DNA of 64,000 nucleotides. Source: a virus (taxonomy: Duplodnaviria; Caudoviricetes). Every line of letters starts with the position of its first letter. The first letter of the stretch is position 1. The notes under the pieces are model-generated. The model searched no databases. It was not told the origin of the DNA and saw nothing but the letters and a program-made list of their open reading frames with translations. The position numbers and the translations under genes are program-made. Shown one piece after another: positions 1 to 64,000 of the stretch. The DNA is taken from the IMG/VR virus record IMGVR_UViG_3300037419_001546, positions 10,870 through 74,869 of that record; one strand, written 5' to 3'.

Positions 1-3000
1 GCGGAGAGGATCCCGGGCACCGAGTACTCGTCGGGGAGTTTGTTCTTGTCGTCCTTCTCCTTCTGCGCCGCGCGCAGGGCGCGCTGGCTGGACAGGTAGT
101 CGTTGTCGGCGCGCTGCTTCTGGTTCGGCGTCGAGTTCGGGTCCGAATACACCTGGTTGCGTTTGGTGTTCGCCTCATCGACGGATTGCTGCGCGTTCTC
201 GATGTCGATCTGGTGCTTCGACTTGTAGGACGGGGCGTCGACCTGCGGCAGTTCCTTCGTCGGCGTGACACCGCCGGAGGCCTTCTGCTGCTGCAGCTCG
301 GCCACCTTCTGGTGCGCGCTGTCGACCTTCTGCTGCAGTTCCCGCTTGTCGTCGTCGGTCAGGTTCTTCTTGAACTGCAGGTCGGTGGCCTGGTCCTTCT
401 CGGCCTTCTGCTGCGCCTGGATGGCCTGCTGCAGTTTCTGCTCGTCGTCGTTGGTCCAGCCGACCGCGCCGCCGGTGGCCATGCCTCGGACGAGGCCGGC
501 CTTCAGTGCGGCACGGAACCGGTAGACGCCGGCCTGGCCGCCGAGCTTCTGGACGTCGGTCGTGTCGAGCATGTGCTCGCCGTCCATGGCGAGCAGCGGC
601 ACCGAGTCCACGCCGGGGATACCGCCAGAGATCGCGCCGCCGAGCGCTTTCGGCGCCGCCGGGATCACCGCCGGAGCGCCCGGCCCGGCCACACCTGGAG
701 TCGTCAGGAACTGGTAGGCGAGCGCCGGGTTTTGCACCGAGACGGTGACGTTCTTCGTCTCCGGCTTCGTGATGTCGGCGATGTCGGTCCGGGCCTTCGC
801 ATCGTCGAGGACGATCTTCACCGAGCCATCGGGCAGCGTATCCACGATGCGACCGAGTTCGCCGAGCTGCCGCTTCTGGTCATCAGTGGGGGTCTTGACC
901 ACCACGGTCCGGCCATCGAGAGCGGTTACGTTCTCGATGGCGATGCCCATGCCACGGAAGGCGTCCGCACCTTCTTTGGTGATGACGTTCGTGGTTCCCA
1001 ACGACGCCGCGGTGCGCCGGTTGGACTCGCCCATCTTCGCCAGCTCGGAATCGACGCCGTTCAGCTGGCCGCCGAGTGTGGCCGCGCTCTCGCCGATGTC
1101 GTTGAGGTTGTTCTTCAGCTCGTGCAGGTCGGGCAGACGGTTCTCGCCCGTGTGCTTGCCAGCCGTCGCCGCGGTGAATTTGTCGACCGCCGGCTGTACA
1201 CCCGCGAGAGCCGCGGCGATTTCCTCGTCGGACAGGCCGGTCTGAGACCGGATGTCTTCCCACTGGCGATTGGGCCGGGCGCGCTGCTGCTCGACAACGA
1301 TCCCCGTGAGCCGCTGGTTGATCCGATCCTTTGCTGCGGAGTCGAGCCCCGTCGCGCCGGAGACCAGATCCTGCGTGTTCACGCCGAGGGTCTGGGCGCG
1401 CTCCAGATAGCCGCCCTTCTCCAGGAACTGCGCGGTGCTCTTGCGGGTCGCCTCGGTGGCGAGACCGGACTGCTTGTCCAGGGTTTCGCCGAGGGTCTGC
1501 AGTTCCTGACGCTGCCGCGCGGCAGCGTCGGCCGCCTCCTGGTGCTTGGTCGCGAGGAATCCCAACCCGACCGTGGCGGCGCCGATCGCCAGACCCCACG
1601 GCCCGCCGAGCGCGGAACCGATCAGCGTGGACACGCCGCCCATCGCGGAACCGAGCTTCCCGGCGCCGCCCTCGGCTGCCTCGGACGCGCCACGTTTGAA
1701 GGTGGACAGCGCGCCGCCGGCGGTCTCGATCGAGCCCTTCATGATGTCGAAGACGGGGCCGATCGTCTTGAACGCCAGGTATGCGAGGACGACGTCTTGC
1801 ACCAGCTGCGGGTGCTCGCCGAGCAGTTTCGCCGCGGCCTGGAGGAACGGCATCAGCAGCGACGACCAGGTGCTACTCGCCTCGTACACGGCGTGGATCA
1901 GGCTCGGAAGCTGCTCGAGGATCGGCTCCCATTCCTTCAGCTGGCCCTGGCCGTCGCGGAAGAACTCCGTCAGCTTCTGTTGCCCGTCAGTGGATTTCAA
2001 CCACACCGCCATGCGCTCGGTGAGGTGATCGACCGTGACCAGCAATCCGTCGCCATCACCCTTCGCGGCCTTCAGCACCGACGACAGCGACGAACCCAGA
2101 TTGGCGAGGATCGAGCCGAGCGTCTTCACCGCGTCAACACCCTCGTGCATGTGCTGCGCGAGCTCGCCCGACTGCTGCGACTGCTGCAGATAGTGATCGA
2201 GCCGCGTGCTCAGATTGGCGAATCCCTGCCCGAATTCCGGCAGGAACTTGCTGCCCTCAGTGGTGAGGATGCGGATCGAGTCGATGATCGGGACGATCGC
2301 GCCGTTGGCCTTGTCCGCGCCCTTGGCGGTGTTGTCGAAGATCGTCGACAGCGCGCCCTGCGACTTGTCGTTGCCCAGCTCGGTGAGCGCGGTCTTGATC
2401 CCCGTGTTGAACGACCCCGCAACGCCCTTCATGCCCTTCTCCAGGACAGGAATGTCGTTCGAGATCGTCTGCTTCAGCGGCGCCGCGACACCTTCGAACA
2501 TCGCGCCCTGAACGGTCTTCTCCAGCGACTTCACCTGAGCGTCGGCGCCCCTGGTCGCCATGACGACCTCTTGCGCGCTGGAGGCCATCTGGCCATACGC
2601 CGCAGCAGCCTTCTTCGGGTCGTCGCTGAACGCGTCCTTCATGCCCTGCAACCCGACGACCAGCGTCGAAATACCAGCGCCCGCACCGGCGAAGATCCCC
2701 GGCAGCAGCAGGCCAGCCTGCGACACCTGCTGGATCGACGTCGCCATACCGGCCAGCGCGGCCGCCGCTGCGGGCAGATTCCCGACACCGATCGCGCCAG
2801 CGTTCACCAGCGCCGACGACGGCAGCTTGCCGAGCGCGTCCTTCAAGGTGGAGGTGTCGATCTCCATCTTGGCCTTGATGTCCCGGCTGGCCTGCTTTCG
2901 GAACGCCTCGGTCTTGGCAGTCGCGGCGCCGACATCGGCGTCGATGTTGACAGTGAGGTCGGCGCCGTAGAAGTCCCGGAAGTCCTCCATATCGGCGGAG

Positions 3001-3218
3001 GCGCGCGTGGTGTCGAGCTCGACACCGATATCGAGATCCCGCTCGGCGGTATCGCGCAGTTCCTCGATATCCCGCAGTGCCTGCGCAGTATCAGCGACAA
3101 CCGGGATGGCGATCTCGGCGTCCACCGCCTCTAGGTGCGCGCGCAGCTTGATGACGAAGTCGTCGAAGTTCGGGGAGATGTCGACGCTGGCCGAGCCGGC
3201 CGAGTAGTTCCTGGCCAC
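1..3218 (-). CDS. Tape measure protein, phage A (3' end outside window)
   Basis: GTG start at 3218 after GGAGG (MARNYSAGSASVDISPNFDD...); long Ala-rich frame with a GGIPGVDSVPLLAMDGEH motif; follows the tail chaperones. Confidence 0.9.
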   Translation of the reverse strand, partial: MARNYSAGSASVDISPNFDDFVIKLRAHLEAVDAEIAIPVVADTAQALRDIEELRDTAERDLDIGVELDTTRASADMEDFRDFYGADLTVNIDADVGAATAKTEAFRKQASRDIKAKMEIDTSTLKDALGKLPSSALVNAGAIGVGNLPAAAAALAGMATSIQQVSQAGLLLPGIFAGAGAGISTLVVGLQGMKDAFSDDPKKAAAAYGQMASSAQEVVMATRGADAQVKSLEKTVQGAMFEGVAAPLKQTISNDIPVLEKGMKGVAGSFNTGIKTALTELGNDKSQGALSTIFDNTAKGADKANGAIVPIIDSIRILTTEGSKFLPEFGQGFANLSTRLDHYLQQSQQSGELAQHMHEGVDAVKTLGSILANLGSSLSSVLKAAKGDGDGLLVTVDHLTERMAVWLKSTDGQQKLTEFFRDGQGQLKEWEPILEQLPSLIHAVYEASSTWSSLLMPFLQAAAKLLGEHPQLVQDVVLAYLAFKTIGPVFDIMKGSIETAGGALSTFKRGASEAAEGGAGKLGSAMGGVSTLIGSALGGPWGLAIGAATVGLGFLATKHQEAADAAARQRQELQTLGETLDKQSGLATEATRKSTAQFLEKGGYLERAQTLGVNTQDLVSGATGLDSAAKDRINQRLTGIVVEQQRARPNRQWEDIRSQTGLSDEEIAAALAGVQPAVDKFTAATAGKHTGENRLPDLHELKNNLNDIGESAATLGGQLNGVDSELAKMGESNRRTAASLGTTNVITKEGADAFRGMGIAIENVTALDGRTVVVKTPTDDQKRQLGELGRIVDTLPDGSVKIVLDDAKARTDIADITKPETKNVTVSVQNPALAYQFLTTPGVAGPGAPAVIPAAPKALGGAISGGIPGVDSVPLLAMDGEHMLDTTDVQKLGGQAGVYRFRAALKAGLVRGMATGGAVGWTNDDEQKLQQAIQAQQKAEKDQATDLQFKKNLTDDDKRELQQKVDSAHQKVAELQQQKASGGVTPTKELPQVDAPSYKSKHQIDIENAQQSVDEANTKRNQVYSDPNSTPNQKQRADNDYLSSQRALRAAQKEKDDKNKLPDEYSVPGILS

Positions 3219-3676
3219 TACTCACCTCCCTCCGGTACCAGCTGGAGCACGAACGCGCGCATATCTGCGCGGCGCTTGTCCTCACGTGCCTGTTGGTGCG
3301 GATATACGGGCCGCGCTGCGGTGGGCGCAGCGGACGAATCAACGCGCAAGATGGCGTAGATCAGCTGAATGAGACGGTCTTCGATGTTGGCCAGCCGGGA
3401 TTCGACCGACCCGAATCCTTCGATCGGCACCACCGGCGCTGTGTCATCGTCTTTCCGCTCGGCGAGCAGCTCGACGATCGCCGGATCCGACAGGTACGCG
3501 GCCTGGCAGTGCGATCCGGTACGCGCACGGAACGTGTCGAGGAATTCGAACAGGGTTCGCCAATCCCTCAGTCCGACAAGCCAATCGTCGAGATCGAGAC
3601 CGAGGACTTCCTGCAGGTCCCAGCGCAGGGCTGCCCCGTAGCCGCCTACGGCGTCGACGAGGCCGGAGTACCCCCC
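3218..3676 (-). CDS. -1 frameshift extension of the tail assembly chaperone (gpGT-like C-terminus)
   Basis: The -1 frame is open from G GGG GGT (3676-3670) to TAG at 3218: YSGLVDAVGGYGAALRWDLQEVLGLDLDDWLVG..., joining the 3218..3433 ORF. Confidence 0.75.
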   Translation of the reverse strand, partial: GGYSGLVDAVGGYGAALRWDLQEVLGLDLDDWLVGLRDWRTLFEFLDTFRARTGSHCQAAYLSDPAIVELLAERKDDDTAPVVPIEGFGSVESRLANIEDRLIQLIYAILRVDSSAAPTAARPVYPHQQAREDKRRADMRAFVLQLVPEGGE

Positions 3677-4104
3677 GGTACATCACCGGCGCCGGGGCCG
3701 AAAAAGTGCTCGAGGATGTGCAGATAGAAGCCGACCAGCACTCGGTCGGCGTCCGGCAGCGGCGTGAACACTGCGATGACGCGGAGGAAGTCCCGTTCGG
3801 GCAGCAGGTTCTGCAGGAACCCCACCACCTGTCCGTGTCGTGAGGTGAGCTCGAGAGTGACTCGGGTCGCCAGGTTCGTCGGCCACTCGATGACGAGCGG
3901 CGGGTCGAACCCATCCTCGGGCCCGAGCGCGAGCGGCAGCTGCGTCGCCACGGGCGTAGCGACATTCAGCCGGGAACCGCGCGCCCGATCACGCAGCGCC
4001 TCGAACGCGGCCACCCGCTGTTCGGTCACAGTCGGTTCAGCCGCGGCCGGCTTCGTCTTCTTCGCCGGCGTCTTCTTCGCGGGCGTCTTCCGTGCGGTGG
4101 TCAA
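3646..4104 (-). CDS. Tail assembly chaperone (gpG-like), phage A
   Basis: Lies between major tail and tape measure; slippery G run near the C-terminus. Confidence 0.8.
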   Translation of the reverse strand: MTTARKTPAKKTPAKKTKPAAAEPTVTEQRVAAFEALRDRARGSRLNVATPVATQLPLALGPEDGFDPPLVIEWPTNLATRVTLELTSRHGQVVGFLQNLLPERDFLRVIAVFTPLPDADRVLVGFYLHILEHFFGPGAGDVPGGTPASSTP

Positions 4105-4127
4105 CGGATTCTCCTGTTTCCCTGGCG

Positions 4128-4163
4128 GTCCTGGCGGAAGCCGCCCCCGCGCTCCGCCAGGAC
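4128..4163 (-). terminator. Hairpin downstream of the major tail gene
   Basis: 11-bp inverted repeat GTCCTGGCGGA/TCCGCCAGGAC. Confidence 0.5.
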
Positions 4164-4188
4164 GGCGCGGGGACGGCGCTCGAAGGGA

Positions 4189-5100
4189 TCAGGAGACGGT
4201 GACCGCGCAGGTGCCGTTCAGGGCGCCGAGGGTGGCCGTGATGTTGGCGGTGCCAGCCGCGACCGCGGTGACCCGGCCGGCGGCATCGACGGTGGCCTTC
4301 GAGGTCGCCGACGAGGCGTAGGTGGCCTCGGCGGTACGGTCGAAGCCGTTGTCGTCGGTAACCGTGAGACGCGCGGTCTGACCCGCCGTCAAGGCCAGGG
4401 TCGGCGGGGTCACGAGGATGGAGGACGGCGCGCTCAGAAACCCGGCATCGTCCGCGATCAGGTCGAAACCGGAACCCGCGACACCGAAGTCGTACACGCC
4501 GCCTTCGGCGCCGAAGTCGTGGTCTTCGAAGATCGTCAGGGTGTTGCCGAGCGGCAGTTCCTTGCCGGACTGGCCGTTCATCGCGCCCCGCTTCGAGGCC
4601 GCGACCTTCGGGAACATGAAGAACGGGTACAGGTCGCCGCTGGGGTTGACGTCCCGCGCGATCAGAAGGGCCGAGTAGTAGAAGACGTTCAGCTCGCTGG
4701 TCTTGCTGACTCGGAAGCCCTTGCCCGGCTGAGCGGAGGCTGCCGCCATCTGCACGTTGTGCCAGATCGACAGGTTGATCTTGCTCCACTCCTGCGCGAT
4801 GTAGTCGATGGTCATCGACTCCCCGGTGGGCACCACGCGTCGCGCCGCCGACGAGCCATAGCCCTCGATCGGGGACGTCTGCAGGTCGGGCGCCAGGCTG
4901 ACCGCGGCGGCCTTCTGGACCTCACCCGCCGTCTGCCATCCGGCCGGCAGGGTCTGGATGACGCCGGACGAATCGCAGATGTCGGTCGGCATGTAGGGCG
5001 CGCCGGGCTGCCATTCGTGCAGGAACAGAGCCCAGTCGAGCGCGGAGAAGACGAGAGAATCGTTCTTGCCCTTCAGGGCGTGATACGTGGTAGCGGGCAT
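4189..5100 (-). CDS. Major tail protein with C-terminal Ig-like (Big_2-type) domain
   Basis: Position; C-terminal ...VTPPTLALTAGQTARLTV...SSATSKATVDAAGRVTAVAAGTANITAT. Confidence 0.85.
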   Translation of the reverse strand: MPATTYHALKGKNDSLVFSALDWALFLHEWQPGAPYMPTDICDSSGVIQTLPAGWQTAGEVQKAAAVSLAPDLQTSPIEGYGSSAARRVVPTGESMTIDYIAQEWSKINLSIWHNVQMAAASAQPGKGFRVSKTSELNVFYYSALLIARDVNPSGDLYPFFMFPKVAASKRGAMNGQSGKELPLGNTLTIFEDHDFGAEGGVYDFGVAGSGFDLIADDAGFLSAPSSILVTPPTLALTAGQTARLTVTDDNGFDRTAEATYASSATSKATVDAAGRVTAVAAGTANITATLGALNGTCAVTVS

Positions 5101-5172
5101 TGTCCGCTCCTTTCGGCATGACGAAACGCCGCGACCCCAACCCCAGGGCGCGGTGTGAAAGTTCGAAAACGG

Positions 5173-5667
5173 TTACAATGGAAGCGATTCGCGGATGGCC
5201 GCGTAATCGGGCAGGTTCTGCGGGAGACGGCACTCGACGTTGAAGGTGGCCGAGACCAGCCTGTGGTCCGGCTCAATTTCGGGCACCTGCTGTGGCCCGT
5301 CCATCTCCTCGATCGAGGCGACCTGGGTGATCGAGCCGTCCTCGCGGCGCACGGGCCCGCCATGCTCGTAGGACAGCAGCATCTGCCGCAGATACTCGAG
5401 CAGCTTCCAGCTGTCGGCACGAGTCGCGGTGATGACGCGCAGCTGCACGGCCGCCGGATCCCAGAGCCCCTCGGAGCTGAGACCACCGCGGTAGATCCAT
5501 GCGACGGGCACCCCGCTGTCGACCAGTGCGAAGTGGTCGTCCAGCAGCCACGTCACCGCGACACCTTGCGGCGTGAGGAGATCCAGGTACTTCTGCACCA
5601 GATCGCACATGACCAGCTCACGGTCCGGCCAGCCGCCCTCGTACCAGTCGGGATACTGGATGCTCAC
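5173..5667 (-). CDS. Tail terminator-like protein
   Basis: Directly upstream of major tail; YPDWYEGGWPDRE N-terminus typical of actinophage tail terminators. Confidence 0.65.
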   Translation of the reverse strand: MSIQYPDWYEGGWPDRELVMCDLVQKYLDLLTPQGVAVTWLLDDHFALVDSGVPVAWIYRGGLSSEGLWDPAAVQLRVITATRADSWKLLEYLRQMLLSYEHGGPVRREDGSITQVASIEEMDGPQQVPEIEPDHRLVSATFNVECRLPQNLPDYAAIRESLPL

Positions 5668-5984
5668 AGCCTGCCCAATCGGTTGAGCACGGTGATCAGA
5701 TCGTGCGCGCCGTGGGTTTGCTCGGTGTCGAACTCGTGCGAGGCACCGTAACCGGCTTCCTCGCCGCCGACGGTCAGCCGAGACACCCAGCGATCCTTCT
5801 TGCGGCCACCGATGAACGTCGAGACCCGCGCCGAACGCGCCAGGCGTCCAGAGCGTTTCGCGACGATCTCACGGTAGATGGCCTGCGCGATCTCACCGCG
5901 CTCGAACATCAGCGACCGCATCTGCGGCCCCTTCGCGATCTCGGTGAGCGCCGGATTCGGATTCGCGGGAATATCGTGCTTCAC
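5664..5984 (-). CDS. Neck/tail-completion protein (HK97 gp10-like)
   Basis: GTG start overlapping the previous stop; ...VAKRSGRLARS...YGASHEFDT motif; synteny. Confidence 0.55.
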   Translation of the reverse strand: MKHDIPANPNPALTEIAKGPQMRSLMFERGEIAQAIYREIVAKRSGRLARSARVSTFIGGRKKDRWVSRLTVGGEEAGYGASHEFDTEQTHGAHDLITVLNRLGRL

Positions 5985-6337
5985 GCGCCGACTCCCTTCA
6001 GCTTCACGATCTTGTAGCCGGGATCCCATCCCGTCATCGGGTGGATCTGGTCCCACTGCGCCGGGCCGATAGGAATCCAGATCTGCGAATCACCCTGCCG
6101 CCGAAGCCGATCGGTCGGCTCGACATCCGAGCCCTTGGGCACGGCAAGGTTGCCGCTCGTCGTCGAGGCGGTGCGGCGGTCGTCATCCCCACGCACAGAT
6201 GCGCCGGACTGGGATTCGGACCAGAACACGGCCTGGTCGATCGTGTGGTGCACCGTGAGCGTCTGGTCACCGACCCGGTCCCGGGTGCCGCGCAGCACTT
6301 CCCACGTCTCGCCGTAGGTGATGCTGATCGGGTTCAC
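5981..6337 (-). CDS. Head-to-tail stopper
   Basis: Synteny; 118 aa beta-rich protein. Confidence 0.6.
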   Translation of the reverse strand: MNPISITYGETWEVLRGTRDRVGDQTLTVHHTIDQAVFWSESQSGASVRGDDDRRTASTTSGNLAVPKGSDVEPTDRLRRQGDSQIWIPIGPAQWDQIHPMTGWDPGYKIVKLKGVGA

Positions 6338-6732
6338 AGTCCCGGCCCGGTCATCGAGACAGCGCCGGAGACATTCACGCCGAGTAGGGACAAGATTGCG
6401 TCGCGCTCCGCGTCGTAGACGAACAGATTGCCATCAGGGTTCCGGAACGCCACCTGGGTGTTGAACGGCCCCATGGTCTGCTGCATCTGCGTAGCGCCCT
6501 CAATGCCGCCACCGGCAGCCAGAGCGCGGCGAACCATGTTGCAGGACAGGATCTTCAAACCCTCGCTCAGCTCAGTATCGTCGACCGCCAGGGTCTCGAT
6601 GTCGCCGTAGGGTTTGAACCAGACCTTCAGCCACCACGCGGCATCACCGAGCAGCACTTCGGCGCGATCCTGCTCCGCCTGGGAGAGGGCGCGCCAGCGT
6701 GCACTGATGTCGGCAGGGGTGGCGAAGGCCAT
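6334..6732 (-). CDS. Head-to-tail adaptor (Gp19/Gp15/Gp42-like)
   Basis: MAFATPADISARWRAL...QTMGPF...NPDGNLFV motif. Confidence 0.75.
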   Translation of the reverse strand: MAFATPADISARWRALSQAEQDRAEVLLGDAAWWLKVWFKPYGDIETLAVDDTELSEGLKILSCNMVRRALAAGGGIEGATQMQQTMGPFNTQVAFRNPDGNLFVYDAERDAILSLLGVNVSGAVSMTGPGL

Positions 6733-6734
6733 GG

Positions 6735-7106
6735 CTACTCCTCCGTCTTGCGGCCGGACTGCCGCGGTGCGGCCTTCTTCGCCGGCGTGGCCTTCTTCGC
6801 CGGTTCCGGCTCGGACTCCGGCTGCGGCTCAGGCTCCGCTTCCAGCTCGGGTTCCGGCTGCGGTTCCGCTTCCGGTTCCGGCTGGGGTTCCGGCTCGGGA
6901 GCGGGCTCCGGCTCCGGCGCGCGTTCCGGCTCGGGCTCCGGCTGCGGCTCAGGCTCCTGGCCCTGCACCACGTTGATCCGGTCGAACCGTTCCAGGAAGT
7001 CCGGATGCACCTCGACGGTGTCCCCGGCGTACGCCAGCCGATGCCGGCCGTCCGGACGCTGATAGGTCATCAGGCCCACGCGGACGGTGCGCTTGGCCGC
7101 ACTCAT
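6735..7106 (-). CDS. Small virion-cluster protein with a Pro/Glu repeat tract
   Basis: [10 protein letters not shown]-type tract of about 50 aa followed by [10 protein letters not shown]. Confidence 0.7.
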
Positions 7107-8011
7107 GCCGCCAGCCCCGTCACCTTCAGCACCGAATACGGCTGGGTGACCGCGAACACGGGCCGGATCGAGGTCTGCACCCAGGTCGACTCGGTGCTCT
7201 CGTCACGCCAGGTGACGGTGCGCAGTTCCTGCTCGAACCGCATCTGGCCGACCATGCCGGCCTCCACCGCGTACGCGGTGCCCGCCGTGACCTGGTTCGA
7301 CGAGATCATCTCGACGTTGTTGTTGGCCAGCACATCCCGCCACCGATCACCGTAGGTGGTCTGGAAGTTGGTCATCTCCTGCGGATTCACGATCCACAGG
7401 TTGTACTCGCCACCCAGCTCGAAGGTGTCGGCCTTCAGCTGCGCCTTCGCGAAGTCGGCCGCCGGCTGGATGTTGTTCGCCGTGGTGGTCAGCGTCAGCC
7501 CCGCGGCATCGGCCCACGACACACCGGTCATCTGCACATCGGAGCCGATCGCGGTGATACTGGCATCCAGCTCGGCGATCGCCCGCCGATGCAGATCCTT
7601 GGTGATCGTGTTGCCCAGCTTCGCGCCCTCGTTCTGGATGACCGAGAGATCGTTGCGGTCGCGGGCCTCGTCGGTGATCCGGAACTTGCCACCGATCTTC
7701 TTGACCAGCGACACCTGCGGCGCCGGCCGATCGAAGGTCACCTCGGGGAACTCGGCGCCCGGCGCGACTTCCTGCACGTTGCGAGTCGCGAACAGGTCGT
7801 TCGCCAGCAGCTGCGTGTACAGCAGCGCACCGCCCGACACCCCACCGGGAGTCGAGAAGATGCGGTTGGCGAAGAACTTCTTCAGCGCGATATCGCTGAT
7901 GTAGGTGTTGATCCGCGTCGGCTGCTGAAGCATCAGGTCGACGGTGATGTTGTTGCCGGAGACGCTGGGCGTGCCGAGCGGGTACTCCTGGCTGTACGCA
8001 GTAGGTGCCAT
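7103..8011 (-). CDS. Major capsid protein, phage A
   Basis: 302 aa after scaffold and decoration genes; VAPGAEFP...[17 protein letters not shown] motif. Confidence 0.85.
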
Positions 8012-8028
8012 GGTCGGTACCTCCTATC

Positions 8029-8412
8029 TCAGGCGCCCGGCAGGGCGACGAAAATGGTGTCGCCGTTGGCGGATGCGGAACTGCAGGCCTTGCCGACGGA
8101 CTTGCCGGAGGCGAGGGTGATGGCCCGGCCGGAGGCGTTGACCTCCACCTCGACGCCCGCGGTGATCGCGGCACCGGCCAGCACCTCGACGACACCGCCG
8201 CGTAGGACGGGCACCGTGGCGCCGGACACCGCGTCGTAGGCGGCGACGCCGAGTGCCTTCGCGCCCGCCGCGGCGGTGGCGCCCTTGAGCATCCCGGTGG
8301 TCGCGTCGGGCGCGGCCGAGATATCGACGAAGGTCTTGCCCGTCACGTTCCCGGTGAGCAGCACAGTGATGTCCTTGCCCGGCCGGAACAGAGGGCGGCT
8401 CTCATTTGCCAT
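8029..8412 (-). CDS. Capsid decoration/cement protein
   Basis: Ala/Gly-rich 127 aa, GVAAYDA...AGAAITAGVEVEVNASGRAI; lies between scaffold and capsid. Confidence 0.7.
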   Translation of the reverse strand: MANESRPLFRPGKDITVLLTGNVTGKTFVDISAAPDATTGMLKGATAAAGAKALGVAAYDAVSGATVPVLRGGVVEVLAGAAITAGVEVEVNASGRAITLASGKSVGKACSSASANGDTIFVALPGA

Positions 8413-8431
8413 GAGCGAGCCTTCCTTTCCG

Positions 8432-9043
8432 TTATGTGCGTGCCCGCGGCATCCAATCCGCGGGATATGAGTTGTCCACCGCGGGCGGTGGGGTGGGCGA
8501 GGCGCCGGGCCTCAGCGACTCCAGCGGCCGATCACTCGGCGGCGCGGGGGCCGGTTCTTTCGCTGCACCGAATCCCTTGGCCGCCAAACGGGCGGCGCGG
8601 GCGTCCAGCTCTTCCGGGGTGCCTGACCCCAGCAAGTCCCAGTCCTCCTCGGGGATGCCGTGTTTCGCGGCCACCCGCAGGAGGGCGTTTTCGGTCCGAC
8701 TCTTGGCCAGATCTTCTTCGAGCTGCGTCGCGCGCTCGGTGGCACGCTGGATATCGGTCTTCTCCGCTTCCAGCTGCTGGTTGTACTTCTCGACGATCGG
8801 CTCGGCATCGCGCAGCTTCGCGCGGTAGCCGGCGGCCTGATTGCGCGCCTTCGCCAGCGCAGCCTTCAGATCCTCGGTCGTCCAGTTCTTCTCGGCGTTC
8901 GGATCGTCCGCTGCGGCCGGCTCGACCGGCTCGGGAGCGGGAGCGGGCGGGGCCACGACGGGTGGCATGTCCGCCGGTGTCGGCGCACCGCCCTGTCCAC
9001 CTGCTCCGGTCTCGATTCCGAGGGGCGCGATGCTGTCGGTCAC
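8432..9043 (-). CDS. Scaffolding protein
   Basis: GTG start after CAGGAGG; coiled coil KARNQAAGYRAKL...EAEKTD; precedes the capsid genes. Confidence 0.75.
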   Translation of the reverse strand: MTDSIAPLGIETGAGGQGGAPTPADMPPVVAPPAPAPEPVEPAAADDPNAEKNWTTEDLKAALAKARNQAAGYRAKLRDAEPIVEKYNQQLEAEKTDIQRATERATQLEEDLAKSRTENALLRVAAKHGIPEEDWDLLGSGTPEELDARAARLAAKGFGAAKEPAPAPPSDRPLESLRPGASPTPPPAVDNSYPADWMPRART

Positions 9044-9085
9044 GTTGTCCTCCTGGGACGTTGGGGCCGCCACCAGGGCGGCCGG

Positions 9086-10096
9086 TTAGAGATACGACTC
9101 GAATCTCTTGATCTGGCGGCGCGTGTACTGCACGGGCTCCGAATCCTCGGACCGGCCTTCGTCCAGCAGGCGGGCCAGCGTGGCTCGCAGGATCGGCAGA
9201 TGGTGCAGCGCCTCGTCCCGTTTGCTCTTCGCCGGTTTCGGCTGCGCCCCCGTCTTTCGCGGTGTCCGGGCGCCTTCCCGCGCCGGGGCAGCTGGGTCGG
9301 TACCGGCGTAGGCGTGGCCGAAGGCCTTCGCCGCTTCCTTGCCGCCGAGTCCGGCTGTCGAGGTAGCCCACAGGTCTTCGAGCCGTTCGTATTCCTCGCG
9401 GCCCTTCCAGTCCTGGCCTTTGCGGACGAGGACGACCTCGCAGTCGCAGTGGTCGTGGTACGTGTCCGCCGCATGTCCACCGCGGAACCGGGCCGCTCGC
9501 TCGCTGGAGTAGACCGGGCCGCGGCTGGCGAGCATCGCGCAGAACGCGCAATTCTCTTCGCCGGTGAGCACCCGCGCCCACCCGATCCGCTCGCCCGCCG
9601 AATCCGCTGTGTCGGTGACCGCTTCGCGGCCGGCCTGCCGGGCGTGGCGGGCCAGTGTCGCGCCCACTCGATCGGCCACCACCCGGGTCACCGCGGGATC
9701 GGTGCGGGTCTTCTCGGTCACCGTCACCCGTACGCGGGACTGCCTACGGGACTGCGGATCCAGCGTCGCTACCTGCGGTGTCCGCTCTCGGACCGTCACT
9801 CGAGCGCGCGGCCGCGGCGAGCTGCTCGCAATCTTCGGCACCTCGACGGTCGGCGCGGTCGCCTCGGCGAGCACCTTCTCGATCGCTTCCACCTTGTACG
9901 GCCGGATCGGCGCCGGCCGGATCATGGGGGCAGTCGCCCGGATGTGTTCCACCGCGGCCTCGTACTCGCGTTGCCGGTGCTGCTGCACGATCGGCAGCAA
10001 TTTCCGCGCCAGAGCGGCGATTTCGGCATCGGTGAGCGGCACGGTGGTCATGCGCCGCCACACCAGCCGCCGCAGCAGCCGGATCAGCGCGTTCAC
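9086..10096 (-). CDS. Capsid maturation/MuF-like minor head protein
   Basis: GWARVLTGEENCAFCAMLASRGPVY...YHDHCDC motif; follows portal. Confidence 0.7.
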   Translation of the reverse strand: MNALIRLLRRLVWRRMTTVPLTDAEIAALARKLLPIVQQHRQREYEAAVEHIRATAPMIRPAPIRPYKVEAIEKVLAEATAPTVEVPKIASSSPRPRARVTVRERTPQVATLDPQSRRQSRVRVTVTEKTRTDPAVTRVVADRVGATLARHARQAGREAVTDTADSAGERIGWARVLTGEENCAFCAMLASRGPVYSSERAARFRGGHAADTYHDHCDCEVVLVRKGQDWKGREEYERLEDLWATSTAGLGGKEAAKAFGHAYAGTDPAAPAREGARTPRKTGAQPKPAKSKRDEALHHLPILRATLARLLDEGRSEDSEPVQYTRRQIKRFESYL

Positions 10097-10099
10097 CGG

Positions 10100-11548
10100 C
10101 TACCCCGCTGAAGCAGGTGCGGCGCCGGCGGGAACGTCGCCGCCGCCGGTCGGCTGGAAATCGCGGCCATCCTGCTCGGCGCGGGCCCGCCGGGCGCGGT
10201 CGACCTTCTCTCGCGTCCAGCCGGGAATGTCTTCCCACAGGATTTCGTCCGGGATGCCGAGCATCTGCGCCAGCTTCCCGAGACCATCCACCACCTGCGC
10301 GAACGAACGGGCGGTCTGGTCGCGCCATTTCACCTCGGACGCGAAGTCCTGCGCGGACACAGCGTCACCGGAGATGTAGGCGCAGGTGCGCAGCATCTGC
10401 TCGTGCGATTCGCCGAGGCTGGTCTCGATCTCACCGGCCTTGCGGTCCTTGCCGGCCTCCAGACCCTCCAGGGTGGCTTCGGAGATATTCGAGATCCCGT
10501 CGATACCGAGGTTCTGGGCGGGCACCTGGCCGATCGCGGCGATGTCGCGCACCGCGTCACCCTTGGCGCCGGTGTAGTTCTTCAGGTCAGTCGCATCGAA
10601 CTGGCCGACCTTGACTTCCTTGTCCTTGAAGAACCAGGTGTCAGAGGCGGCGTGGCGCATTGCCTCGGCCTGATCCCTCGGGATCCAGCCCATGACGTAC
10701 CGTTGCCGGAACGCCGAGTAATACTGGGCGACAAGGCCTTCGAACACCGTCTCGTCAATGCGCTCCTGGATCACCATGAGCGGCTCGATGATGCCGAACA
10801 CTTCTTCACCGTCGAGCAGCATCCGGTCCCGGTACCGCACGATCGGGCACACGCCGACACCATGCGCGCGACCTTCGATGTACTCGAAGTTGCTTGGCCG
10901 CAGGTAGGTCGCTTCCTTCCATCCGAGAGCGGAGTGTGGCACCGACTTCACGCCAATGAAGTGCACATTCTGCTCGTCGTACAGCCGGATCATCGGGCCG
11001 TTCATCTCCATCGCGACGATCGGCCAATCGTCATCGACCGGGCCGCCGGTGCGCGGATCCCACTCCAGCGGCTCGCCGTACAGGGCAGTCATCTGCCGCG
11101 GCGACACACCGCGCAGGTAGACGCCGTTGGATGGGTCGTTCGGCCGCATCGATGGCAGCACCGTCACATACGACACCCCGTACTGCAGCGCGGTGCGGTG
11201 CACGCCGGTCTGGCGGGCGTCGAACTTGTTGCGCTGCCACCACTCCCACGGCGGCGCCGACGTCTGACCAGTGCCGGGCAGATAATCGTCCACCTTCATG
11301 GACTGACCGAAGGTGTCCAGGATCAGCGGCAGGAAGTTCGTCTGCGACTTGCGCGCCAGGCCGACCAGCGGCGACAACGGGCCCTGGAGCTGGGTGCTCG
11401 TCAATCCGCGGATCTCCAGGCACTCCAATGCCCGCTGGCTGGTCCACGGACGCATCGCGACGTCGATCTTGTCCAGCCGTTCGAGCTCGAAGGGCCTCGG
11501 CCCGGACAGCATCTGCCGGACGGCGTCGAGAGCCTGTTCCCGGTTCAC
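10100..11548 (-). CDS. Portal protein, phage A
   Basis: 482 aa after terminase; WQRNKFDARQTGVHRTALQYGVSY motif of SPP1 gp6-like portals. Confidence 0.9.
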   Translation of the reverse strand: MNREQALDAVRQMLSGPRPFELERLDKIDVAMRPWTSQRALECLEIRGLTSTQLQGPLSPLVGLARKSQTNFLPLILDTFGQSMKVDDYLPGTGQTSAPPWEWWQRNKFDARQTGVHRTALQYGVSYVTVLPSMRPNDPSNGVYLRGVSPRQMTALYGEPLEWDPRTGGPVDDDWPIVAMEMNGPMIRLYDEQNVHFIGVKSVPHSALGWKEATYLRPSNFEYIEGRAHGVGVCPIVRYRDRMLLDGEEVFGIIEPLMVIQERIDETVFEGLVAQYYSAFRQRYVMGWIPRDQAEAMRHAASDTWFFKDKEVKVGQFDATDLKNYTGAKGDAVRDIAAIGQVPAQNLGIDGISNISEATLEGLEAGKDRKAGEIETSLGESHEQMLRTCAYISGDAVSAQDFASEVKWRDQTARSFAQVVDGLGKLAQMLGIPDEILWEDIPGWTREKVDRARRARAEQDGRDFQPTGGGDVPAGAAPASAG

Positions 11549-11561
11549 CGATCACCGCCTC

Positions 11562-13346
11562 TCACACGAACATTGCTTCGTAGGTCATCTCCTGGCGCGG
11601 TACCGCCAGCCACATCTGCCGCATCAGTCGCGCACCCACCGCGGCGACCGCGCCGTCGACCTTCTTCGCCGACTCGCGGTGTTCCTTGCCGAGGCCGACA
11701 CCGAACTTGTTCGGCCGGCGCTTCGCGTTGTAGTGGTGCTGGGCGAGGATCTTGTGTCCGTCGTGCCGGAACGCCCGGTCGCTGATGTCGGTCGTGTATC
11801 GTTCGGCAGCCTCGGTGTGCAGCTTCAGGTGGCGCGGGTTGCGCATGTCCCAGATGATCGGGTGGATGAAGTCGCCCGACTTCACCGCTGGCAGTTGCCA
11901 TTCCTGCAGCTGCGCCCACTCATCGCAGTACGGCTCCCAGTATCGTTCGCCGGTCTCGTCGTCGCGCGCGTCGGACGGATCCCACCACAGCCCCAGCACA
12001 TCCCACGTCCCGCAGGACTCGCGCACACGCTGATCGACCGCGGCCCGGCTGACGAGCCAGCGCACCTTGCTGCTCATCCCCGTGGGGCGCTGCCAGATCC
12101 CGGCGTAGAAGACGTTGCCGGTATCGAGGTGGCAGCCGATCAGCGCGGTCGCGTCGTCGGACTTCGAGCCATCCCCGAACAGGAACACCCGATCGCCCGC
12201 CGGCGGCCGCCAGCCTTCGTCCTTGATCGCGTCCCACAACTGCCGAGTCGTCCACGCGTCGGCCGCGGCCAGGCGCTGGTTGTACCACTTGCGTCGGGAC
12301 TCGCTCGGCGGGTTCGACGTGTTCAGGATCGACATCATGATGCGGCCGTTCGGCCGAGTATCCAGCCAGTACGAGTCGCCCTTGATCGACTCCAGCACCG
12401 CCGGCGCATCCTCCGCAGTGAGCGGAGCGTCGGGCGGCGCTTCGAGCGAGTCGTACATCAGGCCGAACTCCAGCGCGCTCGGATCCTCGCCGGTGGTCGC
12501 GTCGTAGGCGTCACGCATCCGCTCGCCCACCGAATCCTCACCGTCGCGGCAGGCGTTGCAGATATCGACCATGCGGGCCGGGGCGTCGATCTCCGACTTC
12601 GCGGCGTTGCCCTCCAGGGCGCCGGCCATCTCGTGGCCCGAGTTCGACGACAGCCAGTTCTGCGTCTCCGCCCGGATCACCAGCGTCGGGCGGCCACCCT
12701 CAATGGTGAGCGGGTTCGATGTCACCGCCTCGATCAGGCGAGTGTCGCCGAGGCCCCAGATCATGAGCTTGCCGATCTGGATCCCGTAGTGCGAGCGCGT
12801 CTCTCGCGGCACCAGGCTCGGGAACAGGCGCATCGTGTTCTTCGTCTGCGCCTCGGCCACCGCGATGATCTGCACCCACGCGTTCGGCTCGTCCCGGCCC
12901 ACCGGCCGGTCGCCGTCCCAGTGGTCGAACGTCACCTCAGCGAAGCACGCGGCCATCGCCAGGCAGGCCGCCAGCGGGTCCTTACCCCAGCCCTTCAGCC
13001 GCTGCAGCACCGCCGAGTGGTGCAGGAAATCGCCGTTCGGGTCGATCGCGAAGAACCACAGGATGAAGCGGGTCTGCTCCGGCGTGAACTGCCACGGCTG
13101 GCCCTTCTTGTCCCGCAACCACTTCCCGCACCAGGCCAGCACCCGCCAGCCGAGCGTGTGCTCCGGCAGGCACCAACCGGTGTCCGGATCCCACTGCCAC
13201 GTCGGGCCGACCTTGACCGGCTCCCACGCCAGGTTCGCAGGCGGCGCAGTGGTGGCCAGCTGGTTCTCGTACCACCGGATGATCTCAGCGAACTCATCCT
13301 CAGCCGAGACGATCAGGGCAGGGCCAGAATTACGCGCTCTGGCCAC
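11562..13346 (-). CDS. Terminase large subunit, phage A
   Basis: QRLKGWGKDP Walker A-like motif; FGDGSKSDDATAL nuclease motif. Confidence 0.92.
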   Translation of the reverse strand: MARARNSGPALIVSAEDEFAEIIRWYENQLATTAPPANLAWEPVKVGPTWQWDPDTGWCLPEHTLGWRVLAWCGKWLRDKKGQPWQFTPEQTRFILWFFAIDPNGDFLHHSAVLQRLKGWGKDPLAACLAMAACFAEVTFDHWDGDRPVGRDEPNAWVQIIAVAEAQTKNTMRLFPSLVPRETRSHYGIQIGKLMIWGLGDTRLIEAVTSNPLTIEGGRPTLVIRAETQNWLSSNSGHEMAGALEGNAAKSEIDAPARMVDICNACRDGEDSVGERMRDAYDATTGEDPSALEFGLMYDSLEAPPDAPLTAEDAPAVLESIKGDSYWLDTRPNGRIMMSILNTSNPPSESRRKWYNQRLAAADAWTTRQLWDAIKDEGWRPPAGDRVFLFGDGSKSDDATALIGCHLDTGNVFYAGIWQRPTGMSSKVRWLVSRAAVDQRVRESCGTWDVLGLWWDPSDARDDETGERYWEPYCDEWAQLQEWQLPAVKSGDFIHPIIWDMRNPRHLKLHTEAAERYTTDISDRAFRHDGHKILAQHHYNAKRRPNKFGVGLGKEHRESAKKVDGAVAAVGARLMRQMWLAVPRQEMTYEAMFV

Positions 13347-13698
13347 GGGTCGCCCACCGCGTATTCGCTGCGGCGCGCGCCTGAGTGCTCCTGGTCTCCT
13401 GCTTCTCGCCGCTCTCGTCCGGCAGCTTCAGTTGCCGCAGCAGCTGCGCGAGCGTCGCACGGTGCTGCCGCAACTCGGTGATCAGCGGATTCACCACACG
13501 CTGACCCATGCTGCCCGGGATCATCACCTTGTCGCCCGCGAGCTCGCGCTCCATCGCGTCGATCAGGTCGACCTCGCGCGCGGCCTCCCGCAGCACACGC
13601 AACTCGTCCGGACGGAGATCCCACCTCCCGACGATGCTGCGCCACAGCGCGGCCCCGGCGGGCTTCAATCCTTTGGGCGGAGCGGGTTTCGATGCCAT
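13330..13698 (-). CDS. Terminase small subunit
   Basis: PPKGLKPAGAALW...GSMGQRVVNPLITELRQHR (P27-like); directly upstream of the large subunit. Confidence 0.8.
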   Translation of the reverse strand: MASKPAPPKGLKPAGAALWRSIVGRWDLRPDELRVLREAAREVDLIDAMERELAGDKVMIPGSMGQRVVNPLITELRQHRATLAQLLRQLKLPDESGEKQETRSTQARAAANTRWATRGQSA

Positions 13699-13779
13699 GT
13701 GACCTCCAGGGTCGTCGACCGCCACCCGGGCGGCTGGCTGAGTCGACGCGAGGCCGACCGGAAAAACAGGAGAGGGTCG

Positions 13780-13862
13780 CACGCAGGATCTGGGGTGCTT
13801 TGTACCCCGCCATGGGGGCGGGGCCGATCGGGGGTCACCCCCCAGGGGTACCGGCTGCGCGC
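13780..13862. other. Possible cos/packaging-initiation region
   Basis: GC-rich palindromic tract (GGGGTCACCCC, GGGGTACC) between HNH and small terminase, where 3'-cos actinophages place their ends; exact site not identifiable. Confidence 0.3.
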
Positions 13863-14134
13863 CGGCCTGGGTGGGGCTCTGAGGGTCGGCGTCGGGACCG
13901 GCGGGCGAGGCCTTCGGCTGCCTCGGTCCTGGTCTTCAGGTCGTGGCATCCGGGGCAGAGCGTCTGCAGGTTGTCATCGTCATCGGTGCCGCCGCGCGCC
14001 ACGTTGATGATGTGGTCGACTTCGTAGCCGGGGCTGCCGCAGCGCTGGCAGGTGTAGTTGTCGCGTTCGCGGATCCGTTGAGCTGTCGCGCGGTCGACGC
14101 CGCGGTACCGGTCAGGGTCGGTGGACCAGGCCAT
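13835..14134 (-). CDS. HNH endonuclease (terminase-associated)
   Basis: RDNYTCQRCG...EVDHII...GGTDDDDNLQTLCPGCHDLKT. Confidence 0.9.
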   Translation of the reverse strand: MAWSTDPDRYRGVDRATAQRIRERDNYTCQRCGSPGYEVDHIINVARGGTDDDDNLQTLCPGCHDLKTRTEAAEGLARRSRRRPSEPHPGRRAAGTPGG

Positions 14135-14201
14135 GCGGTCCTCCCGTGTCGCCTCGGCGATTCGGGGATGTACTGCGGCCTGGTCCTTTACCCTGTGCGG
14201 C

Positions 14202-14474
14202 GTGACGGATGAGGAACGTGAGCGGGTTGAACGTGAGCTGCAGGCGCTGCGTGAGCAGAACGCGAGTTTGGCCAGGACGTTGGCCGATGGCGAGACGGAG
14301 CGGATAGTCCGCGAGGCGCTGGCCACGAAGGCGCGGGCGATCTCGCAGGGCAGGCCCGATATCGCTGAGGGTGCGCAGCAGGTGATCGACAGGCTGGTGG
14401 ATCAGCATGTGAAGTCGACGCTGACGCATATGGAGTCGGTCGATGTGGAGCGGCAGCATTCGGGCGACGAGTAG
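14202..14474 (+). CDS. Hypothetical coiled-coil protein, probably leaderless
   Basis: GTG at 14202, 7 nt after TACCCT (a -10-like hexamer); helical charged sequence. Confidence 0.5.
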   Translation: MTDEERERVERELQALREQNASLARTLADGETERIVREALATKARAISQGRPDIAEGAQQVIDRLVDQHVKSTLTHMESVDVERQHSGDE

Positions 14475-14684
14475 TCAGTGCTTGCGGCCGAGGCCTGGCC
14501 ATTGGCCGGTGGCTTCGTGGTGGTAGCTGGCGCACAGGCCGGGTGCGTCGCTGACGTACTTGCGGAGATGGGTGACGCAGCGGTTGAAGTCGCCGTCGGT
14601 TCCCCATCGGATCTTGACGGCGCCTTCGCCGTGGACCCAGTACTTGCGTAGGGCCTCTGCGTCGTTGCCTGGTGCGTTGGCCAT
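14475..14684 (-). CDS. Small phage protein
   Basis: LRKYW...KIRWGTDGDFNRCVTHLRKY...GLCA motif that I recognise from actinophage proteins; GGAGG RBS. Confidence 0.7.
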   Translation of the reverse strand: MANAPGNDAEALRKYWVHGEGAVKIRWGTDGDFNRCVTHLRKYVSDAPGLCASYHHEATGQWPGLGRKH

Positions 14685-14701
14685 GGCTCTACCTCCGAGC
14701 G

Positions 14702-14767
14702 TTACCAGGTGCCCTGACTACGGGCGTACAGGGCGACGATCGTGAGCAGGATGACCAACGCGTCCAT
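14702..14767 (-). CDS. Putative 21-aa hydrophobic micropeptide
   Basis: MDALVILLTIVALYARSQGTW; fills the gap after the protease gene. Confidence 0.35.
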   Translation of the reverse strand: MDALVILLTIVALYARSQGTW

Positions 14768-14775
14768 GGCGTCGG

Positions 14776-15444
14776 TCAGATGATGGGCACGGTGACGTCG
14801 CCTTGGTTGGCGAGCAGCATGCCGAAGTCGCGGAACGAGATGTACGCGCGGCCGTCGCGGCCCCAGCTGTCGGACCACGAGTTGAGGATGGTGAGCCGCT
14901 GGTGCTCGATATCGCCGCCGAGGACGAGGTACTCGTGGCCGCCTTCGACCGGGCCGGTGGGTCGGATGACGCCGGCCGTGTTGGGGTCGAACATGTTCTT
15001 CGTCCACTCGGTGCCGACGATGACGGGTGAGTGCTGCAGCGCGAGCAGCAGGGCGTCGAGACCGAACGCGTGGTGGTAGGCGTCGAGGTAGCCGAGTTTG
15101 CGGCCGGCCTTGCAGACGGCGAGGCCCGACGAGCCGGTGTCGTCGGGCGGGTAGCTGCCGCTGATGCTGTCGAGTTTCGTTGCCGCCGAATAGAGTTCGA
15201 CGGCGTTGTCCTCGATCAGGTAGCCGGTGCGGTGCCCTGCTTCGCCGAGCGCGGCTTGCGCGTAGTTGGTGTTGAGCCACTGGGCGAGCGCGTTGCCGGT
15301 GCACGAGCCGAGGTCGCCTTGGTCGAGCACGGGCGCCTGGTGGCTCCAGAGCACGGTCTTCGGTTTGGCCGCGGTGACGCGGGCCGGGTATTCACGGCTG
15401 CGTTCGTCGTGCTCGACGTGGCGGCCGAGGGCGTACGTGGTCAC
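14776..15444 (-). CDS. Papain-like cysteine peptidase (C1 family)
   Basis: DQGDLGSC (catalytic Cys), GGHEY (His), LNSWSDSWG (Asn). Confidence 0.85.
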   Translation of the reverse strand: MTTYALGRHVEHDERSREYPARVTAAKPKTVLWSHQAPVLDQGDLGSCTGNALAQWLNTNYAQAALGEAGHRTGYLIEDNAVELYSAATKLDSISGSYPPDDTGSSGLAVCKAGRKLGYLDAYHHAFGLDALLLALQHSPVIVGTEWTKNMFDPNTAGVIRPTGPVEGGHEYLVLGGDIEHQRLTILNSWSDSWGRDGRAYISFRDFGMLLANQGDVTVPII

Positions 15445-15716
15445 TCGACGATCACCCAGTCCTCGGCGAGGAGATCGGTCTGCGATGCGAGCCACGGCAC
15501 GATCGACCCCTGCGCGGTGCGCATGTCGATGTGCGGCTGGTATTCGACTGTCTCGCCGACCAGCTCGGGCGCGGCCGCGCCGAGCGGGCGATCCGCAGAG
15601 ACGGTGATGTTCGAGCCGGGCACGAGGATCAGCCACATGCCGCGACCGTTCCATCCCTCGCGGGCGACGCGCTCGCCGTCGCGGAGCGCGCTCAGCGCGG
15701 CACCGAAGTCCATCAT
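15441..15716 (-). CDS. tad2: DUF2829 / Tad2-family anti-defence nucleotide sponge
   Basis: MDFGAAL..LRDGERVAREGWNGRGMWL...IDMRTAQG..VPWLASQTDLLAEDW matches the Tad2 pattern. Confidence 0.8.
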   Translation of the reverse strand: MMDFGAALSALRDGERVAREGWNGRGMWLILVPGSNITVSADRPLGAAAPELVGETVEYQPHIDMRTAQGSIVPWLASQTDLLAEDWVIVE

Positions 15717-15802
15717 CAGAACATCGCCTGGACGACGCCGCCGATGAAGCAGAAGATGGCCTGCCAGGGCAGGACGTGCGCGACAGCGCTCAGGGTTTCC
15801 AT
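15716..15802 (-). CDS. Putative 28-aa hydrophobic peptide
   Basis: AAAGGA RBS; METLSAVAHVLPWQAIFCFIGGVVQAMF; stop overlaps the tad2 start. Confidence 0.5.
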   Translation of the reverse strand: METLSAVAHVLPWQAIFCFIGGVVQAMF

Positions 15803-15972
15803 GGTCATTCCTTTCGGCGGGCGCCGGGTGAAGGGTGTTGCAGCGCAGCAGACCCACCCGCGGTTGCTCTTGGCGGGTTTGCGGAGATGGGGGATCTCGT
15901 TGGGGCGCTTGCCGGGTGACCACACGCTGCAGGATGAATGCCCGGTTTGACGCTGCAAGTCTGGATACGAGT

Positions 15973-16008
15973 CAGCCCACCTCACAGCAGATGGGGTGAG
16001 GTGGGCTG
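15973..16008 (-). terminator. 13-bp hairpin downstream of rsr
   Basis: CAGCCCACCTCAC/GTGAGGTGGGCTG perfect stem with a 10-nt loop; no U tract. Confidence 0.5.
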
Positions 16009-16123
16009 TCGTGGCTGCTGGCCGATTTTGGGGTCGGGTCGTCAGCAGCGGATTCGAGTGTCACTGTACATGACCAGGGGTTTGCTGATGATCATGTACG
16101 GGTGTGTCGCTCGTGGGCGGTGC

Positions 16124-17695
16124 TCAGAACGGCCAGTCGCCGTCGCGGCCGCGCTCCAGCAGCGGGATCATGTCGAAGCCGCGGTCGGACAGGCCGCCGA
16201 AGGTGTGCCGGTACGGGCTGCCTGCGGTGTGCCCCAATCGATATCCGGCGAGGTTCCAGGTGTACAGCGGCACGGTGCCCGGGATCACGGTGCCCGGATC
16301 GCCGTAGCTGGAGTAGCTGGCCTGCTCGTCGGTGAGGATCACGACCCGTGCGTGGCGGTCGTAGGCGGCTCGAGCGACGCCGGCGGTGTTGGTACCGCCA
16401 CCGATGAAGTACCCGCCGGACTTCCACCGTTCCACCGAGCGCAGCAGCGACTCTCCCGGCTCGATCGCGAACCGCAGCCCATCGTTCGAGTACGAGATGA
16501 CGTCGGCGGTCTGGCAGCGGCGAGCGAGCGCCAGCCCGAATACAACCGCGGCGTCCCACCGGCGCAGCGTGCCGTCCTTGGAGAATCCGGCGTTCATCGA
16601 TCCCGAAGTGTCGATGAGGATCAGCGTGCGGCCGTGCAGCTGCGGCACGTTCGCCAGCGACGCGTCGAGCGCCTGCTCGAGCGGGTATGCCCACCGCAGC
16701 GACGGCGCGGCCCGGTAGGCCGACAGGAAGCGCATCGGCAACTGGCGTGACCGGGCGACTTCGTCCGGGTCGGACAGGCGGGCCGCGACGGTGGCCGCGA
16801 CGATGTCGGACACTCCGGCCTGGTCGAAGTTGCGCAAATTCCGCAGCAGCGCCATGTAACCCATCGACGGGATGATCGCTTCCCACCGGGCCGCGGTCCA
16901 CGCGCCGAACGATGACAGCGCCTCCCACGTCATGCCCGCGTCGGCGAGCGCCTGCGGCAGGCTGCCGTCTGCGGCCATCCGGTCGATGTCTTCGCTTGTG
17001 TGCCGCTTGAATTCGGCGTTGGCGCGCAGGGTCGACAGCGTGTCCGGGATGGCGAGGTCGTCGACGCCGATGCGTCGGCCGATGATGTAGTGGTACAGGT
17101 CGGCGATGACCTGCGCACCGCCGGGGTCGGGGTGGGTCAGCTGGATGACGTCAGCGAAGCGGACACCGCGAGTGTCGCTGTCCCACTTCAGGTAGCTGCG
17201 CTCGCGGTAGAGGCGGCGGGCAGCGTCGGCGATGCCGCGCTTGACCGGCTTCGGCAGCTTCCGCCCGTAGTGGGCGTGCCAGTACGACAGCATTTCGCCG
17301 GGCTCGTCGGCGCGCTGCAGGACGGTCTTGATGATGTCGCGGCCGCCGGATTCGCCGGCGTCGAGGCGCGCCTTGGCGGCCTCGGCGGCGAGCACGATCG
17401 GCGCTGAGCGCATGTTCGCTTCGGTGCGCAGCCAGTGCGCGAATCGGGTGAGCCAGTCGAAGTCGGTGAGCGCGACCTGCCGGACGAGAGCAGCGAACCG
17501 GTTGTCCCGGTCGCCGGCCTTCTCGTAGAAGGTGTCTTCGCCGACGAAGTTGGTTACGGCGAGGAGGAAGAGTTCGGACTGTGCGTCACGCGCGTAGCCG
17601 GGTCCACCTTCGAAAGTGGTGGCGGTGGCGGTGGTTTCGGTCCGGATCGGCCCATGCGCGGCAGGGCGGGTGGTGCCGGTTTTGAACTTGGCCAT
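16124..17695 (-). CDS. rsr: Ro60-related protein Rsr (TROVE + vWA domains)
   Basis: TFEGGPGY, ELFLLAV, LQRADEPGE, PKPVKRGIADA, MGYMALLRNLRN, and vWA MIDAS residues DTSGSM / GGTNT / ILTDEQ. Confidence 0.95.
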   Translation of the reverse strand: MAKFKTGTTRPAAHGPIRTETTATATTFEGGPGYARDAQSELFLLAVTNFVGEDTFYEKAGDRDNRFAALVRQVALTDFDWLTRFAHWLRTEANMRSAPIVLAAEAAKARLDAGESGGRDIIKTVLQRADEPGEMLSYWHAHYGRKLPKPVKRGIADAARRLYRERSYLKWDSDTRGVRFADVIQLTHPDPGGAQVIADLYHYIIGRRIGVDDLAIPDTLSTLRANAEFKRHTSEDIDRMAADGSLPQALADAGMTWEALSSFGAWTAARWEAIIPSMGYMALLRNLRNFDQAGVSDIVAATVAARLSDPDEVARSRQLPMRFLSAYRAAPSLRWAYPLEQALDASLANVPQLHGRTLILIDTSGSMNAGFSKDGTLRRWDAAVVFGLALARRCQTADVISYSNDGLRFAIEPGESLLRSVERWKSGGYFIGGGTNTAGVARAAYDRHARVVILTDEQASYSSYGDPGTVIPGTVPLYTWNLAGYRLGHTAGSPYRHTFGGLSDRGFDMIPLLERGRDGDWPF

Positions 17696-17738
17696 GCTGT
17701 CCCCTTGGGTCAGGGGGTGCACGTGTTCGGAGTGTGGC

Positions 17739-17882
17739 GTGAAGGGCCTGAGAAAGAGGTCGACGGAGGCGTTTCGTCATTTGCTCTACCAGCTGAGCTA
17801 CGGACAGTTGCCCGGCGGGACTCGAACCCGCGACACAATGATTAGCAGTGAAGTAACCCCCATCTGCGCACCAGGCCCTCAC
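17739..17882 (-). ncRNA. yrlA: YrlA-like Y RNA #1 (tRNA-like, circularly permuted)
   Basis: Terminal stem AGGGCCTG/CAGGCCCT; GGTGCGCAG...GTTACTTC motif; T arm GCGGGTTCGAGTCCCGC, then a closed acceptor hairpin, then D arm TAGCTCAGCTGGTAGAGCA; directly upstream of rsr. Confidence 0.9.
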
Positions 17883-17887
17883 GCGAG

Positions 17888-18037
17888 GTGCTTACCGCCC
17901 GAGGAATAGTCGGTGGAAGTGACGAGGTGTCCTAGGCCGCTAGACGACGGAAGGCGTGCCCTCCGGCGGGATTCGAACCCGCGTTACCGCTTGTTGAGAG
18001 CGAAGTAACTCCTACCTGCGCACCGGGCGGTATTCAC
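17888..18037 (-). ncRNA. yrlA: YrlA-like Y RNA #2 (permuted tRNA-Glu mimic)
   Basis: Stem TACCGCCCG/CGGGCGGTA; same 5' motif; T arm GCGGGTTCGAATCCCGC; acceptor hairpin CGGAGGG/CCTTCCG; D arm TCGTCTAGCGGCCTAGGAC. Confidence 0.9.
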
Positions 18038-18051
18038 ACTCTGAAGTTGTG

Positions 18052-18126
18052 CTCCCGAGAAATAAGCGCCTGAGGTACGGATCTCATCCCAAATGTGAAG
18101 TAGCCCCAGACTTCCGCACCGGAAGT
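18052..18126 (-). ncRNA. Short Y-RNA-like element #3 without a tRNA domain
   Basis: Nested pairings CTTCCG/CGGGAG, AAGT/GCTT, CTGGGG/CCTCAG; shares GGTGCG...GCTACTTC and the 3' TTTCT bulge with #1 and #2. Confidence 0.65.
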
Positions 18127-18132
18127 GGCTTC

Positions 18133-26524: not shown

Positions 26525-27559
26525 CTAGCTGTCGGTCGCTTCGGACTCGGCGGCGCGGATCTTGTCGAGCACCGCTTCGAGGTCGCCCTGGTCGACGAGG
26601 ACGTCGCGGGCCTTCGATCCCTGCGCGGGCCCGACGACACCGAGGTCTTCGAGCCGGTTGAGCAGATAGACGGCCTTCGCGAAACCGATCCGCATGCGGC
26701 GCTGCAGCATTGACGACGAGCCGAACTGGGAGCTGATCACCAGCTCGGCCGCGGCGACGAGCATCGCCGTGGTGCCGAGCACGTGGGCGGTGGACAGCGC
26801 CTCGTCCAGGTCGACCGCCTCAGTGGTGGTCGGGTTGCGGCGGTCGACGAACGAGTGCGCGACGATGCCGGGCAGCCGCTGAGTCCAGCCCTCGGCCCAG
26901 GCCTTCGCCCGGGCCAGATAGTCGTCGTTCATCCGGCGCGGGCTGACCGCGCCGAGGAAGCTGTCACCGCAACGCACCAGCAGCGCGCGGCCGTCGGCGC
27001 GGGCTTCGAGGTTGAGCGGTTCGCCGTAGGCCTTGCCGGCCTGCTGGAACCGGGCCAGGTAGTCGCCGGAGACGGCGATCCCGCCAGCGAGCAGCGCGAA
27101 GTTGCCTTGATGCTGGCGGTGGATCAGCCACGGGATGCCGCCGAGGGTGGGTTCGTTGGCGAGCCGCGGGACGCGCAGGGCGTGGCCGACGATGTCGAAG
27201 CCGGAGCAGTCGGAGAAGGTGACCTCGCTGTCGGCGACCTCGATGCGCAGCAGGTAGTCGGGCTGCCCGTCGTGAGCGTCCCTGCCTGCCTTGAAGATTC
27301 GCAGGATCTTCGCGATGTCGTCGGGCGCGAACTCGACGATCAGGCCGGGCTCGTAGTCACAGTCGCGTTCTTTCCAGATGCTGACGATCGCGAGCGCCGC
27401 GGTGAACCGGTCGGACGCGGTGACGGCGACGTTGCCGTCGGCGAACAGCATCCGCACCCGGTGCAGGCCGGCGTCTTCCTTGTCGGGGGTGGCGTGGACG
27501 CTCACCGCGGTGAGTGCGTGCCGGAGATCGGCGGTGCCAACGATGATGGTGGCGGTCAT
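26525..27559 (-). CDS. Sliding-clamp-like N-terminal region fused to an FtsK gamma domain
   Basis: N-term DLRHALTAV...LHRVRM...VTASDRFTAA; C-term ELVISSQFGSSSMLQRRMRIGFAKAVYLLNRLEDLGVVGPAQGSKARDVL. Confidence 0.7.
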   Translation of the reverse strand: MTATIIVGTADLRHALTAVSVHATPDKEDAGLHRVRMLFADGNVAVTASDRFTAALAIVSIWKERDCDYEPGLIVEFAPDDIAKILRIFKAGRDAHDGQPDYLLRIEVADSEVTFSDCSGFDIVGHALRVPRLANEPTLGGIPWLIHRQHQGNFALLAGGIAVSGDYLARFQQAGKAYGEPLNLEARADGRALLVRCGDSFLGAVSPRRMNDDYLARAKAWAEGWTQRLPGIVAHSFVDRRNPTTTEAVDLDEALSTAHVLGTTAMLVAAAELVISSQFGSSSMLQRRMRIGFAKAVYLLNRLEDLGVVGPAQGSKARDVLVDQGDLEAVLDKIRAAESEATDS

Positions 27560-27861
27560 GAGGGGTCGCTTTCGGGGATTGAAGGGGCGACGATGTCGCC
27601 GATGCGGTCGCGGATGTAGTCGCGGGCGTCGTTGCGGCTAGCCCAGACGAGCACCGGGCCCGTCGCTTCGTTCACGGTGCCGAGTGCGGCGATGGCGTTC
27701 GCGAGCTTCTTCTGCTCGACGAGCTGCGCGAGCTGATCGCCGACGTAGAGCAGGGCGTGCGCGGTGGCCTCGGCGCCGGCCGACGTGAGGCCGATCCCCT
27801 CATCGGGCAGACGGCGCAGCACGGCCTCGGCCTTGATCCGGTGCTCATCGGCGGCGCTCAC
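27556..27861 (-). CDS. Hypothetical protein
   Basis: GTGA coupling; ATAHALL motif. Confidence 0.55.
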   Translation of the reverse strand: MSAADEHRIKAEAVLRRLPDEGIGLTSAGAEATAHALLYVGDQLAQLVEQKKLANAIAALGTVNEATGPVLVWASRNDARDYIRDRIGDIVAPSIPESDPS

Positions 27862-28529
27862 AGGGCACCTCCGTTGATCCGGTCGTAGAGCCGCATCGCC
27901 CAGCGGGCGTCGCCCATGGCGGTGTGCCGCTCCTCGGCGGTGGGCGGCTCGACGCCGCATGCCCGTGAGATGTCGTCGGACTTCCACGGCAGCGCCAGGG
28001 CCTCGGGGACGAACTCCGGCACGATCACCCCGGCGTGCACCGAGGCTTTCAGGAAGCCGACTGCCAGGTTCTCGACGTCGATCAAGTGGTAGCGCCAGGA
28101 CGGGCAGAGTCCGTGGCGGCGCAGCATCGCGGCCAGCAGCTCGGTATCGAAATTCGGTACGGCGCCGACAATGTGCGCGTTCCGCGTCCACCTCTCGACC
28201 TCGGCCGCGACCATCGCTTCCGGGCCGATGTACGCCGTGATCGGGCCAGAACCCATCATGAACGGATCGGGTTCGGCGATCGACACGAAGTAGTCGTCGT
28301 CTTCGTACCGCTTGAACCGGTGGTGGCGTTCGTAGAAGCGGCCGATGTTGAGGCCGATCAGCTCCGCTGAGGAGAGGTCGACGTCGCTCACCTGGTAGGT
28401 GATCTCGCTCTGGTGGCGGAAGTTGCCGGCGTCGTCGAACTCGCGGCGGATCATCGCGATCTCCCATGGCCGCCGATCGGCGTGCAGGCCAGTGGTTTCC
28501 GTGTCGAGGAAGACGATCGGCGTGCTCAC
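27858..28529 (-). CDS. DnaQ-like DEDDh 3'-5' exonuclease
   Basis: FLDTETTG...GAVPNFD...HTAMGDA. Confidence 0.85.
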   Translation of the reverse strand: MSTPIVFLDTETTGLHADRRPWEIAMIRREFDDAGNFRHQSEITYQVSDVDLSSAELIGLNIGRFYERHHRFKRYEDDDYFVSIAEPDPFMMGSGPITAYIGPEAMVAAEVERWTRNAHIVGAVPNFDTELLAAMLRRHGLCPSWRYHLIDVENLAVGFLKASVHAGVIVPEFVPEALALPWKSDDISRACGVEPPTAEERHTAMGDARWAMRLYDRINGGAL

Positions 28530-29836
28530 TGGGCACCGGCCTCGGTGTCGAGCGTCTGCTGCTGTCCCTCGTCGGCGACGAGCTGGGTGAGCTCGGTGAG
28601 CACCTCGGCGGCCTCGCGCTCGTTGAGGTCGAGCGGGTCGGTGATCTGCTCGCGGCCGGGCAGGAACGAGCGCAGGAACAGAACCTTCTTCTCGTCGGTA
28701 TCGGCGCCGAGCTGGTCGAGCAGCTGCGCGGCCTGCGCCCACTGCGACCGCAGGATCGGCGCGTCACCGGCTTCGCGGCGCTGCAGCCGGGCGATGATGG
28801 CGTTCGCCTCCACGCTGGTCAGTTCCTTCGCCGAGGCGATCTCGCGGCCGGTGTCCGCTGACAACCACTTGCGCTTCGCCGCCGCGGTCTTGTGGCCGTG
28901 GCGCTCCAGTTCGCCCGAGAGTGCGCGCTGCTCGGCAGCCGTCGCGAATTCGGCGGGCGGGTCGGGCTCGTCGACCTGCGCAGTGTCCTGTTTTTCGCCC
29001 GGATCTGAGGCGGTCTCGGAATTCGATTCAGGGTTTTCCGGCGCCGGCTGACTTATACCGGCAGTAGAACCACCCTCGGCTGCGGGCGGCGGCGTCCACT
29101 GCCGCACATGGCTGGATACGCCACCGCCACCGCCGGCGACCGCGATGACCTGCGGCTGCACGCGCTCGGACTCCACGCGCACCGGCTCGGTCTCGTCGAT
29201 GCGGTCTTCCTGGTCCTCGGCGACCTCCAGGCCGAGCAGGATATGCGAGGCCAGACGCTTACAGACCGTGGTCGCCGCCTTGGCCCACAGCATTTCCTCG
29301 GGCTGCAAGATGTACTTCTCGTTGCCGATCATCTTCTCGTAGGCGCCGTTTGGGCCGGTGAGCTTCTTCGTCTTGTACTTGCCGGTCTCCGGGTCGATTG
29401 TCGGGACGAAACCGGCCCGCGTGGCGCGCTCGATCGTCCATTCGCTGGTCTCGGTGTCCCCGTCGGGCGCCCACCCCTGGAAAACGACGCGCTCGGGTCC
29501 GGCCTCGTGGGTGGTGAACCGGTAGCCCTTCTGGCGCAGCTTCGCGACCATCGTCTTGGCGTAGATGGATGGCATCCCGTGCACCGGGAATACGTTCTGC
29601 AGCGCCTGCAACGGATTCAGGCCGAGCTCGCCGCCGTGCATGATGGCGACGGCAGCGTCCTGCGGCTTGCCTTGGTAGATCTTCGGAACGATCGTGGTGC
29701 GGCAGACTCGTTCGGCGAATTTGTATGCGACGTCGAGCAGCTCGGCGTAGCGCATGAGGCTGTCGAACGGATCGTCAGCGGCGGCGACCGGGGCGAGTGC
29801 CCTGCCATCGTCGATGGTGGCAATGTCGGTGGTCAT
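28526..29836 (-). CDS. RecT-like ssDNA annealing protein
   Basis: VPKIYQGKPQD...GGELGLNPLQALQNVFPVHGMP; adjacent to recE. Confidence 0.7.
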   Translation of the reverse strand: MTTDIATIDDGRALAPVAAADDPFDSLMRYAELLDVAYKFAERVCRTTIVPKIYQGKPQDAAVAIMHGGELGLNPLQALQNVFPVHGMPSIYAKTMVAKLRQKGYRFTTHEAGPERVVFQGWAPDGDTETSEWTIERATRAGFVPTIDPETGKYKTKKLTGPNGAYEKMIGNEKYILQPEEMLWAKAATTVCKRLASHILLGLEVAEDQEDRIDETEPVRVESERVQPQVIAVAGGGGGVSSHVRQWTPPPAAEGGSTAGISQPAPENPESNSETASDPGEKQDTAQVDEPDPPAEFATAAEQRALSGELERHGHKTAAAKRKWLSADTGREIASAKELTSVEANAIIARLQRREAGDAPILRSQWAQAAQLLDQLGADTDEKKVLFLRSFLPGREQITDPLDLNEREAAEVLTELTQLVADEGQQQTLDTEAGAQ

Positions 29837-29843
29837 TGGTGGC

Positions 29844-30755
29844 TTAGTCCTCTCTGAAATAGCCCCAGCGGGGCAGGTCGATTTCGTGCGTGTAGTCGCT
29901 CCAGTCCGGCCAGATGCCGGACTCGAGGCATGCCGCGTAGATGTCGATCGCGCGGCGGTTCATCCGGGCACCGACGTCGACGGCCGAGGCGGGTAGGCGG
30001 ATCCGCCAGACCGGGTGCGGTGGCTTGTCGCAGACGGCGATGAATTCGAATTCGGTGTGCACGCCGAGGCAGGCGAAACCGTCCTGATACCAGGCCTGTT
30101 GCGCGTGATAGCCGAAGCTGTTGACCGACTTGCGGAATGCCTCGGGCGTCTCGTGCGGCGTGGTTTTCAGGTCGACAAGGATCGCGCTGTGCGGGCCGGT
30201 CCAGCACACCCAGTCGGCACGCACGCGCAGCATGACGCCGGTGACCGGATCGGGATACCAGCCCGACAGTTCGGGCTCGCCGGATGAGAGCAGCTCGGTC
30301 GCGTGCTCGTTCCGCCGCACCGCGTCGGCCATCGCCTTGGCCTGCCGATAGTGCTTGCTGCGCAACGGCACTCGGCCTGCGTCGCGATGCGCGTCGCGCG
30401 CTTTCTTCACCTCGTCCTTGCGGATCTCGTCGACGCCGAGGTCGACCAGCGGCGCGCCGGTGCCGAGCACGAGCGTGTGCACCGCGGTGCCGAGGTCGAA
30501 ATGATCGGCTGAGACGGGCTCAGGGTTGTCGCGCTCGTGCTTCCACATCCGCGGCGTCGTTTCGAGCAGCCGCCGCGCGCCCGAGGACGACAGCGACCGC
30601 GTATCGGCGTGGTAGATCGTGTCCGGTACGCCGGAGTACAGGCCAGGCTCGGCCGGTGCCAGCTGCTCGGCCTCGGCCGGCTGCTGCCCGCGGTGCTTCG
30701 GGCAGTCGCAGATCTCCTCGTCAAGGTCGGTGGTCTGGCAGATGGCATTAGTCAT
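29844..30755 (-). CDS. RecE-like PD-(D/E)xK exonuclease VIII (DUF3799-like)
   Basis: LSSSGARRLL...FDLGTAVH...RVRADW...VDLKTT...GYHAQQAWY. Confidence 0.85.
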   Translation of the reverse strand: MTNAICQTTDLDEEICDCPKHRGQQPAEAEQLAPAEPGLYSGVPDTIYHADTRSLSSSGARRLLETTPRMWKHERDNPEPVSADHFDLGTAVHTLVLGTGAPLVDLGVDEIRKDEVKKARDAHRDAGRVPLRSKHYRQAKAMADAVRRNEHATELLSSGEPELSGWYPDPVTGVMLRVRADWVCWTGPHSAILVDLKTTPHETPEAFRKSVNSFGYHAQQAWYQDGFACLGVHTEFEFIAVCDKPPHPVWRIRLPASAVDVGARMNRRAIDIYAACLESGIWPDWSDYTHEIDLPRWGYFRED

Positions 30756-31441
30756 GACGCCGCCCTCGATCGGTAAGGCTCGCGGCGCAATGTCGATGCC
30801 GGTGTAGGCGCATTCGGGTCGTCGAGCGCGTCTTCGTCCCACTGCATCGGCAGCGGCCAGCGCCGAGAACGGCCGTAGCTGCGGGCTCGGTCAGACGGTC
30901 CCGGCGTCATCTGCAGCCGGTTGAACAGAGCCACAACGGCGCGGTGCCGCGCTGCGGTGATCTGATCCCGGTGGTGAAGCATCGTGCCGAAATTGCCGTC
31001 GTCCATGCCGAGTTCAGCCGCGAGGTGCGCCATCGGCCACCCTGCTGCCACGAGCGCCCGCAACCGGCGCTGCGCACCGAGTGAGGGCACTGGCATATGG
31101 TCAGCCGCCACGCTGTACGGGTCGGCTGGGATCGCCACTGCCCGAATGCGATCGGCGACCGACCGCGAAATGAACGTGGCCGGCGGGCGTCCGGGCTTGC
31201 CGTAGAGCAGAGTCCCTAGCGAACTACGCGGTACCCCCGCCAGCTGCGGAATGCGGCGCAGCGAGACGCCAGCGCCCTGGAGCGCTCGCACGTGGGCGCG
31301 CACTGGTTCGGCATCCACGAACCCCGGTTCCCAGCGGCCGTAGAGGATTCCGCGGTTGCGCTCGTGGTAGTAGCACAACTTGCACAGCCCGCGGCGCAGC
31401 TGCTCGATGCGCGGGCAGCGCGAACACTGCGCGGCGCTCAT
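30752..31441 (-). CDS. HTH DNA-binding protein
   Basis: RGLCKLCY; VDAEPVRAHVRAL..AGVSLRRI HTH; RRLRALVAAGWP repeat. Confidence 0.7.
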   Translation of the reverse strand: MSAAQCSRCPRIEQLRRGLCKLCYYHERNRGILYGRWEPGFVDAEPVRAHVRALQGAGVSLRRIPQLAGVPRSSLGTLLYGKPGRPPATFISRSVADRIRAVAIPADPYSVAADHMPVPSLGAQRRLRALVAAGWPMAHLAAELGMDDGNFGTMLHHRDQITAARHRAVVALFNRLQMTPGPSDRARSYGRSRRWPLPMQWDEDALDDPNAPTPASTLRREPYRSRAAS

Positions 31442-31995
31442 GAGGCCATCTCCACCACGGGCGCCGGGACGGCGAGGATGCGCTGCTCGGTGTCCTTGTG
31501 GACACGCTTGCTGCGGTGCATGTGGATCAGGGTCGAGCGGTCAACCCCGGTCGCGGCCTGGATCTGTGGCCACGTCCACTGTGCGTCGCGCAGTTGCTTG
31601 ATCCGCTCCTTCGATGGGCCGGAATCGATCAGTCCGCGCACGCAGATCCAGCACCGCTGGTTCTCGTTGCGGGCGTTCGCGAGCTCGCCGCCGCACTGCG
31701 CGCACCGCGGCGCATCGTCGTTCTCCTTCGGTAGCGGCCGGCCGAGTTCCATGTGCAGCTGTTTCCATTCGGCGCGGTTGCTGAGGTCTCGTCCGGCGCG
31801 GATGCCATGCCGGTCGCCGGCGTCGAGTCCGGCGTTGCCGCACTCCTCGACCACAGGGCATCTGCCGCAAACGCGTTTCGCCTCGGCGATGACGGCAGTG
31901 GCCGACGGGTCCGGGAAGAAGAGATCCGGGTCGCTGTCCCGGCACGCCGCCCACATCTGCCACGCGGGCGCGTCGGGGTCGATACGGCCCGTCAC
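31438..31995 (-). CDS. whiB: WhiB-family transcription factor with a C-terminal extension
   Basis: AACRDSDPDLFFP...AKRVCGRCPVVEEC...HGIRAG. Confidence 0.9.
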   Translation of the reverse strand: MTGRIDPDAPAWQMWAACRDSDPDLFFPDPSATAVIAEAKRVCGRCPVVEECGNAGLDAGDRHGIRAGRDLSNRAEWKQLHMELGRPLPKENDDAPRCAQCGGELANARNENQRCWICVRGLIDSGPSKERIKQLRDAQWTWPQIQAATGVDRSTLIHMHRSKRVHKDTEQRILAVPAPVVEMAS

Positions 31996-32186
31996 AGCCC
32001 GAACTGCCCATCGATCCAGCGCTGGTAGGCGCGGTCGGTCTCGGCCCACTCATCGCGGTCGTCGGCTTGGTCCTCGTCGCCGGTGGCCATGGAGAACGCC
32101 TCGCGGAGGTCGGCGGCCGAGGCGATGATCGCGACGATCAGGGCGATGATGATGCCGGCCTCGAGAATGTGTCCGAAAGTGGTCAT
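31992..32186 (-). CDS. Small membrane protein
   Basis: One TM segment, GIIIALIVAIIAS. Confidence 0.55.
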   Translation of the reverse strand: MTTFGHILEAGIIIALIVAIIASAADLREAFSMATGDEDQADDRDEWAETDRAYQRWIDGQFGL

Positions 32187-32476
32187 CGGGTTGCTCCGTT
32201 CATCAGGCTGTCGCGCACGATGGCGCGGATACGGGACTGGCTTTCGGTGGTCATCCGGTCGAGCGGGACGCCGACGATGCGAGAGAGTTCGTCGGCTTCG
32301 GCCAGGCGCACGGGCCGGAATCCGCGTTCGGTCGCGAACACGGTGCTCTGGCTGAAGAGCTCGAACCCGGCCCGCCGCATGCGGTCGGCGATGTCGACCT
32401 GCCTCATGCCCAGCGCTTTCCGCGCGACCTTGAGATTCGCGATGAACCGCTTGTCGATGTCGGTGGTGGCGTGCAT
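32183..32476 (-). CDS. XRE-family HTH protein
   Basis: NLKVARKALGMRQVDIA...QSTVFATERG.R.VRLAEA. Confidence 0.85.
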   Translation of the reverse strand: MHATTDIDKRFIANLKVARKALGMRQVDIADRMRRAGFELFSQSTVFATERGFRPVRLAEADELSRIVGVPLDRMTTESQSRIRAIVRDSLMNGATR

Positions 32477-32868
32477 CAGGACGGCACCCCGCCTTCACCG
32501 GTCTGGCGCTCGGCGTCGACCGGGCCGGACTTCGCCGCCTCGGCGACGTAACCGAGCTGGGTGATGGTGTTGGCGACGCGTGCGCTGGCGTTGGGCTCGC
32601 CTGCCCACTTCAGTTCGGCGGCGGCGTTCTTCAGCTCGACGATGGCCATGGAGGCGATCTGCGCGAAGTCGACGGCGTCACCGCGGGCTACGAGGTTTGC
32701 GAGCAGCTGGCCGAACAGCCGCTGCGCGACCACCGGTGTCACGATGACGCGGGCGTCGTCGCTGAGCTGCAGGACGTATTTCTCCATGCCCGGGTTCCAG
32801 CGAACGTCCAGGTCCCGGACGACGATGGGCGAGTACACGGTGGCGTAGGACTCGGCGTCGATGCTCAT
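32476..32868 (-). CDS. Hypothetical protein
   Basis: Coupled ORF. Confidence 0.55.
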   Translation of the reverse strand: MSIDAESYATVYSPIVVRDLDVRWNPGMEKYVLQLSDDARVIVTPVVAQRLFGQLLANLVARGDAVDFAQIASMAIVELKNAAAELKWAGEPNASARVANTITQLGYVAEAAKSGPVDAERQTGEGGVPS

Positions 32869-33083
32869 GCGGTCACCGCCAGGGTGGCGGTACCGGAGTG
32901 CTGCGCGAGCCACTGATCCGTCGGCGTCCAGTCGCTCCACGGGTCGATCACGTTGGTCGGCGGCGCGTCGAGCACGACGGTCATCGGGATCGTCGGGTGC
33001 TCGTCGCGCATGATCAGCGCGGCGACGGTGACGCGTTCGTGGCCGGCCTGGTGGTGGCGGCCATGGTTCGAATGTCTTCCCAT
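32865..33083 (-). CDS. Hypothetical protein
   Basis: MGRHS...VTVAALI motif; GGAG RBS. Confidence 0.55.
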   Translation of the reverse strand: MGRHSNHGRHHQAGHERVTVAALIMRDEHPTIPMTVVLDAPPTNVIDPWSDWTPTDQWLAQHSGTATLAVTA

Positions 33084-33159
33084 TGGGTATGCTCCCGTTC
33101 GGTTCTGGTGAATCGAGATGGGACCCGGCGAGATGCGGCTCTCGCCGGGTCTCGGTGTG

Positions 33160-33498
33160 TCAGGACGTGGCACGACTCCCGGCGCGAGGTTCGTCTGCAC
33201 CCGCGCCGGGAATCGTTCGGGGGGAATCCGATTGGCGTGTGCGCTGTCGAGCGCGGTCGATCGGAATTGGGATGGTGGGCGGCAGTGCGCCCGCGGGAAT
33301 GTGAACCGCTTCGATGTGGACCAGGGCGTCGGTGTTGTCGACCTTCGCGACCGATTCGGCTGCTGCGCGGGCGGCGGCTGCGGCGGCCCGGGCGTCTCGC
33401 GCGCAGTTCCGGGCGTCGGTACGGGACTGGCTGACGGTGAACACCGCGACGGCGAGGGCGGCGGCCGCGACCGTGAGGGCGATGACGGAGACGATCAT
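33160..33498 (-). CDS. Hypothetical protein with an N-terminal TM segment
   Basis: MIVSVIALTVAAAALAVAVF. Confidence 0.5.
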   Translation of the reverse strand: MIVSVIALTVAAAALAVAVFTVSQSRTDARNCARDARAAAAAARAAAESVAKVDNTDALVHIEAVHIPAGALPPTIPIPIDRARQRTRQSDSPRTIPGAGADEPRAGSRATS

Positions 33499-33764
33499 GC
33501 GATCGTCCCGGTCTTCTCCAGTTCCAGCTCCAGCAGCGCGGCCTCGTGGCGTTCGGCGATATCCAGGCGCAGAGCCAGCTCGTGCTGGTCGGTGCGCGCC
33601 TTCGCCAGCGACCGCAGCGCGGAAAGGTAGCGCGCCTTCCAATGCTGGTTGATCTGCTGGAACATGCCGCTGTAGTCGGCCTCTTCCTGCAGGCGATGGA
33701 CGCGGCGGTTCGCGTCGAGCAGCTGCTCGGAGATCTCGGCCACCGACTGGCCGGGGGCGGTCAT
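33495..33764 (-). CDS. Hypothetical coiled-coil protein
   Basis: Coupled ORF. Confidence 0.55.
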   Translation of the reverse strand: MTAPGQSVAEISEQLLDANRRVHRLQEEADYSGMFQQINQHWKARYLSALRSLAKARTDQHELALRLDIAERHEAALLELELEKTGTIA

Positions 33765-34444
33765 GACGCAACCGCTTCCGGCTCGCCGAACACGGACACG
33801 TACGGGTGGGCGAGGATCGCCAAATGCTCAGCGGCGGAATCGTTCTGGCCGATCAGGTCGGTGAGCATGAGCGCCCGCGTGATGCTGCGCACCGCGTGCT
33901 CCGCTGCGGCGATAGCCTCCCAGTGGAGGTCCAAGTCGCGGTAGTTGATCGCGGCCACGGCGGCGTCACGGGCTGCATCCCATCTGTCCTCCGCCTTCGC
34001 CGTCGAGGCGGCTCGCGTCAGGTCATGCAGCGCGCGTAGCGCCGACCCGCAGCGCGAACTGAAGTCGGAATCGACGTCGGCCATCTGCTGCAGCTGCTCG
34101 GGGGTGGCGGCTGCGACGGTGCGCACGACGGCCACGATCCGGCGCCACTGCGGGCCGAAGGTGTCCTCGAGGTCGCCGTCGGTGATCTCCGTGGTGGCGA
34201 GATAGCCGCGCACGTCATCGGCAGTGCGCCCACGGTCGTCGTTCCATTCCTCGGCGCGGTCGCGGGAACGATGCACCGCACGGACGAGACCGAAGTCGCC
34301 GGGCACGGGCGTGCAGTGCTTGAGCGCACCGGACAGGCAGACGCCGGACCGGGTCTCCATCTCGCCCTGGATCCAGCCGTGCTCGTCGATGTAGGCGGCG
34401 GCCGCGCGGCAGGCTGCGGTCAGAGTCTGTGCGGGGGCGGTCAC
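33761..34444 (-). CDS. DUF6197-like protein
   Basis: GWIQG...CLSGAL...WNDDRGRTADDV. Confidence 0.6.
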   Translation of the reverse strand: MTAPAQTLTAACRAAAAYIDEHGWIQGEMETRSGVCLSGALKHCTPVPGDFGLVRAVHRSRDRAEEWNDDRGRTADDVRGYLATTEITDGDLEDTFGPQWRRIVAVVRTVAAATPEQLQQMADVDSDFSSRCGSALRALHDLTRAASTAKAEDRWDAARDAAVAAINYRDLDLHWEAIAAAEHAVRSITRALMLTDLIGQNDSAAEHLAILAHPYVSVFGEPEAVAS

Positions 34445-34641
34445 GAGGCTTCCGCCTGCTCGTCGCGGGCCTTGCGGTAGGCCTCGACATCCTCCGGGCG
34501 CAGGACGTAGGCGCCCGTTCTGCCTGGAAGTTTCTCGGCTGGTAGCTGGTGTGTGCGGATGAGGTCAACGACTGCCCGGCGCCCGATGTTGAGCAGTTCG
34601 GCAACCTCCACAACACCGAGCAGTTTCACGGTTTTGTGCAT
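34441..34641 (-). CDS. Cro/excisionase-like HTH protein
   Basis: LLGVVEVAELLNIGRRAVVDLI..HQLPAEKLPGRTGAYVL; divergent from the repressor. Confidence 0.8.
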   Translation of the reverse strand: MHKTVKLLGVVEVAELLNIGRRAVVDLIRTHQLPAEKLPGRTGAYVLRPEDVEAYRKARDEQAEAS

Positions 34642-34742
34642 AAGCCAAGTTCTACACCTAACTTGGCGTATGCACAAGATTTGCCGGGTGTGTCGGAGTT
34701 TTGCATACGTTGCCAAACTTGGTTGAGTCTGCCAAACTTGGC
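34634..34742. promoter_or_regulatory. Lysis/lysogeny switch operator region
   Basis: 17-bp inverted repeat TTGTGCATAAGCCAAGT/ACTTGGCGTATGCACAA; two copies of TGCCAAACTTGG (34711, 34730). Confidence 0.65.
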
Positions 34743-34745
34743 GGC

Positions 34746-35183
34746 ATGACGAGAGCGCACGCGGTGGGAAGGATCCCGGAGATCACGCTTCACCACCGGC
34801 TTCGAATTGCACGAGAGACCGCCGGCCTCGATCAGGGGCAGCTCGCGGAGATGGTGGGGGTCAGTCGCAACTCGATCGGTAACGCCGAATCGGGCAAGCA
34901 CGCGCCCCGGAAAATCCTGATCAACGCATGGGCACTCGCTACGGGCGTGCCTGCGTACTGGCTTGAAACAGGAGAAACCCCCCACCCGAATGGACCGGGT
35001 GAGGGGTCGTTGCTCCCCCATCTGGACTCGAACCAGAAACCTGCCGGTTTACAGCCTCAGCGCTCTGACCAGCACGTTTTCGAGAACGTTTTCCCACTTC
35101 CGGGAACACCCTCGCGTAACCGGCCCGCGGCCGCTTCTCCGGCCCGTGTGAGCTCCGCCACGTCGGAGGTGGCGGCAGCATGA
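34746..35183 (+). CDS. Immunity repressor (XRE), att-containing read-through form ending VAAA
   Basis: IPEITLHHRLRIARETAGLDQGQLA...SRNSIGNAESG HTH; LLPHLDSNQKPAG is the antisense of a tRNA 3' end. Confidence 0.9.
   Translation: MTRAHAVGRIPEITLHHRLRIARETAGLDQGQLAEMVGVSRNSIGNAESGKHAPRKILINAWALATGVPAYWLETGETPHPNGPGEGSLLPHLDSNQKPAGLQPQRSDQHVFENVFPLPGTPSRNRPAAASPARVSSATSEVAAA
35012..35056 (-). other. att common core (tRNA-Asn-like 3' half)
   Basis: Minus strand reads CTGTAAACCGGCAGGTTTCTGGTTCGAGTCCAGATGGGGGAGC: anticodon arm, T arm and acceptor 3' strand; no 5' half or intact D arm. Confidence 0.85.
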
Positions 35184-35365
35184 GGACGAGCACACCCGCA
35201 CTTGCCATTGCGCGGCAAGGCGATATCTGGCCCGGTCGCTATAGCGACATCGATGCGGCGTGGCGGACTGCGGACTGGTGCACAAAGCATTACGCCGGCG
35301 CGCCTTTCCGTGTGATCGATATCCGGACCGGCGAGCTGACTCAGCGCAAGGCGGTCGCGGCATGA
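35180..35365 (+). CDS. Small hypothetical protein
   Basis: GGAGG RBS inside the repressor tail; ATGA coupling. Confidence 0.55.
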   Translation: MRTSTPALAIARQGDIWPGRYSDIDAAWRTADWCTKHYAGAPFRVIDIRTGELTQRKAVAA

Positions 35366-35649
35366 GCGCCCCCGCCGTGACCGTCCTCGACTTCGCAACC
35401 GAGGCCGCGGCGATCGACGATGCGCGCGAAGCGGCCCACGCTGGGCTGCGGGCGGCGAACGTGCGCGGTGTCACCGGCGACGATCTCGATGCTTTCAGCG
35501 GCGCAATGGAATCGGTGCAGCAGCGGTGCGAGATCCTGCGCCGCGCGTTCTACCCGCGCCGAGCTCAGCTGTGGATCGGGAACGGCACGGCGATGACGCT
35601 CTCGGCGACCGGCCGGTCGCGCCGGATCGTCTGGCAGCGCCCGCGATGA
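35362..35649 (+). CDS. Small hypothetical protein
   Basis: ATGA coupling. Confidence 0.55.
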   Translation: MSAPAVTVLDFATEAAAIDDAREAAHAGLRAANVRGVTGDDLDAFSGAMESVQQRCEILRRAFYPRRAQLWIGNGTAMTLSATGRSRRIVWQRPR

Positions 35650-35912
35650 CCACCGTGCTCACGCCCGGCGGTCCGATCCCGCAGCGGACGCTGTTCGCGA
35701 TGGCGCGCCTCAGCGCGGTCGAGGCGCACAACGAACTCGACGATGCGGCCGCGTGGCTCGACAGCGAGACCATCGGCGGCCGACTGCCGGCGGTCGCTGC
35801 GCTCGCGCGTCTCAACGCGATCCAGAAGCTCGCCCGTGCGGCTGACCTCATCAATGAGGCGGCCGCCGATCTCGACAGCGCGACCGAGTACTACCGGCGA
35901 ACGCTCCGGTAG
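35646..35912 (+). CDS. Small helical hypothetical protein
   Basis: ATGA coupling. Confidence 0.55.
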   Translation: MTTVLTPGGPIPQRTLFAMARLSAVEAHNELDDAAAWLDSETIGGRLPAVAALARLNAIQKLARAADLINEAAADLDSATEYYRRTLR

Positions 35913-36098
35913 CCGCGGTAATAACGATCTTGCTCCGATTGGACAACGGTCCAGGGATCCCCTAATTGGAGTAGTACAACAATTAGGGGATGGATCGAAC
36001 CGAACGTTAAACCAATTCAGACAATTCACACCAATCGCAAAGAAATTCAACGACGAATTTCGGGCGCGGTTGGTTTTCATATATACGGCGGATAAAAA

Positions 36099-37007
36099 AT
36101 GAGCAACATTGTCGAAATTCGTTACTCACGCTCAAAAGGTCAACTAAAACCGATCACTATGACCGGTAACTGTATGTTGTCCGTTCCGCGCCAGTGGACC
36201 GGGCCCATCGAAAAGTTCGAAGAGTTCCTACGAGCCATCGGCCGACCCAAATCTACTAGACGACTACGTATCTACCATCTCCGGCGGTTCGCCGTAGACC
36301 ATCGCCGCACCCATCCATGGGAAGTGACCGAGGACAACCTCGTCACATGGATGGCAAGCCGCGACTGGGCGCCCGAAACCCGCCGATCCTATCGAGCGAG
36401 TCTGCGAGGGTTCTACTCCTGGGCCCTCGCCAAGGGACACATCACCGCCGACCCGTCCTACAACCTCCCCGCCCCCACACCGCCGCCGGCCAAGCCGCGG
36501 CCCGCGCCCGACGAAGTCGTCGACTGCGGTCTGCGGTCCGTCGACCTGCGGGTACGGGTCGCGGTCATGATCTTCGCGTTTACGGGTATGCGTAGACATG
36601 AGGCGGCGAAGATGCACACCGACGATCTGATCTCACGCTCGGACGGCTGGTACGTCCGAGTCGTCGGAAAGGGCGGCCGGGTGCGGCTGATCCCGGTCGA
36701 TGATCTGTTCGCTTCGGCGATCCGGTCGATGCCGCCGGGGTTCATCTTTCCGGGCAAGATCGACGGGCACATCAGCGCGAACCACCTCGGCAAGATCGTC
36801 TCCCGGGACCTGCCCGGCGACTGGACGGCGCACACGCTGCGCCACCGGTTCGCGAGCCTGGCGTACTCCATCGAGCGCGACATTCGTGCCGTGCAGGAGC
36901 TGCTGGGACACGCCAAGGTAACCACCACTCAGATCTACACTTTCGTTCCGGAAGAAAGCTTGCGCCGCGCCGCGGCGGGCGCGAGACGCGGCCTCACCGC
37001 CGCGTAA
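36099..37007 (+). CDS. int: Tyrosine integrase (short form; start may be 36159)
   Basis: Catalytic R (GMRRHE), K (VGKGG), HxxR (HTLRHR), LLGH and TQIY; ends GLTAA. Confidence 0.95.
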   Translation: MSNIVEIRYSRSKGQLKPITMTGNCMLSVPRQWTGPIEKFEEFLRAIGRPKSTRRLRIYHLRRFAVDHRRTHPWEVTEDNLVTWMASRDWAPETRRSYRASLRGFYSWALAKGHITADPSYNLPAPTPPPAKPRPAPDEVVDCGLRSVDLRVRVAVMIFAFTGMRRHEAAKMHTDDLISRSDGWYVRVVGKGGRVRLIPVDDLFASAIRSMPPGFIFPGKIDGHISANHLGKIVSRDLPGDWTAHTLRHRFASLAYSIERDIRAVQELLGHAKVTTTQIYTFVPEESLRRAAAGARRGLTAA

Positions 37008-37020
37008 CAGAATAAAGAAT

Positions 37021-37084
37021 CCGCCCCGGGCTACTCCTAATAGCCCGGGGCGGTTCTGTTTGAGGTGTACGGACACCCTCAAAC
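37021..37084. terminator. Tandem hairpins after int (probably bidirectional terminator)
   Basis: CCGCCCCGGGCTA/TAGCCCGGGGCGG followed by TTCTGTTT, then GTTTGAGGTGT/ACACCCTCAAAC. Confidence 0.75.
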
Positions 37085-37268
37085 AGGGCACAGTGTAAAC
37101 AGCAATGTCAAGGTTGCGGGGTAATAGTCGCAGGTCTTTACGTTGTCCTAACATGACAGCATGATTGGCCCGGCGGTCCTCCGGTACGGTTGACGGCGCA
37201 CCTTCCCAACGTGCACATGCAACGGCCCGCACACCTTCACCGGTATGCGGGCCGTCTCGCGTGTCGGG

Positions 37269-37526
37269 TCAGCTCTCGCGCGGATCCTTCCAAGGGCCGT
37301 CCGGGCCGGTAGCGCCTGGCGGCCGCCACGGCTTCGAACCGGCTGCCCGGCGGGCCATCGTCGCCGCCTCGCGCCCGGTCCGGCCGGACTGCTCGAGGAC
37401 AGCGAGATCGACACCGCCGCTCTTGCTGGCGACGAGGGTGATCAGCTCGTCGGTGGCATCCTGCAGTTCCTGCTGCGCCCGGGCCACGCGCTCGTATGCG
37501 GCTGCGATCGCGTCATCGGTGCTCAT
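37269..37526 (-). CDS. Small hypothetical protein coupled to the XRE regulator
   Basis: CAT at 37524-37526 and TCA at 37269 place it on the minus strand; MSTDDAIAAAYERV... Confidence 0.55.
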   Translation of the reverse strand: MSTDDAIAAAYERVARAQQELQDATDELITLVASKSGGVDLAVLEQSGRTGREAATMARRAAGSKPWRPPGATGPDGPWKDPRES

Positions 37527-38776
37527 GCGCGCATGATATCGCGGGCGTTCAGGCGAGCGTCGAGCGCGCGCACCGGCTTCGACCCCGCCCACGGCGAGAG
37601 CTGGCGCCGCGCGTCGAGGATCGCGCGTGCCAGCCGCGGCGACCGGTTACGGTCGGTCAGCTCCGCCGCCTCACCGACCATCGCGGCCGCTTCCTCGATC
37701 TCGCCCAGCTGAATGAGCGAGCGCTGCAGCTCCAGCATCGACAGCGCCCGATCACGCGGCCGTGTCGGATCCAGCAGCGCGACCGCCCGGCGCGAGGCCT
37801 CGGCCGCTGGCCGCGCGTCGCCGAGCATGGTGAGGCATCCGCCCCAGAACGCGTCGAGCATGGCGGGCCCGGTGAAGTACGCGCGCGATTCAGCCGGCGT
37901 GGCCGGACCGAGATCGGCCGCCGCCTTGGATGCCGATTCGAGCGCCTTCGTGCTCGCCTCGCCCTGCGCCGAGAGCGCGGCCGCCTCGGCGAGCCGCAGA
38001 TCGACGTACGCGCGCAGATGACGGTCTCCGGACTGCGCGACCCACGATTGCGCCGCGACCGCGTGATCCATCGCGATGCGCGGTGAACGGTCCTGCCAGA
38101 TCGCGAGCTGCGACAGATGGCACAGCATATACGCGGACAGGTCGGAATCTTCTGCCTCGTGGGCGATCTCGCGCGCCTGCTGATACATCGTCGCCGCGCG
38201 ACCGTAGTCGCCGCGGTCCCAGGCGAGGCACCCTGCGAAGCCGACCCACTCGCCGTGCAGCGAAAGCAGTTCGGGCCGTAGCGATTCCGGGCATTCACGC
38301 AGCATCGTCTCGGTGAGCGCCAGCTGCGCGTCGGCCATGCCTTGCGCTGCCGGTGAGCCCATCGAATCGTCGAGGGTCATCGCCGCGTGCAGCGTGGTGC
38401 GCACATGCGACAGCGCCCACTCGTCGGGCCGGCCGGATCCAGCGGCCAGCGCCGCGGCCCGTGCCGGGTCGGCCATCGCGGCGGCGCCGACAGCTGCAGC
38501 GCTGGCGGTGGTGGCGATGAATGTGCGTCGGTCCACGTCGTTCTCCTCGTTTCCGAGCAACTTCTGCTCGAAGACGGCTACGACACTGTCCGGCGCGGAG
38601 GCCAGCAACGTATCGAGGTCGGCCTGATTGGCCCATCCGATCGGGTTGCCGGCCTCCCACCGCTGGACGGTGCGCAAGGTGGTTCCGAGCTTGGCTGCAA
38701 ATTTGGACTGACTCAGCCGGTACGCGTCGCGTAGCGCGCGTGATTCCGTGCCGGTCCAAGAAACGACGGTAGTCAT
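37523..38776 (-). CDS. XRE-family regulator with a large helical C-terminal domain
   Basis: CAT at 38774-38776 and TCA at 37523 (minus strand); RALRDAYRLSQSKFAAKLGTTLRTVQRWEAG HTH; VDRRTF linker typical of actinomycete XRE regulators. Confidence 0.85.
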   Translation of the reverse strand: MTTVVSWTGTESRALRDAYRLSQSKFAAKLGTTLRTVQRWEAGNPIGWANQADLDTLLASAPDSVVAVFEQKLLGNEENDVDRRTFIATTASAAAVGAAAMADPARAAALAAGSGRPDEWALSHVRTTLHAAMTLDDSMGSPAAQGMADAQLALTETMLRECPESLRPELLSLHGEWVGFAGCLAWDRGDYGRAATMYQQAREIAHEAEDSDLSAYMLCHLSQLAIWQDRSPRIAMDHAVAAQSWVAQSGDRHLRAYVDLRLAEAAALSAQGEASTKALESASKAAADLGPATPAESRAYFTGPAMLDAFWGGCLTMLGDARPAAEASRRAVALLDPTRPRDRALSMLELQRSLIQLGEIEEAAAMVGEAAELTDRNRSPRLARAILDARRQLSPWAGSKPVRALDARLNARDIMRA

Positions 38777-38820
38777 GCGGCACCCCTCGCAATAGTGGTC
38801 CACTTCACCATAACGCAGGC

Positions 38821-38853
38821 ATGTCGTATCTACGTCGTATTCACGTCGTAGGG
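38821..38853. promoter_or_regulatory. Three 11-bp direct repeats (putative operator)
   Basis: ATGTCGTATCT ACGTCGTATTC ACGTCGTAGGG between the divergent XRE gene and small ORFs. Confidence 0.55.
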
Positions 38854-38943
38854 GTTGGGCCGAAAGTCATGTGTACGCCCCGCCGCCGGGCGCCGCAAGC
38901 CTCGACGGCGGGTGCGCATCACACTGCACGGGAAGGCAGCCAC

Positions 38944-39267
38944 ATGCACACCACCAGCGCGAACCGTACCGCAATCGCGGTGCTGCGCATCGAAATCCGG
39001 GGTGGAAACGACGAGCGCGACATGCGCGAGATCGGCACGAAACTCGGCTACGACGTCGACGAGCAGCTCGTCGCGATCGACCCGCACTCCGAGGCCCCGC
39101 TGAAAACCGTCATGAAGGCGTTGCGCGCCACCGGCGCGACCGCGGTCATCGTGCCCGATATCGACCACATCGACGGCATCGACCACCAGATCCACGAACG
39201 CGCGCTCATCGTCACCGTGGAAGGTGAGCGCGTCCTCGAGCGCGCCGCCACCGGGGCGGCAGCATGA
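38944..39267 (+). CDS. Small protein resembling a resolvase N-terminal fold
   Basis: AIAVLRIE...LGYDV...ATAVIVPDIDHI pattern; GGAAGG RBS. Confidence 0.6.
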   Translation: MHTTSANRTAIAVLRIEIRGGNDERDMREIGTKLGYDVDEQLVAIDPHSEAPLKTVMKALRATGATAVIVPDIDHIDGIDHQIHERALIVTVEGERVLERAATGAAA

Positions 39268-39599
39268 GTGGCGCCGAGATTGTGGTGACCGCCGCCATCG
39301 CTGTCGTCTGTCTCGGCATCGTCGCTGTGTTCGTCCTCGGCGACATCCGGGCCAGCCGCGACGACCTGCCGCTCCAGTCGGGGTCGCACGCCCTGGCGCC
39401 GATCGCCCCAGCATCACACCACCGCGCGCGGCAGCTGCCGCCGGAATGGCGTTGCGCCCCACTGCGTTCACCCATGACGATCCGGCGGGCTCAGTTCGAG
39501 ATGCAGGACCACAAGCACTGCTCCCTCGACGCGTGCCCGCGCAAGAATCAGGCGCACGCCCTACTGGTGTTCTCCGGCAAGATCATCCCGCAGCGATGA
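39264..39599 (+). CDS. Membrane-anchored protein with a C-terminal H/C motif
   Basis: N-terminal TM; MQDHKHCSLDACPRK...LVFSGKIIP. Confidence 0.6.
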   Translation: MSGAEIVVTAAIAVVCLGIVAVFVLGDIRASRDDLPLQSGSHALAPIAPASHHRARQLPPEWRCAPLRSPMTIRRAQFEMQDHKHCSLDACPRKNQAHALLVFSGKIIPQR

Positions 39600-39847
39600 G
39601 CGAGCCGTCGTACATCGGCTACCTGCACACCGACGACGGTGTGTGCATCGTCGGGCCGGACGGATTCCCCGACACCGCCGCCCACATGCCAGAGCTGGCC
39701 GACGACGAAACCCCCGCCCTGGGTGTGCCGACGATCGACGTCTCCCCGGAATCGGTGATCGACACCGAAACCGGGCCGCCCAATAAAGCTCCCGCCTGTA
39801 CGGTCCGGTCACGCTCGCAGTGCCGGGGCGTGGCCGAAGGCGGGTAG
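39596..39847 (+). CDS. Small hypothetical protein
   Basis: ATGA coupling. Confidence 0.45.
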   Translation: MSEPSYIGYLHTDDGVCIVGPDGFPDTAAHMPELADDETPALGVPTIDVSPESVIDTETGPPNKAPACTVRSRSQCRGVAEGG

Positions 39848-39956
39848 AGGGATCGTCGGAGCGCTTCGAGCGGCCGGCGATCCCGCTGAGGATTCTCACG
39901 CACGACACGTCACTGCCCCCTGCAATGTCGAGCGTGAGAACCACCCTCAACACAGA

Positions 39957-39999
39957 AAGCCGCCCCACTCGAATCGGTGAGATTCGGGTGGGGCGGCTT
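39957..39999. terminator. Long hairpin terminator
   Basis: AAGCCGCCCCACTCGAATC/GATTCGGGTGGGGCGGCTT, 19 bp with one G-U pair. Confidence 0.75.
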
Positions 40000-40037
40000 C
40001 GTGTTAACGCATCACCCGCTGCGGCGATACTGGGTGC

Positions 40038-40484
40038 GTGAAGAGACTGCTCGCGGTCGGCGCCCTGGCGATGTGCACCGCAGTGGCGGCCGGCTGTTCC
40101 TCCAGCTCGAGCGCGCCTGCCACTACACCTACCGCCGCCGCAACGAGCGACGAGGATATGGCCCGCGAAATTGCGTTGAGCGTGTACGGCAAGGACTTCG
40201 GCGACGTTGCGCACCCCGATGACTTCGTCTCGGCGGTAGTCGACACCGCCCGCAACGGCTGCAACATCTTGCGTAACACCGCGGACATGGACCTTCTGCC
40301 GCTGACACCGACCGCGGACAGCAAGAACATGGTGTCGTCGCTGCTGCAGAGACTGTCCAGTGATAGTCACCTCACCGAGCAGCAGGAACGCAACGATCTA
40401 TGGGTGATCGCGAAACATCGGTGCCCGCAATACTCAGCAGCCCTCGGCGCCCACTACGACGCTATTCCAGTCGCAGCTCGTTGA
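40038..40484 (+). CDS. Lipoprotein
   Basis: MKR plus hydrophobic stretch and lipobox AAGC, then a Ser/Thr linker. Confidence 0.75.
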   Translation: MKRLLAVGALAMCTAVAAGCSSSSSAPATTPTAAATSDEDMAREIALSVYGKDFGDVAHPDDFVSAVVDTARNGCNILRNTADMDLLPLTPTADSKNMVSSLLQRLSSDSHLTEQQERNDLWVIAKHRCPQYSAALGAHYDAIPVAAR

Positions 40485-41229
40485 TGGCCTCGGCCATCCG
40501 ATGGCAGTACATGCCCTCGATGTAGGTGCGGATGTGATCCTGCCCGGACAGGTAGCCGACTACCTGCCGCGCGGCCTCGTCGTAGATCCGCCACGTCTCG
40601 GCCGGATGGCGCCACCAGTCCCACGTGATCGGCTGGAACCGCCGACGGCGCAGCCGGTCGACGAGATCCTGTGACCAGCCGCCGATCTCGGCGAAGCTGA
40701 ACGCACTCATGCCGTCAGCGATGCCGCGCAGTGGTGAGCCGGCCGCGCACGAGGTGATCACATCGTTCGGGTTGGCGTACTCGAGGTGGATGTGCCCAGC
40801 AGGGAAGTCACCGTGCGGGCCGTTGATCCCGTAGCCGCGGGCGCCGGAGTCGACCGAGTCCCCTTCGCGCCGCGCCGGATTGGCCAGGCACGCCGTGAAC
40901 GCCACCTGGCACTCAGGGAACAGGCCGGCGGCCTTGGCCTCCATGAATGCGTCGACCACGAGAGCGCCGAGACTGTACCCGATGACACCGACAAGGTTCG
41001 GTGTCGCACGGATCATCGCCGACAGCGCGGTCAGCCCGATCTCGATCGAGGTGGCCTCACTCGCACCGGCCGGGCCCGCGCCGACCGGGCCGACCGTCGC
41101 CGGGTACGGGCAGTCGCCGAGATACCGGAATTTCTCCGGGTCGAGCTCGCGGACGACGTTGCGGAGCATAGCGTTCGGCGCGCCCAGCTGCTCGCCCGTG
41201 CCGCGGACAGTGATGATGTCTATGGTCAC
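40462..41229 (-). CDS. lysB: Lysin B (cutinase-like esterase)
   Basis: VRGTGE...GYSLGA (GxSxG)...LANPARR; GTGA coupling. Confidence 0.85.
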   Translation of the reverse strand: MTIDIITVRGTGEQLGAPNAMLRNVVRELDPEKFRYLGDCPYPATVGPVGAGPAGASEATSIEIGLTALSAMIRATPNLVGVIGYSLGALVVDAFMEAKAAGLFPECQVAFTACLANPARREGDSVDSGARGYGINGPHGDFPAGHIHLEYANPNDVITSCAAGSPLRGIADGMSAFSFAEIGGWSQDLVDRLRRRRFQPITWDWWRHPAETWRIYDEAARQVVGYLSGQDHIRTYIEGMYCHRMAEAINELRLE

Positions 41230-42494
41230 GGGAGCGCCGCCACCAGCTCGGTAGCCATACGCTGATGCCCCAGCCAGCTGGGGTGAATCGTGTCTGTGGT
41301 GTAGTCGGGCCACAGCGCGGTGCTGCTGGTTCCGCGCATCGCGCCCGCGAAATCCACCACGCCGTTGCAGAATCCGGGCTGCGAGCCGATCCAGTCGTTG
41401 TAGGCCAGGCGCACGCTGTCGCCGGTCGACGTCCGGGATATGACGGTGCCCAGATACACGGATCCGGTGAAGCCGTAGGTCGTTTGCAGCCTGCTGACCA
41501 GAGTCCGAACCGACGCCTGTAGCCCCGCCAAGGTCGCGGACGCGCCGAAGATGTCGTTGCTGCCGCCGCAGATCAGCACCTCATCGAGAGTGAATGTGCC
41601 GAGGGCCAGCCGGTCCCAGATGTGCGCGACGCTGGCGTTCGAGAGAGCCGTCGCATAGTCCGAGAGTTTCCAGCCAGCCAACGACATGTTCACGATCAAC
41701 CGGTTCGTCGCGGCGGCCCACAGGTAGACGTTGCCCTTCCACAATGGAGTCGGCACGATGCTCGCCGAAGTGGTTCCCTTCGCGCCGGCGATCGGCTCGA
41801 AGATGCTGTCGCCGATCACCAGGCACACCTTGCGGCGGCTGGTCGTCTGGTACTCGATGATCACGTCGAACGGTACGGAGGTGACAGTGCCGCCCGAACC
41901 GGCGACAGTGGGGTCCGTGGCTGAGGTCGAGTTGGACCAGGTCCACGCCTTCCCGGCGCCGGTCTGCACTGCGGTCGACGATGCGAATGTCCACCCGAAG
42001 GCCACCAGAAACTCGGTGTTCGCGGTGAACAGTCCCGGGCCACTGGTCACCAACGGAGCGTTGTAGTAGGACCCGTCTCCGGGGATCGTCTGATCCGTGG
42101 AGACGATCGTCGTCGCCGTATTGCCCGAGAAGCTGCCCGTCTCCGCGCCGGTGTTGTCGCTGCTCGACGGCGGGCTGTGCAGGCCGACAACCAACTTCTT
42201 GAGTGTGGCAGCGGTTTTCGCCGTCTCGGCCGTATCGCGGTTCCGGATCATCAGACGCCACTGCGTCACATCCACCGGCAGCTTCACTACGAACCGCGTG
42301 CTGCCAGCCGTCCCCGCCGCCAACGATGAGGTGACCGTGCCGCCGAGGCCGCCGTTGCTGTGCCGCAATGTACGGGTGACAGGCGGCCCGCCGTACAGGT
42401 CTTCGATTCCAGCCTCGATGCGGTTGAGCTGGACGGCCGTGATCGGCGTTGCCGTCGACGGCTCGCTCTCCCAGATTGTGCGGGACCACGACAT
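41226..42494 (-). CDS. Tail-associated protein with a C-terminal SGNH/GDSL hydrolase
   Basis: IGDSI, GGSND and DTIHP blocks; N-terminal W.SEPST.TPITA.QLNRIEAGI tail-fibre anchor. Confidence 0.8.
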   Translation of the reverse strand: MSWSRTIWESEPSTATPITAVQLNRIEAGIEDLYGGPPVTRTLRHSNGGLGGTVTSSLAAGTAGSTRFVVKLPVDVTQWRLMIRNRDTAETAKTAATLKKLVVGLHSPPSSSDNTGAETGSFSGNTATTIVSTDQTIPGDGSYYNAPLVTSGPGLFTANTEFLVAFGWTFASSTAVQTGAGKAWTWSNSTSATDPTVAGSGGTVTSVPFDVIIEYQTTSRRKVCLVIGDSIFEPIAGAKGTTSASIVPTPLWKGNVYLWAAATNRLIVNMSLAGWKLSDYATALSNASVAHIWDRLALGTFTLDEVLICGGSNDIFGASATLAGLQASVRTLVSRLQTTYGFTGSVYLGTVISRTSTGDSVRLAYNDWIGSQPGFCNGVVDFAGAMRGTSSTALWPDYTTDTIHPSWLGHQRMATELVAALP

Positions 42495-43289
42495 TTACGG
42501 CGCTCCTGGATACAGGTCAGGCGACGGATACAGCCCTGACGATGGGTAAGGGACGAGCACACCGACACGGGCGGGCGGGATCATCGCCGCGGTTGCGGTC
42601 ATCGGCGGGACTATGACGGTCGCGCCGGCCCGTACAGTCGGGACGAGCATTGCGGCCGTTGCGGCGGCTGTCGGCGAGGTGAGCGTTGCACCGGCCGACA
42701 CGGCAGGCGCGATGAATTCGGCGCTACCTTGCATGGCGGGCGCGGCAACGGTCGCGCCGGCGTGCACCGTCGGCGGCAGCATGTCCGCGAATGCGGACAT
42801 GGCCGGTACCACGATGAGAGCGCCAGCTGTCACCGCTGCCGGTGGCAACATCTCCGCAGTCGCGGTCATAGGGGGCGGTGTCACGATGCCGATATCGACT
42901 TGCGTTGTCGGCGCATACATTTCGGCGGTGGCCGTCATCGGTGGCACGAGCACCGTCACGGGCACGGTCACTGTCGGCGCCAGCATGGCAGCAGAGGCCG
43001 TCATCGGCGGGGCCAGGACCACAGCGCCACCGATCACCGTGGGGGGCAGCATGTCGGCCGTGGCCGCCATGCGCGGCACTGCGATCGTGCGGCCCGCGTG
43101 CAGCACCGGGGTCGGCATCGCCGCGGCGGCCCGCATGACCGGCGCGAAAATGAGCGCCGGCACCGTGCCGTCGAACAACAGCGTGTCGCCGAGGTAGACG
43201 CGCACCACCTGATGCACGACCCCCTCGGCGTCGACCCAGCGCAGGAATACCGGGGCGGCGCCGCGGCGATACAGTGCCGATTCCGGCAT
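42495..43289 (-). CDS. Minor tail protein with ~20-aa repeats
   Basis: About 9-10 copies of PPMTATAxMxxP; C-terminal YPSSGLYPSPDLYPG. Confidence 0.7.
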   Translation of the reverse strand: MPESALYRRGAAPVFLRWVDAEGVVHQVVRVYLGDTLLFDGTVPALIFAPVMRAAAAMPTPVLHAGRTIAVPRMAATADMLPPTVIGGAVVLAPPMTASAAMLAPTVTVPVTVLVPPMTATAEMYAPTTQVDIGIVTPPPMTATAEMLPPAAVTAGALIVVPAMSAFADMLPPTVHAGATVAAPAMQGSAEFIAPAVSAGATLTSPTAAATAAMLVPTVRAGATVIVPPMTATAAMIPPARVGVLVPYPSSGLYPSPDLYPGAP

Positions 43290-43726
43290 CAGGCTGCCGT
43301 GATCGTGGCCACGCCCGAGGCATCCCACTGCACGGTGAACGTCGACGCCGTGACCGGGATGTCGTTGTCGTAGAGGATGTAGCCGACGAGCGGACGAGTG
43401 CTGTCGGACGCGGGGGTCGCGTCGTACAGCACGGCGACGCGCGCGGTGAAGCTCGCCGATGTCCACTGCGCGTCCGGGCAGTCGATCACGAGCTGATTCG
43501 TCGCAGGGTTGTAGCTGATCGACAGCGGAGAGACCACCAGTCCGCCGGCGGTGTAGCCGGTGCCGGAGATTTCATTCGTCACCGAGCTCTTGTATTGGTG
43601 TGCGTCCTGGTCGGGCACGTAGGCCGACGAGCAGAGCATCACCTTGAACGTGTCGGAGTTGAGGTTCACCTCCTTGTTCGCCAGCGACAGCAGGAACTTG
43701 CCGTAGAACTTGGCTGTGTGCGCCAT
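43289..43726 (-). CDS. Minor tail protein
   Basis: NLNSDTFKVMLCSSAY.PDQDAH...EISGTGYTAGG motif. Confidence 0.7.
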   Translation of the reverse strand: MAHTAKFYGKFLLSLANKEVNLNSDTFKVMLCSSAYVPDQDAHQYKSSVTNEISGTGYTAGGLVVSPLSISYNPATNQLVIDCPDAQWTSASFTARVAVLYDATPASDSTRPLVGYILYDNDIPVTASTFTVQWDASGVATITAA

Positions 43727-43763
43727 GGTTGCTGCTCCTTATGTGTGAAAGGTGTTGTGCCCG

Positions 43764-44171
43764 TTATGCATCGGGCACGACGAAATAGACGGTCTCGGGA
43801 TCCGGGGTGGCGAGCGCGGAGAACTCGGATTGAGTGACGGCCTTCATGCGGGCGATCCCGCCGGCATTGACCACCGACCACGCTTGCGGCGGCTCGGCGG
43901 CGAGCCCGACCTCGATCAGCGGCCACAGCATCGCGTCGGCGTCCGGCACGACGATCGGATACCGTCGGGCGCCGATCTCGACAAGGGCCGGGCCCGGCTC
44001 GGCGGTGGCGGTCAGGACGCCGTTGACCGGCGTGAATCCCACTCGCCTGGTGGTGATCATGATCGAGTCATCTTCGCCCTGGCGGGGGTCGCCCACCTGC
44101 GAGAACCACACCACCGTGTTGTCGGCGATGCCGGCGATATCGGTCATGTTCTGCGTGATGGTGACGGTCAC
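43764..44171 (-). CDS. Minor tail/fibre protein
   Basis: C-terminal VTQSEFSALATPDPETVYFVV tail-fibre motif. Confidence 0.65.
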   Translation of the reverse strand: MTVTITQNMTDIAGIADNTVVWFSQVGDPRQGEDDSIMITTRRVGFTPVNGVLTATAEPGPALVEIGARRYPIVVPDADAMLWPLIEVGLAAEPPQAWSVVNAGGIARMKAVTQSEFSALATPDPETVYFVVPDA

Positions 44172-44187
44172 TGCGTCGCCCTTTCTG

Positions 44188-45429
44188 TCATGCCGCGCGA
44201 TAGACGGCGAGCGAATCCCACGACGGCGAGGCGGTGCCCGAGGTGCGCTCGACCCGCGCGCCTGCCCACGAATCCGCGATCGGGACTTGGTTGTTCAGAT
44301 CGGCCATGACCGCGGTCGCACCGTTGACCTCGATCCACGCGTGCTGCGCATCGCACGCGAACTCGACTGTCTCCGTACCGTTGAGGGCTGCGGCGTCGCT
44401 CTGGTAATCGAGCATGGTCGGATTCGTCACCCCGCCCGTGAACCGTGAGAGGTAGATGCGGCCGTTGTAGTAGTTGGCGGCCAGACCGGTGCTGCGGTCG
44501 GCCGCGACGCGCAGCAGCAGGCTGCTATCGGCTGTGCCGTTCGGTGCGCTGCCGAATCTGCCGACGACGCGCTGGCGGCCATCGGTGGTGGCGGTGTTGG
44601 TGAGCAATGCGCGGCTGCCGTTCGCGGTGCCCGTGCTCGCCCACTTGCCGCCGACGATCCCGGCATCAGTGCCAACCTGTGTCCACCCGTTGCCGACCGC
44701 GCCATCGGCCCGCTGGAAATCGTCAGACTTCACGAGCGCCCAATCGGCATCGACCATGGTCGGGAAATCCGATTGCCGGTCGTACAGAACGAAATTGCGG
44801 ATGTAGGCCGGATTCGTCGTCTGATTCAACATGTTGATGCCACGTGCCAGCGGACCGGACTTGTATTGCTCGGGCAGCCAATACGCGAAATATATGGTGT
44901 CGTTGACGTACACGCGGATCAGCCGGTCACGCTCGACGAGCATTTTCAGCCGGTACCAGTTGTTGTTGATCAGTCCATCGATATTGCCGGACTGCGCGAG
45001 CGTGTCGATCTGCGCGAGGCTGCGATAGATGACAATGCGGATGTTCTGGGTGGTCGACGCCGGGTCGCGCCAAATAGCCACCATCGGCAGGTTGATCAGG
45101 TCAGTGAATCCGACTTTCGCCCAGCTCGGCGAGATGGCCATAAGCCACATTTGCTGCTGGATGATATTGCCGTCGATACGAATGTCGTACTCGCACCCGA
45201 AATTCGGCGTGAACGGCATCATTTCGTAGCTGACACCGCCGACCTGGAACGGCGTTTCGAGGGCGTTGGCGATCACGAGCTGATTGCTGATCAGCTGCAC
45301 CGTGCGCGACGAATTCGTGCGCTTCCAAGGCGGCCGAATTGGATTCTCATCCGGCCGGGAGTGGTACGTGTCGAGGTCGCGCCAACCAGCGACCGCCAGC
45401 GGCCAATGCCGCCGGATATACGTGCTCAC
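44188..45429 (-). CDS. Minor tail protein with lectin-like beta domains
   Basis: DDFQRADGAVGNGW motif; aromatic beta-rich composition. Confidence 0.65.
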   Translation of the reverse strand: MSTYIRRHWPLAVAGWRDLDTYHSRPDENPIRPPWKRTNSSRTVQLISNQLVIANALETPFQVGGVSYEMMPFTPNFGCEYDIRIDGNIIQQQMWLMAISPSWAKVGFTDLINLPMVAIWRDPASTTQNIRIVIYRSLAQIDTLAQSGNIDGLINNNWYRLKMLVERDRLIRVYVNDTIYFAYWLPEQYKSGPLARGINMLNQTTNPAYIRNFVLYDRQSDFPTMVDADWALVKSDDFQRADGAVGNGWTQVGTDAGIVGGKWASTGTANGSRALLTNTATTDGRQRVVGRFGSAPNGTADSSLLLRVAADRSTGLAANYYNGRIYLSRFTGGVTNPTMLDYQSDAAALNGTETVEFACDAQHAWIEVNGATAVMADLNNQVPIADSWAGARVERTSGTASPSWDSLAVYRAA

Positions 45430-45761
45430 GCGTCCCCGGTGGCGCTCTCGTCGATGGCCCCGGTGATCGTTCCGCCGAGCTGCGCCATGCGCTTGCGCAG
45501 TTTCAGCAGCACGCCGCGATTGCCGCGCAGCCCGACCGGATCATCGGCCGCGACCAGCGGGCGCAACGATTCCGGATCCTCGTTGAATCTCTGGATCGCC
45601 CTGTCGAACATCGGCAACGCATCCTCCACGCGCACAACATCGAACAGGCCATCCAGAGATGCGACGCCGAATGCCGCGCACCACAGGGCCTCACGATTCG
45701 GCTGCACCGCGACCGATTCCTGAAAGTTGTGGCCATCGGAAATGAATTCGAACGTCTTCAT
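45426..45761 (-). CDS. Hypothetical protein in the tail cluster
   Basis: Coupled on both sides. Confidence 0.6.
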   Translation of the reverse strand: MKTFEFISDGHNFQESVAVQPNREALWCAAFGVASLDGLFDVVRVEDALPMFDRAIQRFNEDPESLRPLVAADDPVGLRGNRGVLLKLRKRMAQLGGTITGAIDESATGDA

Positions 45762-46414
45762 CCTGAAAACTCCGGATCTTCGATGAATACACCCGCACAG
45801 CAGATTTGCAGCACGGTCGGAGGTGCCGTCCCGACGATGTCGGTCACATACGCCCAGAACCGTTCCAGGTCGTCGATGTTCACGGCCAGCGCGGAGAAAT
45901 GACGCCGCGTGACGTTCGGCTCGATCACCGGTGTATACGCGACTCGGTACGCGGTATTCTCCGCATTCCAGATCCGCTGCTCGAACGTCAGCCCGCCGTG
46001 CTGCTCCAACAGCGCGACGTGAATGTCGGTCAGAATCGCGAGCTGGCCATCCCTCACATTGAGCATCGGTCCCACGAGCACCTCACCGGTGCCGCGCGTG
46101 ACCTCCGCCGACGAGTGCGCGTATTCGAGCTGCCAGTCATTGGCGTTGGCGTACGCGATGTCCGCTTTCTCGCCCGCATTCGCGGCGGCGTTGACCGCGG
46201 CCTGTGACGCCGTCAGCGCGGTGCCGGCCGCGGCCTGCGCGGCGCTCGTCGGCGCCCGCAGCTCGGTGCCGACCGTGTCTTGCACGACGCTGTAGGTATC
46301 GATCGTGCCGCCGACCATCGCGGCCTTCGCGTCGTCCACCGTGGCGGCCTGGCGGGCCGCGAACAGGCCGACCCCGAGCGAACCTACCGGGGACGCCCCG
46401 TTCGGGGATGTCAT
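45758..46414 (-). CDS. Minor tail protein
   Basis: MTSPNGASP N-terminus; synteny. Confidence 0.6.
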   Translation of the reverse strand: MTSPNGASPVGSLGVGLFAARQAATVDDAKAAMVGGTIDTYSVVQDTVGTELRAPTSAAQAAAGTALTASQAAVNAAANAGEKADIAYANANDWQLEYAHSSAEVTRGTGEVLVGPMLNVRDGQLAILTDIHVALLEQHGGLTFEQRIWNAENTAYRVAYTPVIEPNVTRRHFSALAVNIDDLERFWAYVTDIVGTAPPTVLQICCAGVFIEDPEFSG

Positions 46415-46415
46415 G

Positions 46416-46880
46416 TCAGCCCCCGCATTCCGGGTCTGTAAGAGGATTCGCGGCGCGCTTCTTCTGCGCCTCGACGACCCATCCCTGATAGGTGATGATC
46501 GCCTGGCGTACCTGCTCCCGGCTGTCGGGTTTCGGGTTCGCCGAAGCGTCCGCGATCGCGGAGATCATGTCGTCGAGGTGGCGCTGATTCTCCGTGGTGA
46601 TCGCCGACCGTGCCACCAGCGTGGAGCGAAACTCGCTGTTGCACTGGGCTTGCCGCGAACTCTGCATCGCGGCGAACGCCGTGCTGGCCACCGCGAGCAC
46701 CGCCACGACGATGAGCCAATACGCCTGCTGTCGATCGGTGCGCGGCAGTGCCGGCGCGGGCACGCTCTTGGTGCCGATGCGGTATTCGCGCCAGCTCATG
46801 GATAGGCCGACGAAGAATCCGACCGCGATGCACGAGGCACCGAACGTCAGCTGCAGGATTACGTCAGTCATCATCATCAC
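46416..46880 (-). CDS. Membrane protein (lysis cassette)
   Basis: Two TM segments; C-terminal RAANPLTDPEC. Confidence 0.7.
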   Translation of the reverse strand: MMMMTDVILQLTFGASCIAVGFFVGLSMSWREYRIGTKSVPAPALPRTDRQQAYWLIVVAVLAVASTAFAAMQSSRQAQCNSEFRSTLVARSAITTENQRHLDDMISAIADASANPKPDSREQVRQAIITYQGWVVEAQKKRAANPLTDPECGG

Positions 46881-47097
46881 CCTGGACTTCCCGATTCCGG
46901 CTGCGCGTGCGTGACGCTTGGAGCCGTGCGGCGCCCAGTAACCCGATGATGGCGCCCATGATTCCGTTGACGCCGGTATTGCCGGCGTAGGACTCGATAA
47001 CCAAGGGGGCGAATATGTTCGCCGCCCATACCGTGGTCACGACGTACACAAGTACGGTCAGTGTCCTCGTCGACACGCCGTAGTCGTTGGCGGCCAT
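46864..47097 (-). CDS. Membrane protein (lysis cassette)
   Basis: Two TM segments; VNGIMGAIIG. Confidence 0.7.
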   Translation of the reverse strand: MAANDYGVSTRTLTVLVYVVTTVWAANIFAPLVIESYAGNTGVNGIMGAIIGLLGAARLQASRTRSRNREVQGDDDD

Positions 47098-47162
47098 TCA
47101 CACCCTCCTCATCCACCAATAGCCCCCGACTCCACGCCAGAGGTCTGGCAGTAGGCAGGGCC

Positions 47163-47408
47163 TCACTCCTCAGCACTGGGGTCTACGGGGTAGCGGAACA
47201 TCCCCAGCAGCGGCGCCATCCTCGTCGCGAACACCGCGATCGGAGTCAGCGCGACCGCGGCGCCGGCCACCCATCCGCCCGCGGTGGCCAACCCGCCGTC
47301 GGACAGAGTCGCAGCGAGCACGCCGAGGAACGCGACAGTGGAAGTCAGCAGAGCCGCGATGGCCTTCGCCAGCTGGCCGAGCTTGTAGTTGAAGGGATTC
47401 CAGCTCAC
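47163..47408 (-). CDS. Holin
   Basis: Two TM segments, 81 aa, directly after LysA. Confidence 0.7.
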   Translation of the reverse strand: MSWNPFNYKLGQLAKAIAALLTSTVAFLGVLAATLSDGGLATAGGWVAGAAVALTPIAVFATRMAPLLGMFRYPVDPSAEE

Positions 47409-48226
47409 TTCGCACCCCCGGCAGTCGAGTCCGCGCCACCCGCGCTACCGGCCGCATTGGCGTCACGTGACGCCTGGAACCCCTCGATGCCCAGATGTGC
47501 ACCGATCACGGCCAGGGCGTTGACGATGGTGCGGCCGCCGAGCTGCTCCCACCCGCTGAACGGATTCGGTCCGGCGAGCTGTTCGCGAATCTCGTTCACG
47601 TACTGGTCCATGTACCGCAGCGCGGTGCCGACGGTGACCTTCTGGCCCTTGAAGTTGGTGAAGGTTTCCTCGAGTGCGGGCACTTCGCCTCCTTGGTTGG
47701 TGAATTCGTTGATGTACTTCTGGAACACGTCCCCGGGGAACCCTGGGCCGCAGTCGGTGTGGGTGCCCCAGCCGATCACCTGGGTGACGTACTGGTGGTC
47801 GGAGATGCCGGAGCTGGCGCGGGTGTAGACGCCTCCGCTGCCGAGCCACGTGGTGCTGAATCCGTACTTCTTGGCGTCCTGGACAGCCAGCCACGCGGCG
47901 ATCGCGATATCGCCCTCGCGCTGCAGCCACTGCGCGCGCGTCCAGCTGGCGCGCGATCCGGCGAAGCACAGGTTGATCGAGTAGCCGTTGGCGTTGCCGA
48001 CCGACCAGGAGGCGAGGTCGGTGTTGACCACGTCGCAGACGATTCCGTCGCGGACGGTGTAGTGATAGCTCGCGTCGTGGGCCGGGTTGTTGAGATAGCC
48101 GGCCAGCGATTCGGCGGAGCTGTTGCCTTCCTCGGTGTGGAGGAAGAAGTACCGAACCTTGCTGCCGCCGCGGCCATTGCACGAATTGCCCATGCGGTCG
48201 AGCTCGGTGTATGCGGGTTTGGACAT
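47405..48226 (-). CDS. lysA: Lysin A (N-acetylmuramoyl-L-alanine amidase)
   Basis: LHTEEG...SYHYTV...ANGYSINLCFAG...SDH...HTDCGPGFP. Confidence 0.9.
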   Translation of the reverse strand: MSKPAYTELDRMGNSCNGRGGSKVRYFFLHTEEGNSSAESLAGYLNNPAHDASYHYTVRDGIVCDVVNTDLASWSVGNANGYSINLCFAGSRASWTRAQWLQREGDIAIAAWLAVQDAKKYGFSTTWLGSGGVYTRASSGISDHQYVTQVIGWGTHTDCGPGFPGDVFQKYINEFTNQGGEVPALEETFTNFKGQKVTVGTALRYMDQYVNEIREQLAGPNPFSGWEQLGGRTIVNALAVIGAHLGIEGFQASRDANAAGSAGGADSTAGGAK

Positions 48227-48229
48227 GCT

Positions 48230-48910
48230 CTACTCCAGTCCCATGTGTTTGACGATGCGGTCCGCGATTTCGCGGCTGACGCGACTGTCGGCGTGCACGT
48301 TCGTGAGCCCGAGGTTCCCCAGCACCGACACCAGCTCCTCCACCGAGGCGCTCAGCCGCTGCGCCAGCGTCGCGACGGTGTACTGCATGGCGGGCGGGCC
48401 CGGCTTCTCGCCGTCGTCCAGGCCGAGGCCGTCGAGCACGGCGGCCCGGATTTCCGCCCGGTCGGCCTGCGGCAGTTCCTTCAGCATCTGGCCGAAGGTC
48501 TTGCGCTCCGGATCGGGAGTGTCGAGCGATACCCATTTGCCCGACGCCATCCACGCGTTCGCCGTAACCGACTGCGGTGGCTGGTATTTCAGCGCAGGCT
48601 CCTCGGTCGGGCGCGCGCCGAGAGTCCACATGCGGAACGACTGCAGCTCCCAGTACTCCGTCGGGAGGATCAGCGGTGCGCCCTTCATCGCCGGCATGGC
48701 GACGAACATCCAGATGAACGCCTGCCGAGGATTGGCGAGGTCGCAGTTGTCCCGGGTCGGTACGCCGACACCCTTCCAGGCCGGCCATTTGTCGAACGGC
48801 TTCCCGTCGACCAGGCCGCCGACCTGATCGCGCAGCTGGCGCTCCAGTTTCGCTCGGGTGGCGGCGGTTTCGCGTTCGCGAGCGCGCCGTTGCTGCCGTG
48901 TTTCTTCCAT
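48230..48910 (-). CDS. Minor tail protein (DUF2744-like) with a C-terminal IF2-N-like domain
   Basis: PTRDNCDLANPRQAFIWMFVAMP; C-term TVATLAQRLSASVEELVSVLGNLG...SRVSREIA. Confidence 0.65.
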   Translation of the reverse strand: MEETRQQRRARERETAATRAKLERQLRDQVGGLVDGKPFDKWPAWKGVGVPTRDNCDLANPRQAFIWMFVAMPAMKGAPLILPTEYWELQSFRMWTLGARPTEEPALKYQPPQSVTANAWMASGKWVSLDTPDPERKTFGQMLKELPQADRAEIRAAVLDGLGLDDGEKPGPPAMQYTVATLAQRLSASVEELVSVLGNLGLTNVHADSRVSREIADRIVKHMGLE

Positions 48911-48931
48911 GTCGCAGGCCCTCTCTCGGCT

Positions 48932-50626
48932 CTATACGAGTCCGACTTGCTGGAGAGCCCCGTCGAATTCCTCGAGCTTCGCCCACGCGGCGGCGAGCGG
49001 GTCCTGGAGGTCTTCGTCGGAGCCGATGGTGATCGCCCACGTGGGCGGGGTCTGGCGGTCCCAGCGCAGTTCGACCTTCGACACCCGGTCCATGTAGATG
49101 CGCCCGGTTCGGTCACCGCGGATGGTGAACCCGCACCGGTCGTTCAGCCACACATGCCCAGCCGCACCGATGACGAACGGCGCGCCGTCACGGGCACCGA
49201 ACTGGACGGAGTCGAACGCGCGGGTCTTCCAGAACCCTGCGCGCAGCACCATCAGCGACGACAGCGTGTAGGCGTTGCCGGCCGACCCGGCGAACAGTTC
49301 GAAGTACCGGGTCCATCCCTGCGTTGCCGCCCGCGCGGCGCTGACCGCCTTCATGAACGCGAACAGCGCGTCGGTGTAGAGCGGGGCCAGGATCGCGTCC
49401 AGCGCGCCGCCGATGGGCGGGATCACGATCGCCGCGGCGATGAGGTCGCCCGCCGCATTGATCGCTGCGGAGATCAGTTCGTTGACGCCCGGCATCGAGT
49501 GGCCGCCGGTAACGACTTGGATGCCCTTGGATCCGGTGCGTTTGTACTTGTACCGGTCGAGCCCGGATATCTCTCCGTCGCGCCAGACGACAAACGGCAA
49601 TTGCTTCTGCGTGCGCGGCGGCAACGTCGGGTCGTAGTACTCGGGCGGGATCGACGTGTCGGTGGCCAGCGAGGTGGTCGAGTCGATCATGTCGTCGAGG
49701 AATCCCTCGACCGTGCGGATTAGACCGTCGAAGATGGTGCCGCCCTGCGCGGTACCGGAGTAGGTGCCGGACCGGTCGACGAACGACACAATGCGGGTAC
49801 CGGGGCGCAGGTTCGCGCCCGGCCACGGCTCGGGGTCGCCTTCCTTGTAGATCTCGATCTCGGTAGCGACCTCGCCGTCGTCCTGGATCGGCTTGGCGAG
49901 ATCGTGGAAGTTCTTGAACCGCGAGATACCGAGGCCCCACAGCACACCCGATGCCATCGCTTCGAGGAAGCTGATCGGCCGGACGACCATCGAATATGTC
50001 GACTGATCATGGCCGCCGCGCTGGGCGGGGTCCATCGGATCCGACGGAAGCGGCCACGTCGAGCCGCGCTCACGCTGGATCTGCAGATCCAGCATGACCG
50101 ACAGCATCCAGGTGATCGGGCCCGGGAGTATGAACACCTGCGGCCACTGGATCCACTCCGGGAACCACGGATTACTCCAGCACGAATACCATTTCAGCCG
50201 TTCGTAATCGGTGAGGAAGTGCGCGGTGATGATCTGATCGCCGGTCTCCTCGTCGAGGTCGAGATCGAGGGTGTCGTACATGCCGCCGATCCGGCTGCCG
50301 CAGTACTCGACGATGATGTTCGCGTTGCGGCCTTCGCCGCGCTGGATCCGCGCGTCCTCTTCCCACAGCCACTGGCCAGCGGGTGAATCGAACGGGATCG
50401 CCAGATCGATCGTGCCGGTGTCGTTGGACGGCAGCACCAGCCCCTGCGACAGTTCGTCCCGAATCAGGTACTGCAGACGCATTTCGGCGTCGAACAGCTC
50501 CACCACCGGATCGGCAGCGCCCATCGCCAGTTGCTTGCGCTCCTGCTCGCGGGTAGCCGTCCAGATCGCCTCGCACTGCTCCTCGAGGGACAATCCGAAG
50601 TTGATGTCGGTGACCGGTGCAGGCAT
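48932..50626 (-). CDS. Minor tail protein (baseplate hub, Gp37-like)
   Basis: About 564 aa, second gene after the tape measure; NPWFPEWIQWP, RFKNFHD motifs. Confidence 0.8.
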   Translation of the reverse strand: MPAPVTDINFGLSLEEQCEAIWTATREQERKQLAMGAADPVVELFDAEMRLQYLIRDELSQGLVLPSNDTGTIDLAIPFDSPAGQWLWEEDARIQRGEGRNANIIVEYCGSRIGGMYDTLDLDLDEETGDQIITAHFLTDYERLKWYSCWSNPWFPEWIQWPQVFILPGPITWMLSVMLDLQIQRERGSTWPLPSDPMDPAQRGGHDQSTYSMVVRPISFLEAMASGVLWGLGISRFKNFHDLAKPIQDDGEVATEIEIYKEGDPEPWPGANLRPGTRIVSFVDRSGTYSGTAQGGTIFDGLIRTVEGFLDDMIDSTTSLATDTSIPPEYYDPTLPPRTQKQLPFVVWRDGEISGLDRYKYKRTGSKGIQVVTGGHSMPGVNELISAAINAAGDLIAAAIVIPPIGGALDAILAPLYTDALFAFMKAVSAARAATQGWTRYFELFAGSAGNAYTLSSLMVLRAGFWKTRAFDSVQFGARDGAPFVIGAAGHVWLNDRCGFTIRGDRTGRIYMDRVSKVELRWDRQTPPTWAITIGSDEDLQDPLAAAWAKLEEFDGALQQVGLV

Positions 50627-51582
50627 CACTGACCTCCGATCGGCAGCGGCCACAGCCGCGGCATGACCAGCTGCGCCATCGCGCCGCCAGCCGGGGCGCC
50701 GGTGACGCTCACCGGCAGCTCGATCGGTTGCGTGTGCGGCGGGATCTCATACTCGAAATACCGTCCAGGGACAGGCATCTGGCCGAGCAAGTTCGTTCCG
50801 TGTGCGTCGCGGACCATCAGCTTCTCGGGGTCGAGGTCGACGGTCGCGCCGCCCTGAACCGCGGTGATGGGCGGCATGAGGATGTCGCGGGCCGAGTCGT
50901 CGCGGCCGGTGCGCTTCGAGACGCCGAGGCGGCGGTTATACCGCGGCCCCTCCAGCGACCGATCCGGAATCGTCCAATTGCCGCGGGTGAGAATCCATTT
51001 CTGATTCATCGGCAGCGGCGAAGGATTCCACACCGTGACGGTTCCCGACCCGGAGGTGGCGGTGGTCGTCCACGTCGAAACGTCCGGCTCCTGCTGCCAG
51101 AACGGCATCCCGGCCCGCAGCGGCAGCGTCGGGTTGGCGTGCTCACGGATCAGCGGATCGACGCCCGGGTTGAAGTCGCGGTTCTGGCGCAGCTGCACCT
51201 CGAGGAAGCGATCGGACTTCGGCGAGATCACCTGGATACGCGGAAGTACCGCGTCCCAGTCGTAATCGTCCTCGCGGTAGTCGAACGCCTGCCAGAACTG
51301 CGACATCAGGGTTTCCTGATCGCCACGCGGGACGCGGGCAGCGACGATATGGAACCCGAGATCAAGGTCGCGCGGGTCGTACCAGCGGCCACGCATCCGT
51401 CCGCCGACCTGCCGGGCGCCCGACGCCCACGCGGTCCGCACGGGCGGATCGAACAGGCCCTGTACCTGATCCTTGCCGCACCAGACACCCTCGGCGCCTG
51501 CGCCTTCGCCGTGGACATGCCACACCGACCCGTCGCACCCGTGCAGGATGATCGTCAGGCCGGTGCTGCTGCGGTCTATCAC
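50626..51582 (-). CDS. Distal tail (Dit-like) protein
   Basis: IILHGCDGSVWHVHGEGAGAEGVW; follows the tape measure. Confidence 0.8.
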   Translation of the reverse strand: MIDRSSTGLTIILHGCDGSVWHVHGEGAGAEGVWCGKDQVQGLFDPPVRTAWASGARQVGGRMRGRWYDPRDLDLGFHIVAARVPRGDQETLMSQFWQAFDYREDDYDWDAVLPRIQVISPKSDRFLEVQLRQNRDFNPGVDPLIREHANPTLPLRAGMPFWQQEPDVSTWTTTATSGSGTVTVWNPSPLPMNQKWILTRGNWTIPDRSLEGPRYNRRLGVSKRTGRDDSARDILMPPITAVQGGATVDLDPEKLMVRDAHGTNLLGQMPVPGRYFEYEIPPHTQPIELPVSVTGAPAGGAMAQLVMPRLWPLPIGGQ

Positions 51583-51583
51583 G

Positions 51584-54500
51584 TCACCTCCCGTACCGGG
51601 CGACCGCGGCCACCCGCCCCGCGTCGATCTGTTTGGCGGCCTGCGCGACGATCTCCGAGAACCGTTGGGTGAAGATGTCGGCAACCTGCTGCGCGAGCTT
51701 CGATTGCGACTGCTCGTATACCGCCTGCAGCGCCCCGCCCGAGGACCGCAGGCCCGCGGCGCCGAGCGCGTCGTCGGCGTTGGCTTTCAGGAAGCCCTGG
51801 CCGGCCGCGGTGAGCTTGTCGCGCCCGGACGCGACCGCCTGGTCGACGGTCTGGACCTCAGCCGCACCGGTCGTGCCGGGCGCGGCCGTCGCAGCCTGCG
51901 GCGTGCCCGTTCCGGTGCTCGGCGTCGGCGTGTAGCTGCTGCCGTCGCTGTTGACGATCCACACCGGGACCACACCGGAGGGCACCTTCGACGTGTCGAA
52001 GGCCGTGCCGGTGCCGACCGTGCCGCCGCCGAGGCCGCCACCCGATGCCGATGTGCCGCCGCCGGTGCCGCCCGACGCCGCGGTACCCCCGCCGGTGCCG
52101 TTGCTGGTGGCCGCGCCCGCATCGCCACCGCGCAGCAAGGCGGCGGGGATGTGCGCGAACTGGTCGAACATCGAACTGTTCGCGCCGACCGGGCCGCCGA
52201 TGACCACGCCCTCGGAGCCGTTCGATTCGACGTTGGTGCCGTCGCCGAGGGTCATCGCCGTATGGCCGCCGGCCGGGCCGCCGACCACCCAGCCGACCGA
52301 GATGTCGCCGGGGCCACCCAATCCCGGCTTCGCGCCCTTGGCAGCCAGCCATTCGCCCTCATTGCCGGTGGCCATCCTCGAGGAGAACGGCGGCAGCCCC
52401 AACGCGTCGTTGACGGTCGCGGACACCATGCCCGAGCAGTCGATCGCGGTGGTCGAGAATCCGCCGAGTTGATAGGTGGCCGGGTCCATCGACTGTGCGA
52501 ACTTCTTGCCCGGGACGATGCCGCCGGACGCCATCGCGGCGAACAGGCCGAGCCGTTGCCCGACCTCCATCCAGATCGGCACCGACTTGTCGCGCTTGCT
52601 CGGCGACAGCGGGATATACGCTTCGGGTCCGGCCTCGGCCCAGATGATCGCGCGGTTCGAAATCTGTGCGCCCCGGCTGATTCCGCCGTCGGCGCGCGGC
52701 GTCGGCCACAGGTTGCCTGTGCCGCCGACCTGCTGCTGTATCTGCTGTTTCGCCGCCTGATCGCCCGCGATCGCGTTCACCGCGACCTCGGCAGTCATCG
52801 GGATCCGGCGCCCGGTGTTGGTTTGCACGAACGCGTCGAGTGTCTTCTGACCTTCCTCGGTCGCCGCGGTGACGGTCACGGTGCCGTTGGGCAACGTGGT
52901 CACCTTGAGGCCGAGCGCTTCCAACTTCGCCGTGGTTTCCGGCGTGTTGTCGGTGAGGGTGATCGTGTGCCCGTCGGGCAGTGACAGGACCGTATTGCCG
53001 AGGGCCCGGAACATCTCCTCGGACCGTTGCGCCGACTGGATGTTGTCGCCCACCGACCCGCGCAACCGGTCGAGGGCGGGCCGGGCCGAGTTGTCGATGC
53101 CGTCAGCCAGGCCACGCGCCTTGGACGCGGCCGAGTCGAGGCTGTCGTCGAGAGTGCGCAGACCGTGGCCGATGTCCTCCATCGACTTCGAGCCGGTCAA
53201 CTTGCCGAACGCCTCGGTGATCCCACCGAGCGGTTTCGTGATGCCCGACAGCGCGGTGCCGGCGCCCTCCGCGAACGACGCGAACGCGCGCAGGCCGGTC
53301 GCGGTGAACCCGAGCAGCGCATCAGCGGTGGCGAACGCGCCGTCGGCGAGCTTGCCGAAGAACCCGAGAATCTCGGGCTGATGCTGAGTCACCCAATCGG
53401 CGACCTTCGCGATTTCGGGGCCGAAAGCCTTTGCGAGAGCAGCGGATATCGCATCGGTCGAGGCTTCTATCGAGCGTTTCGCGCCCTCGATCGAGGACGC
53501 GGCATTGCCGCCGATCTTGTTCATCGCGTTCTCGGCCGCGCCGGACACCTGCCCGAGCGACTCGGCCGCGGTGGACAGGTCGAACTGATCGAACGCCGCT
53601 CCGAGGTCTTCCCATTGGGTACCGAACAACTCGACGGCCACCTGCCCGCGCACCAGCGGGTCCTGAATGTTGCGCAGGCCGTCGAAGATTTGCTGCGTCG
53701 CATCGTGGGCCGACTTGCCGCCCTCGGCGAACTTATGGGAGATCTCGTCGGCGTTCAGGCCGAGATCTTCGAATGCCTTCGTGGTGGAATCGCTGCCGTC
53801 GACGGCGCGGATCGAGAATTCCTTGATCGCGTCCGCGGCGACGTCGCTGTCGCGGGCACCGGCCTGCACGGCCTGATTGATCAGGCCCATCGCCTCGACG
53901 CCGTCCAGGCCCAGCTTCCGGAACTGGGTGCCGTACTCCGTGACCGTGTCCAACAGGTCCTCGGAGACGTTGAGCCCGTTCTGCGAGGCCGCGACGAACA
54001 GGTCCATCGCGTCGGATGCGTCGCGAGCCATGCCGGTCTTCACAGCCTGCCCGGCCGCGCGCGCAACGTTCGGGATGTCCTCGCCCATGAGTTGCGATAC
54101 GGCGCTCAACTGCTCGATCACCGACTGCGTGTACTGGGCGGTATCCGACTCGTCGAGTAGCCCGGATTGGATTGCGATACGGGCGGTCTCGGCGTTGTCG
54201 GCCACCGACTCGCCGAAGGTGTTCACGTAGGCGCGCCCGGCGGCGGTGCCGATCTTCGCCATGGTGGCGTCATCGACGCCGAGGCGGGCCTGGGTGAGGT
54301 CGAGTTGCTGTTGCCGCTCCATTCCGGACTGCAGCGCGCTCGCGAACAATCCGGCGGCCGACAGACCGGCCAGCGAGAAGGCGGCGCCGACGGTCGCGCC
54401 GACCAGGCCGCCCTTGCCGCCCTTGCCGGTCAGCTCCCCGAGCTTGTCGCCCAACCCGCTCATGAAGCTTCCGCCGGCCTGCTCTCCAGCGTCGCCAGCG

Positions 54501-54895
54501 CTGGAGAACATCCCCGACAGGTTGATCTTGCCGCGCGTAACGCGGCTGACCATCGACTCGAAACCGCTCGCGGCCTCCGTACCCGCGTTCTTTCCCGCCG
54601 ACTTGGCGTCGCCGAACGCCTCGGACAGGTCGACAGAGATTCCGGAGAGGCTCGACTCGGCGGCGTTCGCGGCATCGGCGCCGGCGTTCTTGCCAGCTGA
54701 CCGGGCGTCGCCGAACGCCTTCGCCAGATCGACCGTGACGCCACGCATCCCGGCCTCGAAAGCCGTGGCCGCCTCGCTGCCGCCCTGCTTGCCCGCGGCC
54801 TTGCCAGCCGACTGGAATGCGGCGCTGAGCTGCTTTGGCAGCTTCGAGGTTTCAGCCTCGAGGCTGACATAGCCGACAGCGAGTTCGGTTGCCAC
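51584..54895 (-). CDS. Tape measure protein, phage B, with an NlpC/P60-like domain
   Basis: MATELAVGYVSL start; Ala-rich; C-terminal YQLGG...DCSG...GGHTAMTL. Confidence 0.92.
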   Translation of the reverse strand: MATELAVGYVSLEAETSKLPKQLSAAFQSAGKAAGKQGGSEAATAFEAGMRGVTVDLAKAFGDARSAGKNAGADAANAAESSLSGISVDLSEAFGDAKSAGKNAGTEAASGFESMVSRVTRGKINLSGMFSSAGDAGEQAGGSFMSGLGDKLGELTGKGGKGGLVGATVGAAFSLAGLSAAGLFASALQSGMERQQQLDLTQARLGVDDATMAKIGTAAGRAYVNTFGESVADNAETARIAIQSGLLDESDTAQYTQSVIEQLSAVSQLMGEDIPNVARAAGQAVKTGMARDASDAMDLFVAASQNGLNVSEDLLDTVTEYGTQFRKLGLDGVEAMGLINQAVQAGARDSDVAADAIKEFSIRAVDGSDSTTKAFEDLGLNADEISHKFAEGGKSAHDATQQIFDGLRNIQDPLVRGQVAVELFGTQWEDLGAAFDQFDLSTAAESLGQVSGAAENAMNKIGGNAASSIEGAKRSIEASTDAISAALAKAFGPEIAKVADWVTQHQPEILGFFGKLADGAFATADALLGFTATGLRAFASFAEGAGTALSGITKPLGGITEAFGKLTGSKSMEDIGHGLRTLDDSLDSAASKARGLADGIDNSARPALDRLRGSVGDNIQSAQRSEEMFRALGNTVLSLPDGHTITLTDNTPETTAKLEALGLKVTTLPNGTVTVTAATEEGQKTLDAFVQTNTGRRIPMTAEVAVNAIAGDQAAKQQIQQQVGGTGNLWPTPRADGGISRGAQISNRAIIWAEAGPEAYIPLSPSKRDKSVPIWMEVGQRLGLFAAMASGGIVPGKKFAQSMDPATYQLGGFSTTAIDCSGMVSATVNDALGLPPFSSRMATGNEGEWLAAKGAKPGLGGPGDISVGWVVGGPAGGHTAMTLGDGTNVESNGSEGVVIGGPVGANSSMFDQFAHIPAALLRGGDAGAATSNGTGGGTAASGGTGGGTSASGGGLGGGTVGTGTAFDTSKVPSGVVPVWIVNSDGSSYTPTPSTGTGTPQAATAAPGTTGAAEVQTVDQAVASGRDKLTAAGQGFLKANADDALGAAGLRSSGGALQAVYEQSQSKLAQQVADIFTQRFSEIVAQAAKQIDAGRVAAVARYGR

Positions 54896-54903
54896 CGCGC
54901 CTC

Positions 54904-55176
54904 CTAATCCCACCCCAGGAAGGTGTTCATCTCGTCGATGGACAGCGCGTCAGCCTTGCCGCCGACCGTCCGTTCCTCGACGGGTGCGGCTTCGATTTCG
55001 CGACGGCGCTGGAGTTCCTGGGCATAGCGCCCGGGATGCTGCCGCAGAACGACTTTCAGGTCCCACCAGCTCAGCGAGTGCCCCAGCTCATCGAGGCTGT
55101 GCCCGAGGCTGAGCAGGTCGTAGGTGATGAACTCCTCGAAGTCGGCGACTACTTCGAGGAGTTCGAGGATTCCCCC
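54904..55176 (-). CDS. -1 frameshift extension of tail chaperone B
   Basis: G GGG GAA at 55176-55170 leads into ILELLEVVADFEEFITYDLL...LSWWDL. Confidence 0.8.
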   Translation of the reverse strand, partial: GGILELLEVVADFEEFITYDLLSLGHSLDELGHSLSWWDLKVVLRQHPGRYAQELQRRREIEAAPVEERTVGGKADALSIDEMNTFLGWD

Positions 55177-55463
55177 TCGTCGACCTTGGACGATCCTCTC
55201 CATGCGCTGTGCAGCGCCTCGAGCTGGTCGCGGTCGAGCTTCGCCGCGCGGACCTTCGCGCCGACCTCAGGGTCCACAGCCTCCATGAATCCGAGGACGT
55301 ACGCCGCGAACGGCAGCGACTGCTTGGCGACAGTGGCCAGGTACTCGTCTCCGGCCGCCGGGGTGTAGTCGAGCTTCGGCAGGCTCAGCACTTCGCCGCC
55401 GAGCTCGAACTCGAACCGGTTGCGCTTGAGGTGTGCCTTGGAATCGGGAATCTTGAATGCCAT
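55149..55463 (-). CDS. Tail assembly chaperone, phage B
   Basis: MAFKIPDSKA...RFEFELGG; ends VDEGESSNSSK with the canonical GGGGGAA. Confidence 0.85.
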   Translation of the reverse strand: MAFKIPDSKAHLKRNRFEFELGGEVLSLPKLDYTPAAGDEYLATVAKQSLPFAAYVLGFMEAVDPEVGAKVRAAKLDRDQLEALHSAWRGSSKVDEGESSNSSK

Positions 55464-55505
55464 TGCTTCGCAGGCCCTTTCGCGTTCGCAGGCCCAGTGG
55501 TGAGG

Positions 55506-55550
55506 CCCGACGGCGCGGCGGGGCCTGCGAGCGGAAACCGCGCCGTCGGG
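55506..55550 (-). terminator. Hairpin downstream of major tail B
   Basis: 13-bp stem CCCGACGGCGCGG/CCGCGCCGTCGGG. Confidence 0.55.
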
Positions 55551-55560
55551 GTTCGAGGGG

Positions 55561-56373
55561 TCAGGCGTAGGTGACCGGGAATCCGGTCGACGAGCCTGCC
55601 GCGTTGGTGACGACGATCGTCGCCGGACCGGCGGTGCCGGTCGGGGTGATGATCGACAGCGTCTTGTCGTTGACGATCTGGAAGTCGAGCGCGTTGGCGC
55701 CGTCCACGGTGACGCCCGTGGTGCCGGTGAAGTTGGCACCGGTGAGCACCAGGATTTCGCCGCCGGCTTCCGCGAGCGGGTTCGAGGGGGCCGCCGAGCC
55801 GATGATCGGCGCGGCCGGGGACGAACCGTCGTCGTAGTAGCGGTACACCTTGACGCCGTTCTCGTCCTTGTAGCAGGTCAAGGTGCAGTCGAACGCCTGC
55901 AGACCGTTGCGGACCATCGGATCCTCCGAGGCCGCGGTGATCTGGCCGGCGGGGACGACCAGCCGCGCCTTCTTCGCGCTGTCGCGCATGTCGAACAGCC
56001 ACGGATGCACGGGCAGCGGCGAGCCGGTCTCCTCCACCGTGGTCAGCGATCCGACGGTGGTCACGTTCTCGGAGCCGAACACCTCCGACAGCACATCGCT
56101 GTCGAACGCGCCGAGCAGCTTGAACTGGAACTGCGCGGAGTGCTGATCCTGCGGCGAGTAGATGAGATCGCCTGCCCAGTCGAAGATGTCGGTCGAGGAC
56201 CGTTCGCCGGACGGGCGGATACCGTCGTCGGCGACGTATCCGAGCTTGGTCGCTGCGGAAACATCGCCGGATACGCCGATGGGGAGGGTGGCGCCCGGCG
56301 CGAACACCATGATGCCGCCCGTCACCCGGTTGGGTGCGCCGACACCGATCTTGGCAACGGAAGCTCCGGCCAT
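55561..56373 (-). CDS. Major tail protein B with a C-terminal IPT/TIG domain
   Basis: LGYVADDGI...DWAGD; C-term GGEILVLTGANFTGTTGVTVDG..A..FQIVNDKTLSIITP. Confidence 0.88.
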   Translation of the reverse strand: MAGASVAKIGVGAPNRVTGGIMVFAPGATLPIGVSGDVSAATKLGYVADDGIRPSGERSSTDIFDWAGDLIYSPQDQHSAQFQFKLLGAFDSDVLSEVFGSENVTTVGSLTTVEETGSPLPVHPWLFDMRDSAKKARLVVPAGQITAASEDPMVRNGLQAFDCTLTCYKDENGVKVYRYYDDGSSPAAPIIGSAAPSNPLAEAGGEILVLTGANFTGTTGVTVDGANALDFQIVNDKTLSIITPTGTAGPATIVVTNAAGSSTGFPVTYA

Positions 56374-56439
56374 GATGAGTCATCCTTTCGGAGATTCGCA
56401 GGCCCCGAACGGAATTGATTTCCTCCCGTTGCCGGGAAG

Positions 56440-56853
56440 TCAGATCGGCTCACCGGCGATCAGCAGATCGACGGTGAACTGATAGCGGGGCACGCCCGCG
56501 TCGAGGTCCGGGAAGTTCACGATCCCGCCCGTCTCGGTCACCTGCGCCACCCACTTGCCGCCCACCTGCTCACCTTCGAAGGCGAACAGCAGAGCGTAGG
56601 TGGTGCGGGCAAGGTCGCTGGCCGCGCTCTCGCTATCCGCCCAGCACTCCACCAGAATCGACGCCTGGTGATGGAGCAAGGTGATTCGCGCGCTGTCGAC
56701 CAGCGACACTCGCACCGCGCGGGACGGCATCGGATTCGGCACCTTCGTGCCGAGCTTCGCCGTCTCCCCGCGAGATTGATATGCGGCCTTGAGTCCGGCC
56801 ACGACGACCGCTTCGGCGTCGACGGGTGCGATCGCCTCAGACACGGGCAGCAC
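56440..56853 (-). CDS. Tail terminator
   Basis: Directly upstream of major tail; FPDLDAGVPRYQFTV. Confidence 0.7.
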   Translation of the reverse strand: MLPVSEAIAPVDAEAVVVAGLKAAYQSRGETAKLGTKVPNPMPSRAVRVSLVDSARITLLHHQASILVECWADSESAASDLARTTYALLFAFEGEQVGGKWVAQVTETGGIVNFPDLDAGVPRYQFTVDLLIAGEPI

Positions 56854-57103
56854 CGAACGCCCGGACCAGCGTGTTGTGCTTCATGTTCGAGGCCATCGCC
56901 CGCGGAGTCGCGGTGAACACGTTGACGTGCCAGCGGCCCTGAGGCTTCTTCGCGCCCTGGAACGACGACATCATGTAGCCCTTCGCGGTGCCGCCGCACG
57001 CCTCGAGCACGGCCCGCCCGCGGCGCTCCAGATCGGCCCGCACACCAGGTGCGCGGCGCAAGTCGTAGAGCGCCCGGTTGTTGATCTTCAACTTATCCGG
57101 CAT
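56837..57103 (-). CDS. Neck protein (HK97 gp10-like)
   Basis: LKINNRALYDLRR.PGV...HNTLVRA. Confidence 0.65.
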   Translation of the reverse strand: MPDKLKINNRALYDLRRAPGVRADLERRGRAVLEACGGTAKGYMMSSFQGAKKPQGRWHVNVFTATPRAMASNMKHNTLVRAFGAARV

Positions 57104-57311
57104 CGGGAACCACCTTCGACGAGGAGATGACCGACAGGTCCGCACACGCGATGGTGAGAGTCAGCCCCGGGATCGGCTCGCCGTTCGGGCCCTGAATGAC
57201 AGTTGGCGCCACATCGGCAAAGAACCATGGGAATTCGGCACCGCCGATGTGGATCTCCTGGCGGTCCACATCGACCATCACGTTGCGCGCGTAGTCGGGT
57301 TCTGCGCTCAT
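57093..57311 (-). CDS. Small hypothetical virion-cluster protein
   Basis: Coupled ORF. Confidence 0.55.
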   Translation of the reverse strand: MSAEPDYARNVMVDVDRQEIHIGGAEFPWFFADVAPTVIQGPNGEPIPGLTLTIACADLSVISSSKVVPDAG

Positions 57312-57664
57312 CCGTCCACCCTTTCCAGGTTCAGGACACCGCCGGGTGCCCAGTCGAACGGACCGGTGGAGTAGTCGCGGACTTCGCCGATGACCTGGAA
57401 CTGTCCGGACGGCAGGTCCACCACATCCCGCGGCTTGCTGGGGAATTCGGGCGGGACCAACAGTTCCACGTCCACCACCACGCGGTCGTGGCCGGCCACG
57501 GGCGGCGAGTCCGACGACGGCACCGACCAGCCGTAGACCGGCTCCGGCGTCCCCGGCTCGTCGAGAGGCGGTGTGTACACGTCGATCTCGTTGCCGTGGG
57601 AGTCCTCCCCGGTGCCGGACCAGACGTGCAGGCCGACGCTGTGCGGGGTCGGGAATTCACTCAT
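57308..57664 (-). CDS. Head-to-tail stopper
   Basis: EDSHGNEID...RDVVDLPSGQFQVIGE..DY..GPF. Confidence 0.75.
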   Translation of the reverse strand: MSEFPTPHSVGLHVWSGTGEDSHGNEIDVYTPPLDEPGTPEPVYGWSVPSSDSPPVAGHDRVVVDVELLVPPEFPSKPRDVVDLPSGQFQVIGEVRDYSTGPFDWAPGGVLNLERVDG

Positions 57665-58118
57665 AGAGCGCGAATCCCGCCAGGTCGGCCCCGCAGTCGC
57701 AGTAGTTCGCGCCGAACACGAGCGCACAGGTCTCGCTGTGAACGACCGGCAGCGGCGAGACCGTGTCGAAGGACCATGCCTTGCCCGCGTCGGCGGCCGC
57801 GCAGATGTCCTGCAGCTGGCTGATCTCGCTCGGCCAGAACAGATTTCGGCGCGGGTTGCTGGTGTCGATGGTCTGGCTGTACGGTCCTGCGGTCTTCGTG
57901 GTGACACCGCCGTTGCCCGACTCCGCCCACCGCAGCAGAGCGCCACGCAGGACGGCCTTCGCGGCGGCTTTCTGGTCGTCGGTCAGGTCGGCCAGGGATC
58001 GCAGACAGGGGGCGCTCAGCTTCGCCATCGCCTCGGCGTCCTCGATCATCGCCACAGCCTTCGGCTCGGCGATCGTCGCGAACGGAGCGAGATCGGTGGG
58101 TGCGATGAAGTCGCCCAT
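57657..58118 (-). CDS. Head-to-tail adaptor
   Basis: MIEDAEAMA...APC...AVLRGALLRW...AGPYSQTID...LFWPSEI. Confidence 0.75.
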   Translation of the reverse strand: MGDFIAPTDLAPFATIAEPKAVAMIEDAEAMAKLSAPCLRSLADLTDDQKAAAKAVLRGALLRWAESGNGGVTTKTAGPYSQTIDTSNPRRNLFWPSEISQLQDICAAADAGKAWSFDTVSPLPVVHSETCALVFGANYCDCGADLAGFALYE

Positions 58119-58123
58119 GTCCG

Positions 58124-58321
58124 TTACTCCTCTGTCGGTGCGGCGGCTGGGGCCGCACGCTTGCGCGCCGCAGTGGCCTTGGTCGCGGGGCGGCGGACGC
58201 TGCCCGCGTCCGAGACGCTGCCCGCGTCCGAGACGGGTTCCCATTCGCGCCCCAGCCGGGTGGCGGTCTCATCGGAAACCGAGACCACCACGCCGGACTG
58301 GGCGTTGCGTAGGCGCGGCAT
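58124..58321 (-). CDS. Small protein after the capsid gene
   Basis: MPRLRNAQSGVVVSVSDETA; contains an 18-bp tandem duplication (58196-58231). Confidence 0.65.
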   Translation of the reverse strand: MPRLRNAQSGVVVSVSDETATRLGREWEPVSDAGSVSDAGSVRRPATKATAARKRAAPAAAPTEE

Positions 58322-58325
58322 CGTC

Positions 58326-59225
58326 CTACACCGCGTCGATGATCTTGCAGAACGCGTTCAGGTCCGCGATACCCCAGCCGTAGACGACCTCGGCGCGGAA
58401 CGCGACCTGGTTGTTGCGCTGCAGATCGCCGCCGCCGTCGGGATCGCCGTACTCGATCACCTTCAGGCCGATCGACTTCTGCACGCCCCAGCGGATACCG
58501 GAGAAGTCGCCGACGAACGCCTTCACGTTCGTCGCGGCGGCAGCCACGCCGATAGCGCCGACGGTGTCGGACACCGAGCTGTTGTGGTTCTCCAGGCGCC
58601 CGGCCGGCGAGGTGGCGTATGCGAGATCCGGGTACAGCTTCTGCTCGGAGGTGGCGTTGCGCAGGCCGCCGAACTTGGACGCGAAGTCCGGGTTCAGCGC
58701 GACATCCTTCGGCATGAAGCCATCCGCCAGGACCAGCACATCGGCTGCGTCGAGATTGGCGTACGGCTTGTCGCTGGCGCCGATCTCCACCGAATTGGTG
58801 GTGTCGGACAGCTTCTCGGTCATCGCCGCCACCGCGGCGCCGCCGGTCGGGTTGATGCCGTGGAAGACGCCGAAATCCAACGCGCGCGACAGCGCGGGCT
58901 GGATCAGGTCGAGCACCTGCTGCACCACGCCCATCTGGTGATCGGAATCCGCCCACATGACCTCGTCGGTCCACCGGACGGTCTTGTGGAACTTGTACGG
59001 GGTGACGGTCTTGGTGGTCTTCGCGATCGTCGAGCCGCCCTTGTTCGCACCCTCACCGACGTACTCGGCTTCGCCGATGGTGAAGGTCATGGACGTGCCG
59101 GTGCCGAACTTCATCGCCATCGAGTTCGACAGGGTGGCGATCGAGGACCCGAACTTCACCTTGCCCAGCCACGGGTCCAGGATCTGATTCGGGATGGTGA
59201 GGCTTGAGGTAGTCAGCACGGCCAT
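58326..59225 (-). CDS. Major capsid protein, phage B
   Basis: AEYVGEGANK...KFHKTVRWTDEV...RALDFGVFHG...NQVAFRAE. Confidence 0.9.
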   Translation of the reverse strand: MAVLTTSSLTIPNQILDPWLGKVKFGSSIATLSNSMAMKFGTGTSMTFTIGEAEYVGEGANKGGSTIAKTTKTVTPYKFHKTVRWTDEVMWADSDHQMGVVQQVLDLIQPALSRALDFGVFHGINPTGGAAVAAMTEKLSDTTNSVEIGASDKPYANLDAADVLVLADGFMPKDVALNPDFASKFGGLRNATSEQKLYPDLAYATSPAGRLENHNSSVSDTVGAIGVAAAATNVKAFVGDFSGIRWGVQKSIGLKVIEYGDPDGGGDLQRNNQVAFRAEVVYGWGIADLNAFCKIIDAV

Positions 59226-59242
59226 CGCCGGTGCTCCTTTCG

Positions 59243-59821
59243 CTATTCCTTGCCGAACAGCCCGGCCGTGAATTCGGCCATCGGGTCATCGGCTGTGGTC
59301 TTGGTTGACTGCCCCTCGCGAGGGACACGGTTGGACTTGCGCTTTCCCATATCCACCAGCCCCGCGACCTGCTTCAGCAACAGTTCCGGGTCGGCCGCGG
59401 TCAGGTACAGCTCCGCCTGATCGGCCGGGATCGAGTGCAACGTCACGAGGTGCTCACGCAGCGCGCCGGCGACCTTCGCGGGGATTGCGTCGATCTCCGC
59501 CTGTGCCGCAGCGAGCTTGTCGGCCGCCTTTTCGGCATCCGACTTCTGCGCTTCCTTGATCGCGGCCAGTTCCTTTGCGGCACTGGCACCTTCCTTGGCG
59601 CGCTTCTCCCACTCGCGGGACTTGCTCTTCCAGAAATCCACCGTTTCGGTGGGCTTGCTGTCGCCGGTGGCTCCTTCGCCGCCGTCGCCGCTTTCGCCGC
59701 CCTCTGCAGGGTGGCCGCCGTCCTCCGATCCGCCCATCACGGGCCAGATCGGGCCGCGGCGAGTCCACCCGATTGCCCGGATGCCGGTGCGCGGGTGCTT
59801 CGGAAGAGTGTTGGTGCGCAT
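59243..59821 (-). CDS. Scaffolding protein B
   Basis: HPRTGIRAIG...IWPVMGG; WKSKSREWEKRAK; EAQKSDAEKA. Confidence 0.8.
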   Translation of the reverse strand: MRTNTLPKHPRTGIRAIGWTRRGPIWPVMGGSEDGGHPAEGGESGDGGEGATGDSKPTETVDFWKSKSREWEKRAKEGASAAKELAAIKEAQKSDAEKAADKLAAAQAEIDAIPAKVAGALREHLVTLHSIPADQAELYLTAADPELLLKQVAGLVDMGKRKSNRVPREGQSTKTTADDPMAEFTAGLFGKE

Positions 59822-59871
59822 TGTGTCTCCCCATTTCGGGTTTCGGCCCCGCCATTGCGGCGGGGGACGTG

Positions 59872-60741
59872 TCATCGCGCGCCGAGATCGGTGCGCATCA
59901 GCGCCAGGATCGCTTTCGGATCCAGCGCGCCGTATTTGCCGACCTTCGGTGCTTCGCGGGACGCCTTGGTGTAGGCGTCGTCCCACTTCTGCACGTAGTC
60001 GGGCGGTTCGTAGGTCTGCCCGGGCCGGACCTCGACAGCGACGCAGTGGCAGTGGTCGTGGTACTTCTTGCCCAGGGCGCGGACACCGCGTGTGCGGCGG
60101 TCCTTCTCGGCGCCGACGATCTTCCCGGCCTTCGCCGCGGCGCGGGCCGAGGCGTACCGCTCGCGGGCCTGGTACGCCTGCTCCCGCGTCATCCGGCCGG
60201 CCGCTATCGCGCGGCGGTCGGCGAGCGTGATCTCAGCGCGGCGGCCGACGACACCGGCCGCGGCCCTCTCGCTGGTGTACACCGCGCCGCGGGAGGCCAT
60301 CATCGCGCAGAACGCGCACGCGCTCGCCGATGCGTGCCGCGCCCACTTCGACCCCTCGGAGTCGGCGTTGAAGGTGATCGTGTCCCGGGCCGCGCCGAAC
60401 GTGGCCCGCTGCAGCGTGCCCTTCAACCGGTCCAGGCCGACCAGACCGTCACCGCCGAGCGCCCACTGCGCCGAGGTGGTCAGCGCCTCGATCTCCGGCA
60501 GCGGGCCCGGTGTCGCCACATAGTCTGTGACACTTGGGGATTCGTCGTACCAGGCCGCGGCGTTCTCTGCTGCCAGCGCCGCGTATTCGGTCGCCAGCTC
60601 CGGGAACGCCTGGATCATGTAGGCCGCGAAGTCGTCGGTGGCCTTCTCCTCGGCCAGCCGCCACAGCGCCTCGAGGTCGGCTGTGGCCAGTCGGTCGACC
60701 TGGGCCAGGATCAGCTGGCGTTCCGGCGCGGTGACCGTCAT
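59872..60741 (-). CDS. Capsid maturation/MuF-like protein B
   Basis: WARHASASACAFCAMMASRGAVY...YHDHCHC. Confidence 0.75.
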   Translation of the reverse strand: MTVTAPERQLILAQVDRLATADLEALWRLAEEKATDDFAAYMIQAFPELATEYAALAAENAAAWYDESPSVTDYVATPGPLPEIEALTTSAQWALGGDGLVGLDRLKGTLQRATFGAARDTITFNADSEGSKWARHASASACAFCAMMASRGAVYTSERAAAGVVGRRAEITLADRRAIAAGRMTREQAYQARERYASARAAAKAGKIVGAEKDRRTRGVRALGKKYHDHCHCVAVEVRPGQTYEPPDYVQKWDDAYTKASREAPKVGKYGALDPKAILALMRTDLGAR

Positions 60742-62216
60742 TGCACGACCGGTTCGCCCGTGCCGGTCTGGCCGCCGTCGGCAGGCGCGCCCTGCGTCGC
60801 ATCGCGCGCAGCCAGCTGCGCGGCGAGACGCTGTGTCACGCTGAGAGTCGCGCCAGCGCGGCGCCGTTCGGACTGCGCGCGGCGGATCTGCTGCTCGTTC
60901 AACCCGATCAGCTCGAGACCGACGCTCGTCTCGGCGAGCCACGGGATGGCGGCGACCTGCTTCGAGCCCGCGTCGGCCTCCGCCGCGCGGGACAGGTAGA
61001 CCGGGCTGCGCCATTTCGTGTCGATCGAGGACCACTCCGGCGGCACCTCGTTCATGCCGATACCGTTCGCGATCGCCAGCGCCCGGATCATCGATCGGCG
61101 GAATCCGCGCGCCATGTCGTCGGTGGCGCCCTCGGCCTCCGCGATCAGATCTTCGCGGCTGGCGATGTAGCTGTCCGCCGACGTCGGGTTGCTCATGTCG
61201 CTCACACCGAGCGAGGTGAGCGGGATCGAGGTCTCGCCCGAAAAGAGCTGCGCCTGCTGCTTGAGCATATCCAGGTGCGGTTGCGGACTCGCCGCGGCGA
61301 TCTCGCGCACATCCGCGCGCGGGTTGGCGGCTTCATCGTCGTCCGGGATGCCGTTGATGCGGCCCATCATGACCTGCCAGGCGTTCCGCGTGGTGCCGTC
61401 CGCGTTCTTGAACGCCGTCTCGTCTGCACCGAGCAGGATCAGCTCCGGATAGCTGTAGATGTCGGCGTGGCCTTCCATCCGGATCACCGTGCGCAGCGCC
61501 GCACTGTGCAGCGACATCACCGCACGCGAGATCCGCGACGCCCCAAACGGGCGAGACGGCTCGAGAGGCTTGTACGCGATCACCTCGGCCGGTACACCCC
61601 ACGAATGCTCCTGATGATCCACCGTCCAGCCCGACGAATCGAACTCCGCGGTGATCGTCAGGCCGTCGAGGTACAGCGCGAACGCCGTGACCGCCGACCG
61701 GCTGTCGTCCCGCTCGCCGCGGCCGGTGATCGACAGCAGATTGTCCAGGCGCCGGGCGCGCGCGTTCCATTCGCCGGTCGCGTTCAGCGCATCCTTCACA
61801 TGGATCAGCGAATCCGGTTCGCCCTCCTCGCCCTGGGTGTTGACCAGGAACGAGCAGGCGTGAATCAGGCTCGAGGTGATCGCACTGTTCGACACCGACT
61901 CGAAGTTGTTGTCGTCGAGGATGTTCGCCACGCCGAGCGAACCCAGATCCCCGTCCGGCCACACGAACCCGTCCAGGTTGCATCGCCGCGCGAGCGTATC
62001 CACCGCCTTCGCCGACCAGCCCAGCACCAGCCCGAGGCGGTAGTACTGCGGCGGCACCACCGGCGACACCCGCCGTAGCGAGTACTTGCCGTCGTAGTAG
62101 CACCGCCGCAGGGTGTTGCGCAGCGACTTGCGCTCCAACTGAGTCGCCAGCCGGGCCAGCGTGTCATTCTCCTCGTCGCTCAACTGCTTCAGGCGAGGAA
62201 TCATCTCGCTGTTCAT
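60738..62216 (-). CDS. Portal protein B
   Basis: GWSAKAVDTLARRCNLDGF...PFGASRISR. Confidence 0.9.
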   Translation of the reverse strand: MNSEMIPRLKQLSDEENDTLARLATQLERKSLRNTLRRCYYDGKYSLRRVSPVVPPQYYRLGLVLGWSAKAVDTLARRCNLDGFVWPDGDLGSLGVANILDDNNFESVSNSAITSSLIHACSFLVNTQGEEGEPDSLIHVKDALNATGEWNARARRLDNLLSITGRGERDDSRSAVTAFALYLDGLTITAEFDSSGWTVDHQEHSWGVPAEVIAYKPLEPSRPFGASRISRAVMSLHSAALRTVIRMEGHADIYSYPELILLGADETAFKNADGTTRNAWQVMMGRINGIPDDDEAANPRADVREIAAASPQPHLDMLKQQAQLFSGETSIPLTSLGVSDMSNPTSADSYIASREDLIAEAEGATDDMARGFRRSMIRALAIANGIGMNEVPPEWSSIDTKWRSPVYLSRAAEADAGSKQVAAIPWLAETSVGLELIGLNEQQIRRAQSERRRAGATLSVTQRLAAQLAARDATQGAPADGGQTGTGEPVVQ

Positions 62217-63694
62217 GCCCGGACAGACCTCCTCGGTGTGCTCACGCGGCGGCGGCGGCCAGCCGGAGCCTCAGTCGTTCTGGTCTTCGTGGTCGCGAGC
62301 GCGCCGAACAGCGCCAGCGTCATGCTCACCGTCGGTGAGATGTAGGCGGTTTCGTCTCTCTGGTCCCAGCCCCAGCCGCCCGCCGTGCCGATCGGCCGCT
62401 TACGCGCATCCTGCATCGCCTGCGCCGGGATCTCCTGGTCGCCGTGCGTCCACCGTCTCGCCCGCACCTTCGCCCACCACTGGCCGCAGGCCTTCGCCAT
62501 ATCCGGCCCAGTACTCACGATCACCCGTCGGCGACGCGCCCGCAGCGGTGGAGCGAGCTGCGATGCCGGCGACACCGAGTCGACGACGATCGGGATGCGC
62601 GCCCCGGCCCGCTTCGCGAGCCACAGCACCGCGGCATCGACATCGACACCCGACCACACCTCCTCGGTGTGAGCGTGGTCGCCGTTGAGCCAGCACGCTG
62701 AGATCGATATCTGCCCGGTGTGCGACATGTCCGCCGCCAACGCGTTCGGTTTCGTGCCGTCTTCCGGGCCCGCCGAGGTGAACGCCTTGTACGCGGTCTT
62801 GCTCAGTGCCGGCCGGTTCTGGGCGATGTCATCCCAGATGCCCAGCGCCTCACGGCGCCACGAGTCGTCGTTCTTCAATTTCTTCCGCAGCCGCAACATG
62901 GCGCGCTCGCTCGTGCGCCGCGGGAACGACGGATTCGCCTTGCGCCACTGCTCGCGGTCCATGGGATCGCCGTCGCGGTCCGCGGACATCTCTATGTAGA
63001 GCGTGCCCTCGGATTCGCCGTCGAGCGCCTCCTGCCGCGACAGCAGGAAGAACTCGCCCTTGTCCTGTGGCCGGGGCGGGGTGCCCATCACGAAACACAG
63101 CGGGTTGTCGGCCACATTCTGCGCCGCACCCATGTTCTCGAGCGCCTGCAGCGACAGATGCTGTCCCTCATCGAACACGATCACGTCGACATCGGTGCGG
63201 CCTCGGCCGAAACCCGAATCGCGGGCACCGAACTCGATCTTCGAGCCGTTCACGAACTCGATCGCCTCATCGCCCTTGCCCTGCGGCGTCTTCGCGATGT
63301 ACGGCTTCACCTTCGGGCGCTGCGACATGTCGTAGAACTGCTCGAAGGTCTCCAGCGCGGTGTCCTTCACCTGCGCCGTCCAGATGACACGCAGGCCCGG
63401 CTTCATCAGGCACAGCGCGAAAATGATGCAGGCGATCAGGTACGTCTTGCCCACCTGGCGCGGGATCGAGATGACGATCGTGTCCGAGGCGTACTCGCCG
63501 TCATCGCGCAACGACAGGATGAGCATCCCGGCGCCGTCCTGCCAGCCGTCGAACCCCCAGCCGAGATTCCGGCACGTCCGCCGCACCGACGGCCACTCAC
63601 TCCCGACGATCCCCGCGGGCACCACCACATGCCGCGCGACCTCCGACAGCGGCCGGCGGTCAGTAGCCGGTGCCGTCCCAGGCTTCGACTTCAA
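62213..63694 (-). CDS. Terminase large subunit B (start uncertain)
   Basis: IPRQVGKT Walker A; FDEGQ Walker B; WRKANPS. Confidence 0.92.
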   Translation of the reverse strand: MKSKPGTAPATDRRPLSEVARHVVVPAGIVGSEWPSVRRTCRNLGWGFDGWQDGAGMLILSLRDDGEYASDTIVISIPRQVGKTYLIACIIFALCLMKPGLRVIWTAQVKDTALETFEQFYDMSQRPKVKPYIAKTPQGKGDEAIEFVNGSKIEFGARDSGFGRGRTDVDVIVFDEGQHLSLQALENMGAAQNVADNPLCFVMGTPPRPQDKGEFFLLSRQEALDGESEGTLYIEMSADRDGDPMDREQWRKANPSFPRRTSERAMLRLRKKLKNDDSWRREALGIWDDIAQNRPALSKTAYKAFTSAGPEDGTKPNALAADMSHTGQISISACWLNGDHAHTEEVWSGVDVDAAVLWLAKRAGARIPIVVDSVSPASQLAPPLRARRRRVIVSTGPDMAKACGQWWAKVRARRWTHGDQEIPAQAMQDARKRPIGTAGGWGWDQRDETAYISPTVSMTLALFGALATTKTRTTEAPAGRRRRVSTPRRSVRA

Positions 63695-63980
63695 GGGTTG
63701 CCACCACCGAGGCGTCCGCAGCCTCGGTGGACCGCCGTGCCTGCTCCTCGCTGATCAGCTTGTTCAGCTTGTTCAGTTCGTTGCTGTACTGCGGCCGGGT
63801 GTTGTCGGCCGCCTTCATCAGCGAATCCGCGATGATGCGTCGCTGCGCGAGCATGATGTCGAGGATGTCGCCGGACTCGACCGCCTCGAGCAACGTCGGC
63901 GGCGGGGTCGGTTCGGGCTCGCGCTCCTCGGGAGCGACGACCCGGAGGGGCGAGGAGGCGGGGGGCTTGCGCCGCGGCAT
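63660..63980 (-). CDS. Probable terminase small subunit B
   Basis: Helical 106 aa directly upstream of terL; GGAGG RBS. Confidence 0.55.
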   Translation of the reverse strand: MPRRKPPASSPLRVVAPEEREPEPTPPPTLLEAVESGDILDIMLAQRRIIADSLMKAADNTRPQYSNELNKLNKLISEEQARRSTEAADASVVATLEVEAWDGTGY

Positions 63981-64000
63981 CGGGTCACCTCCTGGAGGGG

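Follow-up and report, generated by a model that had tools for sequence, protein, structure and literature searches.

The 74.9-kb virus record from which the 64,000-nucleotide stretch analysed here (hereafter the window) was taken carries three Y RNAs, designated Y3, Y2 and Y1, on the minus strand immediately 5' of a gene for the Ro60 (TROVE) protein (Table 1). The product of this gene matches the Pfam domain TROVE (E = 7.8e-17) and, weakly, VWA_2, and corresponds to the RNA-binding protein phrog_850 (E = 1.6e-52). Its reading frame stays open up to a GTG codon at 17722, and alignments with its homologues begin at residue ~10. Y1 ends 46 nt and Y2 lies ~200 nt 5' of the Ro60 ATG, all on the same strand. 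Chen 2014 (PMC4201824) used as a criterion that a Y RNA share the strand of a Ro60/TROVE gene and lie no more than 4 kb away from it; Y1 and Y2 both do so. A scan of positions 17500-18700 returned no promoter-like site and a single terminator-like site, on the wrong strand. An RNA-ligase-like gene is located 3.8 kb upstream.

Table 1. Coordinates of the Ro60 gene, the three Y RNAs and their parts in the window
Feature	Position	Strand	Evidence or remark
Ro60 (Rsr) gene	16124..17695	-	Likely start ATG 17695-17693, preceded by AAGGGGA
Y1, canonical YrlA-type Y RNA	17741..17880	-	Rfam YrlA and RNAalifold, 10 homologues
Y1 closing stem	17871-17880 with 17741-17752	-	RNAalifold
Y1 conserved 5'-strand motif GGGGGUUACUUCA	17849..17861	-	Alignments A1 to A3
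Y1 heptamer CUGCUAA	17842..17848	-	Unpaired in RNAalifold consensus
Y1 tRNA body	17777..17841	-	Module parser
Y1 anticodon-stem 3' strand UCAUU and variable GUGUC	17832-17841	-	UCAUU = 17837-17841
Y1 T arm	17815-17831	-	
Y1 acceptor hairpin, closed, 5-bp	17801-17814	-	
Y1 D arm	17782-17800	-	
Y1 anticodon-stem 5' strand AAUGA	17777-17781	-	Pairs with UCAUU
Y2, tRNA-Glu-derived body and complete local anticodon-like arm	17895..18030	-	RNAalifold; partial Rfam YrlA
Y2 closing stem	18023-18030 with 17895-17903	-	RNAalifold
Y2 conserved 5'-strand motif GGAGUUACUUC	18002..18012	-	Alignments A1 to A4
Y2 anticodon-like arm	17987..18003	-	Folding energy; ARAGORN reads same arm; family-wide data
Y2 arm parts	UCGCU 17999-18003; loop CUCAACA 17992-17998; AGCGG 17987-17991	-	
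Y2 tRNA-Glu body	17929..17986	-	Identity to Nocardia tRNA-Glu(UUC)
Y2 variable UAAC	17983-17986	-	GGUAAC inside 17983-17991
Y2 T arm	17966-17982	-	
Y2 acceptor hairpin, closed, 7-bp, CACG loop	17948-17965	-	
Y2 D arm	17929-17947	-	
Y3, short Y RNA without tRNA module	18052..18125	-	Sequence, nhmmer, alignment A1
Y3 closing stem	18119-18125 with 18052-18059	-	

Both Y1 and Y2 are YrlA-type circularly permuted tRNA mimics, in which the T arm comes first, followed by the sealed acceptor stem and then the D arm. YrlA is the best Rfam family for either RNA, Y1 scoring 47.5 bits (E = 2.6e-9) and part of Y2 19.2 bits; both scores fall short of the gathering score of RF02553 (69 bits), and no match in the window reaches the Rfam gathering threshold. 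Single-sequence folds were not significantly better than those of shuffled sequences (z = -1.32 and -1.54, and -0.49 for Y3), so that we relied on comparative data. RNAalifold, applied to 10 homologues of each RNA, recovered the folds of both Y1 and Y2, with compensatory changes in 19 of 39 and 19 of 33 pairs. Taken with the Rfam matches, these folds go beyond what chance would give. The 5'/3' closing stems are predicted in both alignments and carry compensatory changes, and the permuted order of the arms is borne out by covariation in relatives. The original prediction, which viewed the two RNAs as YrlA-type permuted mimics of different tRNAs, is thus upheld, and all the sequence strings that it quoted for them occur on the minus strand.

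Y1 consists of a closing stem, a second helix, a large internal loop and the permuted tRNA body. The previously proposed pairing of UCAUU with AAUGA is real: this long-range anticodon stem shows compensatory changes in 4, 6 and 3 of 10 sequences. Most columns in the UACUUC core of the conserved 5'-strand motif are at least 90% conserved, and one T is invariant (alignments A1 to A3). Judging from identity to the 43 class-I tRNAs of one Nocardia genome, the Y1 body is a generic class-I one, nearest to elongator tRNA-Met (identical at 45 of 51 positions, with those of the anticodon stem counted in), rather than of the Lys/Asn type suggested at first: Lys tRNAs rank 5 and 8 and Asn ranks 18 in this comparison. 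The heptamer CUGCUAA, identical to the loop of Nocardia tRNA-Ser(GCU) and one change away from that of tRNA-Asn, lies single-stranded in the open internal loop, immediately 5' to the 3' strand of the anticodon stem, and has suffered deletions in 2 of 10 Y1-type relatives. Y1 has the classic YrlA layout: its anticodon stem runs on into the handle, and what was once the anticodon loop is opened into an internal loop.

The Y2 body, on sequence identity, is clearly derived from tRNA-Glu, as had been predicted. It agrees with Nocardia tRNA-Glu(UUC) at 38 of 41 positions (D arm 19/20, variable region 3/4, T arm 16/17) and with Glu(CUC) at 37 of 41, and the best non-Glu tRNA reaches 0.78. The RNAalifold structure of Y2 comprises a closing stem, a second helix, a local hairpin, the T arm, the acceptor hairpin and the D arm. 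The local hairpin, UCGCU/CUCAACA/AGCGG, has a folding energy of -3.7 kcal/mol as compared with +5.3 kcal/mol in the register of CUCUCAA, the heptamer that had been taken for the anticodon loop; CUCUCAA is indeed present (17994-18000) but lies 2 nt out of register and spans stem and loop. The columns of the folded loop coincide with those of relatives in the alignment. Its triplet is CAA, followed by C37, and it equals no Nocardia tRNA loop. The final bases of the conserved 5'-strand motif of Y2 start the anticodon-like stem, and the junction differs from that of Y1: the handle enters at position 26/27, where the D arm would meet the anticodon stem, an arrangement that lets the complete 5-bp, 7-nt anticodon-like arm and the 4-nt Glu-type variable loop survive.

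Y3 has the UGCG..AG and GGGGCUACUUCAC motifs, as do Y1 and Y2, and was found by nhmmer in 5 of 146 loci, each time upstream of Y2. The 5' motif reads UGCGCAG in Y1 and Y2 and UGCGGAAG in Y3, with UGCGAAG or UGCGCAG in relatives; these come close to the published YrlA motif GNCGAAN0-1G without reproducing it. In each RNA a stem formed between the 5' and 3' ends closes the molecule, and the 5'-strand motif, UGCGCAG followed by GGNGUUACUUC, probably constitutes the handle that, by analogy with published relatives, would bind Ro60.

Searches with nhmmer yielded 127 matches to Y1 and 56 to Y2, with RNAs located 5' of Ro60 in most of the 146 loci. We parsed 215 modules from 131 of 147 sources; in this and all other counts, related prophages stand as independent. 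A perfect 5-bp local stem with a loop of exactly 7 nt was present in 76 of the 174 unique modules that adjoin Ro60 genes, whereas each of the other loop sizes from 3 to 11 nt occurred in at most 11 modules, and shuffled sequences gave a mean of 4.15 and a maximum of 12. The T-arm-anchored MAFFT alignment (A2) gapped the loop and allowed no single structure line, and the modules of all types were therefore re-aligned by MAFFT on the 5' motif (A3). In this alignment, 82.6% of the cells of the local stem pair, compared with 63.1% after shuffling (0 of 500 shuffles as high) and 37.7-58.2% in slid controls, and the covariation score of the stem is 0.264 versus 0.084 for shuffled data. Overall, a local arm was recognized in 103 of the 174 unique modules, and after the hairpin comes a variable loop of class-I type, 4-5 nt long. 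Among these 103, U33 is found in 100, A38 in 95, a purine at position 37 in 89 and A34 in only 2; acceptor strands are 7 nt long in 96. The loop is identical to a real Nocardia anticodon loop in 63 of the 103 modules (20-33 expected if the frame is kept and the triplet randomized) and in 13 of the 47 distinct loops (5-7 expected). The 7-nt loop, U33, purine 37, the class-I variable loop that follows and the identity to real loops all argue for an anticodon arm and against a variable arm. The local anticodon-like arm is a trait of the family, supported by covariation.

This arm sets Y2 apart from the YrlA of Salmonella. The YrlA of Salmonella Typhimurium (RF02553; PMC4201824; bioRxiv 10.1101/312249) is, like Y1, adjacent to Ro60 and on the same strand according to the available texts; it has the 5'/3' closing stem with a 5'-strand motif and the head of T arm, sealed acceptor and D arm seen in the Y RNAs described here, and it shares with Y1 the layout in which the handle continues the anticodon stem. 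Its structure 'lacks the anticodon loop' (10.1101/312249), whereas Y2 retains the full 5-bp, 7-nt arm. Another relative is the YrlA of Mycobacterium smegmatis, described in the available part of PMC4201824 as an actinobacterial RNA of ~147 nt, upstream of Ro60, with a 7-bp acceptor stem as in Y2. It contains a hairpin that by position corresponds to the Y2 arm and was read there as a variable arm (Chen 2014). The M. smegmatis probe, used as a pattern, matched 0 of 401 sampled Nocardia-family genomes. The same article gives a potential 'anticodon arm' of 5 bp, as in Y2, for a drawing of Yrn1 of Deinococcus radiodurans, although Yrn1 differs from Y2 in the 6-nt loop of that arm, in the orientation of the arms and in lacking a variable region or full D arm; in the text available, its authors consider Yrn1 an independent lineage. 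Finally, the D and T stems of YrlA RNAs are nearly invariant as reported in the available text of Chen 2014 (PMC4201824), in contrast to the modules analysed here, whose bodies are of Glu, Gln, Pro and generic types.

The triplet behaves differently from the arm. The Glu triplet (YUC) is kept in 4 of the 16 Glu-type modules, a group with 9 different triplets in which half of the distinct loops equal no real tRNA loop. Positions 32-33 have an entropy of 0, positions 34-37, the most variable of the module, reach 1.1-1.6 bits, and the T arm is at ~0; triplets differ fast among close relatives while the frame is constant. The closest relative (L001), with a Ro60 protein 88% identical, has no Y2 loop, and its Y1 is devoid of acceptor and D arm. 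The best-body isotype, called from sequence identity with 52 tRNAs taken from a single Nocardia genome and ambiguous for bodies of the GCUC/GAGC type, agrees with the loop in only 12 of the 63 modules whose loop equals a real one, and the association between body and loop is modest (251 versus a null of 277.9, sd 9.9; 8 of 2000 shuffles were as low). These data do not support the prediction that anticodon identity is kept, and there is no sign in the sequences that the anticodon itself is what selection keeps.

We consider it probable, at roughly three chances in four, that these RNAs are Y RNAs of the YrlA class that act as partners of the Ro60 encoded by a temperate actinobacterial phage, and that the tRNA-shaped arm is selected but not the triplet. 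Selection would then keep the tRNA shape of the arm and not any particular anticodon. Judging from published relatives, the tRNA-shaped head would be recognized by tRNA enzymes, and it may also link Ro60 to a host protein, PNPase for example, through which the phage could redirect host RNA surveillance or decay. A described parallel is the Thermus phage phiLo (NAR 2025, PMC12135203), where, according to the available text, a phage Ro60 with Yrl1 and Yrl2 encoded just upstream forms a complex with the host PNPase. The phiLo Ro60 is 27.6% identical to that of the window, and its Yrl RNAs are described in that text as stem-bulge-stem structures with a CGAA motif and without mention of a tRNA-like head.

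The likeliest of the alternatives, which we still regard as improbable, is that Ro60-bound tRNA look-alikes with anticodon-type loops serve as decoys or competitive inhibitors that soak up host anticodon nucleases or other toxins aimed at tRNA and so spare the tRNA pool while infection proceeds. Such a role would suit an arm with a conserved U-turn frame, in Y2 as in over half of the unique modules, as well as the excess of real anticodon loops over the frame-preserving null, and rapid change of the triplet within a constant frame is what an arms race could yield. Actinobacterial hosts have many anticodon-loop tRNases, and their phages encode loop-mutated tRNAs that evade these enzymes (eLife 2023, PMC10264068); the anticodon loops of such tRNAs differ from those of the host, as is the case here; these are, unlike the Y RNAs, decoding tRNAs with free ends, and the terms 'Y RNA' and 'decoy' do not occur in the available text of that article. 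That YrlA might act on an anticodon nuclease as a 'competitive inhibitor' has been put forward for Salmonella (Hughes 2020, PMC7790460, in the part available), and the nearby RNA-ligase-like gene could be placed on the same side. However, no isotype is kept, as the Glu-type group shows, and the Y2 loop, with its CAA triplet and C37, equals no loop of a Nocardia tRNA. Given the unconserved triplet, the loss of the loop in the nearest relative and the deletions in the Y1 heptamer, the decoy idea is left without support from conservation. In an elaborated and equally doubtful form, the Ro60-Y RNA particle of actinobacterial phages and prophages would display a genuine anticodon arm whose U-turn frame is fixed and whose triplet swaps quickly among real types (Asn, Ser-GCU type, Pro, Lys, Glu, Arg, Met), making it an isotype-switchable bait for host defence enzymes that cleave tRNA or for enzymes that read anticodon loops, with the several Y RNAs of a locus forming a small panel of baits.

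It is less probable still that Y2 is a processed, possibly chargeable split tRNA, whose 7-bp hairpin is opened by RNase P and provided with CCA, so that it engages synthetases, modification enzymes or the ribosome. The M. smegmatis YrlA, which has a 7-bp acceptor stem like that of Y2, is cut by RNase P and acquires CCA in vivo (PMC4201824, available text); the original prediction was right about the closed acceptor hairpin and too strong in stating that such RNAs cannot be charged. The acceptor stem of Y2 is a perfect 7-bp one, 7-nt acceptor strands prevail among local-arm modules, Y2 retains the Glu-type D arm and 4-nt variable loop, and our reading of the 5' probe for the M. smegmatis RNA in the available text of Chen 2014 implies a CUUCUAA loop. 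Yet the anticodon of Y2 mismatches its Glu body, the acceptor stem of Y1 has just 5 bp, and the large Ro60 handle at position 26/27 would be hard to fit on the ribosome.

We find it hardly credible that these elements are no Y RNAs at all and represent a genuine tRNA-Leu(CAA) gene, tRNA pseudogenes or traces left by integration into tRNA genes. ARAGORN does call tRNA-Leu(CAA) at 17958-18030, and public phage records label elements of the same kind tRNA-Arg. We rejected the tRNA-Leu call, since only 5 of 7 acceptor pairs form in the model and its D arm is poor, all 7 positions of that 3' strand pair with a downstream strand to seal the hairpin between T and D arms, and the T, acceptor, D order is kept with compensatory changes next to Ro60 across many genera.

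The presence of Y RNAs beside Ro60 in bacteria and phages, and their mimicry of tRNA, are already known. What is new is a common actinobacterial phage and prophage architecture with a whole anticodon arm, where a published hairpin had been taken for a variable arm and the YrlA of solved structure has no such loop, and the finding that the tRNA heads come from several tRNA types, not from a single conserved body. Because standard tools and public phage records label such arms as tRNA genes, the tRNA counts of phages are inflated. Should some partner read the loops, they would offer a concrete and inexpensive way to approach what the tRNA-like domain of Y RNAs does; should nothing read them, the family would be a clear case of a tRNA fossil retained for its shape alone. 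Shape alone does not fully cover the excess of real loops, the avoidance of A34 and the dominance of two loops, and loop-specific recognition is possible; the commonest loops are CUGUUAA, with 25 unique modules in 25 loci, and CUGCUAA, with 13.

The window belongs to a single 74 869 bp contig (67% G+C) classed as a virus record, in which nearly all genes lie on the minus strand and most match phage families. The Y RNA cluster is on the same strand of the window, and the ORF that follows it is, judged by its sequence, a homologue of Ro60/Rsr: it matches the TROVE domain (E = 7.8e-17) and phrog_850, 'RNA-binding protein' (E = 1.6e-52), with a weak match to vWA. Homologues align from about residue 10, so translation likely starts at the ATG at 17695.

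Rfam at its curated thresholds matched no family in the window; with E-value reporting, YrlA was the best family for both Y1 and Y2, covering the whole model in Y1 (17760–17863; 47.5 bits, E = 2.6e-9) and part of Y2 (17929–17983; 19.2 bits). All sequence strings quoted in the original prediction are present on the minus strand. Y3, which sits upstream of Y2, shares the motifs UGCG..AG and GGGGCUACUUCAC with the other two. Y1–Y3 are a real cluster of Y RNAs of a known class. ARAGORN calls a tRNA-Leu(CAA) at 17958–18030, with only 5 of 7 acceptor pairs; the same 3' strand forms all 7 pairs with the strand immediately downstream of it, which seals the stem, and a D arm follows. The call is a false positive, although it reads the anticodon-like hairpin of Y2. 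The Y3–Y2 spacer (18031–18051, minus strand; CACAACUUCAGAGUGUG...) lies outside the RNA stems and is almost invariant in the window and three related loci (L001, L070 and L069). It may be a promoter or processing signal; a sigma-70 scan found no site in it.

Features of the Ro60/Y RNA locus (window coordinates)
Feature	Position	Strand	Description
Ro60/Rsr ORF	16124–17722	minus	532 codons, directly downstream of the Y RNAs
Y1	about 17741–17880	minus	Rfam YrlA match
Y2	about 17895–18030	minus	partial Rfam YrlA match
Y2 hairpin loop CUCAACA	17992–17998	minus	stable predicted hairpin
Y2 CUCUCAA	17994–18000	minus	identical to Nocardia tRNA-Glu(CUC) loop
Y3	18052–18125	minus	5' motifs as in Y1/Y2 and closing stem; tRNA module absent

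The Ro60 protein search matched 107 phage records (identity up to 47.6%), 66 viral contigs and 80 loci in actinobacterial genomes, in genera that include Nocardia, Amycolatopsis, Streptomyces, Kitasatospora, Micromonospora and Nonomuraea. Across these 146 loci, nhmmer matched Y1 127 times, Y2 56 times and Y3 in only 5 loci, almost always directly upstream of Ro60 and on its strand. A simple parser for the arm order T, sealed acceptor hairpin, D returned 215 modules from 131 of 147 sources; unique modules located no more than 1 kb upstream of Ro60 number 174. Twelve Xanthomonas/Xylella phage records carry stretches of about 85–90 nt with 78–81% identity to the tRNA-like head of either Y1 or Y2 (e.g. 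LR743528.1, 38025–38113), within about 1 kb of a Ro60 homologue in most records and 0.45–0.75 kb from it where compared. No feature is annotated at these stretches in those records; by their sequence, they are probably unannotated Y RNAs.

The modules show two architectures. In the long-range type (51 unique modules, including Y1), the five bases 5' of the variable loop pair with five bases 3' of the D arm, the same layout as in published YrlA. In the local type (103 modules, including Y2), they pair instead with five bases located 7 nt upstream, and the first bases of this upstream strand are usually part of the conserved GUUACUUC motif. The local hairpin is also evident in tests independent of this sorting. 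Among the 174 modules, 76 have a perfect 5 bp stem closing a loop of exactly 7 nt, whereas other loop sizes (3–6 and 8–11 nt) are found in 1 to 11 modules each and shuffling the upstream 30 nt gave a mean of 4.15 and a maximum of 12 perfect 5 bp/7 nt hairpins in 200 shuffles. When modules of all types from the genome loci and the window (97 rows) were aligned with MAFFT, with the 5' motif as anchor, 82.6% of cells pair in the local stem vs 63.1% in shuffles (0 of 500 as high), the covariation score is 0.264 vs 0.084, and sliding the partner by 1–3 columns lowers pairing to 37.7–58.2%. The RNAalifold prediction for ten Y2-type RNAs contains the local hairpin together with the closing stem, a second helix and the T, acceptor and D elements of the tRNA body, and 19 of its 39 pairs show compensatory changes; that for ten Y1-type RNAs contains the long-range stem, in which both sides change in 4, 6 and 3 of 10 sequences, and leaves the heptamer region unpaired.

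A hairpin in Mycobacterium smegmatis YrlA has been read as a variable arm (Chen et al., 2014), and the Salmonella YrlA structure is described as one that 'lacks the anticodon loop' (bioRxiv 10.1101/312249). On sequence grounds we argue that the local hairpin is an anticodon arm instead, because of its geometry (5 bp, 7 nt), the 4–5 nt that follow it and resemble class-I variable loops (UAAC, AGAC, NGGUC), the frame of its loop and its matches to real loops. The 103 local loops have U33 in 100 cases, A38 and a pyrimidine at position 32 in 95 each and a purine at 37 in 89, with A34 in only two. Of the 103 loops, 63 equal an anticodon loop found among the 52 unique tRNA sequences of one Nocardia genome; if the triplet is randomised and the four frame positions are fixed, 19.8 would be expected under uniform and 33.3 under position frequencies. 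Distinct loops counted once match in 13 of 47 cases vs 5.1–6.9 expected (maximum 13–14 in 2000 trials). Some distinctive bodies retain their own loop, for example UUUGGGA with the two Pro-type D arms, UUCUGGU with one Gln-type body, and CUCUCAA or CUUUCAC with Glu-type bodies. Because related prophages were treated as independent, all of these counts set an upper bound on the evidence. Y2 belongs to a common variant in which the parent tRNA's anticodon arm survives and which is undescribed in the literature covered: the listings and text passages on Y RNAs with Ro60, phages, anticodon nucleases and phage Ro-like proteins yielded no anticodon arm or isotype-specific Y RNAs.

The proposed descent of Y2 from tRNA-Glu holds: it matches Nocardia tRNA-Glu(UUC) at 38 of 41 positions (D arm 19/20, variable 3/4, T arm 16/17), with the best non-Glu tRNA at 0.78. 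The Lys/Asn-type body proposed for Y1 does not, as elongator tRNA-Met ranks first (D arm 17/19, variable 5/5, T arm 15/17, anticodon stem 8/10; 45/51 overall) and is tied with His when the anticodon stem is left out, whereas Lys ranks 5 and 8 and Asn 18 among 43 class-I tRNAs of the reference, a single host-type genome (Nocardia) that may not be the true host's.

The heptamer assigned to Y2, CUCUCAA, is present as a string but in the wrong register: the hairpin with loop CUCAACA has a predicted energy of −3.7 kcal/mol vs +5.3 kcal/mol for the other register, and CUCAACA falls in the alignment columns that hold the relatives' loops. One inserted base in the 5' strand accounts for the shift. The triplets of the 16 unique modules with Glu-type D arms vary (UCC in four; CUC, UUC, CAU and CAC in two each; also CAA, GCU, GCA and CCC), with entropies of 0 at positions 32 and 33, 1.41, 1.55, 1.20 and 1.12 bits at 34–37 and 0.54 at 38, vs 0–0.54 in the T arm. 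The three closest copies of Y2 (window, L070 and L069, the latter two with Ro60 70% and 68% identical) have identical T arms and the loops CUCAACA, CUUUCAC and CUGCUCA. The Y1 heptamer, CUGCUAA, is accessible in a predicted 16 nt unpaired stretch; ten relatives have CUGUUAA, CAGUUAA (three), UUGCUAA (two) or UUUCUAA, with deletions that shorten it in two, and conservation is limited to UAA and the bases that follow it. Set against the refuting condition of the original prediction ('buried or unconserved'), the heptamers are not buried, but as anticodons they are unconserved. In the closest locus, L001 (Ro60 88% identical), a 7-column gap replaces the Y2 loop and Y1 is reduced to its T arm, lacking the acceptor hairpin and D arm. 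There (L001:2119–2500) Y3 is kept, and the Y2 head is a different one: its acceptor stem is longer, its D arm is class-II-like and the 7 nt loop is absent. As judged from these sequences, turnover is much faster in the heads than in Ro60. Two loops are nevertheless common across the family: CUGUUAA, as in tRNA-Asn, with 25 unique modules in 25 loci of many genera and six different T stems among the 16 modules of the body-defined group, and CUGCUAA, which is the tRNA-Ser(GCU) loop and one change away, with 13 modules on both Glu-like and generic bodies. We cannot attribute these frequencies to drift alone.

Published work on relatives makes it most likely that the phage Ro60 and its Y RNAs form a particle whose tRNA-shaped heads would be read by tRNA enzymes or serve as a tether for a host partner. 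According to Chen et al. [quoted passage not shown] Y2 likewise has a perfect 7 bp acceptor stem, and 96 of the 103 local-type modules have 7 nt acceptor strands; given the processing of the M. smegmatis RNA, the claim that neither RNA can be charged is too strong for Y2. That the RNAs are decoys for tRNA-targeting nucleases, as originally proposed, is a minority possibility. The idea is not new in outline, since Hughes et al. [quoted passage not shown] The 2023 eLife study of host tRNases and phage tRNAs (PMC10264068) makes no mention of Y RNAs or decoys.

Anticodon-like arms of Y RNAs get counted as phage tRNA genes. Directly upstream of the Ro-like genes of Gordonia phage VanLee (L197:1234–1305) and Streptomyces phage GiJojo (L198:1269–1343), the annotated tRNA-Arg(tct) and tRNA-Arg(cct), respectively, overlap modules with the Y RNA motif, T arm, sealed acceptor hairpin and D arm, and are probably mis-annotated pieces of Y RNAs. 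The Ro gene of GiJojo is located inside a tRNA array. In the window, the 93 nt tRNA-Arg(tcg) called by ARAGORN at 4266–4358 (plus strand), inside the major tail protein gene (4189–5100) but on the opposite strand, is most likely a false positive.

Located 3.8 kb upstream of the Y RNAs, between RusA-like and unknown genes, is an RNA-ligase-like gene (21512–22117, minus strand; phrog_14301, E = 2.5e-46; Pfam RLIG1, 28.8 bits, narrowly above its cut-off); it fits an RNA-repair theme but proves nothing. Head and tail genes are present on the contig in two complete sets (window 3646–13782 and 43289–63980) with mutually unrelated terminase, portal and capsid proteins, and its bases 1–1006 are 88% identical to window positions 41423–42428, inside a GDSL-lipase-like gene. 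The record resembles either a tandem of two different phages or a chimeric assembly, and the Ro60/Y RNA block lies at the junction, beside the small-terminase gene.

Follow-up and report, generated by a model that had tools for sequence, protein, structure and literature searches.

The window, that is, the whole 64,000-nt stretch of DNA analysed, corresponds to positions 10,870-74,869 of IMG/VR record IMGVR_UViG_3300037419_001546, a virus record of 74,869 bp, and coordinates are window positions unless they are given as record bases. At the locus considered here, a repressor gene with an attachment-site core inside it lies between a divergent early operon and a downstream integrase gene. The parts of this region, all of which belong to a phage that we call A, are as follows:

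34444-34641, minus strand: cro/excisionase-like HTH_17 gene, 66 aa (Pfam HTH_17, E 1.4e-9; Phrog_66, excisionase and transcriptional regulator)
34634-34741, no strand: intergenic control region with operator-like repeats
34746-35183, plus strand: HTH_3 ORF, the immunity repressor in its viral form, 145 aa, ending in ...TSEVAAA
34976-35008, minus strand: G+C-rich hairpin followed by a minus-strand T-run, terminator-like, within the repressor ORF
35011-35049, no strand: attP common core, 39 bp, equal to the antisense 3′ part of tRNA-Asn(GTT)
35049-35051, plus strand: repressor codon 102, TTA (Leu) in the phage, TAA in the antisense tRNA-Asn anticodon loop
35180-35912, plus strand: run of three small ORFs (61, 95 and 88 aa) that separates the repressor gene from int, called as genes on a Logan contig
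35957-35991, no strand: near-perfect palindrome ATCCCCTAATTG...CAATTAGGGGAT, found by repeat search in an A+T-richer spacer upstream of int
36099-37007, plus strand: tyrosine integrase (PF00589), 302 aa, ending in ...RRGLTAA
37021-37053, terminator-like on both strands: bidirectional terminator hairpin of 13-15 pairs, separating int from the late/lysis genes that run leftward toward it

The repressor matches Pfam HTH_3 (E 5e-10) and, over residues 1-119, the transcriptional repressor family phrog_2328 (E 3.6e-34). The HTH_17 gene opens the leftward early operon, divergently from the repressor gene, and its position suggests that it plays the role of Cro. Repeat searches of the control region revealed an inverted repeat (34634-34651 and 34660-34677) with 18-nt arms that are 94% complementary, as well as a direct repeat made up of two exact copies of the 12-mer TGCCAAACTTGG at 34711 and 34730; these repeats are putative operators with a presumed control function. 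A scan of 34300-37300 for sigma-70-type promoters, a method ill-suited to actinobacterial promoters, returned none. On the integrase side, the three small ORFs have no Pfam or PHROG match, and the middle one (o2) is 57% identical to L020, its homologue at the matching place in a prophage of Nocardia vaccinii. The integrase itself is recognized by Pfam Phage_integrase (E 8.8e-17) and Phrog_1 (E 2.7e-38), and is 66% identical to the Int of the same N. vaccinii prophage and 52% identical to that of Gordonia phage SallySpecial. Megablast of 34000-38000 against the phage collection gave no match.

The core covers tRNA-Asn(GTT) sequence that begins with the 3′ strand of the anticodon stem and extends as far as the acceptor end, and is identical both to this 3′ part of the tRNA and to attL-type copies in Nocardia genomes, with 100% identity by blastn across 35010/35011-35048/35049. 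An exact 33-mer of the core occurs at 23 loci of a species-representative genome collection, which are intact tRNA-Asn genes in metagenome-assembled genomes (MAGs) and attL-type remnants in Nocardia. ARAGORN called no tRNA at the core, as expected of a partial tRNA, and self-comparison by 12-mers and blastn found no second copy of the core in the 74.9-kb record, an absence that carries little weight by itself, as the record is not a chromosome and has phage genes at both ends. Within codon 102, phage and tRNA differ at a single base, 35050. Read in the repressor frame, the host tRNA gives GGT TAA and the phage GGT TTA, so that the repressor would shrink from 145 aa to 101 aa upon integration. 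The hairpin at 34976-35008 comes to lie directly downstream of the expected tRNA-Asn 3′ end after integration, and a similar hairpin is found at the matching place in both the N. vaccinii prophage and IMG/VR provirus G002; it probably serves the rebuilt tRNA as a terminator brought in by the phage.

How closely does this arrangement resemble known immunity switches? Several of the defining features of integration-dependent immunity (PMC3694055; PMC4557955; PMC5559632) recur in phage A. The attP core lies within the repressor coding sequence; int is downstream of rep and co-oriented with it, and a cro-like gene diverges from it, despite the three intervening ORFs; and the repressor is shorter and without its C-terminal extension after integration, as read from the sequence and as found in the natural N. 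vaccinii form. The C-termini of Rep (EVAAA) and Int (GLTAA) are ssrA-like, a likeness of sequence pattern only. Judged by its gene order and sequence, phage A is of the BPs-type integration-dependent immunity layout. The original prediction had proposed just this BPs/Brujita-type arrangement, with the att core inside the repressor gene, an integrase following and a minus-strand tRNA-Asn as the target, and was right on each of these points.

The best-studied comparison is mycobacteriophage BPs (Cluster G; genes 32 int, 33 rep and 34 cro), whose repressor goes from 136 to 103 aa upon integration (PMC3694055; PMC4557955) and for which lysogens, tag mutants and protein stability assays stand behind the degradation of tagged forms and immunity by the short form (PMC4557955). 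Phage A shares with BPs the attP within the repressor gene, the co-oriented rep and int, the divergent cro, an alanine-rich C-terminal end on the viral repressor and an Int that ends in -AA. It differs from BPs in its tRNA target, tRNA-Asn, in its probable Nocardia host, and in the three extra ORFs that place ~1 kb between core and int, which are adjacent in the canonical layout; the sequence match between the two goes no further than the HTH family. By analogy with what is published on BPs, the tagged forms of phage A would undergo proteolysis and its short repressor would confer immunity. In the phage collection, the closest repressors are those of Gordonia phages Twister6, Wizard and RogerDodger (Wizardvirus), which are 54% identical over residues 1-120, the core-encoded part included. 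For these phages integration-dependent immunity has been predicted, with attB-2 in a tRNA-Arg (PMC5559632), and their gene order (cro-like, rep, int, lysis) is that of phage A, although their Int is only 38% identical, rep adjoins int and the virion genes are unrelated. The closest integrases in the collection (44-52% identity) come from Gordonia Cluster CW (SallySpecial, Emperor, GMA5 and GRU3), a group that has integration-dependent immunity and in which GMA5 carries one extra ORF between int and rep (PMC5559632). Unlike phage A, the Cluster CW phages have genomes of 16-18 kb, an attB in tRNA-Lys and other repressors.

Beyond the switch itself, phage DNA flanks the core on either side, and the 74.9-kb record holds two differing virion gene sets, distributed as follows:

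1-34443, minus strand: virion and early genes of phage A, on the same molecule as attP (Logan contigs of 27,364 bp and 22,173 bp)
11562-13346, minus strand: phage A terminase, in a set that also includes portal, capsid and tape measure genes, the last of which exits the window's left edge
41338-41549, no strand: stretch identical in A and B, inside an SGNH/lysin-B-like gene, at which the assembly crosses over from A into B
41550-64000, minus strand: phage B fragment with lysis, tail, head and terminase genes, at ~26x, separate from the owner of attP

Self-comparison of the record shows that the two units are syntenic, with one 86%-identical gene in common; the phage B terminase is 60% identical to that of Gordonia phage Lucky10. 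The two virion sets, the synteny, the shared gene and the phage DNA flanking the core speak for the arrangement that the original prediction put forward as probable, with prophages A and B in tandem at one chromosomal tRNA-Asn and the junction P(A)-core-P′(B). Read depth speaks to this directly. A soil metagenome run, probably the record's own source sample, contains the whole record, and its Logan contigs provide an independent assembly, as well as a depth measurement that covers 26000-45999. (A rhizosphere metagenome run yielded only short low-depth pieces, with a share of 0.09, and was left out of the evidence.) One contig of 22,173 bp and depth 190.7 extends without a break from 19165 to 41337, core and integrase included, with 0 differences from the record over 26000-41337, and bears the early genes, the cro-like gene, the small ORFs and int as well as the genes that follow. 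Depth bins then drop from ~200 to ~30 within 41.3-42.0 kb, and a contig of 16,237 bp and depth 26.3 begins at 42258 and extends to the right. Two prophages in tandem would be expected at equal chromosomal depth, not at 190.7 and 26.3, and the depth changes at 41.3-42.0 kb, not at the core; A gives way to B 6.3 kb farther right, and the integrase side is on A's contig with A's depth. As the prediction had it, the core has phage DNA on either side and the record holds two virion sets, but the core is not their boundary, with the depth of ~191 continuing to 41337.

The ends of the two phages tell the same story from either side. A 13.6-kb contig of depth 28.8 meets 41281-41337 with 4 differences and then leads into other sequence, which is B's own leftward continuation and is not what a tandem arrangement would place there; it terminates at 41337, as does the contig of depth 190.7. 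On the right side, the first difference between A and B is at 41550, and a 394-bp contig of depth 191.2 aligns to 41559-41952 with 51 differences, each listed one of which is the letter found at the record's left end. The left end of A is, in other words, the 191x variant of the shared gene. Record bases 1-127 recur as an exact copy at 41423-41549, and joining A into a circle at this 127-base repeat gives 52,291 bp and an intact ORF of 422 aa, equal in length to its homologue. An exact repeat of this kind suits a path through an assembly graph, and both it and the closure of the A circle count against a tandem pair. The virion genes of A are borne by a 27,364-bp Logan contig, tied to the 191x pieces only via the original assembly and a break near record base 836 (homologous to 42258). 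A single 75-kb phage with two virion modules was considered and rejected in view of the depth step together with A's self-closure.

Natural relatives offer a further view of which virion genes go with this integrase. Nocardia vaccinii NBRC 15922 (NZ_BDCC01000019.1, ~203,664-256,286) carries a single 52.6-kb prophage between two copies of the tRNA-Asn core, 52,588 bp apart, one adjoining Int and the other within an intact tRNA-Asn. Its repressor homologue precedes the intact tRNA-Asn and ends at the anticodon TAA, at 108 aa; rebuilt as the excised form, it has 151 aa. The truncated repressor is directly observed in this natural integrated relative; in its viral form the repressor ends in GTAA, and Int ends in GLTAA. 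Collinearity with the A circle extends along the entire prophage, the terminases being up to 74% identical, and the sizes are the same (52.6 versus 52.3 kb); the prophage shares with phage A the tRNA-Asn core, the GLTAA end of Int, the o2 homologue and the left-hand virion genes. It differs from A in being integrated (attL and attR), in a repressor that is only 46% identical and in many early genes. Phage B, by comparison, shows only scattered weak matches to it. This single prophage couples the integrase side with A-type virion genes, another point against the tandem arrangement. Provirus G002 (98% complete), in which int and rep occupy opposite ends, was tried as a second tie between this integrase type and A-type virion genes and rejected, with virion genes that are mostly unrelated and another tRNA target; it backs only this general architecture.

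Collectively, these observations place the site in a single phage and render the tandem arrangement highly improbable. Evidence of misassembly, which the original prediction had named beforehand among the results that would overturn it, is found in the contigs and their depths, with both arms of the core and int on one contig of depth 190.7 and the right-hand virion set on another of depth 26.3. We instead favor, with a probability of about 0.86, a reading in which the site is a genuine attP of the single temperate, siphovirus-like phage A with a BPs-type immunity switch, and phage B was joined to it by an assembly error. Phage A would be circular, 52,291 bp in length and extending from record base 1 to window position 41422, and present unintegrated at ~190x in the soil metagenome. 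The assembler would have gone round A once and then exited on the branch of B, misled by a stretch of at least 212 bp in the lysin-B-like gene over which the two phages are identical.

The same shared stretch would also suffice for homologous recombination, and actinobacteriophages are strongly mosaic (PMC5559632). The record may report a recombinant molecule that exists but is rare, with arms swapped between A and B. The depth of B on the right (26.3) is, however, matched by that of its own left continuation (28.8); all of the B depth is thereby accounted for and no measurable share is left for an A::B joint. With the exact 127-base overlap again pointing to a graph artefact, we regard such a recombinant as very unlikely. 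It is also conceivable that A is integrated as identical tandem copies (a polylysogen), or forms concatemers beside the chromosome, in which case the junction would be A-A rather than that of a free circle. Such a junction has the same sequence as attP, contigs alone cannot separate the two, and a depth of 190 in soil suggests active replication. Yet a k=31 contig crosses the 39-bp core without a break, which means that attL and attR forms occur, if at all, at far lower levels than attP; moreover, there is no loose end at the core among the 12 listed of >1,600 in the run. We consider integrated or concatemeric A very unlikely as the source of the junction. Contigs do lose rare variants, and a small minority of integrated or recombinant molecules could go unrepresented in these depths.

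Returning to the attP of a free phage A, the switch can be pictured as a leftward early operon that begins with the cro-like gene and, in the rightward direction, rep with the attP core, the three small ORFs and int. Int would recombine the 39-bp core with the tRNA-Asn gene of a host that is probably Nocardia or a close relative. Upon integration, the tRNA would be rebuilt from the phage copy of its 3′ part, with the phage hairpin set behind it as a terminator. Concomitantly, codon TTA would be exchanged for the antisense tRNA TAA, turning the 145-aa viral repressor with its ssrA-like -VAAA end into an untagged repressor of 101 aa, which is presumably stable. We lean, by a modest margin, toward a more specific proposal, namely that the host provides the stop codon at which the active repressor ends, through the antisense anticodon loop of tRNA-Asn (TTAAC read as ..T TAA C), and that the phage keeps an A-to-T change at 35050 for read-through into the tag. 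Given that the opposite strand of the same segment would serve as the tRNA terminator hairpin, a double coding constraint may tie the switch to tRNA-Asn.

What does this mean for the record and for the phage? The record resembles a rare tandem double lysogen, in which one prophage would be left with a degradable repressor only, and is in our reading a chimeric metagenome contig; downstream readings that rest on the tandem model should therefore be dropped. For viral contigs more generally, an internal, exact, k-length copy of the contig start together with a depth step may serve as a check for a closed circle with a foreign tail. What remains is a complete 52.3-kb temperate phage genome, unintegrated and at high depth in soil. 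Phage A would add a probable Nocardia host and a tRNA-Asn target to the known range of integration-dependent immunity, and the truncated repressor that its switch predicts is seen in a naturally integrated relative.

First, the sequence description behind the original prediction was accurate: a core inside a repressor gene, an integrase downstream of it and two virion gene sets, one leftward from a terminase at 11562-13346 and the other leftward from a terminase at 62213-63694, were all found again. The genes around the core are the following.

34444-34641, divergent from the repressor: HTH_17 gene, 66 aa
34746-35183, plus strand: HTH_3 repressor, 145 aa; phrog_2328 (phage repressors), E 3.6e-34, residues 1-119
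35180-35912, downstream of the repressor: three small ORFs
36099-37007: tyrosine integrase, 302 aa

The 145-aa repressor shares 54% identity with annotated immunity repressors of the Gordonia phages Twister6, Wizard and RogerDodger. Operator-like repeats occupy the spacer between the HTH_17 and repressor genes, an A+T-richer spacer with a palindrome separates the small ORFs from the integrase, and a bidirectional terminator follows the latter. The core, at 35011-35049 within the repressor ORF, matches the 3′ part of tRNA-Asn(GTT), read antisense, at every base.

Second, the core had been read as a hybrid junction between two different prophages in tandem at one tRNA-Asn, and this reading fails. 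The window belongs to a single 74,869-bp virus record, of which it spans bases 10870-74869, with ~67% G+C, nearly all genes on the minus strand and no terminal repeats found in the record. The only public run with the whole region, a soil metagenome (X1), is flagged as its probable source. Since a virus record from a soil metagenome is not a chromosome, phage DNA flanking the core on both sides is the pattern expected of a free phage genome. We aligned the Logan contigs of this run, an independent assembly, to 26000-45999; the depths are contig-level means, and the sample is probably the one from which the record was assembled. One contig of 22,173 bp, at depth 190.7, agrees with 26000-41337 at every base, reaches left to ~19165 and contains the early genes, cro, the small ORFs and int together with the genes past it; thus both arms of the core lie on one molecule at one depth, that of an abundant phage (phage A). 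Binned depth drops from ~200 to ~30 only between 41.3 and 42.0 kb, and a 16,237-bp contig that begins at 42258 and extends to the right is at depth 26.3. A 13.6-kb contig (depth 28.8) meets the aligned region in 41281-41337 alone, differing there at 4 positions, before it continues leftward into other sequence; it is the leftward continuation that belongs to the rarer phage (phage B) and accounts for the whole depth of that phage. On 41559-41952 lies a 394-bp contig at depth 191.2 with 51 differences, and when the record's left end is aligned to 41423-42533, each listed difference is the left-end letter (e.g., 41589 A>G, 41595 T>C, 41631-41634 GCTG>AGAA), so that beyond 41337 the abundant phage goes on into the first bases of the record. 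Integrated or recombinant molecules may be present in the sample at low abundance. Separately, a 12,015-bp contig of the run at depth 200 has only a weak 52-nt match, at 27882-27933; it is another entity, host or other phage, at the very high depth of phage A.

The record is chimeric. Its first 127 bases recur exactly at window 41423-41549, and joining window 41226-41422 to record 1-1072 yields an unbroken 422-aa ORF with GDSL/SGNH-like motifs; the counterpart within the window is of equal length and 92% identical to it. By extrapolation, a 27,364-bp Logan contig with the phage A virion genes ends at record base ~836, which is homologous to 42258, the start of the phage B contig; the two contigs are interrupted at the same words, common to both. 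The exact 127-base repeat is consistent with a de Bruijn path at k = 127 (metaSPAdes is commonly run with k no larger than this); the assembly would have started on the A branch past the shared stretch, gone once round A, entered the shared stretch again and left on the B branch. The genome of phage A is a circle of 52,291 bp, from record base 1 to window 41422, at ~190x (the depth of the 22,173-bp and 394-bp contigs); phage B contributes the 22.5 kb of window 41550-64000, a fragment at ~26x. Gene 1 of phage B (63660-63980) begins 20 nt from the record end and overlaps the start of the large terminase (63694) by 35 nt; likewise, gene 1 of Gordonia phage Lucky10, whose TerL is 60% identical to that of phage B, begins at base 45 and has a 35-nt overlap with TerL. 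The right end of the record is probably the physical genome end of phage B.

A relative shows the integrated arrangement. On one contig of Nocardia vaccinii NBRC 15922, two direct core copies are separated by 52,588 bp: the left is followed by an o2 homologue (o2 being the middle small ORF) and an integrase with 66% identity, and the right is part of an intact tRNA-Asn on the minus strand, with a repressor homologue before it. The layout sought at the far end of the supposed pair therefore exists, but it bounds one phage. By tblastx, the phage A circle opened at the core is collinear with this prophage through int, tail, tape measure, head, portal, terminase (up to 74% identity), early genes and repressor, and the phage B fragment gives scattered weak matches only. 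One prophage of the same size thus combines this integrase side with A-type virion genes. Together with the depth step and the closure of the circle, it makes the apparent joint an assembly artefact, and we reject the tandem dilysogen. In a second relative (G002, an IMG/VR provirus, 98% complete; Int 55%, Rep 64% identity), int and rep lie at opposite ends, at a different tRNA.

Third, integration would alter the repressor. In its frame the core reads ...AAA CCT GCC GGT, then TTA CAG in the phage, and the antisense of the tRNA-Asn anticodon loop is GGT TAA; since the phage has GGT TTA where the tRNA has GGT TAA, a crossover anywhere in the 39-bp core would join the 5′ part of the repressor to TAA, giving 101 aa that lack the ...SEVAAA tail. 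This is what the N. vaccinii prophage shows: its repressor ends at the tRNA TAA, at 108 aa, and its attR and attL arms rejoined in silico encode 151 aa ending ...GTAA; Int ends in GLTAA in both phages. In BPs, the 136-aa viral repressor and Int bear C-terminal proteolysis tags, and the 103-aa prophage repressor is stable and gives immunity (PMC4557955, PMC3694055). By analogy, integration would be the repressor-stabilising step in phage A.

The repressor codons just before the core (..PHPNGPGEG..) double as an opposite-strand, G+C-rich hairpin with a T-run (35008-34976, minus strand), where the rebuilt tRNA would need a terminator and which looks like one for use after integration. Similar hairpins occupy the same place in N. 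vaccinii (G001:C19 ~256,215-256,250) and G002 (G002:C1 ~57,600-57,640), and this double use seems to recur in both relatives, one with a different tRNA target.

An exact 33-mer from the core occurs at 23 loci in the species-representative genome collection, within intact tRNA-Asn in several MAGs and as an attL-type remnant in ~14 Nocardia genomes, flanked there by a host terminator and, on the opposite side, by foreign DNA. Because ~14 species carry foreign DNA beside the core, the tRNA-Asn of Nocardia appears to act as a hot spot for integration. In Nocardia sp. NPDC059180, an attL-type copy (3148-3187 of the locus) and an intact tRNA-Asn (7332-7406) are only 4.1 kb apart, a spacing that suggests a small island or a remnant at this site.

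Elsewhere in phage A, Logan gene calls place a Tad2-like protein (PF11195) and an HNH endonuclease by the small and large terminase genes, in the region between early and packaging genes (14475-18138). There, a 532-aa ORF (16124-17722) adjoins a tRNA-Leu-like call (17958-18030), and the phage A contigs break between 17330 and 19165, probably at tRNA-like words. ARAGORN's 93-nt tRNA-Arg(TCG) (4266-4358, plus strand) lies within a minus-strand Big_2 major-tail-like gene (4189-5100) and is probably spurious. Convergent to int, in a moron-like region before the lysis genes, 37523-38803 (minus strand) encodes a protein of 426 aa (phrog_10886, transcriptional regulator) that combines an N-terminal HTH_3 with a Tat-signal-like stretch and TPR-like repeats. 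Two small plus-strand ORFs (38821-39599) follow; these genes (37523-39599) may be expressed from the prophage.

Finally, judged by what sequence can test, the phage A system is one of integration-dependent immunity, as had been predicted from its layout. It differs from known systems in its target, tRNA-Asn, and its probable Nocardia host, and it has ~1 kb with three ORFs between core and int; GMA5 carries one ORF of this kind. Our literature search found no paper directly linking Nocardia prophages to integration-dependent immunity. The feature that had drawn attention, the hybrid junction of a tandem dilysogen, is an assembly artefact, and the remainder fits this known type of immunity.
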